A stretch of DNA of 64,000 nucleotides from contig JAKSVT010000004.1 in assembly GCA_024407875.1 (NCBI GenBank), forward strand, positions 6,982-70,981, read 5' to 3'. The DNA is from Alphaproteobacteria bacterium (GTDB taxonomy: Bacteria > Pseudomonadota > Alphaproteobacteria > CAAGCB01 > CAG-977). The notes under the pieces were generated by a model. The model was not told where the DNA came from, ran no database searches, and saw only the letters and a program-made list of their open reading frames with translations. Within the stretch, counting starts at the first letter, position 1. The number at the start of each line of letters is the position of its first letter. Shown here one piece after another: positions 1 to 64,000 of this stretch. The position numbers and the translations under genes are program-made.

Positions 1-520
1 AGAACGCTTATTTAGAGGTCTATTAAATTATATTATGCCAATTCAAGGAGTTGAATATATTGAATTCTCAGCACCAGAAAGATTTTCTGGCTCATCAAAA
101 TACTCTTTTAAAAAGAGCTTTGCTTTAGCATTTTCCACAATTGTTCAATTTTCTGTAAAGCCTCTACGTTTTTCAATTTATTTAGGTTTGTTTACAGCGT
201 TTGCTTCGTTGTGTTTAGGCGGATACTTCTTCTTTGAATACTTTTTCTTAAACAATCCTACACCAGGTTTTGCAACAGTTATGGCGACAATGGGCTTTTT
301 AGGTTCAATTCAACTTATTATGTTAGGCATCTTAGGAGAATATATCGGAAAAATTCATTTAGAAGTAAAAAGGCGTCCTTTATATATTGCTGATTTTATA
401 GAAAGCAATCCTTCGAATTCTGAAAAAGAAGAAATCATAGCTAAACCAACAAAGAAATCTTCTACGAAAAAAGTTGTATCTTCAAAAATAAAGAAAATTT
501 ATAAAAAGGCTTCCAAATAA
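1..520 (+). CDS. Glycosyltransferase family 2 (GtrB/ArnC-like), C-terminal part; 5' end lies outside the window
   Basis: The frame is open from nt 2 with no upstream stop. The C-terminal TM-helix region and lysine-rich tail are typical of polyprenol-phosphate GT2 enzymes. The stop overlaps the next start (TAATG). Confidence 0.5.
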   Translation, partial: ERLFRGLLNYIMPIQGVEYIEFSAPERFSGSSKYSFKKSFALAFSTIVQFSVKPLRFSIYLGLFTAFASLCLGGYFFFEYFFLNNPTPGFATVMATMGFLGSIQLIMLGILGEYIGKIHLEVKRRPLYIADFIESNPSNSEKEEIIAKPTKKSSTKKVVSSKIKKIYKKASK

Positions 521-1344
521 TGGTTAACGTAATTGTAAACGCAGATGATTTTGGGGCTACACTTGGTTTAAATGATGCAATTATCAAAGCTCATAAAAAT
601 GGGATTGTAAATTCAACATCATTAATGGTCACATTAAAATATGTGAAAGAAGCTGTAGAAAGTGCAAAACAATTGCCAAATCTAAAAGTTGGTTTACACT
701 TAAATTTAACTAATGAATATTGTGCATCTAATCCAAAGAAAATTTCCTTGCTCGTTGATGAAAAAGGAAAATTTAAAAACGGATTTTTAAATTTATTAAT
801 TTTATCATTTTTGCATCCTTTTAAATTAAGAAAGCAAATATTACATGAAACAATAGCACAAGTATTATTATTCAAAAAAACAGGCTTAACATTATCTCAT
901 ATTGATTCTCATAGGCATGTTCATGCTATACCCGCTATCTTTAGCATAGTAAAAAAAGTAGCAAAAAAATACAACATTCCAAGAATTCGTGTGATTAATG
1001 AAAACTTTTTACATACAATAAAATGTAATAACGATAAATCTTATTTGTTTGATGGCGGCCTTATTAAGCTAATCGTTTTAAAGACTTGTTATTATTTAAA
1101 TCACTATAAAAATGGCACTTATTTTTATACGATTATGTATACAGGTAAAATATTTAAATCTCGCTTTAAAAATTTTAAAATGCCTAAAGGCTATGACAAT
1201 TTAGAAATAGGGATACATCCTGGTAATCCTCAATTGGATAAAGAAGATAAAACAGGTGTATATGATCCTTATGTTTTATTAGAGAATAGAACTAAAGAAT
1301 TTGAAACTGTAATGGATAAAACATTATTAGAAGAAATAATTTAA
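520..1344 (+). CDS. ChbG/HpnK/YdjC-family carbohydrate deacetylase
   Basis: N-terminus 'NADDFG...ND' and 'HxD...HPG' motifs match the YdjC fold; 274 aa. Confidence 0.6.
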   Translation: MVNVIVNADDFGATLGLNDAIIKAHKNGIVNSTSLMVTLKYVKEAVESAKQLPNLKVGLHLNLTNEYCASNPKKISLLVDEKGKFKNGFLNLLILSFLHPFKLRKQILHETIAQVLLFKKTGLTLSHIDSHRHVHAIPAIFSIVKKVAKKYNIPRIRVINENFLHTIKCNNDKSYLFDGGLIKLIVLKTCYYLNHYKNGTYFYTIMYTGKIFKSRFKNFKMPKGYDNLEIGIHPGNPQLDKEDKTGVYDPYVLLENRTKEFETVMDKTLLEEII

Positions 1345-1351
1345 ATAGAGA

Positions 1352-2302
1352 ATGAATATGTCTAAAATTTCAATAATAATTCCTGTATATAATGTAGAAC
1401 AATACCTCCCTGAATGCTTAGATAGTGTTTTAAATCAAACTTACACTGATTTTGAAGCTATTTGTGTAAATGGAGGCTCAACAGATGATTGTGCAAATAT
1501 TTTAAAAAGTTATGAAAAAAAAGACAAACGTATCAAAGTTATAACATGTGAAAATTTAGGTGTTTCATTTGCTAGAAACAAGGCTCTTGATGCGGCTACT
1601 GGTGATTATATAGCATTTTTAGATAGTGATGACGCTTATGCTCCAGATTTTTTAGATAAGTTATTTAAAGCTCTTAAAAGTAATGATGCTGATGTAGCTT
1701 GGTCAAATTTTTATGCTAGCGAAGAAAATCCTTTCAAACAAAAATCTGACAAAAAAACTTCTCCTATTATTTCTTATTATAATAATATTTTTAATCAATA
1801 TATCTTAGAAACAGCTAACTTAGGTCAAGCTATTTGGAACAAACTTTACAAAAAAGATATCATCGGTAATTTACGTTTTAATACAAACATTGCAATTGCT
1901 GAAGATTTATTATTTTTACATCAAGTACTATATAATGCTAAAGTTGGAGTTTTGGTAAATGAAGATTTACATTTTTATAGAAAACGCCCACAATCAGCAA
2001 TGAATAGTGGATTTTCTAAAAAAATTATTGATGGAAATATTCAAATGGCAGCATCTGTTTATGAATATTTTAAAGAAAAAGAAATGCCGGAAAACATTAA
2101 AAAGGTTTTACAACAAAAAACATCCAAACGTATCTTTAAATTTGCAGTTTTAGAACCTGCTCGTAAAGATAAAAAGAACAAAGATACATGGTACAATTAT
2201 ACAAGGCCTATAATTAAAGAATTAATCGATAATGGCAATTTCAATCCAAAAACATTATCCTTAAAGCATAGAATAAAGCTTAAGTTTTGGCTTAAGAAAT
2301 AA
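1352..2302 (+). CDS. Glycosyltransferase family 2
   Basis: 'IIIPVYNVEQYL...' and the 'LDSDD' DxD motif; 316 aa. Confidence 0.75.
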   Translation: MNMSKISIIIPVYNVEQYLPECLDSVLNQTYTDFEAICVNGGSTDDCANILKSYEKKDKRIKVITCENLGVSFARNKALDAATGDYIAFLDSDDAYAPDFLDKLFKALKSNDADVAWSNFYASEENPFKQKSDKKTSPIISYYNNIFNQYILETANLGQAIWNKLYKKDIIGNLRFNTNIAIAEDLLFLHQVLYNAKVGVLVNEDLHFYRKRPQSAMNSGFSKKIIDGNIQMAASVYEYFKEKEMPENIKKVLQQKTSKRIFKFAVLEPARKDKKNKDTWYNYTRPIIKELIDNGNFNPKTLSLKHRIKLKFWLKK

Positions 2303-2311
2303 CTCTTTAAA

Positions 2312-3139
2312 TTACAAATATTTTTTATAGTTCTTAAATCCTAGTTTACCTAAGAAAATACGCTTTTTCATTTTAGAGCAATATTTTTTGTATGTATTAG
2401 TGTTTTCTTCTTGTACAAGCATAGGCAATTCAAGAACCTTTAATTCTGAATGACATGCTAAATAAACAGACATTAACCTTTCGGACAAATATCCATAAAC
2501 TCTTCTTTGAATAGCATCCCTATTTTCAACGTCTTTTTGAATTTTATTTTCAACAAAAAACAATATGTCAAACAACCATTTTGCATAATTATCAAAAGCT
2601 TCTTTTTTTGCAATAATCATATTACAAAAATGTCCTCTTGTTGAATTTTCTAAAACTTTTTTTGCTGTTTCATAATCATTAGGATAAACTTCTTTAATAG
2701 CTTCTAATGTAGCATCCATATCCGAAGATAAATGATCTCTATTATATTTTTCTCTCAAAGAACAGCCTATATCCATAGTCTTTGGAACTATTATATCGTT
2801 TTCTTTTATCAAATTTTCCAAATTAGTTTTGTTAATACCAAATTTTTCAGCAAAATCTGGATTAATTTTATCAAACATAGTCCATAAATTTTTAAAATTG
2901 AAATATCTACGATAATGACATAATCCAACAACATCAGCTGTTGCATTTTTCCAAATCCAATATGTTACTGTCAATTCACAAAAATTAAGGTTTTTGGATG
3001 AAATATTATCACCTGTATCATCACCAATCATTTCAAGCTTATTTTTTGCAATAGATCTTCCACCTTGAATTGGAACAATAATATCACTATTAACTACTGG
3101 AGCTTCTTTATGATAGCATGTAAAAATTTGAAAATTCAT
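2312..3139 (-). CDS. DUF4422-domain protein (polysaccharide-cluster associated, putative glycosyltransferase)
   Basis: Motifs 'CYHK', 'GDNIS.KN', 'ELT.TYWIWKN' and 'GLCHYRRYF' are characteristic of DUF4422. Confidence 0.55.
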   Translation of the reverse strand: MNFQIFTCYHKEAPVVNSDIIVPIQGGRSIAKNKLEMIGDDTGDNISSKNLNFCELTVTYWIWKNATADVVGLCHYRRYFNFKNLWTMFDKINPDFAEKFGINKTNLENLIKENDIIVPKTMDIGCSLREKYNRDHLSSDMDATLEAIKEVYPNDYETAKKVLENSTRGHFCNMIIAKKEAFDNYAKWLFDILFFVENKIQKDVENRDAIQRRVYGYLSERLMSVYLACHSELKVLELPMLVQEENTNTYKKYCSKMKKRIFLGKLGFKNYKKYL

Positions 3140-3269
3140 TGTAAAACCTTTCTTTAAATTTTTAACTTTCTACTATATATTCCGATTTTTTTCAATATTA
3201 TCTACCAAATTAGATTTACTTTTTCTGTTTATAGAGATATTCTTTTTTGACCATTTAAGGAGCCTATTC

Positions 3270-4139
3270 ATGGATTATTCTGATACTAAAATCGCATATA
3301 AAATTTCAATAGTAAGTATCATAGTTAATTTTCTACTTACTATTTTTAAATTATTTGCAGGAATAGTTGGCAAATCAGGAGCAATGATTTCAGATGCAAT
3401 ACATTCTGCATCTGATGTTTTTAGTACATTCATTGTTATGATTGGAATACATTTATCCAAAAAAGAGTGCGATGACGATCATGAATACGGACATGAACGT
3501 TATGAATGTGTAGCCGCAATCATTCTTGCTACTTTACTTGGCTATACAGGCATTGAAATTGGTTGGTCAGGATACAAAAAAATTGTTTCCAATGAAGAAA
3601 TTGTTATTCCAAAAACAATAGCTTTAATTTCAGCTTTAATTTCCATTTTAACTAAAGAAGCAATGTTTTGGTATACAAGACATGGAGCAAAAAAAATTAA
3701 TTCTTCTGCGTTAATGGCAGATGCTTGGCATCATAGATCTGATGCATTATCATCAATTGGTGCTTTTATCGGTATCTTAGGAGCAAGAATTGGTTATCCT
3801 ATACTAGAGCCAATCGCAACAATATTAATTAGCTTTTGTATATTATACGCAACATATGAAATCTTTATAGATGCCACAAATAAAATGGTTGATAAATCAT
3901 GTGATAAAGAAACTGAAGAAAAAATTCGTCAAATTACTTTAAATCAAGAAGGGGTAATATCTATTGATTGGTTATCTACTAGATTATTTGGCTCAAAAAT
4001 TTATGTAGATATAGAGTTTTCTGCTAAAGGAGATTTAACTTTAACTGAAGCTCATGGTATAGCTGCAAAAGTTCATGATGAAATTGAAACTCAAATGCCT
4101 TATGTAAAGCATTGTATGGTACATGTAAATCCAAAATAG
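3270..4139 (+). CDS. Cation diffusion facilitator (CDF) family metal efflux transporter
   Basis: TM helices carry 'HSASD' and 'WHHRSDALSS' metal-binding motifs; a cytoplasmic C-domain is present. Confidence 0.8.
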   Translation: MDYSDTKIAYKISIVSIIVNFLLTIFKLFAGIVGKSGAMISDAIHSASDVFSTFIVMIGIHLSKKECDDDHEYGHERYECVAAIILATLLGYTGIEIGWSGYKKIVSNEEIVIPKTIALISALISILTKEAMFWYTRHGAKKINSSALMADAWHHRSDALSSIGAFIGILGARIGYPILEPIATILISFCILYATYEIFIDATNKMVDKSCDKETEEKIRQITLNQEGVISIDWLSTRLFGSKIYVDIEFSAKGDLTLTEAHGIAAKVHDEIETQMPYVKHCMVHVNPK

Positions 4140-4142
4140 CTT

Positions 4143-4691
4143 TTATACTTTTTTACTATCTCTAGCAGAATATGGACAGCCACAATAATTTTGTGAATAC
4201 ATTTTAGTTTCTTTTATTAAATATTGACGACGTTGTTCCAAACCACCTTTACGCCAATTTGTTAAATCGTATTCTACACCAGTTTTAATAGAGGCTTTTG
4301 TAGCTTCTTCATTTACTTGGTCTAAGTTCTTATACCTTGAAATTCCAAGAACAGAAGACACCTTATCAAACCCATGTTCTTTTGCATATTCCATTGTTTT
4401 TTCTAATCTATAATAAAAACATTTAGAACAGCGTTTCCCTCTTTCAGGTTCATTTTCTAAACCTTTAATCACGTTTTCCCAATCTTCGTGGTTATAAGAT
4501 AATTCTATAACGTCTACATCGTATTTTTTACAAAAATTAATCTGCTCATTTTTTCTTTTTTCATATTCTTCAAATGGAAAAATATTAGGATTAAAAAACA
4601 TAACAGCAAATTCTACTTTATCTATTGCTAATTTTTCAATTACAGCACAAGAACAAGGTGCACAACACGACAATAATAGCAATTTACTCAT
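4143..4691 (-). CDS. queH: Epoxyqueuosine reductase QueH (DUF208)
   Basis: N-terminal 'LLLLSCCAPCS' cysteine cluster and further Cys motifs ('CSKC', 'CGCPY'); 182 aa. Confidence 0.75.
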   Translation of the reverse strand: MSKLLLLSCCAPCSCAVIEKLAIDKVEFAVMFFNPNIFPFEEYEKRKNEQINFCKKYDVDVIELSYNHEDWENVIKGLENEPERGKRCSKCFYYRLEKTMEYAKEHGFDKVSSVLGISRYKNLDQVNEEATKASIKTGVEYDLTNWRKGGLEQRRQYLIKETKMYSQNYCGCPYSARDSKKV

Positions 4692-4703
4692 TACAAATTT
4701 CTT

Positions 4704-5471
4704 TTAAATAAATTGTTCGTCCATAATACGATCTTGCAAATTATACTTTACATCAAACAACAAATGTATTTCTACAGATTTATCCATTAAAACTTTAACT
4801 TCACTAACTTGTTTTAATTCCATATAATCAGCCACCGCATTAACTGGACGTTTATAAGGTTGATGTATTTTAAACAACACCTCTGTATCCTGTGTCAAAA
4901 TAGATCCTTGCCATCTTCTTGGCCTAAATGGACTTACAGGTGTTAATGCTAGAACATTTGAATTTAAAGGTAATACAGGTCCTCTAACAGAAAAGTTATA
5001 TGCCGTGCTTCCTGCTGGAGTTGAAATCAATACACCATCACATATTAAGTCTGCTAAACGTTCTATACCATTTATTGAAATAGAAATATCAGCTGCTTGA
5101 GAACTATGTCTAAACAATGAAACATCATTTAAAGCTAAAGCTTCCATTTCCTTATTAGCTGAAATAGCTGTCATTTTAAGAGGATGCAAAATAGCAGATT
5201 GAGAATTTTCTAAATCTTCCAAAAATCTATCAGGATTATAATTGTTTAATAAAAAACCTACATTACCTAAGTTTAATCCATAAAAAGGAATCCCTTTTGT
5301 AATATACTTATGCATTGTTTTTAATAAAAAGCCATCGCCACCAAGAGGAACAATTACATCTGCTTTAGATGCACTATATTGTCCAAAAGTTTTTGTTAAA
5401 TAAGCAAATGCATCTTGAGCTTTTTCTGTTTTATCGGCCGTAAAGTAGAGCTTCTTCATATATTTTTCCAT
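4704..5471 (-). CDS. nadK: NAD+ kinase
   Basis: 'GGDGFLL' and 'NDV..' motifs; 255 aa. Confidence 0.8.
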   Translation of the reverse strand: MEKYMKKLYFTADKTEKAQDAFAYLTKTFGQYSASKADVIVPLGGDGFLLKTMHKYITKGIPFYGLNLGNVGFLLNNYNPDRFLEDLENSQSAILHPLKMTAISANKEMEALALNDVSLFRHSSQAADISISINGIERLADLICDGVLISTPAGSTAYNFSVRGPVLPLNSNVLALTPVSPFRPRRWQGSILTQDTEVLFKIHQPYKRPVNAVADYMELKQVSEVKVLMDKSVEIHLLFDVKYNLQDRIMDEQFI

Positions 5472-5575
5472 TAATGCCTAATAGATATACAACTATTTAA
5501 TATAGACTTTTTATATTAAAGATAATATAACATAAAAATAAATAATTTATAAAGTATTACGTGGATTTATAAAAA

Positions 5576-6196
5576 ATGAAGTCTATTTTAAAATTTTTCT
5601 TATTTACTATTAGTTTTTTTATCTGCTTAGATGTTGAAGCAGCATCAGAAAGTGCTAAAGAATTTGCAGCTCAACCTGATCAAGCAAAGCCATTACCTGC
5701 AAATGCTACAAAATTAACAGAAAAAGATATTAAAGCAACTAAGCCTATGGATTTTAAAGAATTGGCCCATTTTGCTAGAGATTGGCGTAAATATCAACAA
5801 TGGTTAAAACAAAACAACAACCAATATAGTGCTGTTGCTTATTTAGGAGTTTCAAATTCAACTGATTATCCTCCTGAAGTATTAAGATGGGTAGACGAAC
5901 ATAATTGGACTGCTGATAGATTTTTCTTATTAGAAGCAAAAATAAGACAAACTCTTGTTATTATTCGTCAAGAAGAAAAACGTGAAAGTTTAGTAAACCA
6001 CTTACGTCAACAAGCAGAAGATATCAAATCTAATGATTCCTTAACAAAAGAACAAAGAAAAAATTTATCAAATCAAATCTATGATGATATGCGTAAAGTT
6101 AGAAAAGAAACTTCTGAAAAAGCTCCTGTAACTCCTACAGAATACGATATGATTAAATTAAATAAAGAAGCTTTAGGTGCTATCTTAAATGAGTAG
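5576..6196 (+). CDS. Hypothetical secreted protein
   Basis: N-terminal signal peptide (MKSILKFFLFTISFFICLDVEA/AS); charged, low-complexity C-terminal region. Confidence 0.45.
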   Translation: MKSILKFFLFTISFFICLDVEAASESAKEFAAQPDQAKPLPANATKLTEKDIKATKPMDFKELAHFARDWRKYQQWLKQNNNQYSAVAYLGVSNSTDYPPEVLRWVDEHNWTADRFFLLEAKIRQTLVIIRQEEKRESLVNHLRQQAEDIKSNDSLTKEQRKNLSNQIYDDMRKVRKETSEKAPVTPTEYDMIKLNKEALGAILNE

Positions 6197-6203
6197 TTTT
6201 TTA

Positions 6204-6236
6204 AAGGCTTTGTTGTTAAAACAAAGCCTTTTTTAT
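6204..6236. terminator. Rho-independent terminator (bidirectional, between convergent genes)
   Basis: 9-bp stem AAGGCTTTG/CAAAGCCTT with a 9-nt loop, followed by TTTTTT. Confidence 0.6.
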
Positions 6237-6238
6237 AA

Positions 6239-7813
6239 CTAACAATTTGTTCTAGTTTCTAAAAATTCAATCTTTGGATAGTCCTCTTTAGCTTTACCTA
6301 AATGCCATGCATTTCTTGCTAAGAATACCCAATTATTATCATGATCTGTTGCAATTGAACCTTTATTTGTATTTACAAAATTTTCTAATGTAGCATTATC
6401 AGGAGCTTTAACCCAACGTGCTGTATACAATGTTGTAGGTTCAAATATTACAGGTATCTCATATTCAGTTCTAATACGATCAGCCAAAACATCAAATTGT
6501 AACGCGCCAACAACACCTACAATCCAATCTGTACCAATTTGAGGTTTAAATACACTAGCTCCGCCCTCTTCAGCAATTTCTTGTAAAGCTTTGCCTAAAT
6601 GTTTTGCTTTTAAAGGATCTGTAGAACGAACTTTTTGTAGCAACTCTGGAGCAAAGCTTGGAATACCTGTAAATGTTAAGTTTTCACCTTCACTTAAAGC
6701 ATCACCAATACGTAAATTACCATGATTTGGTAAACCAATAATATCTCCAGGTAAAGCTTCTTCAGCTAATTCACGTTCTTGTGCTAAGAACATAATAGGA
6801 TTATGCATTGGCAAATATTTTCCAGAACGAACATGTAATAATTTCATACCACGTTGAAAATGTCCTGAGCATAAACGAACAAATGCTATTCTATCCCTAT
6901 GTTTTGGATCCATATTAGCTTGTATTTTAAATACAAATCCAGCAACTTTATTTTCAACAGGTTCAATAGTTCTGCTTACAGCTTTTTGAGGTCTTGGTGA
7001 TGGAGCAAACTTTACTAACCCATCAATTAATTGACGAACACCAAAATTATTCACAGCTGAACCAAAAAATACTGGTGTCATTGTACCTTGTAAATAAGCC
7101 TCTACATCAAATTCAGGGCATAAACCTCGAACCATTTCAACATCAGAACGTAATTTTTCACATTGATCTTGAGGAATTAATTCATCAATTTTCTTGTCTT
7201 CTAAGCCTTTGCAAACTTCACCCTCTTCAGTAGAACCTTTGCTAATTAATGCTAATCTATCATTTAATAAATCATAGCAGCCTTTAAAATCCCTTCCTGA
7301 ACCAATTGGCCAACTAACAGGAGAAACATCCAAAGCTAACTCTTCTTCAATTTGTTCTAATAAAGCAAAACAATCTCTAGAATCACGATCCATTTTATTA
7401 ATAAATGTGATAATAGGAACATCTCTTAATCTGCAAACTTCAAATAACTTTCGTGTTCTTTCTTCGATACCTTTTGCAGCATCAATAACCATAACAGCAG
7501 AATCAACAGCTGTTAACACACGATATGTATCTTCAGAGAAGTCTTCGTGCCCCGGTGTATCTAATAAATTGAATGTACATCCATTATATTCAAATGTCAT
7601 AACAGCAGAAGCAACAGAAATACCGCGTTCCTGTTCTACCTTCATCCAGTCTGAATGAGCTCTACGTTGTTCACCACGTGCTTTAACAGCACCTGCCATT
7701 TGAATAGCACCTCCGAACAACAATAATTTTTCTGTTAATGTTGTTTTACCAGCATCCGGGTGAGAAATAATCGCAAACGTCCGGCGTTTCTTTGTTTCTT
7801 CCGCCAAATTCAT
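6239..7813 (-). CDS. prfC: Peptide chain release factor 3
   Basis: GTPase motifs 'AIISHPDAGKTT', 'DTPGH' and 'NKMD'; 524 aa. Confidence 0.9.
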   Translation of the reverse strand: MNLAEETKKRRTFAIISHPDAGKTTLTEKLLLFGGAIQMAGAVKARGEQRRAHSDWMKVEQERGISVASAVMTFEYNGCTFNLLDTPGHEDFSEDTYRVLTAVDSAVMVIDAAKGIEERTRKLFEVCRLRDVPIITFINKMDRDSRDCFALLEQIEEELALDVSPVSWPIGSGRDFKGCYDLLNDRLALISKGSTEEGEVCKGLEDKKIDELIPQDQCEKLRSDVEMVRGLCPEFDVEAYLQGTMTPVFFGSAVNNFGVRQLIDGLVKFAPSPRPQKAVSRTIEPVENKVAGFVFKIQANMDPKHRDRIAFVRLCSGHFQRGMKLLHVRSGKYLPMHNPIMFLAQERELAEEALPGDIIGLPNHGNLRIGDALSEGENLTFTGIPSFAPELLQKVRSTDPLKAKHLGKALQEIAEEGGASVFKPQIGTDWIVGVVGALQFDVLADRIRTEYEIPVIFEPTTLYTARWVKAPDNATLENFVNTNKGSIATDHDNNWVFLARNAWHLGKAKEDYPKIEFLETRTNC

Positions 7814-7837
7814 TTTAATACACCTTAAAAAAAATAA

Positions 7838-8515
7838 TTAATCTAAAGGACCTTTTTTATTTTGAACAATACCAAGAGAAATTATCATTTTTAATCCCTC
7901 TTCCACTGGTATATTCAAAGGAATAACATCTTCCTTACGATATATTCCCCAATAACCCCCTGTTGGGTTAGGTGTTGTAGGAACATATACAGAAACATAA
8001 TCTTGTTTAGGTAAAGCCTCTGTCACTACTTGAGGAACATCACCTGTAACAAATGCCATAGTCCAAACGTCATCTCGTGGAAATCTTACCATCACTACCT
8101 GGCGAAAAGCATTTGTCTTCTTTGAGAAAATTGTTTCAAATAATTGTCTAAAAGTAGAATAAATACCATTAATAAAAGGTATTTTTTCCCATATTTTGTT
8201 CCATAAGCGAACAAGGACTTTTCCAATATATCCTGTTGTAAAGCATCCAAGCAAAATCAAAAAAGCAATTATAATTACAAATCCGACACCAGGAACTGTA
8301 ATAAATTTATATTTATCAGCTAACTTATCAGCAGGAATTAATCCATCAATAAAATTTATAAAAACAACAGCTAAATAAATAGTTAATGCAGGAGGAGCTG
8401 CTACTAATAAACCAGTAAAGAAATAATTACGCAATCTACCTAAAATTCTACCAAAAAAACCAGGCTTAGCTTTTTGAGCTTCGACTACAACTTCGTTTAC
8501 TTGTTCAGCACTCAT
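7838..8515 (-). CDS. DUF502-family membrane protein
   Basis: N-terminal TM segment and conserved DUF502 core; 225 aa. Confidence 0.55.
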   Translation of the reverse strand: MSAEQVNEVVVEAQKAKPGFFGRILGRLRNYFFTGLLVAAPPALTIYLAVVFINFIDGLIPADKLADKYKFITVPGVGFVIIIAFLILLGCFTTGYIGKVLVRLWNKIWEKIPFINGIYSTFRQLFETIFSKKTNAFRQVVMVRFPRDDVWTMAFVTGDVPQVVTEALPKQDYVSVYVPTTPNPTGGYWGIYRKEDVIPLNIPVEEGLKMIISLGIVQNKKGPLD

Positions 8516-8534
8516 AGTTAAAATCCAATTTAAA

Positions 8535-8891
8535 TTAAGCTAATTCTAACAATCCTGTATCAATAGCTTTTAACATAACAGCAACATCTCTCCAACCAGG
8601 AACAGGTTTGCCGTCATCCATAAACAAATCAACGCCTTTACGGAAGCAATATTCATAAACTTCTTCAGGATCTGATTCTAAAATTTCATCCCATAATGAC
8701 TCCATTTTTGGATTATCATAATCAGGAACGTCACCGAAAATACCATATAATACACTATCACGATCATCTGTAAACATCATTGCTGCCAAAGGCTCTGCAG
8801 AAACTTGTTCAGCACGTTTTGCCTTTTCTTCAGGTGTAGGAACATAAATAGCAGCGTGTATTAAATTCTCTTCATTATATTTATTTGACAA
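8535..8891 (-). CDS. Hypothetical protein
   Basis: 118-aa ORF tightly packed between flanking genes; no motif recognised. Confidence 0.4.
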   Translation of the reverse strand: MSNKYNEENLIHAAIYVPTPEEKAKRAEQVSAEPLAAMMFTDDRDSVLYGIFGDVPDYDNPKMESLWDEILESDPEEVYEYCFRKGVDLFMDDGKPVPGWRDVAVMLKAIDTGLLELA

Positions 8892-9070
8892 AACAATATT
8901 CCTTTATAAATATATTTTTCTTGAAATTACTTTAACCGAAAAACACTTAACGAATCAAGCATTCTTTTAATAAAATCAATGATTTTTTCTATAATAAAAA
9001 GAAAAGAGGAAGCTATTATGCCTCCCCCTCTCTCTTTTTTTACAATTGGAGAATTAAATGTAAAATTTTA

Positions 9071-10114
9071 TTATCTTGATTGTCCAGCTATACGAGCTTT
9101 TACAGCTGTATTCAATTGAGCTTTAGACTTTTCTTCTTGCTTAATACGTTCTTCTGTTGTGAATTGGAAGTATTTTGGCAATTCAGTAAAGCCTTTATAT
9201 AAAGGAACCATCTTTTCTTCATATTTTGCTGCAACTTCAGGTTCTTTTTCTCTAAAGCCAGCTAAAGTTCCTAAATGTCCTGCTGCTCCTAATTTATAGT
9301 CAGACATTTCATTAATTTTGTTGTACATATCTTGTGTAGCAGGTTCAACTTCTGAGCCATGTGCTTGCCATGCGAAGTTTACACCCATACGTACGAATCC
9401 ACCATCAGATTTAATGTTATCACCAACCATAACTGTTGTATCTGGTGTTGCTCCATGAGCTTTAATGATAGCATCCATAACACCTAAATTTGGTTTCCAT
9501 ACGTCGCCACCATTAATCATCAACTTATCGCCTAATTTTTCAGCTAACTTATCACGATAAATTGTGCAATCGCTTCCTGTTACTTGCATTGGAGCATCAA
9601 CAAACTTGTATTTTCCATCAACCATTTCTGTTGTGCAGTCTGCACGGCATACTAAACCATCAATCATATCAATTGGGAAGTTCATATCTTGCAAACGTGC
9701 AATAGCACCAGATACTGGAGAATCTGTATACATAACAAACTTTGCTCCACCTTGGTGAATTTTATTAATTGTTTCACGAACACCAAAGTATGTCTTGTTA
9801 CCAGAGTGGTAAATTTTAGCAACTTCGTGTTCTGCACGAGCATCTAAAATAGCTAATTTAGCTGCTTCTTCTTTTGATTTACCTTCATATGACAATGCTG
9901 GTACTTGTCCTTGAATATCTGAGAAGTTATGGAAACGTGCATAACCTTCTGCAGTATCACGAACTTCTTTATATAATTCATCTTTATCCATACCACGAGC
10001 TTCAGCCATCATTTCGATGCCCTTATCCCATGCTGTTGACCAGTTATCGAAGTAATCAGAGATTGTATTATCAATATCGCTAACTACTAATGATACAGCT
10101 TTCTTTTCACTCAT
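9071..10114 (-). CDS. HAD-superfamily hydrolase
   Basis: Motif I 'DIDNT', motif II 'YTDS' and motif IV 'GDNIKSD'; 347 aa. Confidence 0.55.
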   Translation of the reverse strand: MSEKKAVSLVVSDIDNTISDYFDNWSTAWDKGIEMMAEARGMDKDELYKEVRDTAEGYARFHNFSDIQGQVPALSYEGKSKEEAAKLAILDARAEHEVAKIYHSGNKTYFGVRETINKIHQGGAKFVMYTDSPVSGAIARLQDMNFPIDMIDGLVCRADCTTEMVDGKYKFVDAPMQVTGSDCTIYRDKLAEKLGDKLMINGGDVWKPNLGVMDAIIKAHGATPDTTVMVGDNIKSDGGFVRMGVNFAWQAHGSEVEPATQDMYNKINEMSDYKLGAAGHLGTLAGFREKEPEVAAKYEEKMVPLYKGFTELPKYFQFTTEERIKQEEKSKAQLNTAVKARIAGQSR

Positions 10115-10310
10115 TTTATTTGCCCTTTTGTAAAAAAATAATATTCGTTCTTATTATCTATTCTTATACAATGTTTTTTTTCGTTTTTCAACACATTTTT
10201 TTGTCTAAAAGCGTTTTTTTTGAAAAAATATAGACAAAACAACATTATTTTTGATTTTTTCATAAAAACGAAGTAAATACCTCATTAAAATACATTATAG
10301 GACACGTAAA

Positions 10311-10745
10311 ATGGCAGTAAATGACTCTTTATTAAAAGACAAAACAGGATTTTTTAGAAAAATAGAATCAGACAAACCCGAAACTATTAGAGCCCTTGAA
10401 ATTTCTACGCTTGCAACAGACGTAGGTTTTGAATGGGATAATGCTTTTCAAATTTTAGACAAAGTTTATGAAGAATTAACTGAGCTAAAAATTGAAATGG
10501 AATCCGTTAATCATACTAAAGAACGATTAGATGAAATGGGCGATGTTTTCTTCGTATGTGTAAATCTAGCTAGAAAATTAGGAATAAATCCAGAAGAGGC
10601 TCTTCATCATGCAAACGAAAAGTTTATGCGTAGATTTTCCTACATCGCAAACACTTTATCTGAACGCGACATTAAATTCGAAGACACTTCATTAGATCAA
10701 ATGGAAGAATTATGGCAAGAAGCTAAAAGAATAGAAAAAAAATAA
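10311..10745 (+). CDS. MazG-family nucleotide pyrophosphohydrolase
   Basis: 'EE.TELK.E', 'GDVFF...ARKLGINPEEAL' and 'KFMRRF' motifs. Confidence 0.6.
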   Translation: MAVNDSLLKDKTGFFRKIESDKPETIRALEISTLATDVGFEWDNAFQILDKVYEELTELKIEMESVNHTKERLDEMGDVFFVCVNLARKLGINPEEALHHANEKFMRRFSYIANTLSERDIKFEDTSLDQMEELWQEAKRIEKK

Positions 10746-10752
10746 AATTTGC

Positions 10753-12222
10753 TTATTTCTTTTTCTTATTCTCAAAAGGATTCTTTGCTTTTCTCATCAT
10801 AATTCGAATAGGAACACCTGTTATTTTCAAATATTGAGCAAGCCCTCTTATTAAATATCTTAAATAAGACTCTGGCAATTTTTCTGGATTTGAAGAAAAC
10901 AATGCAAATGTAGGAGGACGAGACTTAATTTGTGTCATATATTTTAAAGGAATAGGTCTTTTTGATGCAGATAATGGAGGAGGCGTCATCTCTACCATTG
11001 CTGCTAACCAACGATTTAACTTACCTGTAGAAACTCTGCTTGACCAAATTTCATATACTTCATAAACAGCTTTCATTAATTTATCTAGACCTTCTCCAGT
11101 TCTGGCAGAAATCATAACTGTTTTAATATCTTTAACCTGAGTTAAACACATTTCTAATTTTTCATTTAAAATATCAGTTAGAGTTTTTTTATCTTTTACT
11201 GTATCTAATTTATTTACAGCAATAATCAAAGCCCTTCCTTCTTCCAATACTTGCCTTGCGATTGTTAAATCTTGTTTTTCTAAAATGCCATCAGCATCTA
11301 ATACTAAAACAACCACTTGGGCTAAAAAAGCTGCACGACGTGTATCAGCACAAGATAATTTTTCTAGACTATCTTCAACCTTTGCATGTTTACGTAAACC
11401 TGCAGTATCTGTTAATCTTAATTTTCTTCCCTTATATTCCCAATTTACAGAAATGGCATCTCTAGTCAAACCTGCCATAGGGCCTGTTAACAGTCTATCC
11501 TGTCCAATTAAACGATTAACTAAAGTAGACTTACCAACATTTGGTCTTCCAACAATAGCTATATCTATAATCTCTTTTGAATGGTCAATAGGGTTGTCAT
11601 CATCTATTTCTTCATCTTCGCCAAAAATTTCCGCTTTTTCTTTTGCTTTACGTTCAGCATTTAATTTTCTTTTTGACTTAAATTGATTTTCTTCAGCTTC
11701 TTTCTTACGTTGTCCTTCCTCTTGTGGATTTACAATATAAGGACGTAAAGCCTCAAATAAATCTCCCATCCCTATTCCATGTTCAGCACTTATTAAAATA
11801 GGTTGACCAAAGCCTAAAGCAAACAACTCTCTATCTGCTTGGTCAAACTTAGCCCCTTCAGCTTTATTTGCTACTAAAATAACTGGTTTTCCAACTTTAC
11901 GAAGTAATCTTCCTGTCTCTTTATCTAAAGGAGTTACACCAGCTCTGATATCAACCATAAACAAAATAGCATCACATTGATCTAATGCTTTTTGTGTTTG
12001 TTTCCACATTAAAGCTGTTAAACTATCTGTACTTCCTGGTTCTAAACCTGCTGTATCAACAGCTGTAAAAGGAACCGCATATAATGATGCTGCACCTTCT
12101 CTTCTATCACGAGTAACACCTGGTCTATCATGCACAATTGCACGTTTTTTACCAATTAATCTATTAAACAAAGTTGATTTACCAACATTTGTCCTTCCGA
12201 CTAGCGCAATTATACCACTCAT
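10753..12222 (-). CDS. der: Ribosome biogenesis GTPase Der (EngA)
   Basis: Two tandem GTPase domains ('GRTNVGKST', 'GRPNVGKST') and a KH-like C-terminus. Confidence 0.9.
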   Translation of the reverse strand: MSGIIALVGRTNVGKSTLFNRLIGKKRAIVHDRPGVTRDRREGAASLYAVPFTAVDTAGLEPGSTDSLTALMWKQTQKALDQCDAILFMVDIRAGVTPLDKETGRLLRKVGKPVILVANKAEGAKFDQADRELFALGFGQPILISAEHGIGMGDLFEALRPYIVNPQEEGQRKKEAEENQFKSKRKLNAERKAKEKAEIFGEDEEIDDDNPIDHSKEIIDIAIVGRPNVGKSTLVNRLIGQDRLLTGPMAGLTRDAISVNWEYKGRKLRLTDTAGLRKHAKVEDSLEKLSCADTRRAAFLAQVVVLVLDADGILEKQDLTIARQVLEEGRALIIAVNKLDTVKDKKTLTDILNEKLEMCLTQVKDIKTVMISARTGEGLDKLMKAVYEVYEIWSSRVSTGKLNRWLAAMVEMTPPPLSASKRPIPLKYMTQIKSRPPTFALFSSNPEKLPESYLRYLIRGLAQYLKITGVPIRIMMRKAKNPFENKKKK

Positions 12223-13544
12223 CTGTATGCCACCAAATCACCATCATATGTTAAGAAAAACAGTGTCTCATTCGAAACAATAGGAATAAGTGTTCCAACA
12301 TCACCAACTTCTTCAAATCCTATAATAGTTCCTGTTTGAGGAGATAAAGCAACAGCTTTACCTAAAGAATTAGTTAGAATCAATCTAGAGCCTGCCATAA
12401 TTGGTCCAACCCATGTTATGACTTCATCATCAATTTTTCTTTTTAAATCGTTTTTCCACAAAACATCACCGGTATACTTATTTACAGCAAATACTTGAGC
12501 AGCATCAGATAAAATATAAATAATATCTCCAGCTATCCAAGGTTGATTTACACCGGCAATTTCTTGTTGCCATATCACACCAGCGTCTTTAATATTTATT
12601 GCAGACAACACACCGCCTGAAGATAGAACATAAACTCTATCTCCATCAATCACAGGTCTTGCCTTAATATCATTAAGAGCTACGATTGTATCAGATGAAC
12701 GAGGTAAAGATATTGATTGTTCCCATAAAAGCGCACCATTTTCTGGTCTAAATGCAATAACAGATCCTGATGCAAAAACAGCAACTCCAACACCATTATC
12801 AATAGCCGGAGAAGCTCTACCTAACATTGCAACATTATCCATAAAAGATTTATAATGCCATGAAATATGAAGTTCTTTTTGTTCCAAAGCCCACAAGCTA
12901 TTATCTGCCGTCATTACAAATAAACGACCACCATATACTGTTGGAGCTGAACGAACAGGAGATTTTAAATCTACGCGTGCTAATTCATCACCGATTTTTA
13001 CTTTAGATGCTCTATCATTATTAATTGAATATGAAACTATTTCTCCAGAGCCCAATGCAACAAATAATCTACCATTATCTATCGCTAAACCAGCTCCAGC
13101 AATACTTAATGAATCTGGGCTATTTTTATTTAAAGCTGACTTTTTCCAAACAACTTTACCCGCCATATTAAAGCAAGTAATTACACCTTTAGCATCAATC
13201 GTATAAATAAAATTATCGTATACAATAGGTTCTGCAATTAAATAATGTCTTTTACTGCTACCTTTTCCAATACTTTTTTTCCAAGCTTCATGAATTCTAT
13301 TTCCAATCAAAGGATTTTGCATTAAATGATTGGACATTCCACCTGCTTGAGCCCAATCATCATTAAATTCTGATGTTGGAATTTTAATAGTATTTATTAA
13401 CTCAGATTTTACTACAATATTTTTAGGCTGTGCCATCAAAGAAATTCTTTTACCAACAAGAACATCTGAATCCTCAGCACAAGATGACAATAATGTTGTA
13501 ACAAATAATGCAGATAAAATACCTACACGACGATTATTTTTCAT
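12219..13544 (-). CDS. PQQ-like beta-propeller repeat protein (BamB-like)
   Basis: Lipoprotein signal ('LSSCA'), repeated propeller blades, and conserved position upstream of der. Confidence 0.65.
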   Translation of the reverse strand: MKNNRRVGILSALFVTTLLSSCAEDSDVLVGKRISLMAQPKNIVVKSELINTIKIPTSEFNDDWAQAGGMSNHLMQNPLIGNRIHEAWKKSIGKGSSKRHYLIAEPIVYDNFIYTIDAKGVITCFNMAGKVVWKKSALNKNSPDSLSIAGAGLAIDNGRLFVALGSGEIVSYSINNDRASKVKIGDELARVDLKSPVRSAPTVYGGRLFVMTADNSLWALEQKELHISWHYKSFMDNVAMLGRASPAIDNGVGVAVFASGSVIAFRPENGALLWEQSISLPRSSDTIVALNDIKARPVIDGDRVYVLSSGGVLSAINIKDAGVIWQQEIAGVNQPWIAGDIIYILSDAAQVFAVNKYTGDVLWKNDLKRKIDDEVITWVGPIMAGSRLILTNSLGKAVALSPQTGTIIGFEEVGDVGTLIPIVSNETLFFLTYDGDLVAYR

Positions 13545-13546
13545 TA

Positions 13547-14251
13547 TTATTTACTCGCTACTTGCTTATTTAATAAATTTAAATATTCATTTGCACGTAA
13601 TTTCTTTGTTTCACTAATTTTTGTAGAAGAAACAATTTTTTCGAAACTTGCTTTTGCCATCTCAACATTATTTTGACGCAAATAAATTAAAGCTGTTAAT
13701 TCAAGAGCATCTGCACTCCATGCTGTATTAGAATTTACAACAGGTTCTAATTCTAATCTTAAAGCATCATAATCTGGATTATCATTATCAATAGCTAAAG
13801 AAACTTTATCTAATTTTGCCATTGTTTTTAATGCGTTAGGAACTTTTGAATCTTTTGATAATTCATCTAAAGCTTTGATAGCTTCATCAATCTTTTTTTG
13901 TTGAACTAAAGCTTTAGCATAATGCAAAGATGCCATTGCATGATAGCCTCTTGCTGAACTGTTCTTAATTTTTTCTAATAAAGCCATACCTTCATCTAAC
14001 TTGCCACTAGATAACATTGATAATGCTGTTTGCATTTCATTTACAGCTTTTAAAGATTGTTGTTGATGATAATACTTATAGTATTCAATTCCGCCTGTGA
14101 TAGCCAAAGCTAAAACAGCTAAAGAAACAACTATAGGAGCAACTTTTTTCCAAAGCTTTTTAAGCTTTTCTTGCTGCATTTCTTCTTCAACTTCACGCAA
14201 AATTTCTGCTTGTAATGGATTAACTTCATCATCTAAATTTTGATTTGTCAC
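13547..14251 (-). CDS. YfgM-like TPR membrane protein
   Basis: N-terminal TM segment plus TPR repeats; conserved partner of the bamB-like and der genes. Confidence 0.55.
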   Translation of the reverse strand: MTNQNLDDEVNPLQAEILREVEEEMQQEKLKKLWKKVAPIVVSLAVLALAITGGIEYYKYYHQQQSLKAVNEMQTALSMLSSGKLDEGMALLEKIKNSSARGYHAMASLHYAKALVQQKKIDEAIKALDELSKDSKVPNALKTMAKLDKVSLAIDNDNPDYDALRLELEPVVNSNTAWSADALELTALIYLRQNNVEMAKASFEKIVSSTKISETKKLRANEYLNLLNKQVASK

Positions 14252-14433
14252 AGCACATGCTCCTTATAATAAAAAAATCATTAGTTAAAATTATAATTAT
14301 AATTGGTTAAAAACAAGGAAAATATCAAAAAAAACTTTTTTTTATTCATTAATTATATATTTTTGCAATAATTCATTGTTATTTAATAATTTGTTTTATA
14401 AAATTAATATGTGATTTGTAGGATTTATTTTTT

Positions 14434-14856
14434 ATGAACTTAAGAAAGAATTTATTATTGTCATTCTTAATTTTAAGCGGATTAACAACATCTGCTTGTA
14501 GTTCTGTAAGTAAAATAAACAACTATGCAAGACCTGATGAATCTTTACCTTGGAATATGTCAAAATTAACAGCTTTTGGCATTCTTGAAGGAGCATCCTA
14601 TTTAGCAACAGATAGGACTGTAGGAGATCATATTTCTAGTTGGATTACAGGCAAAGATTGTTCCATTGTTAGAAGTATCACAGGTGAAGGAAAATATTGC
14701 ATGAACGATGTTGAACTTTACCGTGCATCTTTACCTAAATATTCTACTCAAACAATATATTGCTATAAATCATTAGCTTCAAATGTTTGTTATACAGAAC
14801 CTAGTAAAAATCCTAATGACGTTTTAACAGGAACTTATGAACGTCCTCTATATTAA
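14434..14856 (+). CDS. Hypothetical lipoprotein
   Basis: Lipobox 'LTTSAC'; 140 aa. Confidence 0.45.
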   Translation: MNLRKNLLLSFLILSGLTTSACSSVSKINNYARPDESLPWNMSKLTAFGILEGASYLATDRTVGDHISSWITGKDCSIVRSITGEGKYCMNDVELYRASLPKYSTQTIYCYKSLASNVCYTEPSKNPNDVLTGTYERPLY

Positions 14857-14859
14857 TAC

Positions 14860-15306
14860 TTATCTAAGAGCCTCTCTTTGATCAGCTATAGCTTCTCTAG
14901 CTAATCTATCGCATTCTTCATTTTCTGGATGACCTGCATGACCTTTTATCCAATGCCATGTAATTTTATGCATTCTGTTTAACATTTCAATATCTTGCCA
15001 AAGGCCACTGTTTTTAACAGCTTTTTTATCTTTAGTTCTCCACCCATTAGCCTTCCAGCCTTGCATCCACTGTGTTGCTCCTTTAATAACATATTGACTA
15101 TCAGATGTTAAATCAACTTCACAAGGCTCCTTTAACAACTTAAGAGCTTCGATTACAGCTTTCATTTCCATAATATTATTAGTTGTAGAAGCAGCTGCAC
15201 CTTGAATACTTTTCTCACTATCTTTATAGCGCAAAATTGCACCCCATCCTCCTATTCCAGGATTTCCACTACAAGCTCCATCTGTCCAAATATCAACATG
15301 TTTCAT
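14860..15306 (-). CDS. rnhA: Ribonuclease HI
   Basis: '[16 protein letters not shown]' and the DEDD catalytic residues. Confidence 0.9.
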
Positions 15307-15327
15307 AATATATTCTTTTCTAAATTT

Positions 15328-16881
15328 TTATTTCCATAATTGTTCATATAATTTATTTGGCATATCAATTAAAATTTCAAGATTTTCTTTAGAATATTTT
15401 TCTATTAAAGTTTTTTCTTTTGAAAAAATAGATGTTCCTATACCTAATCTATGACCAGGAACTTCAAATCCTATCGCCTCTAAAATAGAAGGAAACAAAT
15501 CAATTTGAGAAAATCTTTTATTAATGTTCAAAGGCTCAATTTTTGAATTTATAAATAAATTATAAACAAATCTCTTTTCAGGAACCTCAAAAAATACACC
15601 TGACCTTAAATGATCACCAATTAAAACAATTGTCGTGTTTTTAGCGAATTCTTGATTTAAAGCCCATCCAACAAAATCAGCTGTTTCTTTTGCAGTATTA
15701 TATATTGTATTTTTTAAAATATTATTGAAGCCATAATTTATATTTGTTTTAGGAATATCTTTTTCATGTGTATCCACAGTACGAATATATAAAAAGAATG
15801 GGGAAGCAGTTGTTTTTAATTTATCTTTTGCAATACTAAATACAGTTTTATCTGAAAATCCCCAAGAATTTATTTCTTTATATTGAGGATAATTTTTCTG
15901 TATATATCTAGCATCTATTCTTTCATCTATTCCGTGATTTTTTTCAAAAACATCTACACCTTGAAATCTTGAATCACTTCCTTGAATCGAAATTGTTTTA
16001 TAGCCACTACTTTTTAAAACATCTCCCAAAGCTTTAACATTATTAAAACAATGATCTTTAAGCCTTAACCTATGTGTAAAAATTTTTTTTGTTGCCGTGG
16101 AAGGTATCCCCATCATTGTTGCAAACATTGAAGGAGTTGTAGGAGTTTGATTATATCCATTTTCATAGTTTGAAAAAGAAAAACCTCTTAATTCTATATT
16201 TTCTAATGGTTCAAGCATACTTCTTTTATAAAAAGCTCTATCAGCAAAGTTTTTTTCAAAACTTTCTAAAGATACTAATATTAAGTTATTAGGATTTGAT
16301 TTTAAATTTATATTTGCACTATCAACAGGCACATAGTGCTTTTCATAAAAATCCCCATATTTTGTTTCATGGAAAAATTTTATATATTTAAAATTACACA
16401 AACCCAATATCAGGCCACATAAAAAAACTGAAGAATGGATTATATATATATATTTCTCTAAAGATTTATTCTTATAAAAATAAAAACCTAAAGAAACTAT
16501 TTCACTAAATAATAATGTTTCTATACATATTTTTTGGGGAAGATATAAACAATATATACTTAATATTAAAAGAACAATTCCACCTAAACTAAATCTAATA
16601 TATTTATTAAGTTTATGTACATAGAAATTTATTAAACATAAAGCTAAAGTAATGATAAAAGGAACCAATACACACTCTAACAAAAAAAGGTTCACCATCC
16701 TTGGATTTGAACCACTTTTAGGAGAAAGCATAAAAATCATTAATTCATTAAAAGTATAATCTCGATAAAAATAATCTATAAAATGGCTACACGCACATAT
16801 AAAATAAAAAAACAAAATTAAAATATAAAAGATAATCTTAAACATTACGATACAATCATATAAACAAGTCGAAATATACAA
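15328..16881 (-). CDS. Sulfatase-like / LTA-synthase-family membrane protein
   Basis: Multi-TM N-terminus followed by an extracytoplasmic sulfatase-like (alkaline phosphatase superfamily) domain; the true start may be an internal Met. Confidence 0.45.
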   Translation of the reverse strand: MYISTCLYDCIVMFKIIFYILILFFYFICACSHFIDYFYRDYTFNELMIFMLSPKSGSNPRMVNLFLLECVLVPFIITLALCLINFYVHKLNKYIRFSLGGIVLLILSIYCLYLPQKICIETLLFSEIVSLGFYFYKNKSLEKYIYIIHSSVFLCGLILGLCNFKYIKFFHETKYGDFYEKHYVPVDSANINLKSNPNNLILVSLESFEKNFADRAFYKRSMLEPLENIELRGFSFSNYENGYNQTPTTPSMFATMMGIPSTATKKIFTHRLRLKDHCFNNVKALGDVLKSSGYKTISIQGSDSRFQGVDVFEKNHGIDERIDARYIQKNYPQYKEINSWGFSDKTVFSIAKDKLKTTASPFFLYIRTVDTHEKDIPKTNINYGFNNILKNTIYNTAKETADFVGWALNQEFAKNTTIVLIGDHLRSGVFFEVPEKRFVYNLFINSKIEPLNINKRFSQIDLFPSILEAIGFEVPGHRLGIGTSIFSKEKTLIEKYSKENLEILIDMPNKLYEQLWK

Positions 16882-16977
16882 ATTTTATATTGGTACTTTT
16901 TATAAAAAATTTCCATAAAACATTCAACAAACAATTTTCTTAAAATGACTCATTTTTTATATACATTGAATACTAAA

Positions 16978-17005
16978 ACAGACCGCATAACGCGGTCTGC
17001 TTTAT
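16978..17005 (-). terminator. Rho-independent terminator downstream of the pilin-like gene
   Basis: Perfect 8-bp stem CAGACCGC/GCGGTCTG with loop ATAAC, then a U-tract on the minus-strand transcript. Confidence 0.7.
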
Positions 17006-17030
17006 TAACTTCATTCCTAACAAATATAAA

Positions 17031-17603
17031 TTAGTTAAATGTCCAAGAAACTGAATTTGTTGCTGTTTTTTCTGTGCAACCTTTTGTAGCAACATCAGAA
17101 AATGTTGGAGGACATGTACCCTGTTGAGCGTTACACAACATTTCACTTGCAGCCGTTCCACCACCATTAACTGTTAACAAACCAGATGAACTTCCTGATC
17201 CCCAATCTGTCATAATTAAACGTGAACATACTTGCTTTGTTAAGTTTTTGTATGTAATTGTAAATGTACGGTATGGCGTTGCTGTTGTAATTGTAACATC
17301 TGTACCAAATGGGCTTTGTAATTCACTACAACTATCTACTTCTTTACACATTTCCTGTGGAATAATTGTTGTTCCCTCAAAAACAGCTTTAGTTTCTCCT
17401 AAACCATAATAGTTTCCTTGTGTGAAGTTTTCACGGATACCTTGAATCAATCCTGCAATTTGTTCAGTTGTTTTATTAACTTTAAATTTAGCCATAGCTT
17501 GGCCATAACCAGCGATACCACCAACTGTCAAAACGCCAACAATAGCCAAAACGCCCAACATTTCGATCATAGAACGACCGCGTTCGTTAGAATTTCTAAT
17601 CAT
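17031..17603 (-). CDS. Type IV pilin-like protein (prepilin N-terminal cleavage/methylation domain)
   Basis: 'GRSMIEMLGVLAIVGVL' class III signal and a Cys-rich C-terminus. Confidence 0.7.
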   Translation of the reverse strand: MIRNSNERGRSMIEMLGVLAIVGVLTVGGIAGYGQAMAKFKVNKTTEQIAGLIQGIRENFTQGNYYGLGETKAVFEGTTIIPQEMCKEVDSCSELQSPFGTDVTITTATPYRTFTITYKNLTKQVCSRLIMTDWGSGSSSGLLTVNGGGTAASEMLCNAQQGTCPPTFSDVATKGCTEKTATNSVSWTFN

Positions 17604-17697
17604 TTTCTTTCCCCCTCATAGAAATAACATTTATTTGATTCTTATACGATTTTTAGCAAAAGTCAATAAATTATTGCATTTTTGCTACAAATTTTAA

Positions 17698-18513
17698 TCA
17701 TTTAACCGATTTTTCTCCGACCCATTTAATAATAGTTGTTGCAATATCAAATTGATCCAAATCTGTATGTCCCCCATTTTCATATGATATAAGTTGTTTA
17801 TCCTCTGATATTGTTGCATTTAGCATTTGCTCTGCCATTAAGAATGGAACTGTTTTATCTTCTTTTCCATGTAGAAACAAAACTGGATTTTTATAATTTT
17901 TGATTTTTGTTAACGAATCATATTTGTCGCGAATTATAAACTTTACAGGAAGCCATTTATACTTATATTGTCCAACATTGGCTAAAGATGTGAAACCTCC
18001 TTCTAAAATCATTCCCATCGGTTCTATTTCTGTAGAAAGCTTTACACTAACTGCAGTTCCTAAAGATAAACCATAATAGAATATTTTTGCTTTTTCTCCA
18101 CTTTGCGAACGAACATAAGATACAGCTGCCATAGCGTCTAAAAGCAAACCTTCCTCAGTTGGTTTTCCAGGATTTTTATCAAAACCTCTATATCCTGCAA
18201 TCAATACTCCAAATCCTGCTTCTACTAACGGAACTAATTTATACATATGGTCTTGAGGATTGCCTGTATTTCCTTGGAAGAAAATTATAGTTGGCATATC
18301 TTCATATTTTGGTGCAGAATAATAAGCTTTTAATGTTAATTTATCTCCAGTCTTTAAAAAAACAGTTTTATTGGGAAACTTTATATTTTTAAACTCAGGA
18401 TGAAATGATTTATTTGGATGATACATCATCTTTTCTTGATTTTTATAAATACAAATACAAATTAATAAATATATAAGTAAAATTGCACCTAAGATTACTA
18501 AATATAATTTCAT
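17698..18513 (-). CDS. Alpha/beta hydrolase (S9/dienelactone-hydrolase-like)
   Basis: N-terminal TM anchor, 'GLSLG' nucleophile elbow and 'HGKEDKTVP'. Confidence 0.6.
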   Translation of the reverse strand: MKLYLVILGAILLIYLLICICIYKNQEKMMYHPNKSFHPEFKNIKFPNKTVFLKTGDKLTLKAYYSAPKYEDMPTIIFFQGNTGNPQDHMYKLVPLVEAGFGVLIAGYRGFDKNPGKPTEEGLLLDAMAAVSYVRSQSGEKAKIFYYGLSLGTAVSVKLSTEIEPMGMILEGGFTSLANVGQYKYKWLPVKFIIRDKYDSLTKIKNYKNPVLFLHGKEDKTVPFLMAEQMLNATISEDKQLISYENGGHTDLDQFDIATTIIKWVGEKSVK

Positions 18514-18536
18514 TTAAACCTCTCAAACTTTATTAT

Positions 18537-19274
18537 TTAAAAGCATGTAAATGTGTATTGCATTACATTTGATGATGATATGACTTGGGCTTGATTTCCT
18601 TTTTTAGTAATATCATATGATGATTTTGCCTCTTTTATTTCAAAATAGCTAGAATTACATGTTTTTTGCATCATTTTTCTTGCTAATTTTCTATTTATAT
18701 TGCCATCATCTTCACCAAAAATACGAACACGCATTTGATATTCTTGATCTTTTATAGTTTTTATTAGATCAACTCTACCCGATATATTATCTATTTTTTC
18801 TAAAGATGTTTTAGCTCTTTCCCATTTTGATGTTTCTGTTTGTAAATACTCTTGTGAACCTATTTTATCAGATTCTCCAACACATTTAAATCTTACAGCA
18901 ATAGAATATTCATTTACTTTATAAAAATATCTATCTATCCTTGTCTTTCCTGGCAAATCAGATAAATAAGCTTTGAAATTCTGAGCTCCACAAGTTTTCG
19001 TCATAATTTCAAAACCTGTATCCATTGCAGCCTCTATGTATCCGGGAAAAGGAGCAACATTCCCATGTTCATAAGGAGTTAAAACAACCTTCATTATACC
19101 ATCATTGATAGTCTTATTTGCTAAAACATTATAGCCACCAAAATGATACCAATCTTCATCTCCAGTTTCCCAATTATGAATCAATCTATAAGCCATCGGA
19201 TCAGTTTCATTTAATCCTGCACAACCACATAACAAAAAGGCTACTAATGAAAATAATTTAATTCCTTTAAACAT
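18537..19274 (-). CDS. Hypothetical lipoprotein
   Basis: Lipobox 'LLCGCAG'; 245 aa. Confidence 0.45.
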   Translation of the reverse strand: MFKGIKLFSLVAFLLCGCAGLNETDPMAYRLIHNWETGDEDWYHFGGYNVLANKTINDGIMKVVLTPYEHGNVAPFPGYIEAAMDTGFEIMTKTCGAQNFKAYLSDLPGKTRIDRYFYKVNEYSIAVRFKCVGESDKIGSQEYLQTETSKWERAKTSLEKIDNISGRVDLIKTIKDQEYQMRVRIFGEDDGNINRKLARKMMQKTCNSSYFEIKEAKSSYDITKKGNQAQVISSSNVMQYTFTCF

Positions 19275-20374
19275 TTGATTCTATCCTTGATGCTAATGAT
19301 GCTTCTAAAAACAAATCTATATCTCCATCTAATACACCTTTTGTATCTGATGTTTCAGCATTTGTTCTTAAATCTTTTACTAATTGATAAGGACATAAAA
19401 CATATGACCTAATTTGATATCCCCAACCAATGTCTGATTTTGAATCTTCTATTGATTTAATTTTTTCTTCTTTTTTCTTTAATTCAATTTCATAAAGTCT
19501 TGCACGAAGCATTGACCATGCAACATCTTTATTTTGAAATTGAGAACGTTGAGTTTGACAACTTACAACAACACCTGTTGGAATATGTGTGATACGAACA
19601 GCTGATTCAGTTTTATTAACATGTTGTCCACCAGCACCACTTGATCTATATGTATCAATTTTGCAATCAGCAGGATTAATATCAATCTTAATAGAATCAT
19701 CAATTACAGGATATACCCACACAGAACCAAAACTAGTATGTCTTCTAGCATTTGCATCAAATGGGGAAATACGTACTAATCTATGTACTCCTGACTCTGT
19801 TTTCAACCAACCATATGCATTATGACCAGAAATTTTAATAATTGAAGATTTAATACCAGCTTCTTCGCCCTCAGAAGCTTCTAAATATTCAACTTTAAAT
19901 CCATGTTTTTCAGCCCAACGCATATACATACGTAGTAGCATCTCTGACCAATCTTGTGCTTCAGTTCCACCAGCACCAGCATGAATTTCTAAATAAGCAT
20001 CATTCTTATCAGCTTCACCTGATAATAAAGCCTCTAATGTTGCTTTTCTTGCTAATTCTTGTGTTTTTACTAATGACTCTTCAGTTTCTTGAATTATACC
20101 TTCATCACCTTCTGCTTCCCCCATTTCAATAAGTTCAGCAGCATCACTAATATTTTGTTCTATTTTTTTACATGTACTAATAGAGTCTTCTAAAGCTGTT
20201 TTTTCAGCCATCAATTTTTGTGCTTTTTCTGGATTATTCCATAAATTTGCATCTTGGGTTAAAGCGTTAATCTCTTCTAATCTTAAGAGAGCATTATCCC
20301 AGTCAAAGATACCTCCTTAGCAATGCTAATGATTGCTTAATTTCTTCAATTAAATTATATGTTTCAGCTTTCAT
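19267..20374 (-). CDS. prfB: Peptide chain release factor 2, programmed +1 frameshift
   Basis: Frame 0 from ATG at 20374 encodes MKAETYNLIEEIKQSLALLRRYL and ends at the in-frame TGA of 'AGGAGG TAT CTT TGA C' (about 20304–20330). The +1 frame continues DWDNALL...LMAEKTALEDS and carries GGQ and SPF motifs. Confidence 0.85.
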
Positions 20375-20395
20375 CAAAATACCCTATTTATAAAT

Positions 20396-23077
20396 TTAGA
20401 AAATTGTACCAATATCAGGAACGTTATCTTCAAAACTTTCTGTTGTTTGGTGAACAGAAATTCCTTGTTCAATAGAATCTTCAGTAGATGCATCAGAAAC
20501 GAAAATATCAGTTCCTTCTGTACCATCAATATATCCACCTTTTAATTTTCCTTGCCAATCTTCTCCAGATTTAAAGGCTTCTAAAACAACATCTTTATCT
20601 GAACCTTGAGCAGGTCTTCCTGTTTTATGGTTAACTCTCGCTAATCTGATGCCATTAGGTACACGGAAAGGAATTAAAGCTTCATTCTTTAAAGCTAAAT
20701 CAACAAAGTGTTTGAATATAGGACTTGCAATTGTGCCACCTGTATCATGTTGACCCAAGGTTCTTGGTTCATCAAATCCAATAAATATAGCAACAACCAA
20801 GTCTGGTGTTACACCCACAAACCAACCATCTAAAGAATTATTTGATGTTCCTGTCTTACCTGCATATGTTCTTCCTAATCTTCTCAAATTAGAAGCTGAA
20901 CCACCAGGTTGTAAAACACCTGTTAAAATATTGATAATTTGATATGCACTTCTAGGATCTTCTATTTGTTCTCTTATATCTTGGATTTTTGGAGACTTAG
21001 AACTCTTATATTTTATATATCTGCAATTTGGACAAGGTCTTGAATCTGAATTATATACAGTCATACCTGTTCTATCTGTAATCCTATCAATCAATATAGG
21101 ACTAATTTTTTTACCACCATTTACAAGCATACCATAAGCGTTTGCTAAATTTAGCACTGTAGTTTCACCGGAGCCTAATGCTACAGACATTTGATGAGGT
21201 AAATCTTCAGATATACCGAATTTCTTCGCATATTCTACAACTTTTCCTATACCAATAGCTCTTGCAACACGAACTGTAATTAAGTTCATAGATTTTTCAA
21301 TACCAACACGCAAGGTAGTTGGGCCATGGAACCTATTTGAAAAATTCTTAGGCTTCCATTTTCCAAGTCCTGGCCCTTGATCCATCACAAAAGGAGCATC
21401 AAGAACTAACGATGATGGTGTAAAACCTTCATCTAAAGCCGCCAAATAAATAAATGGTTTGAATGAAGATCCAGGTTGTCTTTTTGCTTGAGTTGCACGA
21501 TTAAATTGAGACTTTTTAAATGAATAGCCTCCAACCATTGATAATACTCTACCTGTATGAGGATTTAACACAACCATAGCACCTTCAACTGCAGGTATTT
21601 GATTTAAAGCGTATGTATTTTCCGGATAATCCTCACCTTTTGCATCCTTTTTAACTAAAGAAACAAAAATCACATCACCACGTTTTAATACATCCTTAGC
21701 ATTTCTAATTTCTGGTCCTAAAGTTTGATCAGAGGTAATATCCTTTCTTGCCCACTTTAATTCAGCTAATGGGATTTTTCCTGTTGTATTGTCTGTAAAG
21801 CCAATTTCAACTTCTTCTTTTTGTACATTTAATACTAAAGCAACTCGCCAATTCTTAGGTATATAAACTGGAGCCTTAATTTCTTCTAATGGAGCAACCC
21901 ATTTTTCATTCGGTACCTTTTCTTCAACAACTTCTTCGTTTTCAGCAACTTCTTCATCATCGCTATCTTCATCTTTTGCATCTTCTTTCTTAGGTTCTTC
22001 TTTATCCTGAACTACATCAGGAATAGCATCTATATCAATATTAGCAAAAGCGCCACGATATCCATGTCTACGATCATATTCTATCAATCCATTTCTTAAA
22101 GCAATAGAAGCAAATTTTTGCATTTCTGGATCAACTGTTGTCATAACAGCAAGGCCACCTTTATACAAAGCATCTTCACCATATTTTGAAACCAACAATC
22201 TTCTTACTTCTTCAGCAAAATACTCACCTTCTTCAACTTTTTCAGAACTTGATCTTTTAACTACTGTAATAGGTTGTTCAATTTCAGCTTTATACTGTTC
22301 TTCAGTAATTGCTTCATCTTCTAACATTCTTGACAAAACCCAATTACGACGTTTAATTGCTTCGTCGTATTTTTTATCAGGGTCGTAGTTATTAGGACCT
22401 TTAGGCAAAGCTGCTAAAAAAGCACATTCAGAAATAGTCAATTCATCTAAAGATTTATTAAAATAATTTAAAGCTGCAGCAGCTACACCATAAGAATAAT
22501 GTCCCAAATAAATTTGGTTTAAATACAACTCCATAATATATTCTTTAGAAAAGGCTCTTTCTATACGAACAGCAAGAATAGCTTCTTTAATTTTACGTTC
22601 AAAAGATTCTTCATTCGTTAATAAGAAATTCTTTGCTACTTGTTGTGTAATAGTTGAAGCACCAATCATACGACGGCCTTTGCCAGCATAACGTAAATTT
22701 TGGAAGACAGCTCGGATAATACCAACAAAGTCAACACCGCCATGTGAGAAGAATTTTTTATCTTCAGCAGAAATAAATGATTTTACTAAAATTTCTGGAA
22801 TTGTCTCATAAGGAACAAATGCTCTTTTTTCTGTTGCATATTCTGCTAATAAATGTCCATCACTTGCATATAAACGACTTGTAATAGGAGGTTCGTAAAG
22901 CGCTAATTGTCTATAATCAGGCACTGATCTTCCAAAATGAGAAAAGATTAATAAGCAAACTATTAAGCCTAAAATAACCATAAGCAAAGCATAGCTAAAC
23001 AATGTAGAAACCATTCTAGCCATTGCATTTTCACTTTTTTCTTCTCTTTTTAACATTTCTTTTAAAAATTTAAACAT
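20396..23077 (-). CDS. mrcA: Penicillin-binding protein 1A (bifunctional glycosyltransferase/transpeptidase)
   Basis: GT51 motifs ('EDKKFF', 'GASTITQQ'), transpeptidase 'SSFKP'; 893 aa. Confidence 0.9.
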   Translation of the reverse strand: MFKFLKEMLKREEKSENAMARMVSTLFSYALLMVILGLIVCLLIFSHFGRSVPDYRQLALYEPPITSRLYASDGHLLAEYATEKRAFVPYETIPEILVKSFISAEDKKFFSHGGVDFVGIIRAVFQNLRYAGKGRRMIGASTITQQVAKNFLLTNEESFERKIKEAILAVRIERAFSKEYIMELYLNQIYLGHYSYGVAAAALNYFNKSLDELTISECAFLAALPKGPNNYDPDKKYDEAIKRRNWVLSRMLEDEAITEEQYKAEIEQPITVVKRSSSEKVEEGEYFAEEVRRLLVSKYGEDALYKGGLAVMTTVDPEMQKFASIALRNGLIEYDRRHGYRGAFANIDIDAIPDVVQDKEEPKKEDAKDEDSDDEEVAENEEVVEEKVPNEKWVAPLEEIKAPVYIPKNWRVALVLNVQKEEVEIGFTDNTTGKIPLAELKWARKDITSDQTLGPEIRNAKDVLKRGDVIFVSLVKKDAKGEDYPENTYALNQIPAVEGAMVVLNPHTGRVLSMVGGYSFKKSQFNRATQAKRQPGSSFKPFIYLAALDEGFTPSSLVLDAPFVMDQGPGLGKWKPKNFSNRFHGPTTLRVGIEKSMNLITVRVARAIGIGKVVEYAKKFGISEDLPHQMSVALGSGETTVLNLANAYGMLVNGGKKISPILIDRITDRTGMTVYNSDSRPCPNCRYIKYKSSKSPKIQDIREQIEDPRSAYQIINILTGVLQPGGSASNLRRLGRTYAGKTGTSNNSLDGWFVGVTPDLVVAIFIGFDEPRTLGQHDTGGTIASPIFKHFVDLALKNEALIPFRVPNGIRLARVNHKTGRPAQGSDKDVVLEAFKSGEDWQGKLKGGYIDGTEGTDIFVSDASTEDSIEQGISVHQTTESFEDNVPDIGTIF

Positions 23078-23101
23078 CGCTTCAACCTACGATTTACATT
23101 C

Positions 23102-24472
23102 TTAATAAATATGACGATTTTCAAAATAATAATCTATTGCTCTTACTATTAAAGATGCCAATTTTTCTCTATACCATGATTGTTTTAATAATTTTTCTTC
23201 TTCTCTATTTGAAAGGAATCCCATTTCAACCAAAGCCGATGGAACACCAGGATCTTTTAAAACAGCAAAACCCGCAAACTTATGAGCATTAGACGATAAT
23301 AATTTAACAGATCCATCCTGTTTCAATTCATCAACAACAGCATCAGCAAATTGAACAGAATAATTCAAAGTTTCTCTTTGTGCTAAAGATAATAAAATAT
23401 CCTGAACTTCTTTTGTATTATTACCAAAATCAACACCATTAATTATATCGGCTCTATTTTCACGTTCAGCTAACTTTTCCGCTTCCTTATCTGATGCCTT
23501 ATCTGAAACTGTATAAATTGAAAAACCTCTTGCATCAGACCTTCTAGTTGAATCTGCATGAATAGAAATAAACAAATCAGCATTTTGCTTTTTAGCGAAC
23601 ATACGTCTATCGTACAAAGGAATAAACACATCTGTTTCTCTAGTAAGCAAAATTTTATATTTACCTGAGCGTTCTAATATATTTCTTATTTGTTTTGCCA
23701 TAGACAATGTAATATTTTTTTCAAATACTCCAGATACTCCTAATGCACCAGGATCTACGCCTCCATGACCAGCATCAATAACAACAATTTGTTTTTGAGA
23801 TTTTTCAGTTTTTGGCTTCGTTTTCGCGTATTTAGGAGCTGGATAATATTCAACTTTTTTCTCAGGTTTAGCAACTTTTAAAGGTGCATAATTATTTGCT
23901 GCTTTAGGATTTGCCTTTGGGTATTCCTGAGTTTTAGGCTTTACAGGCTCTTCAATATTAATTGCTTGACTTACAAGTTGATCTAAAGTTTTAGCTGGAC
24001 TTTGACCTATTTTTGTATCAATAACTAATCTATGTCCAAAATTACCTGACGGTTTTAAAGCAAAATCTCTTGAAATAAAAACAGGACTATCAAATTCTAC
24101 AACAATTCTAGTTCCATTATCGGTATTACTTGAACGAATATCTTTAATAAAATCTTTTTTTTCTATATTTGTTTCGCCACTTACTTTTGCATCATCAAAG
24201 ATGTCAATTACTAGTCTATTCGGCTGTGTCAAAGTAAATGCTTTATATCTACTTTCCTCAGATAAATCAAATACCACACGAGCTATATCGTCTGTTGACT
24301 TTGCACCAACTCTAATACCTGATACACTATTTGCATATGATATATTTGTAAAAATCAACGAAAGCAAACAAAACAAACTTGGAATAATAAACCTCTTTAT
24401 TCCAATCAATTTTGTAAAAGCAACAATGTTTTTTATTCTAAAAACCATTATTCTTACCGAAATTTTATGCAT
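23102..24472 (-). CDS. amiC: N-acetylmuramoyl-L-alanine amidase (AmiC-type, AMIN domain plus Amidase_3)
   Basis: AMIN domain ('GIRVGAKS..RVVFDL') followed by 'IDAGHGG.DPGA' amidase_3; the start may be an internal Met. Confidence 0.8.
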   Translation of the reverse strand: MHKISVRIMVFRIKNIVAFTKLIGIKRFIIPSLFCLLSLIFTNISYANSVSGIRVGAKSTDDIARVVFDLSEESRYKAFTLTQPNRLVIDIFDDAKVSGETNIEKKDFIKDIRSSNTDNGTRIVVEFDSPVFISRDFALKPSGNFGHRLVIDTKIGQSPAKTLDQLVSQAINIEEPVKPKTQEYPKANPKAANNYAPLKVAKPEKKVEYYPAPKYAKTKPKTEKSQKQIVVIDAGHGGVDPGALGVSGVFEKNITLSMAKQIRNILERSGKYKILLTRETDVFIPLYDRRMFAKKQNADLFISIHADSTRRSDARGFSIYTVSDKASDKEAEKLAERENRADIINGVDFGNNTKEVQDILLSLAQRETLNYSVQFADAVVDELKQDGSVKLLSSNAHKFAGFAVLKDPGVPSALVEMGFLSNREEEKLLKQSWYREKLASLIVRAIDYYFENRHIY

Positions 24473-24798
24473 AAATATCTATATATGTAAAAAAATATCA
24501 TTAAAATATTAAAAAACAATTGTTTTTTGTTAAAAGTTGATTATTGTTATACCGTTATCTTTAATATTTTAATTTCAAAAAAACTTTTTATTAATAAATG
24601 AATTTTAAAATATGCAGGTAATCTCAACAGTTTTCTGATGGGCTTTTTTGGATTCAATTTTTTTATAGGCTATAAGAACAGTGCAAGTTTTCAGTTCATA
24701 TAATTCAAAAAGAATGCCGGTTTTATCTAATAATTGTCCATATTTAATCAATTTATCGGAACATAATTACATTTCCGATTTTAGGAGTTTTAACATTT

Positions 24799-27081
24799 AT
24801 GTCAAAAAAGATGCTTATCGATGCAAATCACATCGAGGAAAAACGTGTAGTCATTATAGACGGAACGAAAGTTGATGAATTAGATATCGAATCTTCAACA
24901 AAAAAACAAATTAAGTCAAATATCTATTTAGCAAAAGTTGCTCGTATTGAACCTTCATTACAAGCTGCATTTGTTGATTACGGTGGCAACAGACATGGTT
25001 TTTTACCTTTCAATGAAATTCATCCAGATTATTACAAAATTCCTGTTGCTGACAGAGAAGAATTAACACAAATAGTAAATCAAGAATATGAACGTGTTAA
25101 AGAAAGAGATGCTCATGAAGATGATAATTCTGAACAATCTTCAGAAAATAATGGTGGTGATGTAGAAACAGTTTCTTTGAATGAAGCTGATGAGTTTTCT
25201 CATTCACATATTCGTTTAAACAAACGTTATAAAATCCAAGAAGTTATATTCCCTGGGCAAGTATTATTAGTTCAAGTTGTTAAAGAGGAACGTGGAAACA
25301 AAGGCGCTGCTCTTACAACATATTTATCATTGGCTGGTAGATATTGCGTATTAATGCCAAACAATGCAAGAGGCGGTGGTGTCTCAAGAAAGATTACCTC
25401 TGCAGCTGACAGAAAACGCTTGAAAAAAGTTGTAAATAAATTGCCTTTACCAGAAGATATGTCTGTTATCGTAAGAACAGCAGGTAAAGAAAGAACTGCA
25501 TTAGAAATCAAACGCGATTATGACTATTTAATTAAAACTTGGGTACAAATTAGAGATAAAACTATTGTTTCTAATGCTCCAATGTTAATTCATGAAGAAG
25601 GCGATATTATCAAACGTGCTTTACGTGATATGTATACACGTGATATCGAAGAAATCTTAATTGAAGGCGAAGACAATTACAAAGTAGCTAGAGATTTTAT
25701 GAAAGTACTTTCTCCAAGTCATGCTAAAAAAGTTAAGCTTTACAAGGATGAAAAAATTCCATTATTCATTAGATATCAAGTAGAAGCTCAATTAGAAGCC
25801 TTACACTCAAATATCGTACAATTAAAATCCGGTGCATATTTAGTTATGGATCAAACAGAAGCTTTAGTTGCTATCGATGTTAACTCTGGACGTGCTACAA
25901 AAGAACATAACATTGAAGAAACTGCTTTAAAAACAAACTTAGAAGCTGCTGATGAAATTGGAAGACAATTAAGACTTCGTGATATGGCAGGCATTGTTGT
26001 AGTTGACTTCATTGATATGGAAGAAGCAAAGAACAACCACGCATTAGAAAGAAGAATGAAAGAAGCTTTAAGAAAAGACCGCGCTCGTGTCCAAATGAGC
26101 AAAATTACAGGTTTTGGCTTAATGGAAATTTCTCGTCAACGTATGCATTCAAGCTTTATTGAAACATCATATAGCGTATGCCCACACTGTCGCGGCAAGG
26201 GTATGATTAGATCTACACAATCCGCAACAATCCATACATTACATGTTTTGCAAGAAGAAGCTATTACAGGTCAATATAAAGAATTACATATCACTGTTCC
26301 TACAGATACAGCTTTATATGTTTTGAACTATAAACGTGAAAACATTGCCGCATTAGAAAAGGCTTACAACGTTAAAATCTGTGTTGAAGCAGATAATACA
26401 ATGGCATTCCCTGCTGACTTTAGAATGGAACGTGTTTTAAGAAGTCCTGAAGAAATGTTAGCACTTGCAAACAAAGAAGCTGAAGAAGCCGAAGCAGCTA
26501 AGAAAGAAAAAGTTGTTGAAGAAAAAGCTCCTAAAAAACGTGGCAGAAAATCAAAAAAAGATATTGAAACTGAACAAGAAAATTTAGAAAATCAAAATGA
26601 AGAATTAAATATCGAAAAGAATGAAGAAATTTTCGATAATGAAGAACTTCTTAACAATGATGAAAATGAATTCGAAGAAGAAAACAATAATCATCATAAC
26701 AAAAAAGAGAAATTTAAAAAGAAATCTCGTAAACAGAAATTTTCTAAGAAAAAGCATCATGATCAAACAGAAGAATTTGATGAAAATTCTCAAAACGAAG
26801 AGAGTTTTTCTGATGAAAATTCTGAAGAAGAAGTTATTAATGCTGATGAAGTTTTTGAAGAAGGACTTCAAAAAAATAATTATGAAAACTCTAATGATGA
26901 AGAAAATTCTGAAGAATTTAATGAAAATTCTGATGAAGAAAGTGACGATGGCGAAAACCATGAAAATAAGCATCATAGAGGACATAGAGATCGCAGATTT
27001 GGAAGAAATCGTTGGAGAAAGCGTTTTCACCATCATAAAAAACACTTTGAAAACAACGAAAACTCAGAAAATCAAGAATAG
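24799..27081 (+). CDS. rne: Ribonuclease E
   Basis: S1 domain, DNase I-like catalytic core and Zn-link 'CPHCRGKG'. The C-terminal ~200 aa form a K/E/N/H-rich low-complexity tail. A 326-nt 5' leader precedes the gene. Confidence 0.9.
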   Translation: MSKKMLIDANHIEEKRVVIIDGTKVDELDIESSTKKQIKSNIYLAKVARIEPSLQAAFVDYGGNRHGFLPFNEIHPDYYKIPVADREELTQIVNQEYERVKERDAHEDDNSEQSSENNGGDVETVSLNEADEFSHSHIRLNKRYKIQEVIFPGQVLLVQVVKEERGNKGAALTTYLSLAGRYCVLMPNNARGGGVSRKITSAADRKRLKKVVNKLPLPEDMSVIVRTAGKERTALEIKRDYDYLIKTWVQIRDKTIVSNAPMLIHEEGDIIKRALRDMYTRDIEEILIEGEDNYKVARDFMKVLSPSHAKKVKLYKDEKIPLFIRYQVEAQLEALHSNIVQLKSGAYLVMDQTEALVAIDVNSGRATKEHNIEETALKTNLEAADEIGRQLRLRDMAGIVVVDFIDMEEAKNNHALERRMKEALRKDRARVQMSKITGFGLMEISRQRMHSSFIETSYSVCPHCRGKGMIRSTQSATIHTLHVLQEEAITGQYKELHITVPTDTALYVLNYKRENIAALEKAYNVKICVEADNTMAFPADFRMERVLRSPEEMLALANKEAEEAEAAKKEKVVEEKAPKKRGRKSKKDIETEQENLENQNEELNIEKNEEIFDNEELLNNDENEFEEENNNHHNKKEKFKKKSRKQKFSKKKHHDQTEEFDENSQNEESFSDENSEEEVINADEVFEEGLQKNNYENSNDEENSEEFNENSDEESDDGENHENKHHRGHRDRRFGRNRWRKRFHHHKKHFENNENSENQE

Positions 27082-27087
27082 ATAATT

Positions 27088-27115
27088 AAGGCGGAATTAA
27101 ATTCCGCCTTTTTTA
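27088..27115. terminator. Rho-independent terminator (bidirectional, between convergent genes)
   Basis: AAGGCGGAATT/AATTCCGCCTT perfect stem, then TTTTT. Confidence 0.8.
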
Positions 27116-27154
27116 TTTATTTAAATTACATTATGTAAATAAAGACTTATCAAA

Positions 27155-28627
27155 TTAGTCTCTTCCAAACAAATCTCTAGTATAAACCTTTTTCTTAACA
27201 TCATCTAATGAAGCATCGTACCTATTTGCTAAAATAGCTTGAGATTTTTTCTTAAACTCATTTAAATCATTAACCACTTTACTGCCAAAGAAAGTTGTTC
27301 CATTAGGTAATGTTGGTTCATAAATAATAACCGTTGCCCCTTTAGCTTTAATACGCTTCATTACACCTTGAATACTGCTTTGACGGAAATTATCTGAATT
27401 ACTCTTCATTGTTAAACGATATACACCAATTACGCATTCTTTTTCATTTTCAGCACTATATTCGTTTTCATTTGCATAACTATAATATCCTGCAATATTT
27501 AAAACCTGATTTGCAATAAAGTCTTTTCTTGTTCTATTACTTTCAACAATAGCTTGAATTAAATTTTCAGGAACATCTTCAAAGTTAGCTAAAAGTTGTT
27601 TTGTATCTTTGGGCAAGCAATAACCACCATAACCAAAACTTGGATTATTATAGTGAGAACCAATTCTAGGATCTAAACAAACGCCTTTAATAATATCTTG
27701 AGTATTTAGTCCCTTCATTTCAGCATAAGTATCTAATTCGTTAAAATAAGATACTCTTAAAGCTAAATAAGTATTTGCAAACAACTTAACAGCTTCTGCC
27801 TCTGTAAAGCTCATAAACAATGTATCGATATTTTGTTTAACAGCACCTTGTTGTAGCAAACTTGCAAAAATATATGCTTTTTCTTTTGTTTTTTCATCGC
27901 AAGAAACAATAATTCTTGAAGGATATAAGTTATCATATAATGCTTTTGATTCACGCAAGAATTCAGGACTAAAAATGATATTTTCAGAATTATATTTCTT
28001 GCGTACGCTTTCTGTATACCCTACTGGAATAGTTGATTTAATAACCATTATAGCTTTAGGGTTTACTTTTAATACTAATTCAATAACAGCTTCAACTGCT
28101 GATGTATCAAAAAAGTTTTTTTGAGCATCATAATTTGTAGGAGCTGCAATAACTACAAAATCAGCATTTTTATAAGCAGCTTCCCCATCTAAAGTTGCTG
28201 TTAAATCTAGATCTTTTTCAGATAAGTATTTTTCAATATATTCGTCTTGAATTGGAGATTTTCTATTATTAATTAAATCAACTTTTTCAGGAACAATATC
28301 TACAGCCATTACGTGATTATGCTGAGCTAATAAAGTTGCAATAGAAAGACCTACATAACCAGTTCCTGCGACAGCTACATTATATTTTTTTAAATTAATC
28401 TCTTCTTTTTTATTTTCTTCTAAAAACAAATCTGTAATATCAAAGCCTAAAACTACTGATAGCTTTTCTAATTGTTCAATTGTTGGAACATAATCCTTTT
28501 TTTCAATTCTACTAATCATAGTTCTATGAATTCCAGTATCTTTAGATAACTGTTCCATAGTAATTTTCTTTGATTTTCTTAATTCATTTACTGTCTGAGA
28601 TAATTTTGAAACTGATAATTTTTTCAT
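27155..28627 (-). CDS. ugd: UDP-glucose 6-dehydrogenase with N-terminal XRE-type HTH extension
   Basis: Residues ~85–490 align with Ugd ('[16 protein letters not shown]', catalytic 'GGYCLPKD'). Residues ~15–75 form an HTH_3-like motif ('[22 protein letters not shown]'). The ORF is continuous from the ATG at 28627. Confidence 0.7.
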
Positions 28628-28711
28628 AACAATCGCCTTTAATGTTATTTTAAATTACATTTTTATAACATTTTACAATTTTTATGTCAATAAGTTATTA
28701 TTTGTGTTATT

Positions 28712-29104
28712 TTAAATCACATTTAATCTATTATCAGCTTTAATCTGAAACTTTTCACTAAATACTATAAATCTTTCATGAATGCCACTAGCTATTCTTG
28801 ATTGATTATCAAAAGCTTCAAATTCAAAAGTTAGCTTTCTTTCCTCTATTTTTACTAACTTTGTTTTACATATTATTTTTCCATTAATTGGAGTTGGCGC
28901 TTCATGATTAAAATTTACAAAAGTTCCAACACTTGTTTGATCCTTTTCTAAAAAATTAGAAATGCTTTTCCATGCTGTTTCCTCAACAAATGCTAAAAGC
29001 ATTGGCGTTGATAAAACATCCAAAGTTCCACTTCCAATATTTCTTGCACTATATTCTTTCTTTACAACGTAATTACTTTCTCCAATTATTCCTACTTCTA
29101 GCAC
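28712..29104 (-). CDS. Hotdog-fold thioesterase-like protein
   Basis: 130 aa; 'GSGTLDVLSTPMLLAFVE' resembles thioesterase-superfamily cores. Confidence 0.4.
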   Translation of the reverse strand: MLEVGIIGESNYVVKKEYSARNIGSGTLDVLSTPMLLAFVEETAWKSISNFLEKDQTSVGTFVNFNHEAPTPINGKIICKTKLVKIEERKLTFEFEAFDNQSRIASGIHERFIVFSEKFQIKADNRLNVI

Positions 29105-29125
29105 TTTCTTTCTCCATTTTTTGTA

Positions 29126-29153
29126 TAAAAAAAGCAGGATTAAACAACCCTGC
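29126..29153 (-). terminator. Rho-independent terminator downstream of nhaA
   Basis: AGCAGG/CCTGCT stem with a 9-nt loop and a U7 tract on the minus-strand transcript. Confidence 0.6.
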
Positions 29154-29179
29154 TCTTTTCAAAATTAATATTCAAATGA

Positions 29180-30409
29180 TTAATCTGCAGTTACAGATTT
29201 AGCACATGGACAAATCTTATATATGATTTTTTGTAATCCACGACCATATTTAAATACAACTGTTGCCCACAAAGCTGACAATACAGAACCACCAATTACG
29301 CCCAAACGAATTGCTTGTTGTAAAGTTTCATCTGTAAATGAAATCTTTCCTACGAACAATGCCATTGTGAAACCAATACCACCTAATACTGAAATTCCAT
29401 AAAGATCCATTTTTGTAACTGTCGCTGGGAACTGACAAACTTTAATCTTCATTAAAGCAAGTGTTGTTGCAAAAATACCAATTTGTTTACCTAAGAATAA
29501 GCCTAAACCTACACCCAAAGTAATTGGATGAACAAATGTTTCACTTGTTACACCACGTAAATCTAATCCGGCACTTGCAAATGCAAACAAAGGTAAAATG
29601 AAGAAGTTTACCCAAGGTGTTACAGCTGCTGATAAACGGTGTAAAGGAGAAGCTTGTGTGCCTTTTACATGCATTGGATAAGCAAAAGCTACAACTACAC
29701 CAGCAATTGTTGTATGAATACCACCATTATAGAAGCATAACCATAATCCGATACCCAATACCAAGTATGGCAAGAAGTTAACAACTTGAGCTTTATTTAA
29801 TAAATATAACAAGGAAATAAAGATGCAAGCATATCCTAACATTGCTAAAGATACGCCTTGTGAATAGAACAAAGCGATAATAACAACTGCACCTAAGTCA
29901 TCTGCAATAGCAATTGCTAAAAGGAACATTTTTGCTGACTTTGGAATATTCTTTGAAACTAATAATAAAACGCATACTGCAAATGCAATATCTGTTGCTG
30001 TTGGAATAGCCCAACCAGCCATAAATTCAGCTTTTCCATGATTCAAAATTGAATACAAAATAGCTGGACAGCAAATACCACCTAGAGCAGCTAAACATGG
30101 AGATAATCTTGATTTAGCGTCTGACATAGATCCTTCTACCATTTCACCCTTTAACTCAAGGCCTACTTGTAAGAAAAAGAATACCATTAAAACGTCATTT
30201 ACCCACCATTCAATGGATTTATTAAAATTAAATTCGCCAACACCTAAGTTTACATTTGTAGCTAATAAGTGTTCAACGCCTTCTTTGATTGGTGTGTTTG
30301 CGCAAATAATTGCTGCAACCATTGCCAAAATCATAATTACACCGCCTGTTGCTTCATTATTCAATAAAGCAGCCAAAGCTTGTTTAAATGTTTTTTTCTC
30401 GGTTGTCAT
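29180..30409 (-). CDS. nhaA: Na+/H+ antiporter NhaA
   Basis: NhaA-family TM topology and conserved aspartates; 409 aa. Confidence 0.8.
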   Translation of the reverse strand: MTTEKKTFKQALAALLNNEATGGVIMILAMVAAIICANTPIKEGVEHLLATNVNLGVGEFNFNKSIEWWVNDVLMVFFFLQVGLELKGEMVEGSMSDAKSRLSPCLAALGGICCPAILYSILNHGKAEFMAGWAIPTATDIAFAVCVLLLVSKNIPKSAKMFLLAIAIADDLGAVVIIALFYSQGVSLAMLGYACIFISLLYLLNKAQVVNFLPYLVLGIGLWLCFYNGGIHTTIAGVVVAFAYPMHVKGTQASPLHRLSAAVTPWVNFFILPLFAFASAGLDLRGVTSETFVHPITLGVGLGLFLGKQIGIFATTLALMKIKVCQFPATVTKMDLYGISVLGGIGFTMALFVGKISFTDETLQQAIRLGVIGGSVLSALWATVVFKYGRGLQKIIYKICPCAKSVTAD

Positions 30410-30489
30410 AAAAAAATGCCCTTAAAAAAATTGTTAAAAATAAAACATATTAGTAATTTTTCGCAAAAAATGGTAAAAAGGTCAAGCTT

Positions 30490-41417: not shown

Positions 41418-42524
41418 CTAAATTGCGTATAAAACCAGCTCTTGTGAATACCTACTATGAGCTCGAATGTAAAATTTATAGGTATCATCAACATGGTAAA
41501 TAAACTTTGGAATTGTAATCAAATCTTCACGTTTATGATAAACACAAATTGTTAAAATAGGATGGTTCTTTTTAATGAGAGTCCGTGCTCCATTTAAAGC
41601 ATCTAATTCCACACCTTCAATATCCATTTTTATAAAATCAACAGGTTCTTTAATAAATTCATCCATTTTAACAACATCTATAGTTGTTTCTCCATTTTCA
41701 ACAATACCTGAAGATGTTGAATTCATCGAAAAATGCAAGGTTTCATTTTTTGCACCTACACCTTTTTTTAGACAACTAATTTTATCGAACCCTTCAAGAT
41801 TTTTTCTCATTTTTTCATAATTTAATATATCAGGTTCAAACAATATTCCTTTTCCATCATATTTCTTTCCAACTGCATTCTCATAATTTTTCACAAAAGA
41901 TAGAAAAGAATCCCCATCATAAGCACCACAATCAACAAAGCATTTTATATTATTAAAAGGAATTATATCCTTATCAAAATATTGTTCTTTTCTCCAAACA
42001 TCTTTTAATTTATTAAAATCCCCTGTTAATTTCTGTTCAAAATAACGTGTCATAGACAATTTAGAATAATCATCTTCTAACCTGTCATAAATCCAATCAA
42101 ATTCACTTTTATTATTTTGATAGAAATTCCAATCAAAAATTGGTCCTATACTCCAAAGAAAGAACAAATCCTTCTCGATAACTTGAACATTTTTTCTGTT
42201 ACTTCTTAAAGAACAAATTTTTTGTGTAGGTAAATGAAAACAACTAACAATAATCATATTGTTATTAGCATCTTCTATTTCATCTAAAGAAACAACTTCA
42301 TGATTATTAACAATTTCCCCATTTTTGTAGTATTCTTTATCAACACAAAAAGCTTTATATTCATATTTATTGTTATCTAAAAACCTTGCAAGTCTTAACC
42401 CCATTTCTGCACAGCCGTATATATAAACATTTCCATTATTTTTTAAATGTTTTTCTATGGTTTCTATTAAGCTGTTTTTTTCTTTTAATAAATTAAACAT
42501 TTTCTTCCTTATTAGATGGAACAT
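41418..42524 (-). CDS. FkbM-family methyltransferase
   Basis: 'FVDCGAYDGDS' SAM-binding motif; 368 aa. Confidence 0.6.
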   Translation of the reverse strand: MFHLIRKKMFNLLKEKNSLIETIEKHLKNNGNVYIYGCAEMGLRLARFLDNNKYEYKAFCVDKEYYKNGEIVNNHEVVSLDEIEDANNNMIIVSCFHLPTQKICSLRSNRKNVQVIEKDLFFLWSIGPIFDWNFYQNNKSEFDWIYDRLEDDYSKLSMTRYFEQKLTGDFNKLKDVWRKEQYFDKDIIPFNNIKCFVDCGAYDGDSFLSFVKNYENAVGKKYDGKGILFEPDILNYEKMRKNLEGFDKISCLKKGVGAKNETLHFSMNSTSSGIVENGETTIDVVKMDEFIKEPVDFIKMDIEGVELDALNGARTLIKKNHPILTICVYHKREDLITIPKFIYHVDDTYKFYIRAHSRYSQELVLYAI

Positions 42525-42652
42525 TTTTTATTATTATATTAACGATATGTAATTGATCGCAATAGGTCAAGACTAAATGATATCAATCTAGATATAACAA
42601 ATACATTGGCTACAAACAATAACCAACATCAACAAACAACAATTTCATAGAT

Positions 42653-42728
42653 TGGCGATCCTATCGGGATTCGAACCCGAGTTAACGCCGTGAGAGGGCG
42701 TTGTCCTAGACCACTAGACGATAGGATC
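42653..42728 (-). tRNA. tRNA-Glu (anticodon CUC as read)
   Basis: The reverse complement folds as a cloverleaf: acceptor GATCCTA/TAGGATC, D-arm 'GTCTAGTGGTCTAGGAC', anticodon stem ACGCC/GGCGT with loop CTCTCAC, T-arm GGGTTCGAATCCC, and an encoded CCA. Confidence 0.75.
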
Positions 42729-42740
42729 ATTTTAAACTCA

Positions 42741-42817
42741 TGGTGCACCCGGCGGGATTCGAACCCACGGCCCTCGGCTTCGGAAACCGATACTCTATCC
42801 AGCTGAGCTACGAGTGC
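42741..42817 (-). tRNA. tRNA-Arg (anticodon CCG)
   Basis: Reverse complement: acceptor GCACTCG/CGGGTGC, anticodon loop TTCCGAA, T-arm GTGGGTTCGAATCCCGC, and an encoded CCA. Confidence 0.75.
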
Positions 42818-42954
42818 CAAGCACACTTAGATTTAAAATACTTATTTTTTAACAAAATACAATCAAAAAAGATTATCTTGTTAAAATATTTACAAAAAAA
42901 TCATAAAAAACTCTTGACGAAATACCTAAAACAATATAAATATTCTTTTGTATT

Positions 42955-43029
42955 TGGAGCGTAGCCAAGTGGTAAGGCAAAGGACTTTGACTCCTTCATG
43001 CGCTGGTTCGAATCCAGCCGCTCCAGCCA
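42955..43029 (+). tRNA. tRNA-Gln (anticodon UUG)
   Basis: Acceptor TGGAGCG/CGCTCCA with the U1–A72 pair typical of Gln, anticodon stem AAGGA/TCCTT with loop CTTTGAC, T-arm GCTGGTTCGAATCCAGC, and an encoded CCA. Confidence 0.8.
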
Positions 43030-43038
43030 GAGTCACAA

Positions 43039-43062
43039 AGTCGTCAGAAATGGCGACTTTTT
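43039..43062 (+). terminator. Rho-independent terminator after tRNA-Gln
   Basis: AGTCGTC-agaaatg-GCGACT stem-loop followed by TTTTT. Confidence 0.65.
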
Positions 43063-43342
43063 CTTTTATTTTCAAGCATTTAATCCGGTTCGAAGATGAA
43101 TATATTTTGAAGGCTAGTTTTGCTGTATCTTCGAACTTGCTTCTATATTTTTCAATAACTTAGCTAATTGCAGCCTTTTTTAAGCATAAAAATGAACCTC
43201 TGCTAATTTTTGCAAAGGTTGAACTTCTGACATAGCTATATGAAAGGTTGTTTAGCAATATTGTTAATAAAAACATTTGCATTATTTACTATGTCAAAAT
43301 ATGTCGTAACCTAAATGTATGTTTTATATAGGATGAATATTA

Positions 43343-44253
43343 TGGCATATGAAAAGACTTTTAATTTGTTAGATTTGGCGATTTGGATGCAATCAACTCG
43401 CGAAGGAGTTAGTTTGTCAGATATTATGAGTCGCTTTCAAGTATCAAGAAGAACTGCCGAACGTATGCGAGATATGATATTAAGTCGATTTCCTCAAGTT
43501 GTTGAAGAAATCGGTGAAAATAATTCAAAACGTTGGTATATCCCGCAAGGCACATTAAAAGACTTTATTCAATTTTCGGCTGATGATATTGCTTGTCTTA
43601 ATTTAGCCAAAGATGCCTTAATTAAAGAAAAACTATCTGATAAAGCCGACCAATTAAATGCTATTATTGAAAAAATTACAGCTTCCATTAAGCCAAATAC
43701 TTTATTAAAAATAGAACCTGATGCAGAAGTTTTGTTAGAAGCTCAAGGTTTTGCTCGCCGTGTCGGTCCAAAAATTAAAATTGATACTCAATATTTGGAA
43801 ACAATTAAAGAGGCTATTTTATCTAGCAAAGAACTAAAAATTAAGCATAATAACAAAACTCAAATTGTAGCTCCTTATGGTTTCTTATATGGTAATAAGC
43901 CTTATTTGGTAGCTTATTCCAATAATGCAAAAGAGTTCAGATATTATGCTTTACACAAGTTAAATTCCGTTCAGCTGACAAATAATCATTTTATTAATAC
44001 TTTTTCATTAAACGAATTTACCAAAGATTGTTTTGGCGTTTATAAAGAAAAACCTTTTGAAGTTGAATGGTTATTTAATGCTGATGTAGCTAAAGATGTT
44101 GAAAAATATGAATTTCATCCATCTCAACAAATGATAAAAAATAAAGACGGTACTTTAACCGTAAAGTTTTTCGCAGGTGGTCAAAAAGAAATGGATTGGC
44201 ATCTTTATACCTGGGGTGATAAAGTTAAAGTAATAAAACCAGAAAGGAAATAA
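43343..44253 (+). CDS. HTH–WYL–WCX transcriptional regulator (YafY/BrxR/CapW family)
   Basis: N-terminal winged HTH ('SLSDIMSRFQVSRRTAERMRDMI'), central WYL-like domain ('APYGFLYGNKPYLVAY...RYYALHKL'), and C-terminal WCX with the 'HPSQ' hallmark. Start placed at ATG 43343 with an AGGA RBS. Confidence 0.7.
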
Positions 44254-44255
44254 AA

Positions 44256-44819
44256 ATGACGCAAGAAGAAAATAAATTAAAGTACATTGAGAAAGATACT
44301 AAAATTGTAATTTTAGGAACATTTCCCTCTGAAGCATCAAGAGATACTTTCTTTTATCACAAATCAACCAATCAGTTTTGGACCATATTAAGTAAGCTTT
44401 ATAATTGTAATGATATTTGTCATTTACAAAAGAATGAAACATCTAAAGACAAAGAAGAACAATTAATTGAAAACAGAAAAGCTTTTCTTAAAAAGCACCA
44501 AATTGGTTTATGGGATGTTATTGATAAATGTGACATAGATAAAAGCAAAGATTCCTCTATCAAAAATCCGACTTATAATGATTTAGCTTCATTAAAAACA
44601 GAATGTCCAAAGTTAGAGCACATTTATTTTAGCAGTAAAAAAGCTTTTCAATTTTATCAAAAATATTTGCGAGACAATTTAAAAGATTATGCAAGTAAAA
44701 TTTGGTTAGAAAATGTTGTTATTAAAGAAGCATTACCATCTCCAAGTTCTGCTAATGCTCGTTTGACATTAGAACAAAAGCAAAAAAGATGGGGAGAGTT
44801 GTTAGGCTTATTTAATTAA
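44256..44819 (+). CDS. UDG-superfamily DNA glycosylase-like protein (Mug/TDG-like)
   Basis: Motif A 'ILGTFPSEAS...FFYHKSTNQFW' (compare Mug 'GINPG...FAHPANRFW'). Motif B 'LPSPSSANARL' (compare 'LPNPSGLSR'). Lies 2 nt downstream of the WYL regulator. Confidence 0.5.
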   Translation: MTQEENKLKYIEKDTKIVILGTFPSEASRDTFFYHKSTNQFWTILSKLYNCNDICHLQKNETSKDKEEQLIENRKAFLKKHQIGLWDVIDKCDIDKSKDSSIKNPTYNDLASLKTECPKLEHIYFSSKKAFQFYQKYLRDNLKDYASKIWLENVVIKEALPSPSSANARLTLEQKQKRWGELLGLFN

Positions 44820-44913
44820 AAGCAATCTTCTTCTAAATCGCTAAATTTTCCTATATCTCGGTCAAATAAGCATTTTATCCATCCGCAATTGCCATTATTG
44901 TTTTTAGCGATTA

Positions 44914-45795
44914 TTATTTCACATTTATTTTCTTGTTCTGTTCTAGGCAATCTTCTTGCCATTCTTTATAACGTTTTTCAAAATGCTCTTTTGTTTCTCT
45001 TTTATACTGCTTTGGTTCTTTATCATACATATAATAACTTTCTCTATATAAAAATAAGAGTTTATCAGCATATGGAACGATATTACGATACCCGTCTTTA
45101 ATATCACTATTAATTGGTATTTTACATTGTCTTTGCTCTAGGTTTCGGTTTAGTTGAGAAAGTATAAGTATTGGAACATCTAATTTTTCTGCAATACTTT
45201 TAATATCTTGCATAAATTTTTTATAAGCTTGATTTGACTTATCTTCTGAATAAAGTGATAAAAGTTGCAAACAATCTATAACGACAAGCCCGAATTTATT
45301 TCTATTTGCAAATGCATATATCTTATCTTTTATATCACTAATAGAGCTTATTTGATTGCATAGATATATTGGCAATTGATTTATTTCATTACCGGTAAGT
45401 GCTATTTTTTCAAATTGTTTATAGTTTTCTATGTTGTGTCTTAATTCATATAAAGGAATTCCGGAAGCTAAACTAACAAACCGTTGCATTATATTCTTAT
45501 TATTGCATTCAAAATCAAAATATAAAACGTGTTTTATTTCTGAATTGTTTTGTTCTGCTTCTTCTTTGAATTTTTGTGCCACCTGATAAACACAGTTTAT
45601 TGCAAATGCCGTTTTTCCCATTGCAGGTCGTCCCGCTATAAGAACAACATCACCACCTCGAATATATCCTAGTCTTTCATCTAATCTATCTATACCTGTT
45701 GACAATCCGAGAGGCTCACTGTTCATTTGATAACGATATTCAACTTCTTTAATATATTCAAGAAATGCATCAGATATATGTAATGTTTTATCCAT
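44914..45795 (-). CDS. DnaB-family replicative helicase, C-terminal (RecA-like) domain only
   Basis: 'GLSTGIDRLDERLGYIRGGDVVLIAGRPAMGKTAF' (Walker A), 'VIDCLQLL' and 'ILSQLNRNLEQR...NSDIKDGYRNIVPYADKLLFLYRE'. The N-terminal DnaB domain is absent. Confidence 0.65.
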   Translation of the reverse strand: MDKTLHISDAFLEYIKEVEYRYQMNSEPLGLSTGIDRLDERLGYIRGGDVVLIAGRPAMGKTAFAINCVYQVAQKFKEEAEQNNSEIKHVLYFDFECNNKNIMQRFVSLASGIPLYELRHNIENYKQFEKIALTGNEINQLPIYLCNQISSISDIKDKIYAFANRNKFGLVVIDCLQLLSLYSEDKSNQAYKKFMQDIKSIAEKLDVPILILSQLNRNLEQRQCKIPINSDIKDGYRNIVPYADKLLFLYRESYYMYDKEPKQYKRETKEHFEKRYKEWQEDCLEQNKKINVK

Positions 45796-46032
45796 TTTAA
45801 TACTCCATACTAGTTTTTGTTGTATGGATATTAAACTAAAGATACGCCATATTTTGACAGATACAAATATACCAATATTGCAGATAGGTGAAATTAGTTA
45901 AAGAACAGGTTTTATTAGCAAACTAACATATTGTCATTAATAGTGGTAGGTTATAATTTACTTTTCTTAATGAAACATATATCAAAATCTAAATAGCTTA
46001 TATGGGGCGAAAGTACAATTTTCTATTTTACT

Positions 46033-46878
46033 TTATTTATCGCTAGTATTCTGATTAAGTATCGATTCAAAGAATCTATCAAATTCAAAAATTTCTTCTG
46101 CTTTCACAATTACACCAATATTGATAGGGAAACTGGTTACTGGCCTTGGAATACACGGGATGTAATCAAATTTTAAAATTCCTTCAGCATTGTATTCAAG
46201 CCCCCCATACAAAACTCCAACAAATTTAATATTATTACCTAAATATGCACCACTTTTATCAGTATACAATCCTTCGTTTAAAACAAACACAGGAGAACCA
46301 CTGCATCCGTGAAAACTTGCAATATCAATTAAAAATTCTTTTTTCCCATTGTAATTATTTTTAATATGCGTAGCAGTAATACCTTTACGAATAATTGGTT
46401 TGTGATTATATACATCTGAAAATCCTATCGGATATCCAACCATAACAATATTTTCAATAGCTGTCATGTTTTCTATTTCTTCTTGCGAAGGAATTAAACT
46501 CATATCCAATGGAATGTAAAAGGTGTGAATACCTTGTTTTATCACATTATCAAGTGCATCTGTTATTGGTAAGCAACATAAATCTACCGATAAACTTGGA
46601 TGTTCTATCCAAGGACACCCATCATATGTAAATGGAGCTGTTTTTGTATTACAGATATTTCCATCTGCATCGCATGTACATAACTCAAATTGTGTCATTA
46701 CACTATTCTTTACTACGTGTTTATTTGTAATAACGGCGGCTATATATTTACTATTATCTTTACTATTAAAATGGACAATAAAACCCGTACCTAAACTAAC
46801 TTTATGATTTTTATCAGTGCATTTAAGCAGCACAGTAGAATAAGTAATTTTTTCTGATAAACTCATTTGTTCAATCAT
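46033..46878 (-). CDS. Trypsin-like (S1/chymotrypsin-fold) serine protease, no signal peptide
   Basis: 'GTGFIV...AVITNKHVV' (His), 'HGCSGSPVFV' (Ser nucleophile); 281 aa. Confidence 0.5.
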   Translation of the reverse strand: MIEQMSLSEKITYSTVLLKCTDKNHKVSLGTGFIVHFNSKDNSKYIAAVITNKHVVKNSVMTQFELCTCDADGNICNTKTAPFTYDGCPWIEHPSLSVDLCCLPITDALDNVIKQGIHTFYIPLDMSLIPSQEEIENMTAIENIVMVGYPIGFSDVYNHKPIIRKGITATHIKNNYNGKKEFLIDIASFHGCSGSPVFVLNEGLYTDKSGAYLGNNIKFVGVLYGGLEYNAEGILKFDYIPCIPRPVTSFPINIGVIVKAEEIFEFDRFFESILNQNTSDK

Positions 46879-47030
46879 TTTTTATCTTTCAGAAAGGCTA
46901 ATTACAACATTATATATTTAGGGTTTTATTTCTCAAAACGCAAGTATTTTATTGATTTGAAAATCTATCTCGGGTTCCTAACACCCCGAAGTTAAAAACA
47001 ATTAAAATTTTAGCTCGAGAATTGCGAATT

Positions 47031-47080
47031 CACTCCAGCCAGACTTAACAGGTCGTCTTTAAAGACGGCCTTTTGCTTTA
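47031..47080 (+). repeat. Second copy of the tRNA-Gln 3'-end repeat plus hairpin (internal att-like junction)
   Basis: 'CACTCCAGCCAGA', then AGGTCGTCTTT-aa-AGACGGCCT hairpin and TTTTG. Confidence 0.55.
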
Positions 47081-47306
47081 TTTACAAGGCTTTCGGCTGG
47101 TCCGTGTGGTTAGCATCAAAAAACAGCCTTCCCGACAATTTACACGGACCAGTTATAGCAAGTTTCTTTATTTTTCAATCATTTATGAAATTTCATCTCT
47201 CTAAATATGCAATAACGCGATTTCGGGAGAAGATGGACTTCATTTACTTGAGGGAAAGATGTTGTTAATTTATTTAATTGATATTATTTTTAAAATATCC
47301 GTCAAT

Positions 47307-48605
47307 TTAGTTTTTTCCATAATTATCAAGTTTGATTTTGTTACGTATATTTTCATTATCAATATTTTCTACATATTTAATTACATTATCTGGTGCACCA
47401 TAATCACTTGCCATTTTACCTTTTTCAGTGTAAGCATTATATTCAAATTTTGATAATAATCTATCAAATCCCGTTACATCATCAATTTCGCATTTTAAAG
47501 TCTGAGATATCCTATATTTATAGATTAGATTGAATATCCCTAAATATTTTACAAGGTGATATTTAAGTTTATTATAGATAAAATCGGCTGTCGTTCTTAT
47601 AGCTCTATCATAATCCAGATTTTTCTTCTCTATATAATATTTAACTTCGCCATAAAATCCTGCTTTAAGATAACAACTTACCATATAAACAAGAACAGAG
47701 AACTCTTTACCTTCGTAAGTGGAAGTCTTATTATTGATTAATGAGTATATCGGCGAATCTTTTGCAATATCTTTTATTGTGTTCAGAAATATTTGGAAGC
47801 CATCAAAATTTATAGAATCGTACATAGTAGAATTTACACAATTTTCAATTTTAGCTAATTCCTCAGATGTTAATCCCATAATTTTATGAAATAGCGAAAC
47901 CTTATTTTGCTTTGAGATTGTCTTAAATTGAGTAAGTATGATACCAGGAAGTAAAGACGACAATCTATTTATTTCTTTTTTTCTTTCTAAATCTTGTTCC
48001 GATAAGTAATTATCTCTTGTATAATCTAGATCTATATCAGTTTTTGCAGACGTTTTATCATAATTTTTATGCTCTAAAATGGCGTCGTTTGCATATAACA
48101 CATCCATAAAATTATTTTGCAGAACAATAACTCTTCCTGAATAATGATGAAGAAATCTACCAGCACGACCCGCAATATTTTTTGCATCAAATGGTTTTAA
48201 TGGTTTAGGAGACTTTTTACATAGCGTTACAAGAATATTTTTTGCAGAGGTGTTTACTCCTTCCGTTATGGTTGTAGTTGTTGTTAAAACTTGTAATTCT
48301 CCTTGATTAAAAAATTTAATAATTTCTTTTTGAATATATTTTGGAACCAAGCCATTGTGTATACCCACACCTTTTTTCAGGGCTTTATATAATAACCAAT
48401 CTTCTGAAAATGTACTCTTTATATGTTCTAAAAATAATGCGTATTGACTATCATAATCGTGAAGCTCTGGTAAAATATCTAATAAATATTTGGCATAAGA
48501 CCTTGTTCCTTTTTTATCAGCACAATAGACAATACATTTTTCCCCATTATTAAGTAAGGTTTTTATAATTGATATAAATTTATCTGTTTTATTATTCTTA
48601 CACAT
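47307..48605 (-). pseudogene. SF2 helicase C-terminal fragment (RecA2 domain plus C-terminal extension); N-terminal ATPase domain missing
   Basis: Motifs IV–VI 'LTTTTTITEGVNTSAKNILV' and 'AGRAGR', but no Walker A/DEAD anywhere upstream. Only 75 bp separate it from the divergent neighbour. Confidence 0.5.
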
Positions 48606-48680
48606 TTTTTAACTGTAAGATTACCACAACATTGGGAAACTACTAATTTAAATCATGCAATAGGAAGATTAAGACTTATT

Positions 48681-49055
48681 ATGAAGGTATTTGAAAGATG
48701 TCTTATTAAAAATCATTGGAACAAACATCATTTACCTTTTATTGCTACTTCTGAAACAGGTGATGGTATATATTGGCATTTTCATATATTGTTTAATCAA
48801 GATAAATATACAGATGATATGTTAAATAATGCTATAAAGAAGACTATTAAATCTATAAGAGGTATGTCTGATTACTGCTTAAAATTAAAACATATTGAAG
48901 AAGATAATATAAAAACATTTGTAAAAGCTGTTAATGATACTGATTTTTATTGTTTAAAGGAGATAAAAGTTAATAGATATGGTAAATTTGACGGTGAAAG
49001 GATAATATTTTCTGATGATTTATTCAACTTGCCATATCAAAGCATATCCCATTGA
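48681..49055 (+). CDS. Hypothetical protein (124 aa) with an HUH-like 'WHFHILF' motif
   Basis: ORF only; 'HLPFIAT' followed by 'HFH' resembles HUH-endonuclease motifs, but this is speculative. Confidence 0.3.
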   Translation: MKVFERCLIKNHWNKHHLPFIATSETGDGIYWHFHILFNQDKYTDDMLNNAIKKTIKSIRGMSDYCLKLKHIEEDNIKTFVKAVNDTDFYCLKEIKVNRYGKFDGERIIFSDDLFNLPYQSISH

Positions 49056-49057
49056 GT

Positions 49058-49150
49058 CATAAACAACCCATAAACAGCCGGATTCATTTTTTATAACTAA
49101 ACCTATACCAAAAAGTAGAATTGAATCATATGGTCAAAAATAGACTTTAT
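49058..49150 (+). repeat. Direct repeat copy 1 (~93 bp), upstream of fic
   Basis: About 75% identical to 50368–50460; shared blocks 'ATAAACAACC', 'ATTCATTTTTTATAA' and 'GGTCAAAAA-T-GACTTT'. Confidence 0.6.
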
Positions 49151-49262
49151 CTCAACTATATAAAAATTACCTTATAATCAAAAAATCGTTAGTTAATCAT
49201 ATTTTATTATTGATTTATTCATAATTTAATCATAAAATAATCATAAATTATAGGAGTAAATC

Positions 49263-50348
49263 ATGACTTTTTTACCAAAATATACCATTACCAAAGATAT
49301 TTTAGCTGATTTAACTAAGATTGAAGCTGTTAAAAATTCGTTTGATGATAAACCTTTGTCACCGGTTTTGTTATCTTCGCTGCATAAAACTGCCAAAATT
49401 GCACAAAGTCACTACTCTACGCAAATTGAAGGTAATCATTTATCATTAAAACAAGTAGAAACGACGCTTTATTCTGCCAACAAATCGATTAAAGAATATC
49501 AAGGTCATGACGAAAAAGAAGTCAAAGCTTATTACAATGCTATCAATTATATGGAAAAAGTTCTTGAAAATGGTGGAGAATTTGATGAAAAGCTGGTGCA
49601 AAAAATCCATTCACTAATTGAAGGCAGTAAAAAAATTATTCCATATCGTAATGAACAAAATGCAATATACGACACATCTGACGGCTCACTTGTCTATCTG
49701 CCACCGGAAACTAAAGATGTTCCTGTTATGATGAAAGATTTGGTTGCTTGGGTAAATGATAACATTGATAAATTGCCAACACCTATTGTAGCAGGTTTAT
49801 TTCATTATCAGTTTGTGACTATCCATCCTTATTTTGACGGTAATGGTAGAACAGCACGCTTGATGACAAGTTATATTATGCGTAAATTCGGTTATGGCTT
49901 AAAAGGTATTTATTCTTTGGAAGAGTATTATGCTAAAAATCTCAAAGATTATTATCAAGCACTGGCAACACATCCGCATCACAACTATTATTTTGGCCGG
50001 AACGTTGCTGATTTAACTCCTTGGCTTGAATATTTTATTAAAGGTGTGGCGACAGCATTTGAAAATATCAATATTAAAGCACAAGAACAGCAGAACACAG
50101 GTATTAAAACGGATATATCACCAATGTTGCGTAAACTGGATATTAAACAACGCAAAATTTTAGAATTATTTGTGGAGTTTGATCAAATAACCTCAAATCA
50201 AGCAGGTGAATATTTGAATTTATCATCACAATCAGCCAGACTTTTATTAAACAGATGGGTAGAAGAAGGATTTTTAATAATAGCAAATAAAGCGCGTAAA
50301 AACAGAACTTATGGTTTAGCACAAGAATATGAACAGCTGATATCATAA
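49263..50348 (+). CDS. Fic-family protein (AMPylase-type) with C-terminal winged HTH
   Basis: Canonical Fic motif 'HPYFDGNGRTARL'; 361 aa. Confidence 0.8.
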   Translation: MTFLPKYTITKDILADLTKIEAVKNSFDDKPLSPVLLSSLHKTAKIAQSHYSTQIEGNHLSLKQVETTLYSANKSIKEYQGHDEKEVKAYYNAINYMEKVLENGGEFDEKLVQKIHSLIEGSKKIIPYRNEQNAIYDTSDGSLVYLPPETKDVPVMMKDLVAWVNDNIDKLPTPIVAGLFHYQFVTIHPYFDGNGRTARLMTSYIMRKFGYGLKGIYSLEEYYAKNLKDYYQALATHPHHNYYFGRNVADLTPWLEYFIKGVATAFENINIKAQEQQNTGIKTDISPMLRKLDIKQRKILELFVEFDQITSNQAGEYLNLSSQSARLLLNRWVEEGFLIIANKARKNRTYGLAQEYEQLIS

Positions 50349-50367
50349 TAAAGCGCTCTCCATTGCT

Positions 50368-50460
50368 CTATAAACAACCTAGAAACAAGCTATTCATTTT
50401 TTATAAGTAAACTTATATCAAACAGGTAAAAGGTTGCTATAGGTCAAAAAATGGACTTTC
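50368..50460 (+). repeat. Direct repeat copy 2 (~93 bp), downstream of fic
   Basis: See copy 1. Confidence 0.6.
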
Positions 50461-50507
50461 TTACCAAATGGAAAAGAAGTTTATATTAAAGATACGGTAT
50501 CAAAAAA

Positions 50508-50580
50508 GGGCCCTATACAATCAAGATTCATTTCTACTGGTTAGTTTATAGTCAAAAATAAATCTATGCGTATAGGGCCC
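50508..50580. repeat. Inverted repeat, 11-bp perfect arms GGGCCCTATAC/GTATAGGGCCC with a 51-nt spacer
   Basis: Read directly. Lies immediately upstream of the recombinase remnant and is GC-rich in an AT-rich context. Confidence 0.6.
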
Positions 50581-50728
50581 CAAAACAAGCTTTAGTGTTT
50601 GTGTTTAGTTAATTAGTTGGCACCTTCCAATTTGATGTTGCAATCTGATAAAAACTCAGCAAATCTTCTTAAAGGAAAACCTGATTTTAAGCAAAGATTC
50701 TCGCGGTATTGATATTCTTTTCTGGAAT

Positions 50729-51757
50729 ATGTGCGTTTTAATGGCTAACAGTTATATTTTAAGCCTGTCTGACAATGTTCGCCGTAGTCTTGAATATAAC
50801 TGGAGCCAAGGCAAATGGCAGAGTTTGGCACCTATCGGATATCTCAATCAAAAAGATAAACATGGCAAATCCATTATAGTGATTGATGAAGAACGAGCAC
50901 CTATTATCAAGCGTTTGTTTGAAGAATATGCTACCGGTCTGCATACCGCACAAAGTTTATTGATTTTGGCTTGTAAATTAGGACTTACCGCTAAAGAAAC
51001 TTATTCAGAAGAGACACCTCAAAGAAAAAGATTTATCAGCCGTACCAAGATTTATGAAATTCTGCGTAATCCTTTTTATGCCGGAATTATGTGTGTCAAA
51101 GGAAAATTGATGCCACATATCCACGGCAAAATTATTGATAAAAAACTTTATGACCAAGTGCAGCAAATTATGGATGCTAAAGGTATGGAAAGAGAAATAC
51201 ATAAACATCAGCAAAAATACAAGGTTAAAAAGTTTGCATTTCGTGGAATTGTTTTGTGTGGCAGATGTCATCACTTAATGTCTCCGGATTGCAAAACCAA
51301 GACAAACGGCAAGCAATATACTTATTTAAGATGTTACAACAAATGCGGTCAAATGCCGATTAATGAAACCATATTGCTTAAACAGCTTGAAACAGAAGTA
51401 TTTGCTAAATTTTTCATACCACCGCAAGATTTTAATAAGATAAAACAATCTCTTATCAATCATTATAAACGACCATCACATGCAAAAACAGAGCTTTTGA
51501 ATAAACTGGTTAACCTGATTTGCAATATGCCAACCATTATGCAACAAGCAGATGCCGGCACCAAAAATGAAATATTGGTTATTCTGCTTCAAAATTTCAC
51601 CTTAAATGAGCAAACACTCTCTTATTCTCTTCGCTCGCCGTTTGATAAGCTGATTGAGACAGATTATCACAATTGGAAAGATATTATTATACATAATTTC
51701 AAAGACTTATCGTCGATTGGATATAATCTTAAAGCCATCAACTTAAAGGAGGATTAA
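50729..51757 (+). pseudogene. Large serine recombinase remnant lacking the N-terminal catalytic (resolvase) domain
   Basis: Paralog of 52169..53353, starting at the equivalent 'M.VLMA.NY..SLS.NV.RSL..NW..GKWQ' point. Has recombinase domain and Zn ribbon ('CGRCHHLM...LRCYNKCG'), but no 'ARVSS' catalytic domain upstream. Confidence 0.55.
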
Positions 51758-51760
51758 ACT

Positions 51761-52165
51761 ATGCGTAAAAAATACCAGAAGAAACTCATTGAAAAGTGTA
51801 CCGAAGCCATAACATTTGCGCGTGTTTCTAGCGAAAAACAGGAACGTGGCGCTTCTATTGATGCTCAAAAAGAATTGATCTACGATTATTGTATGGAGAA
51901 AAATTTCAAAATCATTAAAGAGTTTGAAATTACCGAGAGTACAACTCGCGGCGATCGTGTAAAATATAATGAAATGCTTGATTTTATTCGTTCTCGCAAC
52001 AAAAAGACCGCTATTGTTGTAAACTGCGTTGATAGACTTCAAAGAAGTGATGAAGATAATCCGGCACTTAATAAACTGCGCCGAGAAGGCAAAATTGAAA
52101 TACACTTTATGAAAGAGCATATTATCTTAGATGAAACTTCTCCGGTACAAGATATTTTTGCATAG
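51761..52165 (+). CDS. Serine recombinase N-terminal catalytic domain (ends at an in-frame TAG)
   Basis: 'ITFARVSSEKQ' (catalytic Ser) and 'VVNCVDRLQRS'. The ORF ends 'DIFA*' at TAG 52163–52165, in frame with the next ORF. Confidence 0.6.
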   Translation: MRKKYQKKLIEKCTEAITFARVSSEKQERGASIDAQKELIYDYCMEKNFKIIKEFEITESTTRGDRVKYNEMLDFIRSRNKKTAIVVNCVDRLQRSDEDNPALNKLRREGKIEIHFMKEHIILDETSPVQDIFA

Positions 52166-52168
52166 AAA

Positions 52169-53353
52169 ATGAATGTGCTAATGGCTGGCAACTACACGGA
52201 TTCATTATCATATAACGTAAAAAGAAGTTTGGTTAAAAACTGGAATTCTGGTAAATGGCAAGGCATGGCACCTCTCGGATATTTAAATCGCCATACAGAT
52301 GATGACAACAACGAAGCCATTATTATTGTTGATCCTGTTCGCGGACCGATTATCAAGCATTTATTTGAAGAATTTGCAACCGGTAAACATACTTTGAAAA
52401 CATTGTGGTATTTATCCAAAGAATTAGGTTTATATACCAAAAATAAAAAGAAAAAAGGCTGCTTTGTGAGCAGAAACACGCTTTATGATGTTCTGACCAA
52501 TCCGTTTTATCATGGTTTGATGTGTATCAAAGGCGAGTTTTACAATCATATTTATGAGCCGCTGATAAGCAAAGAATTATTTGACCGTGTACAAGCCATT
52601 TTGACCGGAAACGGCAATCATAATCGCAATAACACCACAGAATATGCCAAAACACCTTACATTTTCCGCGGTTTGATACATTGTAAAGAATGCGGTTGTT
52701 TGATTACGCCGGAAAAGAAAATCAAAAAGAACGGTAGCACGTATATTTATTTGCGTTGCGGTCATCCTTGTAAAGAATGTCATCAAGGAATAGTTAACGA
52801 AAATGTGATTATTGAGCAGCTGAAAAAGGAAGTTATGGATAAAATATCATTACCGCCGAAATTGCAGGAAATCGTCAAAGAAAAACTAACTCAAGAATTA
52901 AATGATACATCGGCTTTTAATAAGACTATGAAAACCAATATCACGAATAAACTGAACGAATTGAAAGTTAAAGAAGACAATTTACTTGATTTCTACCTGG
53001 AAGGAAAGCTGCCACAAGCAACTTATGAAGCCAAACAAGAACAGATTGCCAATCAGCGAGCTGAACTTGAGCAGACAGCCGAAAAATACAAAAATATTGA
53101 TGCCGATATGAAGAAAAGAGTTGTGCAGGTTATGGCTTTGGCAAATAATATCTCTAAGTTGTTTGATATGGCAACTCCAACCAGAAGAAACGAGTTATTA
53201 CAATTACTTATTTCAAACTGTCAACTTAATGATTCAAAATTAGAATATACCGTAAACGCACCATTTAACTGGTTAATGGATAGCAATAATTATACCGAAT
53301 GGACCACCGTCGTCATTGAGCATTTAGATGACTTTGAATGCGTGAAGGTGTAA
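52169..53353 (+). CDS. Large serine recombinase C-terminal portion (recombinase domain, Zn ribbon, coiled coil)
   Basis: Same frame as 51761..52165, separated by TAG+AAA. 'CKECGCLITP...LRCGHPCKEC' ribbon and a C-terminal coiled coil. Confidence 0.6.
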   Translation: MNVLMAGNYTDSLSYNVKRSLVKNWNSGKWQGMAPLGYLNRHTDDDNNEAIIIVDPVRGPIIKHLFEEFATGKHTLKTLWYLSKELGLYTKNKKKKGCFVSRNTLYDVLTNPFYHGLMCIKGEFYNHIYEPLISKELFDRVQAILTGNGNHNRNNTTEYAKTPYIFRGLIHCKECGCLITPEKKIKKNGSTYIYLRCGHPCKECHQGIVNENVIIEQLKKEVMDKISLPPKLQEIVKEKLTQELNDTSAFNKTMKTNITNKLNELKVKEDNLLDFYLEGKLPQATYEAKQEQIANQRAELEQTAEKYKNIDADMKKRVVQVMALANNISKLFDMATPTRRNELLQLLISNCQLNDSKLEYTVNAPFNWLMDSNNYTEWTTVVIEHLDDFECVKV

Positions 53354-53434
53354 GGATTATAATGGATGATATTTTAATAATATTGCAGATTTTATTTAAT
53401 TTATCATATACAATCACCGTAAATATCCAGGAGA

Positions 53435-55858
53435 TTGTACATGAAGATTATAAAAGAAATTACAAAATTGAAAAACTTTGCATCTTTTGAAGATTACGAA
53501 TGGGACTGCAAAGCATTAAATGATTTTGAAAAATATAATCTATTTTATGGGTTAAACGGTAGTGGAAAAACGACTTTATCTCGTTTATTCTATTTTCTTA
53601 ATGAAGGTATGATTTGTCATGAGGGGCACTATGATAGTGAATTTGGTATATTGCTTAATGACAACTCTTTAATTACACAATATGATAATAATGCATTAAA
53701 AGGAAAAATATGTGTTTTTAATGACTTATTTATTGAAAATTATTTAGATTTTAAGACCGTTAAATCAAAAAAAATTGTATATTTTTCTGCTGGAAAAGAT
53801 GCAAAAATGTTATTAGAATACAAAAAAGACTTAGAGAGAAGAAAACAAATTATAGCTAATAAACTCCAAAAAGTAAAAGATGAGTATTCACAACTTGATA
53901 TTAGTAATAAAAAAATTTATGGAGATTTTCAAGACAGCGTAGTAAATACTTTAGATATTAATAAAAATAAATTCAAAATTACTAACGCTATAAGCACATT
54001 AGATGTAATTCTTAAAAATCAATCTACTATATTCCTTTCAAATCAAGAAATTGATAACCAAAGAAATTTATATGCACAAACCCAACTCCCTATATTGGAT
54101 TATTCGTATTTGAAATCATATCCGTTAACTGTAGATGATATAGAAAAACTATCAGATTTATTAAAAGAAAAAATTGAAAGAAAAAATCTCTCCGATTTAC
54201 GGGATGAAATAGCTGATTGGCTAAATAATGGTATTACCTACCAAAATGAGCAATCTAACGGGAAATGTATTTTTTGCAATCAACCATTACATCCAACTAT
54301 CTGGCAAGAAAGAATCAAACAAATATTTCATATGACTGAAAAAGATGCCATATTTCAAATTAAAGAACAAACAATTAATCGGTATATTTCTGAAATACAA
54401 AATATACTCATGTCATCATTCAACATAAAAGAAAATATTAATCAATTTTACCCAAAATATAAAGTTGCATTCTCTAGTATTATAGGATCTTTACAATCTG
54501 AGTTCGACAACCTTAAAAATTTATTAGAAAAATTGATAAGTTATTTAACTGAAAAATTGAAAGATACTAAACGTAACATTGATATATCTGAGATTATGAT
54601 GGAAAATAATCTCAGTTTATATAATAATCTTGTTGTGTCTATTAATAATATAAATAGAACATTAGAAAAATTTGAAGATTTATTTACTAACAATAACCAA
54701 CATAGTCGAGTAATATCAAGTGAACAGACTGAGGCTTTTAATAATATATGTAGTTACTGTGCAACCTCTTTTGTCAAAGAATTATTAACTAACCATGATG
54801 CATTAAAAAGAAATGAAGCAGCCTCCAATAAATATATTAGTTTATTTAATAAAATAGAAACGAAATTAAAGCAGAAAGCACAAGAACTAGCAAATTCAGA
54901 AGCTCCTATTAACGAAATAAATGATATAATTCAACAAATAATGGGAAAAAATAAATTTTACTTTGATAAAGATGGTGTCGATGGGCAATATAGAATAAAA
55001 CGGATTGAACATAATAAAATAAATGAAGCCATAAATCTTAGCGAAGGTGAAAGAAATATTATATCTTTTGCTTTTTTTATCACATATATTAAGGAAAAGA
55101 TTGAAGATAGCATCATTGTAATTGATGATCCTATCTCTTCACTAGATAGTTCTTATTTTTTCAACATATTGAATCTTCTGTTAAGTTCTAGATTAATAAG
55201 AAATAATAAGTTAAAACAAATATTTATTTTAACCCATAATTTTTATTTTTTCAAAAAGCTAAGAAAAAATATTAAAGGACAGAAATGTCCACAATTAGAT
55301 GCAAATGGTAATATTATACGAGATTCAAATGGGAAAGAGTTAATTAAACTTTGTAAATATTCAAAAAAACAATCTCTCGAAAATAAGCAAATATACCAAA
55401 TTGTAAAAAGTAATTACGCATCATCAATTCAGCCACCATCTGACTACTTACGCAAATACAACAGCGAATATCTCACACTAATTGAACAATTCATAAAATA
55501 TAAAAATAATTTAGATATTACATCATATCAATATGATGAAGGTATTTCTGTTCTAAATACAATGAGAAGAATTTTAGAAACCTTTCTCGAAAACAAATAC
55601 CCTACATCAGGAGGAGAAGGCTTTAATGCAAAATTCCAAGAAACAATCACTAAATTACACAGAGATGACTTATTATATTTAGCAGACATTCTTAATATCG
55701 GTAGTCATGGTGATAACCCTTTCCCCTCTCTTAACTATACTAAATATGAAGATTTCTCAAAGTTGACTGATGATTATCTTGATTATATTAAGAGCCTAGA
55801 TATTGATTTCTATAGCAGTGTATTTGAGCCATTATTATCTATACATATGAAACCATAG
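53435..55858 (+). CDS. PrrC/RloC-like ABC ATPase (AAA_13) with CxxC zinc-hook; candidate anticodon nuclease / abortive-infection protein
   Basis: Walker A 'GLNGSGKTT' and a long coiled coil carrying 'CIFCNQ'. ABC signature 'LSEGER' and Walker B/D-loop 'IIVIDDPISSLDS'. The ~240-aa C-terminal domain ('RRILE...GSHG') is unassigned. Confidence 0.5.
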   Translation: MYMKIIKEITKLKNFASFEDYEWDCKALNDFEKYNLFYGLNGSGKTTLSRLFYFLNEGMICHEGHYDSEFGILLNDNSLITQYDNNALKGKICVFNDLFIENYLDFKTVKSKKIVYFSAGKDAKMLLEYKKDLERRKQIIANKLQKVKDEYSQLDISNKKIYGDFQDSVVNTLDINKNKFKITNAISTLDVILKNQSTIFLSNQEIDNQRNLYAQTQLPILDYSYLKSYPLTVDDIEKLSDLLKEKIERKNLSDLRDEIADWLNNGITYQNEQSNGKCIFCNQPLHPTIWQERIKQIFHMTEKDAIFQIKEQTINRYISEIQNILMSSFNIKENINQFYPKYKVAFSSIIGSLQSEFDNLKNLLEKLISYLTEKLKDTKRNIDISEIMMENNLSLYNNLVVSINNINRTLEKFEDLFTNNNQHSRVISSEQTEAFNNICSYCATSFVKELLTNHDALKRNEAASNKYISLFNKIETKLKQKAQELANSEAPINEINDIIQQIMGKNKFYFDKDGVDGQYRIKRIEHNKINEAINLSEGERNIISFAFFITYIKEKIEDSIIVIDDPISSLDSSYFFNILNLLLSSRLIRNNKLKQIFILTHNFYFFKKLRKNIKGQKCPQLDANGNIIRDSNGKELIKLCKYSKKQSLENKQIYQIVKSNYASSIQPPSDYLRKYNSEYLTLIEQFIKYKNNLDITSYQYDEGISVLNTMRRILETFLENKYPTSGGEGFNAKFQETITKLHRDDLLYLADILNIGSHGDNPFPSLNYTKYEDFSKLTDDYLDYIKSLDIDFYSSVFEPLLSIHMKP

Positions 55859-55896
55859 AAATTTTATTCTTCTATCATAGTCCGTGTATTGCAAGC

Positions 55897-55942
55897 TCAC
55901 TCCAGCCAAATTTTAAAGTCGTCAGAAATGGCAACTTTTTTT
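55897..55942 (+). repeat. Third copy of the tRNA-Gln 3'-end repeat plus (degenerate) hairpin; right boundary of island
   Basis: 'CACTCCAGCCAAA', then AAGTCGTCAGAAATGGCAACT (one G-to-A change relative to the tRNA-proximal hairpin) and T7. Confidence 0.55.
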
Positions 55943-55975
55943 ATAATCAATATTGATATTTTGAAAGTTTAAAAT

Positions 55976-56422
55976 ATGTTAAATCAAGATTTAAAAATGG
56001 AAAAATTTACAGAAAACGATAGACAAGAATTAATGAATATGATGATAGAATTCTTTTCTTCAGAAGCTGTATCTACAAATGGAAATCCTGAAATTTTTAA
56101 ATCTACTATAGATAATTGTATATATAACCCTACATATGTAGAAGGATATATTTTAAAATTCAAAAATGAAAATGCAGGTTATATTATAATTGCCAAAAGT
56201 TTTACTACAGAATTTGGGAAAAATTGCCTTTGGCTTGAAGATTTATATTTAAAAAATCAATTTAGAGGGAAAGGCATCATTCCTTATTGCTTAGATCTTA
56301 TAAAAACAAAATATCCTGATTATATCTTTAAATTAGAAGTTGAAGCAGAAAATGAACATGCAATACACGTATATAAGAAATTCGGATTTAAAGAATTTCC
56401 TTATTTTGTAATGCATACTTAA
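55976..56422 (+). CDS. GNAT-family N-acetyltransferase
   Basis: 'RGKGI' and 'HVYKKFGFKE' motifs; 148 aa. Confidence 0.6.
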   Translation: MLNQDLKMEKFTENDRQELMNMMIEFFSSEAVSTNGNPEIFKSTIDNCIYNPTYVEGYILKFKNENAGYIIIAKSFTTEFGKNCLWLEDLYLKNQFRGKGIIPYCLDLIKTKYPDYIFKLEVEAENEHAIHVYKKFGFKEFPYFVMHT

Positions 56423-56443
56423 TAGAACTAAATATTAATATAT

Positions 56444-56638
56444 TTATATCTGATGAGAATATTCTGATTCGTTTGTTTCCACAAATTCATCATCATGATC
56501 AAGCATAATTTCAGCTAATACGTCATTATTAATCTTGTCTTCGCCATTTATTTTTTCATAACATACACGAGGACCTAGTTCTGTGTATTCTACTTTATAC
56601 ACCTTACTGTTAATTCTATAATACTTATAATCGCTCAT
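56444..56638 (-). CDS. Small acidic protein (64 aa), translationally coupled downstream of the RelA/SpoT-domain gene; putative antitoxin
   Basis: TAATG overlap at 56636–56640; D/E-rich sequence. Confidence 0.35.
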   Translation of the reverse strand: MSDYKYYRINSKVYKVEYTELGPRVCYEKINGEDKINNDVLAEIMLDHDDEFVETNESEYSHQI

Positions 56639-57348
56639 TATCTTGCCCTTTTACTCAAAAGCAACGCTTTCTTTGTTGCATTATTTAATAGCTTTGGCTC
56701 TTCTTTTGTTTCTTGTTTTGTTTCTTCAGGAACATTCTTTAATTTTCTACCTTTTGTTGTAGCATTATATGTTCTTGCAGCTTCAGCGTATAAATATTTT
56801 TGTGCTTGAGAATGAATATTTAATGCAATCTGTTCACTAGGCGTCAAAGCTCTATCTTTTGCTCCAGCCATAATGGAACGAATTTTTTCATAATGTAAAT
56901 GAGCTTTTTCATTTGCTTCTAAATAAGCACGTAAATGAATTTGAATTTCAACAGGAGCTCCACTAGATACAGCAACTACATATTTAACATCTCTGTATCC
57001 ATCTTTATTTGGTTCATCCATACGATCTACTTTTCTAACTGTATCAGCTCTTTTATCTAATATACCTGTAACAGCATCAATTTGTTCCAAAGTATCACAT
57101 ACAATACGACCTCTAGCTAAATCCTGTAATCTTGAAGGATCTCCATCATATTTATGATTTAATTTTTCAAAAGCTCTTGCACGTCCCTTTAAAGGAGCTG
57201 CTGTATATGTAACCCCAGGAACCTCTTTAATTACATTTTCACAAAAAGCATCCAATTCAGGCTTTGATTTTTCAGCATAAGCATAAGCTTCATCTAAAGT
57301 TTTTGGTTTGTATTCAGGTCTCATTTTTTGTCTCCGATACATATTCAA
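56638..57348 (-). CDS. Stand-alone RelA/SpoT-domain (small alarmone synthetase-like) protein; candidate toxSAS
   Basis: 'GRARAFEK..', 'GRIVCDT', 'DGYRDVKYVV' and 'EIQIHL' (compare EIQIRT); 236 aa with a basic C-terminal tail. Confidence 0.55.
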   Translation of the reverse strand: MNMYRRQKMRPEYKPKTLDEAYAYAEKSKPELDAFCENVIKEVPGVTYTAAPLKGRARAFEKLNHKYDGDPSRLQDLARGRIVCDTLEQIDAVTGILDKRADTVRKVDRMDEPNKDGYRDVKYVVAVSSGAPVEIQIHLRAYLEANEKAHLHYEKIRSIMAGAKDRALTPSEQIALNIHSQAQKYLYAEAARTYNATTKGRKLKNVPEETKQETKEEPKLLNNATKKALLLSKRAR

Positions 57349-58393
57349 CTTTTACATCTTTCTTTTTCATTTGTTCTGCTTTTTTAAATTGCCATTGAGT
57401 TTTTGCGTATGTTCTCATATCAACAATTTTATCCGTTTCATCTACGATTTCTTTTCCTAGAACAGATTCTAAAATATCTTCCATGGTTACAATACCTAAC
57501 CAAGTCCCAACTTCATCATAAACTACACCGATGTGAGTATGATTCTTCATCATATCAGCAAACACTGTTGATGCATTAGCTGTAGATGCAATTTCCAAAA
57601 CAGAACGGATTACTGAATCTACTACTTCATTATCATCTTTATCAACGAAATCTGATTTATGAACATATCCAATAAATGTTTCTTCATCTTCATTTTTTTG
57701 TACAGGATAACGAGAAAAAGACTTCTCTTTCACAAATTCAGAAAATTCCGATGCTTTCATTCCAGAAACAACTGTTTCGCACACATTTCTCGGAGTTAAA
57801 ACATCTTTTATTTTTATACTATCTAAATTCATTGTATTATTGATTACATTATATTCATCAGAATTAATACAATGAGCAACATATCCCATCTTTGTTAAAG
57901 CCAAAATTTCCTCTCTTAAATCTGCTTGATCTGAGTTTGTTTTAGGCTTTAATGCATTTGTTAATTTTTCAAAAATAAACAAAAATGGTTTTAAAACAAA
58001 AATCATTAATGGCAAAATGAAACAAAGGAATCCTATTAATTTTTTCCAATATGTTGCCCCTATTGTTTTTGGAATAATTTCACTGCATAACAAAATTAAA
58101 ACTGTCATTACTCCAGAAGCTATTGCTACATAATTATTTCCATATAAATTTGCAACCTGAGCACCTATACAAGAAGCTCCTGCTGTATTTGCAACAGTAT
58201 TTAACATCAAAATTGCAGCTAATGGTGTATCTACATGCGCTTTTAAATTTGACATTTTTCTATATACATTTGGGCGCTTTTGTTCCAATCCAGCAATGTA
58301 TGATGGTGTTGTAGATAATAATGCTGCTTCCATCAAGGAGCATAAAAACGATAATCCAACTGTTAAGGCTACCGAAATAATTAAAAGAGACAT
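57314..58393 (-). CDS. HlyC/CorC (CNNM) family transporter, DUF21 plus CBS domains
   Basis: N-terminal DUF21 TM domain plus tandem CBS domains; 359 aa. Confidence 0.7.
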   Translation of the reverse strand: MSLLIISVALTVGLSFLCSLMEAALLSTTPSYIAGLEQKRPNVYRKMSNLKAHVDTPLAAILMLNTVANTAGASCIGAQVANLYGNNYVAIASGVMTVLILLCSEIIPKTIGATYWKKLIGFLCFILPLMIFVLKPFLFIFEKLTNALKPKTNSDQADLREEILALTKMGYVAHCINSDEYNVINNTMNLDSIKIKDVLTPRNVCETVVSGMKASEFSEFVKEKSFSRYPVQKNEDEETFIGYVHKSDFVDKDDNEVVDSVIRSVLEIASTANASTVFADMMKNHTHIGVVYDEVGTWLGIVTMEDILESVLGKEIVDETDKIVDMRTYAKTQWQFKKAEQMKKKDVKVEYVSETKNET

Positions 58394-58494
58394 AAATTCC
58401 TCTGTTATTAAAAAATACGTTGATATTCTATCACTATGTTTATTAAAATTCTATAAAAAATTGCTAATTTCTCAGTTATTGGTGCAAATTAATA

Positions 58495-58788
58495 TCAAAT
58501 TGTACCCGCTTGATAAAATTCTCCATTTATTATTTCTGGCATTGTAGCATCTGGAGTTAATTGAAATTCTACTTTTGTAACAAATGCTCTAGGAGAACCT
58601 TGACGACAAGCATTAATCATATCAGCAACATCCTTTTCATCGCCAACAAACATTGCCTCTACTGTGCCATCAACACGATTTCTAACCCATCCTGTTAATC
58701 CACGTGCTCTTGCTTCACTCATCGTCCACTGACGATAGAAAACACCTTGTACTCTTCCATAAACTCTAATATGTGTTGTTTCACTCAT
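58495..58788 (-). CDS. acyP: Acylphosphatase
   Basis: 'VYGRVQGVFYR' signature; 97 aa. Confidence 0.8.
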   Translation of the reverse strand: MSETTHIRVYGRVQGVFYRQWTMSEARARGLTGWVRNRVDGTVEAMFVGDEKDVADMINACRQGSPRAFVTKVEFQLTPDATMPEIINGEFYQAGTI

Positions 58789-59261
58789 GATAACATTCCT
58801 TTATAAGCTTCTTTCGCCGCATCACGACGTCTGTTTTGTTCATTTATAATAATATCATCTGCTTTCCAAACTTTTTGCTGAAAAGTTTCTTCAATGCAAG
58901 ACAAATCAAATGCTGTATCATAATCTAATACATTATTTTTAACAGCTAGTGCCAATAGAACTGATCTATAAACTCCTGCTAAATTTTGAAAATATAACAA
59001 TTGTTCTAATGTCAAATCTGATAGTAATTCTCTAAGTTTAACCTTAGATTGTTCATCTAAATCTTGACAAAATAATCCTGTGGTTACTTGCACATTTAAA
59101 CCAATTTTTTGAGCCCAAACTACAACGTAATCCCATTTTTCTTTTTCTAAATCGAACAACTCTTTTGGCTCTTCTTGCCTAAACAAAATGCAATCAGATG
59201 CAATATATTCAATCATTTTATTAACAATTGAATCTTTTGTTACTTTTTTTTGTTCTTGCAT
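58785..59261 (-). CDS. ATP12-family F1-ATPase assembly chaperone-like protein (short)
   Basis: 'DCILFRQEEPKELFDLEKEKWD' resembles the ATP12 'DLLCYRAE.P..L...Q...WDP' block. Confidence 0.35.
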   Translation of the reverse strand: MQEQKKVTKDSIVNKMIEYIASDCILFRQEEPKELFDLEKEKWDYVVVWAQKIGLNVQVTTGLFCQDLDEQSKVKLRELLSDLTLEQLLYFQNLAGVYRSVLLALAVKNNVLDYDTAFDLSCIEETFQQKVWKADDIIINEQNRRRDAAKEAYKGMLS

Positions 59262-59262
59262 A

Positions 59263-64000: not shown

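Follow-up and report, generated by a model that had tools for sequence, protein, structure and literature searches.

A UDP-glucose 6-dehydrogenase with an N-terminal XRE-type helix-turn-helix and conserved promoter palindromes: a probable self-repressing ugd cassette of gut Bacillota in an alphaproteobacterial genome

The controller (C) proteins of restriction-modification systems are autoregulators whose dimers bind a pair of adjacent palindromes. The UDP-glucose 6-dehydrogenases (Ugd) of E. coli and Klebsiella and the related HasB stand under host regulators, and the Ugd proteins of E. coli and B. subtilis are additionally controlled by tyrosine phosphorylation; in MocR regulators, the enzyme-like domain serves as a sensor and catalysis is largely lost. 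In MocR/GabR proteins, an N-terminal helix-turn-helix (HTH) is joined to a large dimerising domain with an enzyme fold (PMC5320631). In M.SsoII, M.Ecl18kI and M.EcoRII, an N-terminal HTH is connected by a flexible linker to an active enzyme, and the HTH auto-represses at an operator in its own promoter; regulatory DNA methyltransferases with an HTH also reside on mobile gene cassettes (PMC12707154). PutA, BirA, NadR and the archaeal RbkR combine an enzyme with a DNA-binding domain and act via palindromes as repressors of their own pathway's genes, often of their own gene too, and the trigger enzymes named in the same source include no nucleotide-sugar enzyme (PMC5397151).

The protein described here, HTH-Ugd, resembles trigger enzymes in uniting, within a single chain, a catalytic domain with one that binds nucleic acid. 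However, PutA uses a ribbon-helix-helix and BirA and RbkR a winged HTH, whereas HTH-Ugd has an XRE HTH; the pathways of PutA, BirA, NadR and RbkR belong to amino-acid and cofactor metabolism, and a switch by substrate or co-repressor has been demonstrated there. In the SsoII type the enzyme is a DNA methyltransferase of a restriction-modification (R-M) system, whose operator additionally adjusts the divergent promoter of the endonuclease, whereas HTH-Ugd is a nucleotide-sugar dehydrogenase with no partner gene under its control. It shares with MocR/GabR the arrangement of an N-terminal HTH and a large enzyme-fold domain but, unlike the MocR enzyme-like domain, retains all catalytic residues. 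We consider it likely that HTH-Ugd is a bifunctional enzyme-repressor fusion that forms a self-repressing, portable ugd cassette.

The HTH-ugd gene occupies positions 27155..28627 on the minus strand of the window (the whole 64-kb stretch of DNA analysed) as one ORF with an ATG start, encoding 490 aa followed by a stop codon. A sequence-only reading of this DNA had described a Ugd with an N-terminal XRE HTH extension, and the single ORF together with its Pfam and NCBIfam domains confirmed this. An identical protein is present at NCBI (P0002, 'MAG: nucleotide sugar dehydrogenase [Alphaproteobacteria bacterium]'), a record lookup with the exact window protein yielded no encoding contig, and a protein search found homologues with 78-83% identity to HTH-Ugd at 100% coverage.

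The dehydrogenase core (aa 83-490; 27158..28381, minus strand; matched in Pfam, NCBIfam and PDB) displays the three-domain architecture of the UDP-glucose/GDP-mannose dehydrogenase family, i.e., NAD-binding Rossmann, central helical and UDP-binding domains; in Pfam, UDPG_MGDP_dh_N covers aa 83-250 (PF03721, 109 bits), the central domain aa 276-365 (PF00984, 97 bits) and the C domain aa 401-478 (PF03720, 45.8 bits), each over its gathering score. It passed TIGR03026 with 308.5 bits (cutoff 189.8), and the E. coli-type Ugd model PRK15057 matched aa 84-490 over model positions 3-388 with 569.6 bits, short of its NCBIfam equivalog cutoff of 757 bits. Judged by these profiles, the core is a close subfamily relative of E. 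coli-type Ugd, and UDP-glucose specificity is likely. Among solved structures, genuine UDP-glucose dehydrogenases come closest (3PHL from Klebsiella, E 1.8e-154; 1DLI from S. pyogenes, E 1.7e-146). E. coli and Klebsiella Ugd and S. pyogenes HasB align with the core end to end (E 1e-146 to 1e-154) and share its catalytic motifs, but they have no DNA-binding domain. The motifs comprise the Rossmann GTGYVG, K281/N285, the catalytic C337 (codon 27617-27619) and D341; they are identical to those of 3PHL, and C337, D341, K281 and N285 are invariant among the 12 fused homologues of alignment A1. We take the Cys of GGxCxPKD to be the nucleophile, and presume for the Asp four residues on and for the Lys and Asn of KLFANTY the roles they have in the S. 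pyogenes and Klebsiella structures. An insertion of ~17 residues (aa ~378-394) is common to the core and its unfused close relatives.

The XRE/Cro-C1-type HTH (aa 15-67; 28427..28585, minus strand) matches Pfam HTH_3 (PF01381) with E 4e-12 and 46.3 bits against a gathering cutoff of 23, in keeping with the five-helix HTH_3 fold, and HTH_19 and HTH_26 likewise exceed their Pfam cutoffs. An AF2 model placed four helices in this domain (6-19, 24-31, 35-42 and 50-60) with a pLDDT of about 86-93 across aa 11-60; since the model was built on the 12-sequence alignment A1 and has a mean pLDDT of 60, with the core mostly <70, its usable parts are the confident HTH and the disordered linker. The linker is polar (about aa 71-82 in alignment A1; 28382..28417, minus strand), has a pLDDT <50 at aa 68-78, and spans 12-15 aa between the two domains in the window protein; among homologues, both its sequence and its length vary (14-53 residues, n=75). 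The nearest solved HTHs are C.BclI (2B5A, E 6e-5), SinR (1B0N/3QQ6) and C.Esp1396I (3CLC), and C.BclI and SinR are autoregulatory dimeric operator binders. The similarity to C-proteins and SinR is confined to the domain level, as these stand alone with about 80-110 aa whereas the window HTH is fused to Ugd and belongs to no R-M operon; no R-M genes occur within +/-8 kb of the window gene, and no sin genes adjoin it.

Among the first 110 codons, in-frame ATG, GTG or TTG is found only at codons 1, 24, 37, 67 and 107, and codon 67, a TTG, falls within the fifth HTH helix and lacks a purine-rich stretch ahead of it; the core is thus without a plausible separate start, which extends the earlier observation that no ATG precedes it. 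The proposal of a single polypeptide also stood up in the comparison of relatives: at least 72 of the best 80 GTDB species matches, nearly all from gut Bacillota, combine the HTH with the catalytic-Cys motif in a single unbroken ORF (about 489-507 aa, outliers 353-588), and five more of these 80 end at a contig edge beyond the Rossmann motif. That the locus instead yields two separate products, through an internal dehydrogenase start or because the joined frame is a frameshift or assembly artefact, with no bifunctional polypeptide, seems to us hardly credible. Unfused relatives do begin with MK(I)AVAGTGYVG, a few residues ahead of the start of the window core, but codons 38 to 106 hold no in-frame ATG, GTG or TTG with a Shine-Dalgarno-like stretch, and the frame is unbroken in those 72 or more species despite the variable linker and a GC3 that runs from 0.16 to 0.90 there (0.14 to 0.90 over the fusion as a whole). 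The contig also matches the gene in GC3, and the window gene is not an assembly chimera, because its GC3 of 0.143 matches that of its neighbours.

The sequence-only reading regarded the fusion as unusual. This did not hold: the fusion forms a large family among gut Bacillota, found also on Enterococcus and Butyrivibrio plasmids, and the window represents an unusual host, not an unusual protein. Typical E. coli-type Ugd proteins among the 50%-identity representatives are unfused and one divergent fusion (P0171) was met there, in a set that is poor for counting because it consists mostly of fragments and the query cluster is seemingly stood for by long, odd proteins. A search of a phage collection gave no fused copy, and a literature search gave no description of an HTH-Ugd fusion; as far as found, the fusion is common in gut Firmicutes and apparently undescribed in the literature searched.

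The sequence-only reading had proposed a search for a palindromic operator in 28628-28711. Comparison of the upstream regions revealed a 21-bp palindrome, aATGTtATTTAAAAtaACATt, which is conserved ahead of fused genes in other species and is new here; usually one copy lies directly 5' of the ribosome-binding site (RBS) and another upstream of the -35 box. In the window, the first copy, O1, is the 21-bp imperfect palindrome AATGTAATTTAAAATAACATT (28641..28661, minus strand), inside the range proposed for the search. It is situated between the -10 box and the RBS, spans the expected transcription start, has 0 mismatches to the pattern ATGTNATTTNAAATNACAT, and is identical to a site in another locus (L067). 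The second copy, O2, is AATGTGATTTAAAATAACACA (28703..28723, minus strand), which has one mismatch, lies just 5' of the -35 box and overlaps with the termination codon of the FlK-type thioesterase ORF that lies upstream. O1 is the top-scoring site of the 64-kb window (22.6 bits, with a position weight matrix (PWM) trained on other species only) and O2 the second (14.6 bits, next 11.7, PWM without the window); the pattern matches twice, against 0.01 matches expected, both within 100 bp 5' of the ATG. The centres of O1 and O2 are 62 bp apart (5.9 helical turns), and the promoter lies between them. This predicted sigma-70-type promoter (28662..28690, minus strand) consists of a -35 TTGACA (28690-28685), a 17-nt spacer and a TGn-extended -10 TATAAA (28667-28662), and homologues show TTGACA and TATAAT-like boxes arranged alike; an automated promoter scan did not list the TTGACA/TATAAA pair because its rule demands T at position 6 of the -10 box. 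A Shine-Dalgarno-like AAAGG read by eye (28636..28640, minus strand) stands 8 nt before the ATG, where homologues have GGAG or AGGAG. Downstream, a bidirectional intrinsic terminator hairpin (27088..27110; 10-bp stem with 5 GC pairs, on both strands) is common to the convergent rne and HTH-ugd. The repeat search did not report the O1/O2 pair; it also missed an 8-bp inverted repeat noticed by eye, AATGTTAT(N16)ATAACATT, which was dropped when the comparison favoured the 21-bp palindromes.

It might be argued that the proximal palindrome works in RNA, by forming a 5'-UTR hairpin that influences stability or translation, and not as a protein operator, because in many loci it lies downstream of the -10 box and is probably transcribed. 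This is very improbable: the distal copy is not transcribed and is located 5' of the -35 box, and many sites are asymmetric (e.g., AATGTTATTTAAAACTGGTTT) in ways that would disrupt a hairpin. For O1 the RNA-hairpin reading was rejected on the weak predicted fold of the window 5' region (-5.3 kcal/mol, z -1.8), in which the palindrome is unused, and on the absence of any Rfam match.

The motif was evaluated in 83 related loci (603 kb), many of them phylogenetically related, which makes counts, spacing phases and HTH/operator co-variation non-independent. Sites of at least 15 bits numbered 82 within -260..0 and 5 elsewhere, the PWM having been trained on the same upstream regions as were counted, which is partly offset by the density outside, by a random-region control and by the window-excluded scan; the motif carries 21.2 bits of information against 6-7 bits for PWMs trained alike on random regions of the same loci. 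All 5 outlying sites lie further upstream of the gene, two of them displaced by an IS insertion in one locus (L009). The sites fall into two classes, at about 20-42 nt and mostly at about 100-190 nt before the ATG; 37 of 44 spacings are within a quarter turn of integral helical turns, and operator variants follow recognition-helix variants.

At a threshold of 11 bits, at least one site is present within 320 nt upstream of the start in 77 of the 83 fused or related loci (none upstream in the other 6), compared with 0/6 for close unfused ugd genes, which show no site of even 10 bits upstream; a 10.6-bit site in one of them (L091) falls downstream of the start. Across the initial ~85 residues of the core, these six share 79-86% identity with the window protein (P0001, 81% overall), and the annotated ones sit in co-directional polysaccharide gene clusters. 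The autoregulation suggested earlier is in this respect corroborated as far as computation allows, by palindromes that are conserved 5' of fused genes and absent upstream of close unfused ones. Mean identity to the window protein is 58% for the HTH and 82% for the core, and this weaker conservation of the HTH could indicate that the fused HTH is vestigial or a protein-interaction module and that the palindromes serve another factor, or a promoter or mobile-element architecture. We regard this as improbable: besides the contrast between fused and unfused genes, the recognition-helix residues are invariant in alignments A1 and A2 (as are T31, G32, I33, R35, R40 and E42 of the HTH), the sites are kept in hosts of three labelled phyla, in which a shared trans-acting factor is unlikely, and stand-alone relatives of the HTH carry the motif before their own genes. 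Only two such relatives were found (L068 and L085, 118-119 aa), and in both an HExxH ImmA/IrrE-like ORF comes next after the HTH gene. ImmR/ImmA mobile-element immunity modules have this layout, with an XRE repressor gene beside that of an ImmA/IrrE HExxH metalloprotease. This neighbour and the shared operator motif suggest that the HTH may have been recruited from an ImmR-like repressor of the L068/L085 type, with the dehydrogenase replacing the C-terminal part of the repressor. The protease is found with the stand-alone relatives but not with the fused genes, none of which has an ImmA-like gene beside it; in the window, the neighbours are the thioesterase and RNase E genes.

HTH-Ugd could also be a wider regulator of capsule/exopolysaccharide genes or other loci, with autoregulation as a side feature. 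In Lachnospiraceae, Enterococcus and Butyrivibrio, the fused gene indeed adjoins polysaccharide clusters (Wzz, CpsB, Wzy, flippase, CpsD kinase). However, within the reach of the scan (+/-4 kb at each of the 83 loci, 64 kb in the window), no site of at least 15 bits fronts any other gene and beyond O1 and O2 the window scores no higher than 11.7 bits; the window gene is moreover away from polysaccharide loci, its neighbours being rne (RNase E), the FlK-type thioesterase gene (PF22636) and nhaA. This explanation thus appears unlikely, though somewhat less so than the other rivals considered here. Gene calls or annotation were available for eight distinct contexts: downstream, the adjacent gene is always on the opposite strand, and the same holds upstream, apart from one locus (L089), where a distant IS6 transposase runs co-directionally.

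The self-repressing cassette that we infer involves DNA binding by the HTH, a repressive sign, oligomeric bridging, enzyme activity and modulation by UDP-sugars or NAD(H). The C-terminal 408 residues would be an active UDP-glucose 6-dehydrogenase providing UDP-glucuronate for glycans, and the N-terminal XRE HTH, on its flexible linker, would bind O1 and O2 around its own sigma-70 promoter, HTH pairs occupying each palindrome as in C-proteins and SinR. Dimeric dehydrogenase bodies might then bridge O1 and O2, occluding or looping the promoter, and transcription would be repressed at high protein level; HTH-Ugd may in this way moonlight as a repressor, as was first proposed. O2, promoter, O1, RBS, gene and terminator would together constitute a compact, monocistronic, self-limiting cassette of about 1.6 kb, independent of any host regulator, which is consistent with its spread in gut Bacillota, plasmids and this alphaproteobacterium.

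The best named relatives of the host proteins Der and NhaA occur only in Alphaproteobacteria MAGs, at no more than 72% and 77% identity, respectively (one 96% NhaA match came from a 1.8-kb contig), whereas HTH-Ugd is 78-83% identical to Bacillota proteins. In the closest relative contig, found via NhaA, the TK-oad-methyltransferase-nhaA synteny is kept and the cassette is absent; the one metagenomic relative retrieved with the neighbouring thioesterase (41% identity, no ugd nearby) carries no information on synteny. The identities and the relative contig point to horizontal transfer, through which this alphaproteobacterium probably acquired a Bacillota-type cassette.

The dehydrogenase body might, tentatively, also be a sensor, in which case UDP-glucose, UDP-glucuronate (or UDP-xylose) or NAD(H), once bound, would alter the bridging of O1 and O2 and ugd transcription would be set by the nucleotide-sugar or redox state. 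If so, HTH-Ugd would be, to our knowledge, the first trigger enzyme of nucleotide-sugar/glycan metabolism; as a 'plug-and-play' homeostatic cassette independent of its host, it would owe its spread over plasmids and phyla to being self-sufficient. UDP-glucuronate supplies capsules, exopolysaccharides and other surface glycans, which shape host interactions in Mediterraneibacter gnavus, Blautia and other gut commensals, and likewise on Enterococcus plasmids. In the window, a Bacillota-type cassette appears to live in an uncultured low-GC alphaproteobacterium. A large ugd family, annotated merely as 'nucleotide sugar dehydrogenase', appears to bring its own repressor and operators; if so, it would add carbohydrate metabolism to the short list of enzyme-repressor fusions, offer synthetic biology a reusable, apparently host-independent negative-feedback module of about 1.6 kb whose 21-bp operator is defined, and call for a reinterpretation of how glycan-precursor expression is controlled in these bacteria.

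The gene at 27155-28627 on the minus strand (HTH-ugd) is a single ORF with an ATG start, encoding 490 aa. Pfam placed HTH_3 at residues 15-67 (E 4e-12) and three UDP-glucose/GDP-mannose dehydrogenase family domains at residues 83-478, and the core aligned over its full length with solved UDP-glucose dehydrogenases (Klebsiella 3PHL, E 1.8e-154; S. pyogenes 1DLI, E 1.7e-146), with identical catalytic motifs GGYCLPKD and KLFANTY. Among the NCBIfam models, PRK15057 (E. coli-type Ugd) aligned to residues 84-490 at 569.6 bits, below its equivalog cutoff of 757, and the cutoff of TIGR03026 (nucleotide-sugar dehydrogenase subfamily) was clearly exceeded. In-frame start-type codons within the first 110 occur only at 1, 24, 37, 67 and 107, that at 67 being a TTG inside the last HTH helix without an SD-like stretch before it; the sequence-only reading, which had described an HTH extension and a Ugd core in one ORF with no ATG before the core, was thus accurate. 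The predicted structure of the protein was too poor for judging inter-domain or dimer geometry.

More than 100 proteins of 491-493 aa, each with HTH_3 and Ugd domains, match the whole query at 78-83% identity (named sources: Blautia, Mediterraneibacter gnavus, Eubacterium). The HTH signature TGI[NH]R[ATG][ML]I[GS]R was searched for in one genome per GTDB species, with 158 confirmed matches. Among the best 80 of these 158 loci, a single uninterrupted ORF of ~489-507 aa (a few 353-588 aa) encodes both HTH and catalytic-Cys motif in 72, in five the ORF is ended by a contig edge after the Rossmann motif, two encode stand-alone HTH proteins of 118-119 aa, and one was not placed in any class. The fusion, which had been considered unusual, is common in nature, and its hosts among these best 80 loci are nearly all Bacillota (Lachnospiraceae, Anaerococcus, Bulleidia, Dysosmobacter); the window is an out-of-phylum member. 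The exceptions among these loci are a Treponemataceae bin (L049), with a linker of 53 residues and candidate operators situated 299 and 406 bp 5' of its fused gene, and a Bifidobacterium catenulatum bin (L052), whose fused gene is near-identical to that of Coprococcus aceti (L035) and probably represents bin contamination. Plasmid-borne copies, annotated solely as 'nucleotide sugar dehydrogenase', occur in Enterococcus faecalis, E. hirae and Butyrivibrio fibrisolvens.

Mean identity of the homologues to the window protein is 58% in the HTH and 82% in the core, the linker varies between 14 and 53 residues, GC3 of the fused genes tracks each host (0.16-0.90), and the recognition-helix residues T31, G32, I33, R35, R40 and E42 are invariant in the alignments. 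A frame that stays open through such wide synonymous turnover, together with an invariant recognition helix, indicates a translated and selected two-domain protein. Because close unfused relatives exist (~78-81% identity over the core, starting MK(I)AVAGTGYVG), the HTH is an add-on within one Ugd clade. One divergent fused homologue (P0171, 480 aa, 49% identity) shows CPPED in place of CLPKD and a deletion after the catalytic Cys, and may be drifting to a non-catalytic, purely regulatory role.

A palindrome of approximately aATGTtATTTAAAAtaACATt was recognised by eye in aligned upstream regions. The pattern ATGTNATTTNAAATNACAT, with at most one mismatch, occurs twice in the 64-kb window against 0.01 expected, both times directly 5' of HTH-ugd: a perfect copy at 28642-28660, inside the interval 28628-28711 proposed earlier as a place to look for a palindromic operator, and a one-mismatch copy at 28704-28722. 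A palindromic PWM trained solely on other species, with the window excluded (total information 21.2 bits), ranked the two 21-bp putative operators O1 (22.6 bits) and O2 (14.6 bits) highest in the window, the third-ranked site scoring 11.7; control PWMs built identically from random stretches of the training loci reached only 6-7 bits. On the minus strand, O2 (28723-28703) shares bases with the stop codon of the FlK-type thioesterase ORF lying upstream and is followed by a predicted promoter (-35 TTGACA, 28690-28685; 17-nt spacer; extended -10 TATAAA, 28667-28662, with TGn before it), O1 (28661-28641) spanning the expected transcription start, an SD AAAGG (28640-28636) and the ATG at 28627. The centres of O1 and O2 are 62 bp (5.9 turns) apart. 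The stop codon lies at 27155-27157 and a bidirectional terminator, common to HTH-ugd and the convergent RNase E gene rne, at 27088-27110, giving a unit of ~1.6 kb from O2 to terminator. The C-terminal tail of RNase E (26400-27085) is an extended low-complexity region enriched in E, N, K and H, which gives rise to two spurious overlapping ORFs, 26605-27045 (-) and 26621-27085 (+).

The local flanks of 83 related loci, 603 kb in all, contain 82 sites scoring 15 bits or more in the 260 bp before the fused gene and five outside that interval (3.8 against 0.009 per kb), statistics that are partly circular and drawn from related, hence non-independent, loci. All five are still upstream of the same fused gene, only farther away; in Ruminococcus sp. 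5_1_39BFAA (L009 1660-4000) a 592-aa transposase-like ORF, inserted between HTH-ugd and its two operators and promoter, displaces the sites by ~2.2 kb. At 11 bits or more, one or more sites are present in 77 of the 83 loci, and two or more in 38. Proximal sites are centred ~20-42 nt 5' of the ATG, between -10 and RBS, and distal ones mostly ~100-190 nt 5' of it, at or upstream of -35. Spacings concentrate at 116, 105, 94, 63 and 52 bp, and 37 of 44 deviate by no more than a quarter turn from a whole number of 10.5-bp turns; since the loci are related, this is suggestive but not a clean statistic.

Upstream of six unfused ugd genes the PWM scan found nothing scoring 10 bits or more, the single 10.6-bit site near one (L091) being downstream of the start. 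Over the ~85 residues at the start of the core, the products of these six genes are 79-86% identical to the window protein (81% overall for P0001), and the annotated genes lie within co-directional polysaccharide gene clusters. In P0001 (640 aa; L088 4001-5923), whose gene is directly 3' of a Hachiman-like pair of HamA and helicase, the first ~250 residues are duplicated internally in tandem. Stand-alone HTH relatives have the same palindrome motif 5' of their own genes. Recognition-helix variants pair with half-site variants (e.g., ...NRAMIGRIENKDY.PTVEQ with AATTCTG...CAGAATT), a co-variation that agrees with direct recognition and is confounded by phylogeny.

These stand-alone proteins (L068 3983-5225; L085 3980-5222) measure 118-119 aa from the aligned MK.LS start (longest ORFs 124-126 aa) and overlap a downstream ORF of ~295 aa with HELYHY (HExxH), an ImmA/IrrE-like protease, and we interpret them as ImmR/ImmA-like pairs; this association suggests a mobile-element immunity repressor as the source of the fused HTH. 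The window flanks consist of diderm alphaproteobacterial genes (BamB, PBP1A, AmiC, RNase E, ATP12), and the best named relatives of Der and NhaA are only 'Alphaproteobacteria bacterium' MAGs (≤72% and ≤77% identity), whereas HTH-Ugd reaches 83% identity to proteins whose named members are Bacillota. GC3 of HTH-ugd (0.143) equals that of its neighbours (0.14-0.22), which marks it as a resident, ameliorated gene rather than an assembly chimera. In the nearest relative contig (L096), TK, oadGAB, two TPR-methyltransferases and nhaA follow one another as in the window, and next come the genes gap and pgk in place of the thioesterase, HTH-ugd and rne. The simplest reading is that HTH-ugd was horizontally acquired as a self-regulating cassette.

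At 30490-36571, two tandem TPR plus class-I methyltransferase paralogues separate nhaA from the genes of the Na+-pumping oxaloacetate decarboxylase, oadA/oadB; conservation of this arrangement in L096 (597-8224) suggests a Na+-based energy module. No polysaccharide cluster adjoins HTH-ugd in the window; a YdjC-like protein, a GT2 glycosyltransferase and a DUF4422 protein, possibly glycan-modification genes, cluster at the window start (520-3139), 25 kb from ugd. The prfB ORF (19267-20214, minus strand) has a TTG start and aligns only from model position 47, consistent with the usual programmed +1 frameshift, the N-terminal part lying upstream in another frame. In the region 42653-56422, three tRNA genes (Glu-CTC, Arg-CCG, Gln-TTG; 42653-43029) precede an apparent integrated mobile or defence island. 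Its genes encode a WYL-domain protein (43315-44253), a UDG-superfamily protein, a helicase resembling DnaB_C (44914-45795), Fic (49263-50348), three serine recombinases in adjacent ORFs (50729-53353), an AAA_13 ATPase of 807 aa (53435-55858) and a GNAT.

What we propose for the function of HTH-Ugd is drawn by comparative inference. The nearest solved relatives of its HTH are the R-M controller protein C.BclI and SinR, small XRE domains dimerising on palindromes; C-proteins autoregulate via two adjacent sites, and bacterial Ugd of the E. coli type is a dimer. A polypeptide with both HTH-HTH and Ugd-Ugd interfaces could bring a pair of HTH domains to each operator, O1 and O2, and the enzyme bodies would bridge the two sites, occluding or looping the promoter in negative autoregulation; the position of O1, on the transcription start or 3' of it, makes repression the likely sign. 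That all catalytic residues are kept speaks for HTH-Ugd still being an enzyme, in contrast to the pseudo-enzyme sensors of the MocR family. The closest mechanistic precedent found is that of the regulatory methyltransferases SsoII, Ecl18kI and EcoRII, enzymes that repress their own promoter through an N-terminal HTH tethered by a flexible linker (PMC12707154). Full-text literature searching returned no account of a fused HTH-UDP-glucose dehydrogenase or of its operator, and the proteins stand in public databases under a generic enzyme name. We classify HTH-Ugd as a putative enzyme-repressor fusion, widespread and so far unrecognised in function. If UDP-sugars or NAD(H) modulate its DNA binding, HTH-Ugd would be a true trigger enzyme like PutA, BirA, NadR and RbkR (PMC5397151).

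Follow-up and report, generated by a model that had tools for sequence, protein, structure and literature searches.

The tRNA-Gln locus and its features

The window, i.e. the whole 64,000-nucleotide stretch of DNA that was analyzed, contains a tRNA-Gln(UUG) gene followed by a gene island that extends to position 55908. The features of this locus are listed below, with the evidence for each in parentheses. J1, J2, and J3 designate the three junctions, each marked by a core of nine nucleotides matching the end of the tRNA.

42955-43029, + strand: tRNA-Gln(UUG), with the J1 core at 43021-43029, attL-like (ARAGORN; Rfam, 68.9 bits)
43030-47041, + strand: element A, 4,012 bp (from J1 to J2)
43037-43060, + strand: J1 terminator hairpin, T-run to ca. 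43065 (-12.7 kcal/mol, z = -3.85; terminator scan; covariation over 20 junctions)
43088-43136, no strand: left-end palindrome of A, GTTCGAAGA-N31-TCTTCGAAC, beginning 59 nt past the core (inverted-repeat scan and alignment)
43315-44253, + strand: WYL-WCX domain regulator (Pfam WYL, WCX; PADLOC WYL, 2.6e-23)
44256-44819, + strand: UDG-superfamily glycosylase, DNA-deoxyinosine glycosylase type (Pfam UDG; TIGR04274, 100 bits, cutoff 80)
44914-45795, - strand: DnaB C-terminal domain ORF, corresponding to DnaB residues ~150-400 and lacking the N-terminal domain (Pfam DnaB_C)
46033-46878, - strand: trypsin-like peptidase, candidate defence protein PDC-S45, full length (PADLOC PDLC05022, 9.3e-91, profile positions 13-288 of 293)
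46996-47041, + strand: right-end motif of A (TAGCTCGAGAATTGCGAATTCA) with the J2 core CTCCAGCCA at 47033-47041 (nhmmer E = 2e-9; exact core)
47042-55908, + strand: element B, 8,867 bp, 'TCCGTGT'-class ends (bounded by J2 and J3)
47050-47071, + strand: J2 terminator hairpin (-13.3 kcal/mol, z = -3.84; top terminator-like site of the scan)
47097-47152, no strand: left-end palindrome of B, CTGGTCCGT-N38-ACGGACCAG, beginning 56 nt past the core (inverted-repeat scan and alignment)
47307-48605, - strand: C-terminal fragment of HamB, the Hachiman helicase (PADLOC HamB, 4.4e-147, profile positions 323-756 of 767; Pfam Helicase_C only)
48681-49055, + strand: ORF of 124 aa, function unknown (its counterpart in locus L004 is 212 aa long; the 5' part is missing here)
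49263-50348, + strand: Fic-domain protein, SoFic type, intact (Pfam Fic; PADLOC SoFic, 3.2e-50)
50344-50665, + strand: deletion scar (self-BLAST; repeat families D1, D5, and D20; in-frame stops upstream of 50666)
50666-51757, + strand: LSR1 remnant (Pfam Recombinase and Zn_ribbon_recom only; catalytic Resolvase domain missing)
51761-53353, + strand: LSR2 pseudogene, 530 codons (single in-frame TAG at 52163-52165)
53435-55858, + strand: AAA_13 ATPase, candidate defence protein PDC-S06, full length (Pfam AAA_13, 1.3e-82; PADLOC PDC-S06, 3e-84)
55870-55908, + strand: right-end motif of B (TAGTCCGTGTATTGCAAGCTCA) with the J3 core CTCCAGCCA at 55900-55908, attR-like (nhmmer E = 6.6e-10)
55915-55938, + strand: J3 hairpin with T-run (-6.6 kcal/mol, z = -3.0; one stem mismatch)

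The initial annotation had regarded everything between the copies of the tRNA end as accessory, and the Pfam, PADLOC, and NCBIfam assignments agree: the content is chiefly defence genes and gene fragments. Element A carries no recombinase gene and has ends of the 'TTCGAAGA / CTCGAGAA' class; its left ~170 bp are 82-90% identical to the left ends of two related loci (L013 and L039). All NCBIfam DnaB models match its DnaB ORF from ca. position 150 only, with scores far below their cutoffs. In element B, HamB is truncated and HamA is absent from the island, whereas a Hachiman system comprises HamA and a full-length HamB. The AAA_13 ATPase gene, previously termed RloC-like, fills the space that separates LSR2 from the right end, a variable slot taken by other cargo in L002, L004, L006, and L029.

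The two recombinase genes of the island (50666-53353) were identified by their domains as large serine recombinases (LSRs); identity as tyrosine integrases was rejected for both. That they are confined to element B and damaged, as first annotated, was substantiated, and both are inactivated. LSR1 lacks residues 1-115; over residues 116-478, the remnant matches an intact 478-aa paralogue at 96% identity (BLASTP against the LSR1 of L080). In LSR2, a TGG>TAG change replaces Trp135, which is invariant in 20 homologues. The halves of LSR2 match PF00239, PF07508, and PF13408, of which LSR1 keeps the latter two. LSR2 contains the sequence FARVSSEKQ, with R21, S23, and S24 invariant in the 20 homologues, and thus retains the defining LSR combination of a Resolvase domain with the serine motif, a Recombinase domain, and a zinc ribbon. 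Intact homologues of LSR2 with 95% and 94% identity were found. Intact LSR1 (478-482 aa) and LSR2 (526-530 aa) genes are adjacent in L004, L080, and L081; the pairing is not universal, with LSR2 alone in L002, L029, and L037. LSR1 and LSR2 are 40% identical to one another.

Judged from alignments, element B is a mosaic LSR element from which a part has been deleted. Window positions 48600-50607 align to positions 1600-3606 of L004 (93% identity) and 50665-53018 to 8905-11258 (91.6%); a deletion of ~5.3 kb between the two blocks of element B is implied. Gone with it are the first 115 codons of LSR1, along with a 54-aa ORF and a gene for a small resolvase. In the scar, the sequence preceding the Fic gene, start codon included, occurs a second time in diverged form and is fused to the truncated LSR1 (50370-50459 vs. 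49059-49148, 77% identity in self-BLAST). For the 124-aa ORF, homology breaks at 48600, which aligns to L004 position 1600, inside the L004 ORF at 1417-2055.

Junction repeats, hairpins, and element ends

By exact pattern match, CTCCAGCCA constitutes the final 9 nt of tRNA-Gln(UUG) (43021-43029), including the encoded CCA. Exact copies occur in the window at 43021 (J1), 47033 (J2), 55900 (J3), and 56862; these four compare with 0.16 expected, and at least four were found in 0 of 100 shuffles. The copy at 56862 lies within a minus-strand RelA_SpoT-like ORF, has neither the upstream motif nor a hairpin (z = +0.58), and is probably a chance occurrence. Of the recurrences first annotated, that at 47033 was exact and that at 55899 was off by one base, the true position being 55900; the reported 'GA' extension follows J1 and J2 but is replaced by 'AA' after J3. 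An intact tRNA gene is thus faced by direct repeats of its own end at 47033 and 55900, as at the boundaries of an island.

The GTCGTC stem-loop and T-run reported within ~10 nt of each copy were confirmed, starting 7-8 nt after all three real copies. In an alignment of 20 homologous junctions, drawn from the window and related loci, compensatory changes were found in 7 of 8 stem pairs, and a T-run is conserved after the stem, which marks the hairpin as a structure under selection. The J1 hairpin is contributed by the left end of element A and the J2 hairpin by that of element B. The J3 hairpin, whose region displays neither the TTTATTTACAAG block nor a palindrome in the inverted-repeat scan, is presumably the original terminator of tRNA-Gln.

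J1 consists of the tRNA and an element left end, J2 of a right end and a left end, and J3 of a right end and unrelated flank. J2 and J3 have ~30 nt upstream of the core in common (73% identity), the hairpin of J1 recurs at J3 (88% over 33 nt), and the stretch that follows the hairpin is shared by J1 and J2. Since left-end sequence is common to J1 and J2 and right-end sequence to J2 and J3, with only J3 entering unrelated flank, the arrangement is that expected of two related elements in tandem, and the earlier proposal of two site-specific integrations at one tRNA gene is supported.

Both element ends are conserved modules that recur in dozens of other genomes. The right end comprises a recognition arm of ~22 nt (tAGTCCGTGTATTGCAAGCTCA or a variant) and a copy of the last 7-9 nt of the tRNA; the left end brings a new spacer, a rho-independent terminator hairpin, the TTTATTTACAAG block, and a palindrome of ~50 bp. 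The tRNA gene and its terminator are accordingly rebuilt at every junction, because the one end copies the tRNA terminus and the other supplies the terminator. The palindrome lies 56-59 nt inside all left ends examined except that of L028. In element B, its arms share a word with the outer part of the right-end motif, which is itself identical in L002, L010, L011, L012, and L037. Elements A and B have different end-sequence classes.

Identity between tRNA and element is limited to 7-9 nt. In L028, L029, L037, L048, and L080, the tRNA ends in CCCCAGCCA and the element motif is CTCCAGCCA, leaving only CCAGCCA in common; moreover, among six elements whose 30-nt right arms are the same, the identity stops directly after CTCCAGCCA. 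Together, these observations place the probable crossover inside CCAGCCA. In 14 reconstructed element-to-element junctions, the core is surrounded by no clear pseudo-palindrome such as is found in the attP sites of characterized serine integrases (best, ~7 of 22 positions). The right arm, from GTCCG to CCA|GCCA, spans 25-26 nt, half the length of the internal palindrome, and would fit a half-site.

Proposed tandem integration and alternative explanations

Intact LSR homologues (up to 95% identity) were found in many metagenome-assembled genomes of uncultured Alphaproteobacteria, mostly from human and ruminant gut. Of 45 loci, 33 have the right-end motif (~30 nt, ending in CTCCAGCCA) on the LSR2 strand and downstream of that gene, at distances of +50 to +7,561 nt; an HMM of the motif gave 47 matches on the plus strand and none on the minus strand in 1.38 Mb. 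The right-arm sequence varies in step with the LSR2 clade. Five further loci adjoin tRNA-Gln(UUG): in L028, L029, L037, and L048, the gene lies upstream in the same orientation, and in L080, whose LSR2 is 94% identical to that of the window and whose left end matches J2, it is found at the start of the locus. Arrays of 2-5 units are common, with cargo that is mostly defence genes; three junctions were counted in the window, five in L029, four in L039, and three each in L037 and L028.

We therefore interpret 43030-55908 as the tandem insertion, at the CCA terminus of tRNA-Gln(UUG), of two integrative elements that belong to one family, with LSR2 as the proposed integrase and the array since decayed (probability ca. 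0.78). The family is apparently undescribed and widespread in gut Alphaproteobacteria, and most likely integrates by means of LSRs. The association of LSR2 with the element ends suggests that this protein catalyzes integration at tRNA-Gln. In the mechanism envisaged, LSR2, accompanied in the closest relatives by its paralogue LSR1, would recombine the element site with the tRNA 3' end within CCAGCCA, and each insertion would regenerate the tRNA gene through the right-end copy and the terminator through the left-end hairpin. The cargo slot that follows LSR2 holds exchangeable genes, mostly with anti-phage functions. The order of the two insertions is likewise inferred. Decay is evident in A, which has no recombinase and carries a DnaB fragment, and in B, with the ~5.3-kb loss, the LSR2 nonsense codon, a truncated HamB lacking HamA, and the truncated ORF of unknown function. 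With A devoid of a recombinase and both of B's broken, the array would be unable to move by itself. A may, as first proposed, have depended on a recombinase in trans; B's enzyme may not have been that helper, because the ends of A and B belong to different classes.

Serine integrases normally recombine attP with attB only, so a tandem array requires recombination at hybrid sites. Such recombination is known for CcrAB, and the tandem reading would require it of the present family as well. The J3 hairpin, nearly identical to the element-borne J1 hairpin, counts against a simple native flank beyond J3, and the sequence to the right could for this reason be the relic of a third element. In the databases searched, neither an empty nor a singly occupied tRNA-Gln site was found for the source species or a close relative: for the CNNM gene in the flank, the closest relatives had 65-66% identity and no synteny, and no relative of the species came nearer than ~66% at the protein level. 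Scans of JGI metagenomes with the tRNA 3' half yielded either no match or high-GC tRNAs that are unrelated, and a circular junction was not seen in these searches. GC content is 0.25-0.35 inside and outside the island and does not shift at the junctions; base composition is a weak criterion for elements that circulate among low-GC hosts.

Three other explanations were weighed against tandem integration by LSRs. It is doubtful that the recombinase-less units (element A and the 0.76-3 kb units of L029, L039, and L013) are true mobile cassettes moved in trans by a resident LSR, in the manner of integrons or SCC. Arrays reach five sites with single-gene units of 760-1,359 bp, every unit keeps a complete left-end module and right-end motif, and neighboring units can differ in end class, all of which a cassette platform would accommodate. 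Yet at least one such unit is a deletion remnant (L027, 14813-17800, which retains the 3' kilobase of LSR2, so that decay by deletion occurs elsewhere in the family), element A contains a gene fragment, no recombinase-less unit was seen in two different contexts among the fetched loci, and no excision products were observed.

Improbable, too, are classical tyrosine-integrase islands whose integrase was lost or acts from elsewhere, the serine recombinases being passengers or serving another reaction (resolution or inversion). Tyrosine integrases characteristically insert at tRNA 3' ends and leave a copy of the tRNA terminus, and LSR use at such a site is unusual; dyad symmetry around the core was not found. 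Of 937 tycheposons that target tRNAs, 910 employ a tyrosine recombinase (10.1101/2020.12.28.424599). Nonetheless, no tyrosine recombinase was found within the island or in three complete tRNA-proximal relatives (L029 E1, L037 E1, and L028 E1), where LSR2 and small resolvases are the sole recombinases; LSR2 is the only gene whose position and orientation are consistently tied to the end motif; and identity with the tRNA covers just 7-9 nt. Finally, it is very unlikely that the repeats are a product of chance, or of local duplication with homologous recombination in one variable region downstream of the tRNA, instead of integration. One of the four exact copies is evidently fortuitous (56862), GC content is uniform, and tRNA-proximal sequence is internally duplicated in L028 and L029; against this stand the low expected number of copies, the conservation of the ~30-nt motif, hairpin, and left-end module across dozens of unrelated genomic contexts, and the ends of A and B, which are homologues diverged by 60-75%, not recent duplicates.

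Comparison with known systems

An integron was rejected as the identity of the island: integrons combine an IntI tyrosine recombinase with attI and attC sites, but no tyrosine recombinase occurs in the island or in the complete relatives, and the repeated sites mimic tRNA 3' ends. Classical tRNA-linked islands and prophages likewise have an intact tRNA at one boundary and a repeated tRNA 3' end at the opposite one, can form tandem arrays, and are hot spots for defence genes, but the present family lacks a tyrosine recombinase, and its exact repeat is 7-9 nt compared with the usual 15-50+ nt. With serine integrases (phiC31, Bxb1, A118, SPbeta SprA, TnpX/TndX), it shares the Resolvase, Recombinase, and zinc-ribbon domain set and a very short sequence common to the partner sites. 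The characterized enzymes target mostly protein-coding genes, and their attP sites are imperfect palindromes of ~50 bp centered on the crossover, whereas the only clear palindrome of this size in the present family sits 56-59 nt from the crossover and stays whole upon integration.

The SCC/SCCmec elements of Staphylococcus are non-conjugative, non-phage islands mobilized by CcrAB or CcrC LSRs, whose genes are often paired as neighboring paralogues. The 3' end of a conserved gene, rlmH/orfX, serves as their target and is rebuilt on insertion; they leave a short direct repeat at each junction and form tandem composite arrays that include recombinase-less units and variable accessory cargo. Placement at the rebuilt 3' end of a conserved gene, tandem arrays, short junction repeats, recombinase-less units, and variable cargo are also found in the present family, as are two adjacent paralogous LSR genes (L004, L080, and L081; remnants in the window). 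Unlike SCC, it targets a tRNA gene instead of rlmH/orfX, resides in Alphaproteobacteria, carries anti-phage defence instead of resistance, and has a terminator hairpin at each junction and a ~50-bp palindrome in nearly every left end examined. None of its recombinases is orthologous to Ccr (scores in NCBIfam: CcrA, 22.9 bits against a cutoff of 700; CcrC, 42.7 bits against 900); their best NCBIfam match is XisF (52-57 bits, cutoff 375).

Tycheposons of Prochlorococcus are tRNA-targeted cargo islands, most with a tyrosine recombinase and a minority with an LSR; repeated integration at one tRNA shifts older elements outward and leaves partial tRNAs and degraded integrases between units (Hackl et al., 10.1101/2020.12.28.424599). 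The present family also consists of tRNA-targeted cargo islands with successive insertions, partial tRNA copies, and degraded recombinase genes. It differs in that LSRs are the rule; many tycheposons carry replication modules and their host is a marine cyanobacterium, whereas no primase or polymerase module was found in the complete elements examined here. SCCmec composite islands and tycheposons are the closest known counterparts of the family.

Junctions at the tRNA-Gln gene

A tRNA-Gln(UUG) gene with an encoded CCA end was located at 42955-43029 (+ strand) using ARAGORN and Rfam. Its final nine bases, CTCCAGCCA (the core), are present in four copies in the window (43021, 47033, 55900, and 56862); 0.16 copies were expected, and none of 100 shuffles reached four. 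The initial annotation had placed recurrences at 47033 and 55899. The former position stood, and the latter was off by one (the true start is 55900). The “GA” extension assigned to the repeat was present after the first two copies only and was absent after that at 55900. The fourth copy (56862-56870), which the annotation did not list, was rejected as a further junction: neither a motif upstream nor a hairpin (z = +0.58) accompanies it, and it lies inside a minus-strand RelA_SpoT-like ORF. It is probably a chance occurrence.

The first three copies define the junctions J1 (43021, the tRNA end), J2 (47033), and J3 (55900). Past each of them, a spacer of 7-8 nt leads to a GTCGTC-containing hairpin and a T-run.

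Terminator-like hairpins at the junctions
43037-43060, J1, -12.7 kcal/mol, z = -3.85
47050-47071, J2, -13.3 kcal/mol, z = -3.84
55915-55938, J3, -6.6 kcal/mol, z = -3.0

The hairpins at J1 and J2 are the two best terminator-like sites of the region. Over 20 junctions, the hairpin sequence is highly variable, yet double changes preserve pairing at 7 of 8 stem pairs, and the T-run 3' of the stem is conserved. Thus, every element brings its own terminator for the tRNA gene, and the proposal that this terminator is regenerated at each junction was borne out.

In the junction alignment, ca. 30 nt upstream of the core are common to J2 and J3 (TAGCTCGAGAATTGCGAATTCA vs. TAGTCCGTGTATTGCAAGCTCA). Downstream of the hairpin, J1 and J2 are alike in carrying a TTTATTT(T/A)CAAG block and then a palindrome; J3 continues into unrelated sequence, with a GNAT acetyltransferase gene 68 nt on. 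J1 therefore consists of the tRNA and a left end, J2 of a right and a left end, and J3 of a right end and flank, a three-way pattern that supports the proposed tandem integration of two related elements, A and B, at tRNA-Gln. The hairpin at J3 is almost the same as that at J1, which is element-borne; the DNA to the right of J3 may therefore be what remains of a third element and not native flank. There was no change in GC content at the junctions, and Rfam matched only the three tRNAs in 42500-57500. No tyrosine recombinase was present among the genes of A and B.

Elements, genes, and right flank (strand where assigned)
43030-47041, element A, 4.0 kb
43315-44253, WYL-WCX regulator
44256-44819, UDG-superfamily glycosylase, deoxyinosine-glycosylase type
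44914-45795, minus strand, ORF with the DnaB C-terminal domain only (DnaB positions ~150-400)
46033-46878, minus strand, PDC-S45 trypsin-like peptidase, full length
47042-55908, element B, 8.9 kb
47307-48605, minus strand, HamB helicase, C-terminal 56% only, no HamA
48681-49055, 5'-truncated ORF of unknown function
49263-50348, SoFic-type Fic protein
50666-53353, two serine recombinase genes
53435-55858, AAA_13 / PDC-S06 ATPase, full length
55976-56422, plus strand, GNAT acetyltransferase, immediately right of the island
56444-56638, minus strand, 64-aa ORF abutting the RelA_SpoT gene
56638-57348, minus strand, RelA_SpoT-domain protein, 236 aa, weak PADLOC PDC-S33 match

The RelA_SpoT gene and the 64-aa ORF are laid out like a small-alarmone-synthetase toxin-antitoxin pair. 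The former may be native, since it overlaps the end of the CNNM gene.

The serine recombinases and their relatives

The recombinase genes of B encode paralogous large serine recombinases (LSR1 and LSR2, 40% identical). LSR2 (51761-53353) is a 530-codon frame with a single in-frame TAG at 52163-52165. An alignment of 20 homologues has an invariant Trp at this position, so the lesion amounts to one TGG>TAG transition; a recoded sense codon was rejected on the same evidence. A Logan contig from SRR17543911 is 100% identical to the window, but it derives from the same organism and is thus not an independent confirmation of the TAG. The LSR1 remnant comprises residues 116-478 of an intact 478-aa protein (96% identical), and the stop codons upstream of it mean that the catalytic domain is gone. 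The earlier statement that recombinases occur in B only and are both damaged therefore held.

Homologous loci from other genomes and metagenome contigs are designated by L numbers. Positions 48600-50607 of the window align to 1600-3606 of L004 (MAG GCA_037293155.1) at 93% identity, and 50665-53018 to 8905-11258 at 91.6%; thus, ca. 5.3 kb has been deleted from B. The missing stretch in L004 contains a DUF3768 gene, an autotransporter, a small resolvase, a 54-aa ORF, and the start of LSR1. At the scar (50344-50665), the upstream region of Fic occurs a second time in diverged form; together with the start codon, it is found twice (49033-49279 vs. 50344-50468, 70-88% identity). As the second copy leads only into a short ORF remnant, an earlier second Fic module is indicated.

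A search with LSR2 returned 888 homologues at E <= 1e-10, including intact relatives of 526-530 aa with identities of up to 95%, 94%, 83%, 82%, and 78%. Scanning one genome per species yielded 61 loci, of which about 38 came from MAGs of uncultured low-GC Alphaproteobacteria, mostly from human (Hadza, Nepal) and ruminant guts. In the closest intact relatives (L004, L080 from SRR19897738, and L081 from SRR14597538), the core module comprises a 54-58-aa ORF, LSR1 (478-482 aa), LSR2 (ca. 530 aa), and variable cargo, with a small resolvase of ca. 200 aa in L004 and L081 but not L080. More distant members have LSR2 without LSR1. Compared with P0002, an intact LSR2 homologue, LSR1 (L080 4320-5756) has ca. 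49 residues fewer, in the coiled-coil part of the zinc-ribbon domain. The coiled-coil region of characterised serine integrases controls direction.

The small serine resolvase (ca. 200 aa, Resolvase + HTH_7) is a recurrent neighbour of the LSR genes. In L004, L080, and L081, the 54-58-aa ORF, a possible directionality factor, is located directly 5' of the LSR genes. Regions with one or both are L004 7498-8405, L081 3940-4876, L080 3999-4163, and L028 8119-9446; further small-resolvase regions are L002 16515-17114 and L006 14372-14965. Both genes were lost in the window's 5.3-kb deletion. The separate metagenome contigs L006, L007, and L009 encode an identical LSR2 protein (the same element). 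To the right of the small resolvase, after ca. 14372 (ca. 6449 in L009), L006 has FdtA and ATP-grasp genes, and L007 and L009 have Glyco_transf_11; this difference is a strain-level polymorphism at the island border, in a glycan-synthesis region.

A right-end HMM was built from 27 copies of the motif, i.e. an arm of ca. 22 nt plus a core copy. In 33 of 45 loci, the motif was detected on the LSR2 strand, 50 to 7,561 nt past the stop codon of LSR2; in 1.38 Mb, there were 47 matches on the LSR strand and 0 on the opposite strand. The genes between LSR2 and the motif vary by locus: AAA_13 in the window, HamA-HamB in L004, an AAA_15 pair in L002, a 905-aa SF1 helicase-like protein in L028 and L029, and AAA_17 and ASCH in L006. 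L028, L029, L037, and L048 have a co-oriented tRNA-Gln(UUG) gene upstream. L080 (LSR2 94% identical) begins within a tRNA-Gln 3' end, followed by a left end matching that at J2. Three complete tRNA-proximal elements carry restriction-modification genes, ankyrin and SHOCT proteins, and an AAA_13 ATPase, and their sole recombinases are LSR2 and small resolvases. Finally, the right arm varies with the LSR2 clade: TCCGTGTATTGCAAGCTCA in the window's own clade, TCCGTGTATTACCAGACCT in a clade 52-54% identical to the search query, TCCGCG(A/G)ATTGCGAA in one ca. 45% identical to it, and TTCGAGAATTGCAAGCTCA in L038. From the motif linkage, the tRNA-Gln adjacency, the lack of any other integrase type in the three complete elements, and the co-variation of arm and clade, we infer that these elements integrate by means of LSR2.

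Putative attachment sites

In L028, L029, L037, L048, and L080, the tRNA ends in CCCCAGCCA vs. CTCCAGCCA in the element motif; the common block is only CCAGCCA. An identical 30-nt right arm is found at J3 and in L002, L010, L011, L012, and L037, and these sequences diverge directly after CTCCAGCCA. Together, these comparisons of sequence place the putative exchange inside CCAGCCA, in which case the spacer and hairpin would belong to the downstream DNA. A crossover after the hairpin was rejected, because elements sharing identical right arms already diverge directly after CTCCAGCCA. The nine-base identity in the window arises because the host acceptor stem happens to read CGCTCCA. The empty attB of the window's host would be GGTTCGAATCCAGCCGCTCCAGCCA joined to AATTTTAAAGTCGTCAGAAATGGCAAC, and the predicted circular junctions are AGTCCGTGTATTGCAAGCTCACTCCAGCCA joined to GACTTAACAGGTCGTCTTTAAAGACGG for B and TAGCTCGAGAATTGCGAATTCACTCCAGCCA joined to GAGTCACAAAGTCGTCAGAAATGGCGAC for A.

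Neither an empty site nor a circular junction was found in flanking-gene and metagenome searches, in which the window's species was represented only by its own sample. The only identical protein to that of the flanking CNNM gene came from the same organism (in the NCBI MAG and the SRR17543911 Logan assembly), and identity falls to 65-66% in the next relatives, which lack synteny. In a JGI metagenome scan with the tRNA-Gln 3' half, a 33-mer gave 0 matches, and a 25-mer gave 5, all unrelated tRNAs in DNA of 58-68% GC.

Left ends consist of the spacer, hairpin, block, and a ca. 50-bp palindrome that starts 56-59 nt past the core, whether after the tRNA or an internal junction (ca. 20 junctions).

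Left-end palindromes
43088-43136, window A, GTTCGAAGA-N31-TCTTCGAAC
47097-47152, window B, CTGGTCCGT-N38-ACGGACCAG
L029, four times, GTCCGTGTA-N32-TACACGGAC

The palindrome was seen in nearly all left ends examined (the window, L029, L037, L039, L013, L026, L040, L048, and others) and at every tRNA-adjacent junction except that of L028. It is missing at array-ending junctions with a known tRNA-proximal start (J3, L029 17052, and L037 17204) and also at many other junctions, some of them internal. Its arms hold the same word as the outer part of the right-end motif and mostly co-vary with it. The palindrome has the size of a complete serine-integrase site and is not split by integration. Measured from its outer word to CCA/GCCA, the right arm spans 25-26 nt, i.e. 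half the palindrome, so it fits a half-site. No dyad symmetry was present at the core in 14 reconstructed element-to-element junctions, where the sole signal was the terminator hairpin. Our guess is that the palindrome is an accessory binding site; it could control synapsis or direction, or allow serial capture at hybrid sites.

Insertions of ca. 90 nt interrupt the left-end module in L038 (ca. 12440-12530, inside the palindrome) and in L039 (9540-9650, between the hairpin and the TTTATTTTCAAG block); these may be small mobile insertions. In one sub-clade (L070 6377-6530, L018, L020, L022, L024, and L006 14098-14135), the core is CCCCTGCCA or CTCCTGCCA. That of L070 ends a 5'-truncated tRNA-Trp(CCA)-like sequence, which neither ARAGORN nor Rfam called as a tRNA, and a normal left-end module is next. 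As the two tRNA 3' ends are one base apart, with an A<->T change in the core, a switch of target from tRNA-Gln to tRNA-Trp is suggested for this sub-clade. Hybrid or partial tRNA-Gln 3' ends were observed inside arrays (L029 16250-16293, L029 ca. 14590-14612, and L045 ca. 10850-10871) for example as a right-end arm fused to the host's CCAGCCACCCCAGCCA and as tRNA 3' pieces of 19 nt, with a left-end module after each. They suggest that more than one register is used for recombination, or that the tRNA recombines with its mimics.

Arrays and comparison with known systems

Several sites per locus are common (five in L029, four in L039, and three each in L037 and L028), and units are 760 bp to 14.3 kb long, with one or two genes of unknown function in the short ones. 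At least one recombinase-less unit, L027 14813-17800, retains the final kilobase of an LSR2 gene; deletion is thus a demonstrated route to such units, and A and B of the window fit this picture of decay. No recombinase-less unit shared between contexts (>= 300 nt) was found among the loci compared. The end classes of A (TTCGAAGA / CTCGAGAA) and B (TCCGTGT) differ, so the recombinase of B was not necessarily the helper of A. In L002, 16083-16314 is 81% identical to 47034-47263 of the window, inverted, and adjoins the small resolvase gene (16515-17114); this left-end module and core are oriented opposite to the LSR element of the same locus and could represent an invertible segment or a converging second array.

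The observation in the initial annotation was thus confirmed and its interpretation upheld with refinements. The single locus is an ordinary, immobilised, decaying genomic island; the interest lies in the family. Our tentative overall reading, to which we give about one chance in three, is that the locus is a decayed member of an undescribed gut-alphaproteobacterial LSR family that attaches at the CCA end of tRNA-Gln (apparently tRNA-Trp in one sub-clade) and builds SCC-like arrays of defence cassettes, with a site grammar new for serine integrases: one crossover-adjacent arm and a complete ca. 50-bp palindrome of the same arms fixed 56-59 nt inside. The family is a clear case of LSRs, not tyrosine integrases, associated with a tRNA 3'-end site, and it occurs widely in the poorly studied Alphaproteobacteria of human and ruminant guts. 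It forms a hot spot at which anti-phage genes are swapped (Hachiman, SoFic, PDC-S06, PDC-S45, pAgo, restriction-modification, and AbiE), and a ready place to seek new defence genes is the stretch of variable cargo that separates LSR2 from the right end. The family could also help to explain how serine integrases build tandem arrays. Serine integrases serve in genome engineering, for which a clade with a compact tRNA-end target, natural arm variation, and a possible accessory site could be useful.

Searches of the literature on LSRs or serine recombinases with tRNA-Gln, tRNA genes, defence islands, or tandem arrays yielded no description of this family. In working, the SCCmec composite islands are most similar: their serine recombinases are paired, insertion is at the 3' end of a conserved gene, every junction carries a short repeat, units without a recombinase occur in the tandem arrays, and transfer genes are lacking. 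However, the present recombinases are not orthologous to Ccr, and both the target and the host are different. The nearest concept in the literature searched was that of the tycheposons, in which a tRNA is likewise the target and successive insertions are stacked. Unlike the family described here, 910 of 937 tycheposons use tyrosine recombinases (10.1101/2020.12.28.424599).

Follow-up and report, generated by a model that had tools for sequence, protein, structure and literature searches.

Within a 64,000-nt stretch of alphaproteobacterial DNA (the window), a gene for a WYL-domain regulator directly precedes a gene for a small UDG-superfamily glycosylase, beside a tRNA-Gln gene. The arrangement raises the question whether the pair acts against phages, as a first-pass annotation had proposed, or in DNA repair. 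Our analysis favours repair: the pair has the look of a DNA-damage-response unit, conserved in uncultured gut Alphaproteobacteria, which by chance lies beside a defence hot spot at the tRNA-Gln gene.

Gene layout and protein families

The coupling of the two genes and their position next to the tRNA-Gln gene were confirmed, and the features of the locus are collected in Table 1. In an ORF scan, the regulator stop codon is followed after 2 nt by the start of the 187-aa ORF with a UDG fold. The longest regulator ORF (43315-44253, forward strand) translates to 312 aa. Both the alignment with DriD (MRHEK.. versus MAYEK..) and a ribosome-binding site (AGGA) 8 nt before it point to the ATG at 43342 as the likely start; the position first annotated, 43343, is 1 nt out of frame. 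A convergent gene for a DnaB-family helicase belongs to the unit as its third member.

Table 1. Features of the unit and its upstream border, numbered by position in the window
Feature	Position	Strand	Evidence or remark
tRNA-Gln (UUG)	42955..43029	+	ARAGORN; Rfam tRNA, 68.9 bits; directly upstream of the pair
att-like repeat: last 9 nt of tRNA-Gln (CTCCAGCCA), terminator hairpin 43037-43060 and second long hairpin	43021..43165	+	
Conserved block: three genes between two box promoters	43254..45871		blastn and upstream alignments
Operator 1, TATGTCaaaatatGTCGTA, 19-nt candidate DriD-type box, one mismatch to CGxC-N7-GxCG	43290..43308	+	pattern search, conservation
-10-like hexamer TATGTT	43318..43323	+	starts 10 nt after the last base of operator 1 (9 bases between)
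DriD-family wHTH-WYL-WCX transcription regulator, 303 aa	43342..44253	+	PDB DriD 8tp8/9pfq, Pfam WYL and WCX
Family-6 UDG (hypoxanthine-DNA glycosylase type), 187 aa, translationally coupled to regulator gene	44256..44819	+	TIGR04274, PDB 2l3f, structure model
DnaB-family helicase, DnaB_C only (without N-terminal domain), 293 aa	44914..45795	-	Pfam DnaB_C, PDB DnaB
-10-like hexamer TAATAT of helicase promoter	45833-45828	-	downstream of operator 2
Operator 2, TCTGTCaaaatatGGCGTA, candidate DriD-type box	45843..45861	-	pattern search, conservation

The HTH-WYL-WCX architecture annotated earlier was recovered, with Pfam matches above cut-off to WYL (30.5 bits) and to WCX (26.3 bits) and a sub-threshold one to HTH_11. 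The BrxR/CapW-type identity proposed with it was rejected in favour of DriD, an ssDNA-activated, SOS-independent DNA-damage activator of Caulobacter crescentus that works at promoters without a -35 element through a site overlapping the -35 position. A sequence search of the PDB matched residues 7-310 of the 312-aa translation to DriD at 33% identity (E = 1.4e-47), and a profile search of the PDB matched DriD over its full length (E = 4.9e-67). In the latter search BrxR (7qfz) gave a weak match covering 79 residues of the WYL domain only (E = 0.034), and CapW gave none at E <= 10. The regulator resembles BrxR and CapW in its domain order, its 5' operon position, its proximity to variable defence-rich DNA and the likely sensing of a nucleic-acid signal, but it has no family-level sequence relationship to them. 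It also differs from them in having an operon partner outside the recognised defence genes (no PADLOC match) and in its activator-type operator and promoter geometry.

The regulator shares with DriD the wHTH-3HB-WYL-WCX layout and an identical base-reading helix, RRTAERMRD, which includes the base-reading residues Arg37, Glu40 and Arg41 of DriD (PMC10853764) and is nearly invariant across 20 regulator homologues. The ssDNA-contact residues are only about half conserved. Among 11 positions, mapped partly by hand, three are identical (Y192, R204, Y240), three carry conservative swaps (R176K, W206Y, R288K) and five are changed (Y168H, S172 to a gap, R178Q, R189N, R207A), so that ssDNA as the ligand is not secured. 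Regulator homologues span 703 clusters and form a large, slowly evolving alphaproteobacterial family; a scan of viral contigs with the regulator returned no relatives. Elsewhere, DriD homologues adjoin HsdR, GmrSD, integrase and nuclease genes, and DnaB_C genes preceded by the box also occur beside more distant DriD homologues. Proteins of 230-244 aa encoded downstream of these distant homologues were considered as hidden UDGs and rejected (hhalign probability ~0.2%).

By sequence and modelled fold, the 187-aa partner is best classed as a family-6 UDG of the hypoxanthine-DNA glycosylase (HDG) type. Its membership of the UDG superfamily had been correctly recognised: Pfam UDG scores 33.2 bits against a cut-off of 24.3, and both motif blocks, GTFPSEASRDTFFYHKSTNQFW and LPSPSSANARL, are present verbatim. 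Fold prediction, suggested at the outset as a check, gave a UDG fold (AlphaFold pLDDT 92.7, pTM 0.89). The proposed Mug/TDG (family 2) identity was not upheld. The protein scores 100.4 bits against the HDG equivalog TIGR04274 (cut-off 80, residues 11-179). Its model has the family-6 structure 2l3f as top Foldseek match (E = 2.7e-10, TM 0.68/0.78), and 2l3f is the sole match of a PDB phmmer search (E = 4.5e-12). Mug/TDG is the second-best fold (Foldseek TM 0.5-0.6, E = 4e-5 to 1e-3) and gave no sequence match at E <= 10 in the phmmer search. Motif 1 reads GTFPS, as opposed to the G-I-N-P-G of Mug/TDG, which includes the catalytic Asn.

Like Methanosarcina barkeri HDG, the protein keeps motif 1 (G-x-x-P-S ... 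Y ... N-x-F-W) and motif 2 (L-P-S-x-S-x-A-N) of family 6. It also retains the residues found invariant in an alignment of 76 family-6 members (G21, P24, Y34, N39, F41, W42, D87, C92, D99, S162, S164, A166, N167). Family 6 is described as excising hypoxanthine and lacking uracil-DNA glycosylase activity (PMC5387724, PMC8438529). The protein departs from the family in its length (187 aa versus a median of 169 aa), in insertions at 56-64 and 142-157, in SS for NG at 126-127 and in P for T at 163. The two insertions and the NG-to-SS change are clade-specific and could mean an altered substrate. The clade's UDG is a small offshoot, with 3 of 2427 cluster representatives matching at E <= 1e-30.

The helicase matches Pfam DnaB_C (5.4e-47) and DnaB in the PDB (5e-31), and it resembles phage and island DnaB-like helicases (PHROG 19 and 243, NF040583). 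Comparison with the relatives L010, L011, L017 and L018 revealed that a 5-nt duplication, GAACA (~44932-44943), frameshifts the window copy, which has lost ~31 conserved C-terminal residues.

Operators and promoters

We found candidate operators of the DriD type, CGxC-N7-GxCG (PMC10853764), upstream of both transcription units of the locus. Operator 1 lies 33 nt upstream of the regulator ATG; its core is TGTCaaaatatGTCG at 43292-43306, and its sole mismatch falls on the weakly read C1. It is kept in all 13 aligned upstream regions, the flanks of which diverge. Operator 2, 47 nt before the start of the helicase gene, has the form CGTCaaaatatG(G/A)CG in L010, L011, L017 and L018 and is likewise conserved in five relatives against diverged flanks. 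In the sister subclade, a box also precedes the helicase gene, which is there co-directional.

The pattern YGNC-W7-GNCR occurs at exactly two sites in the window, each 33-47 nt before one of the unit's two transcription units, and before none of the neighbouring defence genes. Two sites per 64 kb are non-significant by number (the mean by chance is 0.68, and two are reached in 16 of 100 shuffles). The case for the operators therefore rests on the position and conservation of the boxes, not on the site count. A third DriD-like site, CGCC-N7-GTCG at 63711-63729, lies within a coding region at the end of the window and was set aside as probably a chance occurrence. We also rejected the idea that the two boxes are the terminal inverted repeats of a transposon, since the second box of the sister subclade stands in direct orientation, between the UDG and helicase genes.

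The promoter at operator 1 has no -35 consensus, and a sigma-70 consensus scan reported no promoter at either box. This absence is compatible with activator dependence and is not evidence by itself. The spacing between box and -10 hexamer is constant across all four promoter types, and in the Caulobacter oligo the -35 position falls within the box spacer. Together, the fixed spacing and the missing sigma-70 consensus fit DriD-activated promoters. The locus and the Caulobacter DriD system share the operator type with an AT-rich spacer, a box in the regulator's own promoter, and target promoters without a -35 element in which the box sits at the -35 position.

The two systems differ in what the boxes control. 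In Caulobacter, the box in the driD promoter drives a divergent operon and DriD is not autoregulated, whereas no divergent gene exists here, which makes the regulator-UDG operon itself the most likely target of the box. DNA-metabolism genes are targets in both, with a replisome-type gene here and dnaG in Caulobacter. The Caulobacter regulon comprises didA, bapE, recJ, dnaG, recA and CCNA_03891/01149, while the targets here are local (the co-transcribed family-6 UDG and the N-terminally shortened DnaB helicase), and neither didA nor bapE was seen.

The same components and the same damage logic could also operate with the opposite sign. The regulator would then be an autorepressor like CapW or BrxR, the apo dimer blocking RNA polymerase until ssDNA releases it. 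In the sister subclade, the box is flanked by a perfect -35 (TTGACT) on one side and TATATT/TATACT on the other, with a spacing of 16 nt, and TTGACT-16-TATATT with the box as spacer would mean an autorepressor. The half-site GTCGTAT itself includes a TAT, and defence-associated WYL regulators are described as ssDNA-sensing repressors (PMC11662680). Yet only one of the four promoter types offers a good promoter of this alternative kind, the window copy scoring 7 of 12 and going unreported by the scan. [quoted passage not shown] We therefore consider autorepression unlikely and activation the preferred mode.

The tRNA-Gln border and the distribution of the unit

The 3' end of the tRNA-Gln gene is part of the att-like repeat (fold z-score -2.1). 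blastn and alignment identified an imperfect 42-nt repeat, consisting of the tRNA 3' end and the terminator hairpin, with a shorter second copy at ~55897-55940. L010 and L018 have three copies each. An Rfam search of 42500-46100 returned three tRNAs only, and the att-like repeat matches no family. The repeats bracket 12.9 kb that hold defence-type genes and decayed serine-recombinase genes, which makes the original description of the setting as an island defensible for the window. Defence-type genes flank the block in four of five close relatives. The window has PDC-S45, SoFic and a fragment of HamB; L010 has restriction-modification systems, L017 has Fic and SIR2, and L018 has DUF6119.

Given such a border, the three genes might be the module that regulated and replicated an integrative element at tRNA-Gln, now decayed, with the regulator as damage-sensing switch, the glycosylase as cargo and the helicase replicating the element. 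The bracketed 12.9 kb with its recombinase remnants, the likeness of the helicase to phage and island helicases, and the att-like repeat directly before the block in L010 and L018 are all in line with this. However, blastn showed that the block is 91-96% identical in close relatives while the flanks are unrelated: only 2.6-2.9 kb are common, and the "island" otherwise differs completely. In L011, L017 and the whole sister subclade, the block occurs outside any tRNA or att context. Considering also that the regulator comes from the large alphaproteobacterial family described above and that viral contigs hold no relatives, an element origin seems very improbable.

We next looked at how far the association of the genes extends. 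Adjacency of WYL regulator and UDG is found in all 11 species genomes of one clade. Outside the clade, none of 69 family-6 UDG loci has a WYL neighbour, and the homologues sit among housekeeping genes; this clade's is the sole branch of the family found WYL-linked. The predicted association with WYL regulators is real within this one clade. The helicase gene is adjacent in 9 of the 11 genomes; in at least one of the remaining two (L024), an AAA ATPase gene behind the same box replaces it. An inversion between the subclades has not broken the linkage of the helicase gene. Some lineages have a deleted or decayed regulator and retain the UDG in housekeeping contexts. Regulator identity within the clade is 77-98%. 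Between subclades, the WYL regulator (79%) and the UDG (63%) are more similar than the GTPase Der (49.5%), which could indicate horizontal transfer of the pair; this is not decisive, as the regulator family evolves slowly everywhere.

These distributions bear on the original proposal of an inducible anti-phage system, in which the WYL regulator would sense phage ssDNA or damage, the glycosylase would excise a modified purine in a Brig- or Dag-like manner and the helicase would assist. Several observations suit it: the defence-type genes adjoining the unit in the window, L010, L017 and L018, the variable flanks around a conserved block, the clade UDG's own insertions and NG-to-SS change, and the defence and mobility genes beside DriD homologues elsewhere. 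The UDG-superfamily proteins Brig1, Brig2 and Brig3 are proven defence effectors, and a WYL neighbour is recorded for one Brig1 homologue (supplement of the Brig1 paper). Like them, the protein studied here is a small single-domain glycosylase of UDG fold near defence genes. However, a comparison with Brig1 (sequence from the same supplement) detected no sequence similarity (BLASTP E = 1.2; hhalign probability 0.06%). The nearest folds here are family 6 and then family 2, as against family 4 reported for Brig1, and the family-4 fold, nearest to Brig1, ranks 48th in Foldseek.

Further observations speak against the anti-phage proposal. The UDG has no match in PADLOC or PHROGs, a viral-contig scan with the UDG alignment found no relatives, and the family-6 invariant residues are all kept. 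The boxes precede the unit's own genes only, and the pairing is present in every clade species genome found, not patchy. Housekeeping genes flank the unit in the sister subclade, and the UDG persists alone in housekeeping loci. This persistence, the housekeeping neighbours of family-6 homologues outside the clade and the lack of PADLOC, viral-contig and Brig1 matches speak against the earlier judgement that a housekeeping repair gene was unlikely. What stands of the proposal are the variable, defence-rich borders and the clade-specific changes of the UDG; as a whole, it is now rather improbable. The defence genes nearby are best explained by the position of the unit at a tRNA-Gln integration hot spot, with no sign of shared function.

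A probable damage-inducible repair unit and its implications

The best explanation, to which we assign a probability of roughly 0.55, is a compact, chromosomally inherited, damage-inducible repair mini-regulon. A DriD-type dimeric wHTH-WYL-WCX regulator would recognise the two CGxC-N7-GxCG operators, one serving the bicistronic regulator-UDG operon and the other the convergent helicase gene. By analogy with DriD, ssDNA from damage or replication stress would bind the WYL/WCX pocket, and the ssDNA-bound regulator would engage the operators and recruit RNA polymerase to promoters without a -35 element. The induced glycosylase would probably remove hypoxanthine and so start base-excision repair; hypoxanthine, as deaminated adenine, is a particular risk for a genome of 30% G+C. 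The helicase presumably aids the processing or restart of damaged forks.

We favour the repair mini-regulon because of the full-length DriD match with its identical base-reading helix, the two conserved boxes confined to the unit's own transcription units, and the equivalog score, 2l3f-like fold and retained invariant residues of the glycosylase. The clade-wide linkage, the retention of the UDG in housekeeping loci after regulator loss, the box-preceded DnaB_C genes at distant DriD homologues and the high conservation of the regulator point the same way. Counting against it are the incomplete conservation of the ssDNA contacts, the sister-subclade promoter discussed above, the defence-type neighbours in most close relatives, and flanks that vary around a near-identical block as they do in accessory cassettes. 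The clade-specific changes in the UDG and the helicase frameshift in the window also count against it.

It is improbable that a DriD-type ssDNA sensor, a remodelled family-6 UDG and a helicase together form an inducible defence that excises modified purines. If they did, anti-phage immunity would gain both a new glycosylase family and a new type of regulation, and the unit would be the first glycosylase defence to derive from family 6 and to be gated at transcription. In that case Alphaproteobacteria would have a general "damage-gated effector" platform in their DriD-like regulators, whose neighbours vary (AAA+ ATPase, PD-(D/E)xK nuclease, DnaB_C, UDG).

If instead the repair mini-regulon is the true reading, the DriD pathway, so far known from Caulobacter alone, would extend to uncultured low-G+C gut Alphaproteobacteria, for which a predicted operator and a minimal local DriD-type regulon are supplied here. 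The locus would place a family-6 UDG in a regulatory context for the first time and imply that hypoxanthine repair can be damage-inducible, and a DnaB paralogue without the N-terminal domain would be a recurrent DriD target. For the mining of defence islands, the locus is a caution: even next to defence genes at a tRNA hot spot, a glycosylase paired with a WYL regulator can belong to DNA repair.

A DriD-type regulator beside a family-6 glycosylase

The first-pass annotation had described a regulator–glycosylase pair by a tRNA-Gln, and ORFs, motifs, Pfam domains and the position of the tRNA all confirmed it. The first protein exceeded the Pfam cut-offs for WYL and WCX, with a weak HTH, and the second exceeded that for UDG. 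The motifs GTFPS...FFYHKSTNQFW and LPSPSSANARL occur in the 187-aa second protein exactly as quoted. The annotated regulator start, 43343, was off frame by one base; the likely start is the ATG at 43342, from which MAYEK... aligns with the DriD N-terminus MRHEK..., with AGGA 8 nt upstream.

The regulator had been labelled BrxR/CapW-type, but its full-length PDB match is DriD, the ssDNA-activated DNA-damage activator of Caulobacter (8tp8/8tpk, 9pfq/9pfv/9pga; E 1.4e-47, 33% identity). A profile built from 20 regulator homologues matched DriD in the PDB at E 4.9e-67. PafC (0.017) and BrxR (7qfz, 0.034) were matched in the WYL domain only, and CapW was absent from the matches of this profile. The recognition helix RRTAERMRD is identical in the regulator and DriD, where Arg37, Glu40 and Arg41 read the CGxC half-site (PMC10853764). 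Given that five of the 11 ssDNA-contact residues of DriD are changed, three conservatively replaced and three identical (structure match and hand mapping), ssDNA is a presumptive rather than an assured ligand of the regulator.

The glycosylase, previously called Mug/TDG-like, does have a UDG fold, but its nearest structure belongs to family 6. It scored 100.4 bits against TIGR04274, 'DNA-deoxyinosine glycosylase' (family-6 UDG, HDG; NCBIfam cut-off 80), and its sole PDB sequence match was the Methanosarcina family-6 protein 2l3f (E 4.5e-12). A confident AlphaFold model built from 39 homologues (pLDDT 92.7, pTM 0.89) also had 2l3f as its first Foldseek hit (E 2.7e-10, TM 0.68/0.78), followed by Mug/TDG (E 4e-5 to 1e-3, TM 0.5-0.6). 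The family-4 enzyme 4zby, the nearest structure reported for Brig1 (PMC11078745), ranked 48th (E 0.18), and direct sequence comparison with Brig1 gave no similarity. Alignment with 76 family members showed that all invariant or near-invariant family-6 residues are kept, that the window clade carries two insertions (56-64 and 142-157), and that residues 126-127 are SS instead of the family's NG. Only three of 2427 family cluster representatives matched the clade's UDG at E <= 1e-30. The clade's enzyme is a small offshoot of family 6, with a substrate that we infer from homology.

Features of the window, and att-like copies in two close relatives
Feature	Position	Strand	Details
tRNA-Gln	42955-43029
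att-like copies, window	43021-43165, ~55897-55940
Operator 1 (predicted)	43290-43308		TATGTCaaaatatGTCGTA; 33 nt upstream of regulator start codon
Regulator ORF	43315/43342-44253	+	ORF scan; HTH-WYL-WCX
UDG ORF	44256-44819	+	ORF scan; tightly coupled to regulator ORF
Helicase	44914-45795	-	DnaB C-terminal (RecA-fold) domain only, 293 aa; convergent with UDG
Operator 2 (predicted)	45861-45843	-	TCTGTCaaaatatGGCGTA; 47 nt upstream of helicase start codon
PDC-S45 trypsin-like protease	46033-46878	-	E 9e-91
HamB (Hachiman helicase) fragment	47307-48605	-	Positions 323-756 of 767-position PADLOC model, E 4e-147
SoFic-type Fic protein	49263-50348	+	E 3e-50
Large serine recombinase gene remnants	50729-53353	+
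PDC-S06 AAA_13 ATPase	53435-55858	+	E 3e-84
att-like copies, L010	1387-1466, 5961-6105, 6758-7084
att-like copies, L018	818-1149, 5557-5797, 6686-6823

Predicted operators and the sign of regulation

The DriD consensus is ATACGAC-N7-GTCGTAT (PMC10853764). A pattern search for YGNC-W7-GNCR found predicted operators 1 and 2 as the sole sites within 64 kb, a count that is non-significant alone (chance mean 0.68; two or more in 16 of 100 shuffles). Each falls in one of the two promoter regions of the unit formed by the regulator, UDG and helicase genes. Box 1 is kept in all 13 related upstream regions, the flanks of which have diverged, and box 2 reads CGTCaaaatatG(G/A)CG, a perfect family motif, in the close relatives L010, L011, L017 and L018. 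In a sister subclade the helicase gene runs in the same direction as the UDG, still with its own box in the UDG–helicase spacer. Every related locus has exactly two box sites, at the regulator–UDG and helicase promoters. A third perfect CGxC-N7-GxCG site in the window, TACGCCagtagttGTCGGA (63711-63729), is probably a chance match, since it lies inside an apparent minus-strand coding region at the window's edge.

A scan found no sigma-70 consensus promoter at either box. All four promoter types carry a -10-like hexamer that begins 10 nt past the final base of the 19-nt box. The window's hexamers are TATGTT and TAATAT; those of the sister-subclade locus L004 are TATAAG and TATACT. The Caulobacter 'optimised -35' oligo carries its -35 hexamer within the box spacer (PMC13004042), and the box-to-promoter geometry of the unit appears to be the same, assuming a standard 17-nt spacer on that oligo sequence. 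The best-supported reading, to which we give a probability of roughly 0.55, is that the unit would be a damage-inducible repair mini-regulon of the DriD type. Activation is the presumed sign of regulation. That the same unit acts by derepression is unlikely: the box could sit in the spacer of TTGACT-16-TATATT, but this promoter reading is good solely for the sister subclade's regulator gene.

An apparent tRNA-Gln hot spot

The window shares only 43254-45871 with L011 and L017, and only 43021-45954 with L010 and L018; identity is 91-96% inside the shared segment and the flanks are unrelated. From 43021 runs an att-like element, comprising the last 9 nt of tRNA-Gln, a terminator hairpin and a further 100-300 nt. 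Its parts are the tRNA 3' end CTCCAGCCA, the terminator hairpin and another long hairpin (GGTTCGAAGATG...CATCTTCGAAC), and it matched no Rfam family. Its copies part unrelated cassettes, among them restriction-modification, His_Phos_1, methyltransferase and the WYL–UDG–helicase block, an arrangement that resembles tandem insertions at a single tRNA hot spot.

The two copies in the window enclose the unit, PDC-S45, a C-terminal HamB fragment, SoFic, serine-recombinase remnants and PDC-S06. Because these copies bracket the unit together with defence genes, the unit is here the tRNA-proximal part of a defence-rich segment. The HamB fragment lacks the N-terminal half, and no HamA was seen alongside it; the fragment is apparently what is left of a decayed defence system. 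Recombinase ORFs 51761-52165 (resolvase domain) and 52169-53353 (recombinase and zinc ribbon) share a frame, with a TAG codon in that frame between them (52163-52165), while ORF 50729-51757 has recombinase and zinc-ribbon parts without the catalytic N-terminal domain. It is nevertheless improbable that the unit is a module for regulation and replication within a decayed integrative element. Conservation of the unit does not depend on the bracketed segment, and L011, L017 and the sister subclade carry the unit away from any tRNA or att context. Defence-type neighbours recur in L017 (Fic and SIR2-TPR) and L018 (DUF6119).

In the window's helicase gene, a 5-nt GAACA duplication at 44932-44943 (minus strand) causes a frameshift that deletes about 31 C-terminal residues (ENKCEIIIAKNNNG...) conserved in the four close relatives. 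The same 293-aa ORF is found in Logan contig L009, an independent contig that may share the window's reads. The duplication could be a true lesion or an assembly error.

Distribution and partners of the regulator

We surveyed family-6 UDGs in one genome per species, which gave 80 loci. A WYL gene lies directly 5' of the UDG in all 11 loci of the window's clade of uncultured gut Alphaproteobacteria, but neither a WYL nor a DnaB_C neighbour occurs in the 69 loci outside (Dysgonomonas, Clostridia, Methanoregula and others), where neighbours are a housekeeping mix. Among these 80 loci, WYL co-occurrence is confined to the clade. The helicase adjoins in nine of the 11; of the two exceptions, at least L024 has an AAA ATPase in its place, behind the same box.

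Two lineages have lost the regulator and kept an intact UDG. In L005 (340-410) the WYL ORF is cleanly deleted, which joins the UDG directly to the box promoter, and mutation has turned the left half-site into TCTC. In L012 (5815-5996) the WYL gene is reduced to its final 60 codons and shows a TGG-to-TGA change. In L001 and L014 the UDG stands alone, and the surroundings of all four loci are housekeeping or mixed. Between the window and L004, the regulator is 79% and the UDG 63% identical, against 49.5% for the essential GTPase Der, 30% for BamB and 28% for a YfgM-like protein; the WYL–UDG pair may be under strong constraint or may have spread laterally. The helicases, inverted between the two loci, are 34% identical.

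These losses bear on the earlier proposal of an anti-phage module. UDG-fold defence glycosylases are known (PMC11078745; bioRxiv 10.1101/2025.10.29.685425, 10.64898/2026.02.25.707755). In supplementary file 3 of PMC11078745, a Clostridium estertheticum Brig1 homologue (hit 41) has a 'WYL domain-containing protein' immediately upstream and a DUF2779 protein, a helicase and a PD-(D/E)xK nuclease nearby, and therefore WYL–glycosylase adjacency has at least one example in a defence context. Recurrent defence-gene neighbours, variable flanks and the clade-specific UDG changes would also suit an inducible glycosylase defence. Yet the predicted operators serve the unit's own genes only, housekeeping loci retain the UDG alone, the unit occurs across the whole clade without patchiness, the family-6 catalytic residues are kept and Brig1, the known defence glycosylase compared, is dissimilar. 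We consider this function doubtful, slightly more so than derepression.

A second, looser WYL–UDG linkage may exist in L146, where a family-6-type UDG (1798-2349; 38% identical to the window's) lies 1.6 kb upstream of a DriD homologue (3929-4906; 47% identity), with two opposite-strand ORFs between.

The regulator family comprises 703 clusters in uncultured Alphaproteobacteria (E <= 1e-10), many at 53-65% identity, and is large and slow-evolving. Among distant DriD homologues (L096-L182, 35-65% identity), the adjoining gene differs by lineage: two-domain AAA+ ATPase, PDDEXK_4, ResIII, DnaB_C, integrase, HsdR, GmrSD_N, or 230-244-aa proteins with faint PD-(D/E)xK hints. DriD-type boxes often lie 5' of these neighbours (e.g. 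L096 6000, L101 7592, L120 5567, L138 1590). Box-preceded DnaB_C genes occur near at least three of the homologues (L117, L120, L138), and L129 has a nearby DnaB_C without a box. This distribution suggests that the regulator stays conserved among DriD homologues while its local targets vary.

Follow-up and report, generated by a model that had tools for sequence, protein, structure and literature searches.

Two disrupted large serine recombinase genes in a probably grounded defence island at a tRNA-Gln gene of an uncultured gut alphaproteobacterium

SCCmec encodes CcrA and CcrB, large serine recombinases with neighbouring genes that act jointly. Grounded or cryptic prophages and islands are elements whose recombinase has been lost by mutation while useful cargo was kept. 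Tycheposons are small integrative elements at tRNA genes, with partial tRNA copies, tandem stacks and defence or adaptive cargo; a large serine recombinase is used by 27 of 937 tycheposons and similar islands (bioRxiv 10.1101/2020.12.28.424599). Here we describe a locus that shares traits with each of these. It lies in a stretch of 64,000 nucleotides (the window) from the metagenome-assembled genome (MAG) of an uncultured gut alphaproteobacterium. An earlier note, made from the sequence alone, had described a decaying serine recombinase module there and had left two readings, a dead integrase in a fixed island or an amber codon that is read through or suppressed. We conclude that positions 50665-53353, which hold two large serine recombinase genes (LSR1 and LSR2), are very probably the dead integration and excision module of a defence island of ~8.9 kb, island B, which has become grounded at tRNA-Gln(TTG). 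The coordinates are collected in Table 1.

Table 1. Coordinates of the features of the locus, as positions in the window
Feature	Position	Strand	Basis or remark
tRNA-Gln(TTG), integration target	42955..43029	+	ARAGORN, Rfam, repeats
Island A, 4.0 kb, without integrase	43030..47041	+	Ends in the right-end motif TAGCTCGAGAATTGCGAATTCACTCCAGCCA (47011-47041)
Island B, 8.9 kb, owner of the recombinase module	47042..55908	+	Core copies 47033-47041 and 55900-55908
HamB, 5'-truncated Hachiman helicase gene	47307..48605	-	PADLOC E=4e-147; profile positions 323-756 of 767
5'-truncated copy of a 184-aa element gene	48600..49055	+	ORF 48681-49055 = residues 63-180
Fic-domain defence gene (SoFic-like)	49263..50348	+	Pfam, PADLOC
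LSR1 remnant (codons 116-478; the intact partner recombinase has 478 aa)	50665..51757	+	Intact L001:455-1891 is 94% (nt) and 96% (aa) identical
LSR2, large serine recombinase gene of 530 codons, one of them nonsense	51761..53353	+	95% identity over 100% of length to intact 530-aa P0001
In-frame TAG, LSR2 codon 135	52163..52165	+	Ancestral TGG-Trp; mutated base 52164 (G>A)
AAA_13 / PDC-S06 (PrrC-like) candidate defence ATPase	53435..55858	+	Pfam, PADLOC
Island B right end (attR)	55878..55908	+	Element arm TAGTCCGTGTATTGCAAGCTCA + core CTCCAGCCA
Flank with second tRNA-Gln terminator hairpin	55909..55947	+	55915-47 88% identical to 43037-43069 (repeat D6)

Two tandem islands at the tRNA-Gln gene

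Islands A and B lie in tandem at the 3' end of tRNA-Gln, and tRNA-derived repeats bound both of them. The last 9 nt of the tRNA gene, CTCCAGCCA (43021-43029), make up the core sequence found again at both island ends. The 31-nt right end of island B is 100% identical in loci L001-L004 and L025 despite different flanks (six loci with island B), and this right-end motif is conserved in more than 20 loci, always 3' of an LSR gene; the gene has the same orientation as the motif and ends between 42 nt and ~3.6 kb before it. The same tRNA also precedes the related elements of L016, L017 and L025. As in tRNA-targeted islands, an intact tRNA gene marks one boundary and a direct repeat of the tRNA 3' end the other, a recombinase gene is located near one end, and the same ends occur in differing genomic contexts. 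The sequence that follows island B, with its second terminator hairpin, is presumed to be the original chromosomal sequence downstream of tRNA-Gln.

Island A encodes a WYL regulator, a UDG-like protein, a DnaB-C helicase and a trypsin-like PDC-S45 protein. The cargo of island B bears scars outside the recombinase genes. Pfam shows only Helicase_C in the truncated HamB, whose HamA partner is not present, and the truncated 184-aa gene abuts it, so a single deletion probably took the 5' ends of both. The Fic gene is flanked by direct repeats of ~130 nt (49033-49160 and 50344-50470). The candidate ATPase gene lies between LSR2 and the right end, in a slot of variable content that holds other genes in L001-L004, L017 and L025.

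The Rfam search returned nothing beyond three tRNAs, and promoter and terminator scans gave counts close to those of shuffled sequence in this AT-rich DNA. Close relatives of the element were not found in viral contigs by exact motif and protein profile searches, and there is therefore no evidence of a phage or packaged satellite.

A conserved recombinase operon and its lesions

In related MAGs, LSR1 (478 aa) and LSR2 (530 aa) form a two-gene operon with 3 nt between the genes. The operon is intact in L001 and L004 (~94% nt identity), and the same tandem order is found in L003 (~94% nt), L027 (70% nt) and L008 (50-62% aa), so that the layout is present in five relatives. LSR2 has been disrupted independently in two of them, by GAG>TAG at codon 478 in L003 and by a poly-A frameshift in L027. 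Mutual dependence of the two genes is doubtful because elements with LSR2 only exist: L002 carries a 98% identical LSR2 and no LSR1, and most other relatives are likewise LSR2-only.

Homology of the upstream gene to intact LSR1 stops sharply at 50665/50666, which is 64 nt upstream of the ATG of ORF 50729-51757. The upstream region, the start codon and codons 1-115, with the catalytic serine, are deleted. The earlier note had stated that this copy has no catalytic domain at all; by Pfam this holds for the 342-aa ORF, but a tail of 21 codons of the domain survives from 50665. The note had also taken it for a paralogue beginning at exactly the same alignment position as the second part of LSR2. 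This coincidence is an artefact of ORF calling, as the first ATG after a stop is a conserved Met in both genes, and the annotated ORF 50729-51757 simply opens at a conserved internal Met codon.

The description as a decaying two-copy module applies in that both genes are damaged, but the pair corresponds to the conserved LSR1-LSR2 operon and its members are only 39% identical. The genes are old paralogues, with no recent duplication, and a recent tandem duplication with both copies decaying was rejected on the same two grounds, identity and operon conservation. LSR1 is naturally short of ~57 coiled-coil residues relative to LSR2; a coiled-coil deletion as a sign of decay was discarded since intact 478-aa orthologues are equally long. 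Private changes in the LSR1 remnant number 11 non-synonymous and 14 synonymous (10 and 21 in L004), which at best weakly suggests relaxed selection. A GC-rich hairpin at 50508-50580 was considered as a repeated element that might explain the LSR1 deletion and was dismissed, being unique to this locus.

ORFs 50729-51757, 51761-52165 and 52169-53353 all share one reading frame. The latter two make up LSR2, with TAG (52163-65) and AAA (52166-68) as their sole separator. This agrees with the earlier reading of the two ORFs, and the fused sequence matches 530-aa proteins over its whole length, with 95% identity. The Resolvase domain (PF00239, E=1.6e-14) with the motif FARVSSEKQ was found in the 134-aa ORF, and Recombinase (PF07508) and Zn_ribbon_recom (PF13408) were found in both the 394-aa and the 342-aa ORFs. 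PF07508 scores above its cut-off in LSR1 and LSR2 alike; PF13408 passes in LSR1 (26.8 bits) and falls slightly below in LSR2 (23.3-24.5 vs 25.3 bits), where the cysteines are conserved. In the structural model, coiled-coil helices at LSR2 residues 366-442 align with the coiled coil of the A118 integrase. A Shine-Dalgarno sequence, AAGGAGG (51746-51752), precedes the LSR2 start at 51761. LSR1 and LSR2 thus belong to the large serine recombinase family by descent but are pseudogenes: a large serine recombinase is a single uninterrupted polypeptide, whereas LSR2 is interrupted by TAG at codon 135 and LSR1 is without codons 1-115.

The amber codon of LSR2 and its possible readings

The earlier note had proposed a comparison with intact homologues, and this yielded the ancestral state of the codon. 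The residue opposite the TAG is Trp, encoded by TGG, in 15 of 15 intact homologues of 516-550 aa; all members of the 90%-identity cluster whose sequence extends to codon 135 have Trp as well, and the counterpart codon in the LSR1 remnant is TGG (50723-50725). The TAG is accordingly a single G>A transition private to this strain. AlphaFold models residues 129-162 of an intact orthologue, 95% identical, as a single helix, alpha-E, and the TAG lies six residues into it. With Trp in place of the stop, the match to Resolvase crosses codon 135 (residues 16-163, profile positions 1-142 of 145), in accord with the earlier view that the junction falls in a continuous alpha-E region.

The rest of LSR2 is well preserved. 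It keeps 85 of 86 invariant residues, among them all those of the catalytic domain, its dN/dS against intact orthologues is 0.06-0.08, and its private amino-acid changes are about seven and conservative, a recombinant patch being left out of this count. Neither dN/dS nor the counts of private substitutions gave a sign of long-term relaxed selection. We infer that the nonsense mutation is recent, because the invariant residues are kept and dN/dS is low.

An otherwise flawless gene in a MAG could also mean that the TAG arose as an error in sequencing or assembly, or is a minority allele; the dominant LSR2 would then be intact and the island still mobile. The 98% identical LSR2 of L002, which occurs without LSR1, indicates that loss of LSR1 is perhaps not fatal. 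We regard this as very unlikely. The Logan assembly of SRR17543911 (L082) carries the same base at 52164 and is 100% identical over 49207-58165 (8,959 nt), and because this independent assembly shows the same base an error at the TAG, which the earlier note had named as a caveat, is unlikely, though both assemblies may derive from the same reads and the population may be polymorphic for TGG and TAG, or the error systematic, at this position. Moreover, short-read assemblies seldom contain substitution errors in the consensus, and the independent breaks of LSR2 in L003 and L027 make decay a common event in the family.

The ATG at 52169 stands 4 nt past the TAG, and re-initiation there would give a catalytic fragment of 134 aa and a DNA-binding fragment of 394 aa, which could reassemble or act alone, for example in att-site binding, as could the 342-aa LSR1 remnant. 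Both C-terminal ORFs are long and clean with low dN/dS, as if still used. A split enzyme of this kind, complete or partial in function, is nevertheless very unlikely. The ATG is simply the codon of the conserved Met137 and has no Shine-Dalgarno sequence before it, in contrast to the start at 51761, and a recent lesion explains the clean ORFs equally well. The break also falls inside alpha-E, which in serine recombinases serves as dimer and tetramer interface and connects to the DNA-binding domains (PMC3783163). Homologues that naturally exist as two polypeptides, which would have favoured a split enzyme, did not turn up: none of the best 120 matches is split at the TAG position. The homologues among the matches listed are single chains of about 515-590 aa, barring a handful, and the five shorter matches inspected among the best 120 are contig-end fragments or chimeras.

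A related reading, which we hold to be highly improbable, is that the 342-aa and 394-aa fragments without catalytic domain are kept as att-site-binding proteins, so that the breaks would be more than decay. If it were true, these proteins might hold the island at its site or bar related islands from integrating at tRNA-Gln, rare amber read-through might add a trickle of full-length enzyme, and the TAG of L003 would hint at recurrent throttling of the integrase.

Least probable of all is programmed read-through or suppression of the amber codon, the second reading of the earlier note, by which a low, regulated amount of full-length integrase would be made. The independent in-frame TAG at codon 478 of the L003 orthologue could be taken in its favour, but that TAG and the one described here are both GC>AT changes, the kind that mutation bias would favour in a genome of 31% GC. 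The stop is private to this strain and replaces an invariant TGG in all 15 aligned homologues and in the cluster members reaching the site. Among homologues, the in-frame stops comprise four TAG and three TAA codons and stand opposite W, R, S, E, Q, K and N, a pattern without consistent recoding. In the window, TAG ends 6 of 47 long ORFs, housekeeping genes included, and the three tRNAs detected by ARAGORN are the ordinary Glu-CTC, Arg-CCG and Gln-TTG, with no suppressor among them. Reassignment of TAG was rejected as well, given its normal use as a stop in these ORFs and the mixed stops opposite unrelated residues in homologues. A related recombinase or a suppressor tRNA encoded beyond the 64-kb window could still provide rescue in trans.

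The reading that we prefer remains a dead module in a fixed island, the first of the two readings of the earlier note: both genes are damaged, other deletion scars are present, and no recombinase besides LSR1 and LSR2 was found in island B or the window. Under this reading, the ~8.9-kb island would have integrated beside its 4-kb integrase-less relative at the 3' end of tRNA-Gln(TTG). In the intact relatives LSR1 has a full catalytic domain, most of its coiled coil missing, and LSR2 has the complete architecture. Here a deletion has taken away the upstream region of LSR1 and codons 1-115, the serine nucleophile included, and the G>A change at 52164 has made Trp135 a TAG, which cuts the LSR2 protein six residues into alpha-E. 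Recombinase activity would thereby be lost, as judged from the sequence, and island B would have lost its self-mobility because both recombinase genes are inactivated; unable to excise or move by its own means, it would persist as a fixed carrier of defence genes.

The locus would then be a mobile defence island in the course of becoming fixed in the chromosome, in which the order of events can be read, deletions followed by a very recent point mutation. Taken alone, the locus is of small import, an ordinary stranded mobile element and no regulated enzyme. The useful by-product is an uncharacterised LSR family of gut Alphaproteobacteria that appears to use the tRNA-Gln 3' end as its target and to build tandem island arrays, with a hypervariable slot for defence genes adjoining the integrase. 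Intact members (e.g. L001, L004), whose attP and attB arms can be inferred, could become new tRNA-site-specific integrases.

Comparison with known systems

The domain order of LSR2 (resolvase, alpha-E, recombinase, zinc ribbon with inserted coiled coil) is that of the Listeria A118/LI and TP901-1 integrases. A PDB search with a single LSR sequence gave no match; the family profile was needed, and it matched the catalytic domain of TP901-1 (3BVP, E=3e-8) and the C-terminal domains of A118 with their coiled coil (4KIS/6DNW, E=1e-7). In the phage, plasmid and IMG/VR collections no sequence exceeds 35% identity to the LSR proteins. A similar 9-mer occurs in the element arm and in the tRNA arm with an offset of 5 nt, and such an offset between attP and attB has been described for serine integrases (PMC3783163). 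Unlike the A118 and TP901-1 integrases, which are very distant in sequence, the LSR2 gene has a tRNA 3' end as its target, is carried by a ~9-kb defence island and is broken.

The likeness to CcrA/CcrB of SCCmec lies in two diverged LSR genes set head to tail as an operon in intact relatives; it is one of gene arrangement alone; many relatives have LSR2 only, and LSR1 lacks most of the coiled coil. With tycheposons, islands A and B share the tRNA site, the partial tRNA copies, the tandem stacking and the defence cargo. Host phylum and habitat differ. Tycheposons are marked by a deep-branching tyrosine recombinase and a replication module; a tyrosine recombinase is absent from the island, the sole replication-type gene is the DnaB-C helicase gene of island A, and the likeness is functional only. 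It is with the grounded or cryptic prophages and islands that island B belongs, nothing essential differing.

The amber codon of LSR2

The window is AT-rich (30.7% G+C), with tightly packed, ordinary bacterial ORFs. The three ORFs of the recombinase module share one frame, and those of 134 and 394 aa are separated only by a TAG (52163-52165) and AAA. Translating the TAG as a sense codon lets the Resolvase match continue through it, over residues 16-163 and profile positions 1-142 of 145. Frame, Pfam domains and this continuous match thus confirm the earlier note's claim that a single in-frame TAG splits one large serine recombinase gene, LSR2.

Coordinates of features in the window and in loci of related elements (L numbers)
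Feature	Location	Strand	Details
tRNA-Gln(TTG)	42955-43029		
Island A	43030-47041		no recombinase
Island B	47042-55908		owner of the recombinase module
PDC-S45 trypsin-like protein and WYL regulator	island A		PADLOC
Hachiman helicase HamB	47307-48605	-	PADLOC; profile positions 323-756 of 767 only
5'-truncated 184-aa element gene	48600-49055	+	ORF 48681-49055 = residues 63-180
SoFic	49263-50348		PADLOC
LSR1 remnant ORF	50729-51757		342 aa; Recombinase and zinc-ribbon (Pfam)
LSR2, first ORF	51761-52165		134 aa; resolvase catalytic domain (Pfam)
LSR2, second ORF	52169-53353		394 aa; Recombinase and zinc-ribbon (Pfam; zinc-ribbon slightly below cut-off)
PDC-S06/AAA_13 ATPase	53435-55858		PADLOC
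Variable slot	window 53354-55877; L001 3488-4135; L002 11594-13696; L003 11852-13577; L004 11852-12909; L017 11597-14379; L025 11621-14002		
Left-end inverted repeats	window 47100-47152 and 43087-43138; L017 2772-2815; L025 4699-4745		
Opposite-strand tRNA genes	L042 11504-11579; L071 11459-11533; also L049-L057, L076		

The fused LSR2 sequence has 887 relatives in a large protein collection. Among the 120 relatives listed, almost every one is a single polypeptide of roughly 515-590 aa, and the top matches have 530 aa and 94-95% identity along their entire length. An alignment with 15 intact homologues, whose identity to the best match is 42-93%, places an invariant tryptophan, W135, at the stop position in 15/15, and the counterpart codon in the neighbouring paralogue LSR1 is TGG (50723-50725); the TAG therefore arose by a single G>A transition at position 52164. 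Every member of the 134-aa fragment's 90%-identity cluster that reaches beyond codon 135 reads AWKMNV, so the TAG is private to this strain. In the AlphaFold2 model (mean pLDDT 82.7) of a 95%-identical intact orthologue it lies six residues into one long helix (129-162), the counterpart of alpha-E in serine recombinases. The codon of the conserved Met137 supplies the ATG at 52169, and no Shine-Dalgarno sequence precedes it; the true LSR2 start has AAGGAGG (51746-51752).

GenBank annotates the 134-aa product as MCQ2913995.1, from an alphaproteobacterium MAG. In the Logan assembly of SRR17543911, an 18.6-kb contig matches window 49207-58165 with 100% identity, the TAG among the shared bases, which rules out an assembler-specific error; the TAG may still be a polymorphism in the reads.

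Read-through or suppression, which would make this a regulated integrase, finds no support. TAG terminates 6 of the 47 long ORFs in the window, and the proposed search for an amber-suppressor tRNA, here covering the window, found three tRNAs, all ordinary. Across all fetched loci, the in-frame stops of the homologues (four TAG, three TAA) stand opposite W, R, S, E, Q, K and N, so that no single codon reassignment fits. The two TAGs in close orthologues are both GC>AT changes, as expected at 31% G+C.

LSR2 keeps 85 of the 86 residues invariant in 15 homologues, W135 being the sole exception, and its dN/dS is 0.06-0.08 against three intact orthologues (92-93% nucleotide identity), compared with 0.04-0.05 among the intact orthologues themselves. 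Judged from these values, LSR2 was under purifying selection until very recently. Its 14 private non-synonymous codons lie mostly within a coiled-coil patch (411-430), whose sequence is the same in the intact allele P0002, so the patch reflects recombination and not decay.

The LSR1 remnant

The earlier framing of two decaying copies has to be amended. LSR1 is rejected as a decayed duplicate, since it is only 39% identical to LSR2, and the same pair is found elsewhere: a 478-aa gene whose catalytic domain is complete is followed 3 nt on by a 530-aa gene in L001 (a metagenomic contig), L003 and L004 (MAG contigs), all about 94% identical to window 50665-53360. More distant pairs occur in L027 and L008. 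The window LSR1 corresponds to codons 116-478 of the 478-aa gene (96% amino acid identity, no gaps), and homology ends abruptly at 50665. This sharp break indicates a deletion in which LSR1 lost its start and its serine nucleophile, together with all sequence further upstream. That the two ORFs share a start position, as noted earlier, is an ORF-calling artefact, the conserved Met beginning each, and the apparent internal deletion in the coiled coil is a native LSR1 feature and not decay. The remnant has 11 non-synonymous and 14 synonymous private substitutions (10 and 21 in L004), at most a weak sign of relaxed selection.

LSR2 is independently broken in L003 (GAG>TAG at codon 478, 11690-11692, with the normal stop codon changed too) and in L027 (a frameshift within a poly-A/Lys run, ~7590-7640). 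In the window both recombinase genes are damaged and no other recombinase was found within the 64 kb, which supports the first interpretation, a dead integrase in a fixed island. The module is an ordinary integrase module, in all likelihood recently inactivated.

Island boundaries and cargo

Two further copies of the last nine bases of tRNA-Gln, CTCCAGCCA, lie at 47033-47041 and 55900-55908. Every copy has a terminator-like hairpin on its 3' side, and a related arm of 22 nt (TAGCTCGAGAATTGCGAATTCA and TAGTCCGTGTATTGCAAGCTCA) stands before the last two. The 31-nt right end, TAGTCCGTGTATTGCAAGCTCACTCCAGCCA, occurs unchanged (100% identity) in L001-L004 and L025, with variants in more than 20 further loci. 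In all cases it lies downstream of a recombinase gene in the same orientation; the sequence 3' of it varies between loci, and one locus often holds several copies. The tRNA-derived core copies and conserved right end thus delimit two tandem elements. An upstream tRNA-Gln is also present in L016, L017 and L025.

A similar 9-mer occurs in the element arm and the tRNA T-arm/acceptor (AGTCCGTGT vs GGTTCGAAT), the tRNA copy lying 5 nt nearer the shared core. Such an offset between attP and attB has been described in serine integrases (PMC3783163), and from it the crossover would probably fall within CTC-CA-GCCA. Each element's left end carries an inverted repeat of ~50 nt, about 57-110 nt past the tRNA-derived core. 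Its stem varies by element with complementarity kept (TGGTCCGTGT/ACACGGACCA; GGTTCGAAGAT/ATCTTCGAAC; GAGTCCGAA/TTCGGACT), and in L017 and window island B it is the same as the right-end motif GTCCGTGT. The repeat could be a recombinase binding site or structured RNA.

In distant relatives (30-40% identity) a tRNA gene on the opposite strand overlaps or directly abuts the recombinase 3' end (Asn or Gln where ARAGORN was run), so tRNA targeting seems common to the wider clade, with differing geometry.

Between the LSR2 stop codon and the right-end motif lies a slot whose genes differ from locus to locus: the ATPase in the window and unrelated ORFs of 105-905 aa elsewhere. It looks like a hypervariable cargo hotspot beside the integrase, probably for defence genes. 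HamB lacks its first ~320 codons and its HamA partner is absent. It adjoins the truncated 184-aa gene with starts divergent, and both 5' ends were probably lost in one deletion. SoFic is flanked by direct repeats of ~130 nt (49033-49160 and 50344-50470, 70-88% identical), as if it and the downstream region had been inserted or duplicated like a cassette; the LSR1 deletion point follows shortly after the second repeat. At 50508-50580 a lone hairpin stands out against the 31% G+C of the genome by its GC-rich stem of 11 perfect base pairs (GGGCCCTATAC ... GTATAGGGCCC); its fold z-score is -3.8, and there are no further copies in the window or fetched loci.

Relation to known systems

The family profile detects the TP901-1 integrase catalytic domain and A118 integrase C-terminal domains, which identifies the proteins, by descent and architecture, as bona fide large serine recombinases. 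Judged by identity to phage and plasmid collections (<=35%) and IMG/VR (<=38%, best segment), the family is distant from anything characterised. The best phage-collection matches (34-35% identity), MT837677.1 (6.4 kb) and MT836653.1 (9.3 kb), are tiny 'Bacteriophage sp.' entries without annotation, obtained from human faecal samples; instead of phages they may represent islands that were excised or packaged. Some homologues are chimeric: P0004 has an LSR1-type segment (about residues 100-175) in an LSR2-type protein, and P0043 and P0049 combine an LSR2 N-terminus with a C-terminus from a remoter member of the family. Recombination evidently takes place between paralogous recombinase genes.

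The LSR1-LSR2 pairing is reminiscent of CcrA/CcrB, although most relatives have LSR2 alone. The family around the window module is uncharacterised, though its kind is already known. Large serine recombinases are used by a minority of tycheposons (bioRxiv 10.1101/2020.12.28.424599), and the lifestyle here is the same: the islands are small, carry cargo, are stacked next to a tRNA gene and have partial tRNA copies at their bounds; the window copy of the island is in the state of grounded, cryptic elements.

What the first reader, a model, noticed from the sequence alone, without database searches (positions are those of the whole stretch)
53435..55858. 807-aa PrrC/RloC-like ABC ATPase with CxxC hook: candidate anticodon nuclease at the island's right end
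The protein has Walker A 'GLNGSGKTT' and a very long coiled-coil insert containing 'CIFC' (Rad50-like zinc hook). It also has the ABC signature 'LSEGER', Walker B 'IIVIDDPISSLDS' and a ~240-aa C-terminal effector domain. Together these reproduce the RloC architecture, and RloC is a wobble-nucleotide-excising tRNase that acts as a suicidal anti-phage device. I could not identify a canonical Rx4-6H HEPN motif in the C-terminal domain, so the effector may be a divergent or different nuclease.
Basis: partly seen in the sequence, partly recalled or inferred. Interest (0 to 1): 0.65.

Follow-up and report, generated by a model that had tools for sequence, protein, structure and literature searches.

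The report
RloC-type anticodon nuclease defence gene
This gene encodes a divergent but intact member of the known RloC family, a Rad50-like ATPase fused to a tRNA-cutting nuclease that bacteria are thought to use as a suicidal anti-phage device, so it is an ordinary defence gene with one unusual active-site detail.

Summary
The ORF is real. The true start is ATG 53441, giving 805 aa, because the AGGAG ribosome-binding site lies 7 nt upstream of it.

Walker A, CxxC, the signature motif, Walker B and the H-loop are invariant in 104 aligned homologs. The CxxC is also present in 143 further cluster representatives.

The protein matches Pfam AAA_13 at 1e-82 and PADLOC PDC-S06 at 3e-84. It carries the motif that defines RloC, Arg-x3-Glu-x36-52-(Ser)His, as R709-x3-E713-x42-S755-H756.

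The AlphaFold model shows a Rad50-like head, a coiled coil of about 365 aa with the hook at its apex, and a helical C-domain. That C-domain resembles HEPN toxins only weakly.

dN/dS against an 82%-identical homolog is 0.20, and 0.065 in the C-domain, so the gene is under purifying selection.

The residue 7 before the catalytic His is Arg or Lys in about 80-90% of the family, but Asp here and non-basic in the closest relatives.

The gene and a serine recombinase, here killed by a TGG→TAG change, form a 4.16-kb module shared with another contig. The module lies at the right end of a decaying defence island.

Verdict: a new member of a known kind.

The parts
53441..55858 (+). rloC-like gene, 805 codons plus stop (RloC-family ABC ATPase / anticodon nuclease)
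   Evidence: ORF. Pfam AAA_13 1e-82. PADLOC PDC-S06 3e-84. Identical to NCBI protein P0001. dN/dS 0.20 against L081.
53429..53433 (+). AGGAG ribosome-binding site, 7 nt before ATG 53441
   Evidence: Read directly from the sequence.
53334..53363 (+). Promoter-like site TTGAAT-18-TATAAT overlapping the end of the recombinase ORF (consensus match only)
   Evidence: 10 of 12 matches. Not evidence of function.
53441..53791 (+). ATPase head, N-lobe (aa 1-117), including Walker A GLNGSGKTT (53549-53575) and the invariant VFN motif (53711-53731)
53792..54904 (+). Coiled-coil insert (aa 118-488): long helices 119-171, 254-271, 285-324, 338-374 and 393-485
   Evidence: AlphaFold model, mean pLDDT 80. 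Foldseek best hits are Rad50, SMC and LmuB.
54266..54277 (+). CxxC zinc-hook motif (C276-I-F-C279) in the apical loop 272-284, preceded by invariant W260 and G264
   Evidence: Invariant in 104 of 104 homologs. Present in 143 of 143 representatives. Loop position.
54905..55270 (+). ATPase head, C-lobe (aa 489-610): signature LSEGER (55037-55054), Walker B/D-loop IIVIDDPISSLDS (55112-55150), H-loop FILTHN (55223-55240)
   Evidence: The PADLOC PrrC model aligns only here (aa 489-621).
55271..55384 (+). Variable insert (aa 611-648), predicted with low confidence and containing Cys616 and Cys638; present only in this protein and P0002
55385..55855 (+). C-terminal effector domain (aa 649-805): a beta-hairpin followed by six helices; putative anticodon nuclease (diverged HEPN)
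   Evidence: Separate model with pLDDT 81 and pTM 0.77. Weak HEPN-toxin hits. dN/dS 0.065.
55556..55579 (+). N706-x2-R709-x3-E713: the Arg and Glu of the RloC/PrrC catalytic triad
   Evidence: N706 and R709 are invariant in 104 of 104; position 713 is E in 94 and D in 10. Equivalent to GkaRloC R692/E696 and EcoPrrC R320/E324 (PMC2610378).
55685..55708 (+). D749-x2-N752-x2-S755-H756: the catalytic His with its preceding Ser and the Asn equivalent to PrrC N352. Asp sits where most of the family has Arg or Lys (PrrC R349).
   Evidence: H756 in 104 of 104 and S755 in 103 of 104. Position -7 is R 56, K 39, D 6, and R 65, K 41, D 10 in representatives. PrrC residues from PMC3025547.
51761..53353 (+). 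Large serine recombinase pseudogene directly upstream (530 codons). TGG→TAG at 52163-52165 splits it into ORFs of 134 and 394 aa.
   Evidence: Pfam Resolvase, Recombinase and Zn_ribbon_recom. 95% aa identity to the intact L081 recombinase. The same stop is in the independent assembly L082.
51750..55908 (+). 4.16-kb two-gene module (recombinase + rloC) shared at 88.6% nucleotide identity with contig L081; its right edge is the right end of the island
   Evidence: blastn, L081 8307-12473 against window 51750-55908.

Best explanation
The gene encodes an RloC-family anticodon nuclease, a single-protein abortive-infection or stress device.

**Mechanism, inferred by analogy with Geobacillus and Acinetobacter RloC.**
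1. Two protomers join through the CxxC zinc hook at the tip of a Rad50-like coiled coil.
2. The ABC head binds DNA ends or breaks, such as those produced during phage attack or genotoxic stress.
3. DNA-dependent ATP hydrolysis then switches on the C-terminal metal-independent RNase.
4. The R709/E713/H756 triad cuts a tRNA anticodon loop, excising the wobble nucleotide in characterised RloCs. This stops translation in the infected cell.

**What is shown here.**
- The architecture is present.
- All ATPase, hook and triad residues are invariant across the family.
- The gene is under purifying selection.
- It sits in a mobile defence-island context.

**What is inferred.**
- RNase activity.
- The tRNA target.
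- The DNA-break trigger.
- Phage protection.

**Subfamily difference.** This protein belongs to a subfamily in which three basic positions of the nuclease domain are replaced. These are -7 from the catalytic His, the SEY+1 His, and R659. Its substrate or cleavage details may therefore differ from the characterised enzymes.
For: **Family assignment.**
- Pfam AAA_13 1e-82 over aa 13-761.
- PADLOC PDC-S06 3e-84, nearly full length.
- JGI names several homologs 'wobble nucleotide-excising tRNase'.

**RloC definition.** The published definition is met: Arg-X3-Glu-X36-52-His with a preceding Ser, plus a CxxC/coiled-coil insert and ABC motifs (PMC2610378). Here it appears as R709-x3-E713-x42-S755-H756. 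R709 and H756 are invariant, and C276/C279 are invariant in 104 of 104.

**Structure.**
- The AlphaFold model shows head, coiled coil, hook loop and a helical C-domain.
- Foldseek against the PDB finds Rad50, SMC, LmuB and AriA for the whole protein.
- For the C-domain, HEPN toxins are the top weak hits.

**Selection.** dN/dS is 0.20 overall, 0.065 in the C-domain and 0.09 in the head C-lobe.

**Genomic context.**
- The window gene lies in a defence island with SoFic, PDC-S45, a HamB fragment and a WYL regulator.
- The closest homolog lies 3 kb from a type III-like Mod/Res pair.
- Type I R-M families are the commonest neighbours in 33 other loci.
- Both linkages, to Fic/Doc and to R-M, are described for RloC-like ABC-HEPN genes (PMC3710099).

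**Mechanism.** Taken from PMC3458546 and PMC3874168.
Against: - No activity was measured, and no RloC or PrrC structure exists in the PDB for comparison.
- The C-domain fold match to HEPN is not significant: best E=0.5, TM 0.33-0.47.
- The canonical HEPN Arg is Asp here. Its PrrC equivalent, R349, is strictly essential in EcoPrrC.
- The His equivalent to PrrC H295 is Leu here.
- The PADLOC PrrC model matches only the ATPase lobe and never the C-domain.
- Direct phage protection by any RloC remains poorly documented. It is listed as 'not tested' in PMC12322248.
- The surrounding island is decaying. Two recombinases are dead and HamB is truncated.
Confidence: 0.72

Rival explanations
1. It has the same architecture but is a functionally distinct nuclease subfamily. 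Remodelling of the nuclease domain (Asp at -7, loss of the SEY+1 His and of R659, gain of K656, Y746 and K768) redirects it. The new target could be a different tRNA, a different cleavage position, or another RNA such as rRNA or mRNA.
For: - The 16 closest sequences differ from 106 mainstream members in a coordinated way. Position 749 is R/K in 99% of the mainstream against 0% of the subfamily. Position 659 is basic in 84% against 6%. Position 678 is basic in 64% against 0%. Y746 is present in 14 of the 16.
- The -7 position is D, S, T, N or P in the top-ranked representatives.
- The PrrC equivalents R349 and H295 are strictly essential in EcoPrrC.
- The C-domain is under strong purifying selection, so the changes are not decay.
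Against: - The mutationally validated RloC triad (R, E, H), together with N706, N752 and S755, is fully retained.
- K already replaces R at -7 in 39 of 104 family members. R349K is inactive in PrrC, so this position is evidently less strict in RloC than in PrrC.
- No data exist on any member of this subfamily.
Confidence: 0.15
2. It is primarily an addiction or stabilisation toxin of a serine-recombinase mobile cassette rather than a host anti-phage gene. A DNA-break-sensing toxin carried as the only cargo would penalise loss or damage of the element.
For: - The 4.16-kb recombinase + rloC module is shared at 88.6% between two different contexts.
- A serine recombinase gene lies immediately upstream in 5 of 7 informative loci of the subfamily.
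- GkaRloC itself is listed next to a resolvase (supplement of PMC2610378).
- 95 of 107 plasmid records with homologs are conjugative.
Against: - Here the recombinase is dead (TAG at 52163) while rloC stays under purifying selection, so the gene is kept without mobility.
- Recombinases are not among the frequent neighbours in the wider family.
- No antitoxin-like partner is seen.
- Linkage to recombinases is what any horizontally moving defence gene shows.
Confidence: 0.08
3. It is a Rad50/SbcC-like DNA-repair or SMC-type ATPase, and the C-terminal domain is only a structural appendage.
For: Foldseek best hits for the full model are Mre11-Rad50, condensin or cohesin heads, and Lamassu LmuB. A profile search of the PDB gives Rad50 at 2.4e-5.
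Against: - SMC_N scores below Pfam's cut-off (23 against 40 bits), while AAA_13 scores 279 bits.
- No Mre11/SbcD-type nuclease gene lies nearby.
- The C-domain carries invariant N, R, E and SH residues and has the lowest dN/dS of the protein.
- The gene is in an accessory island, has 26% GC against 31% for the window, and is patchily distributed.
Confidence: 0.03
4. It is a silent relic: an intact-looking but non-functional gene in a decaying island.
For: The neighbours are degraded: a nonsense recombinase, a 5'-truncated recombinase, a truncated HamB and a truncated 216-aa gene. A related 213-aa RloC remnant exists elsewhere.
Against: The 805-codon ORF is uninterrupted, has a good RBS and keeps every catalytic residue. 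dN/dS is 0.20 against its 82%-identical homolog.
Confidence: 0.02

Closest known systems
RloC (Geobacillus kaustophilus GkaRloC, Acinetobacter baylyi AbaRloC; COG4694, Pfam AAA_13)
   Same: - Size: 805 aa against 804 aa for GkaRloC.
- ABC head split by a coiled-coil insert of about 365 aa with a central CxxC.
- C-terminal R-x3-E-x(36-52)-S-H triad.
- A single-gene system without an obligatory partner.
- Occasional linkage to R-M, Fic/Doc and resolvase genes.
   Different: - At most about 37% identity to any other 50%-identity cluster representative; one 82%-identical homolog (P0002) exists.
- Asp instead of Arg or Lys at -7 from the catalytic His.
- Leu instead of His after the SEY motif.
- No Arg at position 659.
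- An extra 38-aa insert at 611-648 and a second CxxC at 437-440.
- No biochemical data exist for this subfamily.
PrrC anticodon nuclease (E. coli prr locus)
   Same: ABC-type NTPase motifs with the same unusual variants (LSxGE signature, DDPxSSLD D-loop, TH H-loop). The Arg-Glu-His triad and the Asn 4 residues before the His (PrrC N352) are also shared.
   Different: - PrrC is about 400 aa, with no coiled coil or zinc hook.
- It is always embedded in a type Ic hsd locus, is silenced by it, and is activated by the T4 Stp peptide.
- The PrrC profile matches only aa 489-621 here (1e-8) and never the C-domain.
- No hsd genes are in the island.
Rad50 / SbcC / T4 gp46
   Same: Head, antiparallel coiled coil and CxxC zinc-hook architecture. 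Best structural matches for the whole model.
   Different: No Mre11/SbcD partner, a much shorter coiled coil, an extra C-terminal nuclease-like domain, and accessory rather than core gene status.
PADLOC candidate system PDC-S06
   Same: The protein is a near full-length match to three PDC-S06 models (3e-84, 2e-79, 3e-62), so current defence-annotation pipelines would already flag it.
   Different: PDC-S06 is only a bioinformatic candidate label with no described mechanism. It evidently covers RloC-like AAA_13 proteins.
Other ABC-ATPase + nuclease defence proteins (OLD, Gabija GajA, PARIS AriA/AriB, Lamassu LmuB/LmuA)
   Same: The logic is shared: an ABC/SMC-type sensor controls a toxic nuclease. 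Weak profile and fold matches to AriA and LmuB.
   Different: Those systems use Toprim or Cap4-type nucleases, often as separate subunits. Here the effector is a fused helical, HEPN-like domain.

Membership tests
RloC | ABC ATPase motifs: Walker A, signature, Walker B/D-loop, H-loop | tested here: met
   GLNGSGKTT at 37-45, LSEGER at 533-538, IIVIDDPISSLDS at 558-570, TH at 598-599. The key residues are invariant in 104 of 104.
RloC | Coiled-coil insert with a central CxxC zinc hook between Walker A and the signature motif | tested here: met
   Helices span 119-485 with C276-x2-C279 in the loop at 272-284. The CxxC is invariant in 104 of 104 and present in 143 of 143.
RloC | C-proximal Arg-X3-Glu-X36-52-His motif, with Ser often preceding the His (Davidov & Kaufmann 2008) | tested here: met
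   R709-x3-E713-x42-S755-H756. R and H are invariant, position 713 is E in 94 and D in 10, and S is present in 103 of 104.
RloC | Size within the 658-897 aa range, and a match to the AAA_13/COG4694 profile | tested here: met
   805 aa. AAA_13 at 279 bits against a cut-off of 36. Homologs carry the JGI name 'wobble nucleotide-excising tRNase'.
RloC | Residues equivalent to EcoPrrC R349 and H295, reported as conserved in RloC (Meineke et al. 2011) | tested here: not met
   D749 and L678. The mainstream family has R/K at the first position (99% of 106) and His at the second (62%). The 16 closest sequences have neither.
RloC | Wobble-nucleotide excision from tRNA; ACNase activated by DNA-dependent ATPase; zinc responsiveness | not testable with these tools
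   Biochemical properties of GkaRloC and AbaRloC (PMC2610378, PMC3458546, PMC3874168).
PrrC | Protein of about 400 aa without a coiled-coil insert | tested here: not met
   805 aa with a coiled-coil insert of about 365 aa.
PrrC | Gene embedded in a type Ic hsd (R-M) locus | tested here: not met
   No hsd family was found among the ORFs scanned between 34.8 and 60.8 kb.
PrrC | Profile match across the ACNase domain | tested here: not met
   The PADLOC PrrC model matches only aa 489-621 (1e-8). The C-domain alone, and 26 homologous C-domains, never hit it even at E up to 10.
HEPN superfamily | Rx4-6H active-site motif | tested here: not met
   The sequence is D749-x6-H756. 95 of 104 homologs have [RK]-x6-H.
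HEPN superfamily | Helical-bundle HEPN fold | tested here: inconclusive
Rad50/SbcC | Head, coiled coil and zinc hook together with an Mre11/SbcD partner nuclease and an SMC_N/SbcC profile match | tested here: not met
   The architecture resembles Rad50. However, SMC_N scores 23 bits against a cut-off of 40, and no Mre11/SbcD-like neighbour is present.

The most novel reading that the evidence does not exclude
The window protein may represent an undescribed RloC subfamily of at least about 12 clusters at 50% identity.

In this subfamily the nuclease domain has been remodelled in a coordinated way:
- The HEPN Arg/Lys at -7 becomes Asp.
- The SEY+1 His is lost.
- R659 is lost.
- Y746, K656 and K768 are gained.
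- The R/E/H triad is kept.

This would imply a changed RNA target or cleavage chemistry. In its closest members the gene also travels as the sole cargo of a serine-recombinase cassette.
Probability: 0.2. Interest if true: 0.5.

Novelty: new member of a known kind. Interest (0 to 1): 0.3.

Why it matters
RloC is one of the few defence proteins that couple a Rad50-like DNA-break sensor to a tRNA nuclease. No structure has been solved, and few members have been studied.

This example adds little conceptually. It confirms that gut or environmental low-GC Alphaproteobacteria carry RloC in defence islands.

It does point to a natural set of variants that lack the basic residue at -7 from the catalytic His, which is otherwise Arg or Lys in about 80-99% of the family sets examined. 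These variants could help define which residues of the PrrC/RloC nuclease are catalytic and which set substrate specificity.

The compact recombinase + rloC module also shows how a self-regulated toxin can move without a silencing partner.

Tried and rejected
**Searches that gave nothing useful**
- Sequence search of the PDB with the protein found only an irrelevant ABC transporter at E=0.88. The same search with the family profile found only Rad50/AriA heads and coiled-coil noise. No PrrC or RloC structure is available.
- NCBIfam gave only sub-threshold ABC-transporter hits.
- Fold search of the C-domain against BFVD viral structures found nothing, best E=0.2.
- A profile search with the C-domain alone was meant to recover PrrC-length proteins. 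It returned only short AAA_13 fragments because of the word-index pre-filter, so it says nothing about PrrC.
- Scanning 27 C-domains against PADLOC at E up to 10 gave no PrrC hit.
- The OCR of the RloC paper's supplementary alignment was too corrupted to rebuild the GkaRloC sequence for a direct pairwise test.
- Rfam and tandem-repeat scans of 42.0-57.5 kb found only the three tRNAs and trivial AT-rich repeats.

**Ideas considered and dropped**
- Phase variation: a resolvase- or invertase-controlled invertible promoter upstream of rloC. Inverted-repeat searches in five loci found only AT-rich, low-identity pairs and a short palindrome next to the resolvase start, so there is no support.
- General linkage of the non-basic -7 subfamily to serine recombinases. 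P0124 and P0129 have none nearby.
- The GNAT gene downstream as a conserved partner. The window GNAT gave no match (E ≤ 1e-3) to those next to the homologs.
Full report
**Observation**

The window holds an uninterrupted ORF at 53435..55858 on the + strand. The listed TTG is only the first possible start codon. An AGGAG lies at 53429-53433, 7 nt before ATG 53441. Homologs begin at the corresponding Met. The identical NCBI protein, 'MAG: AAA family ATPase [Alphaproteobacteria bacterium]', has 805 residues. I therefore use 805-aa numbering.

- GLNGSGKTT at 37-45
- CIFC at 276-279
- LSEGER at 533-538
- IIVIDDPISSLDS at 558-570
- the H-loop TH at 598-599

**Family assignment**

Pfam AAA_13 (PF13166) matches residues 13-761 at E=1e-82 (279 bits). 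SMC_N stays below its gathering score. PADLOC gives near full-length matches to its candidate system PDC-S06 (3e-84). The PrrC model matches only at 1e-8, and that match is confined to the ATPase C-lobe at residues 489-621. NCBIfam and the PDB sequence search give nothing useful.

A word-indexed search found 80 homologs. Only one was close (P0002, 82%); the rest were at most 31% identical. Several are named 'wobble nucleotide-excising tRNase' by JGI. An exhaustive HMMER search of 1.84 billion cluster representatives found 3113 at E≤1e-3, the closest at 37% identity. A scan of GTDB genomes found relatives in many bacterial phyla and one archaeal MAG.

**Conservation**

I aligned 104 sequences: 32 database homologs and 72 genome loci. 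The following are invariant:
- N39 and K43 (Walker A)
- W260, C276 and C279 (hook region)
- S534 and E537 (signature)
- D562 and D563 (Walker B)
- H599 (H-loop)
- N706, R709 and H756 in the C-terminal region

S755 is present in 103 of 104. Position 713 is Glu in 94 and Asp in 10.

Davidov & Kaufmann defined RloC by three features: PrrC-like ABC motifs, a Rad50-like coiled-coil/CxxC insert, and 'Arg-X3-Glu-X36-52-His (where Ser often precedes His)'. GkaRloC R692, E696 and H737 were validated by mutagenesis (PMC2610378). The window protein has R709-x3-E713-x42-S755-H756. It is simply not a contiguous Rx4-6H.

**Structure**

The full-length AlphaFold model has mean pLDDT 80. It shows:
- an N-lobe at 1-117
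- long helices from 119 to 485, with the CxxC in the loop at 272-284
- the ATPase C-lobe at 490-610
- a low-confidence insert at 611-648, found only in this protein and P0002
- a beta-hairpin followed by a helical domain at 649-803

Foldseek against the PDB returns Mre11-Rad50, SMC heads, Lamassu LmuB and AriA. No RloC or PrrC structure exists.

**The unusual detail**

In EcoPrrC, R349, N352 and H356 form the R-x2-N-x3-H segment, which is the HEPN Rx6H. R349 and H295 are strictly essential, and both are reported as conserved in RloC (PMC3025547).

In the 104-sequence alignment, the position 7 before the catalytic His is R in 56, K in 39 and D in 6. The window protein and P0002-P0005 are among the Asp cases. 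Among 134 cluster representatives the counts are R 65, K 41 and D 10. The top-ranked relatives carry D, S, T, N or P at this position.

I compared the 16 closest sequences with 106 mainstream members. The differences are coordinated:

| Position | Mainstream (106) | Closest 16 |
|---|---|---|
| 749 | basic in 99% | basic in 0% |
| 659 | basic in 84% | basic in 6% |
| 678, after the SEY motif (probably PrrC H295) | basic in 64% | basic in 0% |
| 656 | basic in 17% | Lys in 12 of 16 |
| 746 | Arg in 32, Ala in 25 | Tyr in 14 of 16 |
| 768 | basic in 1% | Lys in 10 of 16 |

**Selection**

Against the 82%-identical homolog on contig L081, Nei-Gojobori dN/dS is as follows:

| Region | dN/dS |
|---|---|
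| Whole gene | 0.20 |
| Head N-lobe | 0.15 |
| Coiled coil | 0.215 |
| Head C-lobe | 0.09 |
| C-domain | 0.065 |

The gene, and especially its effector domain, is under purifying selection.

**Context in the window**

The region between the tRNA-Gln gene (42955-43029) and about 55908 is an accessory island. It contains:
- a WYL/WCX regulator
- a UDG-like gene
- a DnaB_C/KaiC-like ATPase
- a PDC-S45 trypsin-like protease
- only the C-terminal 432 aa of a Hachiman HamB helicase
- a SoFic-type Fic protein
- a 5'-truncated large serine recombinase (50729-51757)
- a second large serine recombinase (51761-53353)
- rloC

rloC is 25.9% GC, against 30.7% for the whole window.

**The shared module**

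blastn shows that window 51750-55908 equals L081 8307-12473 at 88.6% identity. This defines a 4.16-kb module of recombinase plus rloC. It ends 50 nt after the rloC stop codon, and no similarity follows.

In L081 the recombinase is intact at 530 aa. In the window a TGG→TAG change at 52163-52165 kills it. The same stop is present in an independent assembly.

Upstream of the module, L081 carries a type III-like Mod/Res pair where the window carries Fic. These are the two linkages, to R-M and to Fic/Doc, already described for RloC-like genes.

**Context of homologs**

In the closest subgroup, a serine recombinase gene lies directly upstream in five of seven informative loci. In 33 loci of the wider family, the commonest neighbour families are type I R-M subunits: HSDR_N 4, Methylase_S 4, N6_Mtase 3, ResIII 7. 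RhuM, SIR2 and BrxL also appear. This minority R-M linkage matches the 8 of 72 reported in 2008. Homologs at about 25% identity occur on 107 plasmids, 95 of them conjugative. They are almost absent from phage genomes.

**Mechanism**

By analogy with GkaRloC and AbaRloC, the proposed mechanism has three elements (PMC3458546, PMC3874168):
1. The zinc hook and the DNA-dependent ATPase form an internal switch.
2. DNA breaks activate the C-terminal nuclease.
3. The nuclease excises the wobble nucleotide of target tRNAs and halts translation.

The architecture, residue conservation, selection and context are shown here. The activity, target, trigger and phage protection are inferred. The remodelled basic residues mean the target or cleavage details may differ.

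**Comparison and verdict**

The protein is a member of the RloC family by every sequence-level defining feature tested. The exception is the two accessory residues equivalent to PrrC R349 and H295.

It is not a PrrC. It has a coiled coil, is not in an hsd locus, and its nuclease domain does not match the PrrC profile. It is not a Rad50/SbcC repair protein.

Current defence-annotation tools would already flag it as PDC-S06. It is therefore a new, divergent member of a known kind. Its interest is modest and lies in the natural active-site variation and the compact recombinase-linked module.

Noticed in passing
window 51761-53353 (stop at 52163-52165): A large serine recombinase is inactivated by a single TGG→TAG change at codon 135. 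It is otherwise 95% identical in protein sequence to the intact 530-aa gene in L081. The same stop is present in an independent Logan assembly (L082).
   Followed up: yes
window 50666-51757: A second, 5'-truncated large serine recombinase lies directly upstream of the first. It has the Recombinase and Zn-ribbon domains but has lost the catalytic Resolvase domain. It is 33-42% identical to its neighbour.
   Followed up: partly
window 47307-48605 (-) and junction near 48600: Only the C-terminal 432 aa of a Hachiman HamB helicase remain (PADLOC model positions 323-756 of 767, E=4e-147), and no HamA is seen. The same junction also truncates a gene whose full 216-aa form is in L081 (828-1478).
   Followed up: partly
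window 43315-50348: The rest of the island holds a WYL/WCX regulator (43315-44253), a UDG-like protein (44256-44819), a DnaB_C/KaiC-like ATPase (44914-45795, -), a PDC-S45 trypsin-like protease (46033-46878, -; 9e-91) and a SoFic-type Fic protein (49263-50348; 3e-50).
   Followed up: partly
window 42653-43029: tRNA-Glu(ctc), tRNA-Arg(ccg) and tRNA-Gln(ttg) genes border the island. The natural targets reported for Acinetobacter RloC are tRNA-Glu and tRNA-Gln. This is probably a coincidence of islands inserting near tRNA genes.
   Followed up: no
window 54749-54760 and 55271-55384: The protein has a second CxxC (C437-S-Y-C440) inside the long descending helix. It also has two cysteines (616, 638) in a 38-aa insert. 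Both features are shared only with P0002. Their significance is unknown.
   Followed up: no
L086 7003-8642 (also L085, L087, L088): A 213-aa C-terminal RloC remnant (P0085) is 65% identical to the window C-domain and is seen on 13 contigs. In L086 it sits beside a small resolvase and a tyrosine integrase. It is a decayed copy of the same subfamily at another locus.
   Followed up: partly
L083 6979-7020; L086 7566-7584 and 7836-7854: Short palindromic sites containing TGTAAA lie between the small resolvase gene and rloC, and may be res or operator sites. No convincing invertible segment was found.
   Followed up: partly
window 37593-39449 (+) and 59263-60837 (-): Two long ORFs of 618 and 524 aa have no Pfam hit. 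The 618-aa ORF also has no PADLOC hit.
   Followed up: no
window 56638-57348 (-): A small RelA/SpoT-type alarmone synthetase lies just outside the island and gives a weak PADLOC PDC-S33 match (3e-7). It sits next to a GNAT gene (55976-56422).
   Followed up: no
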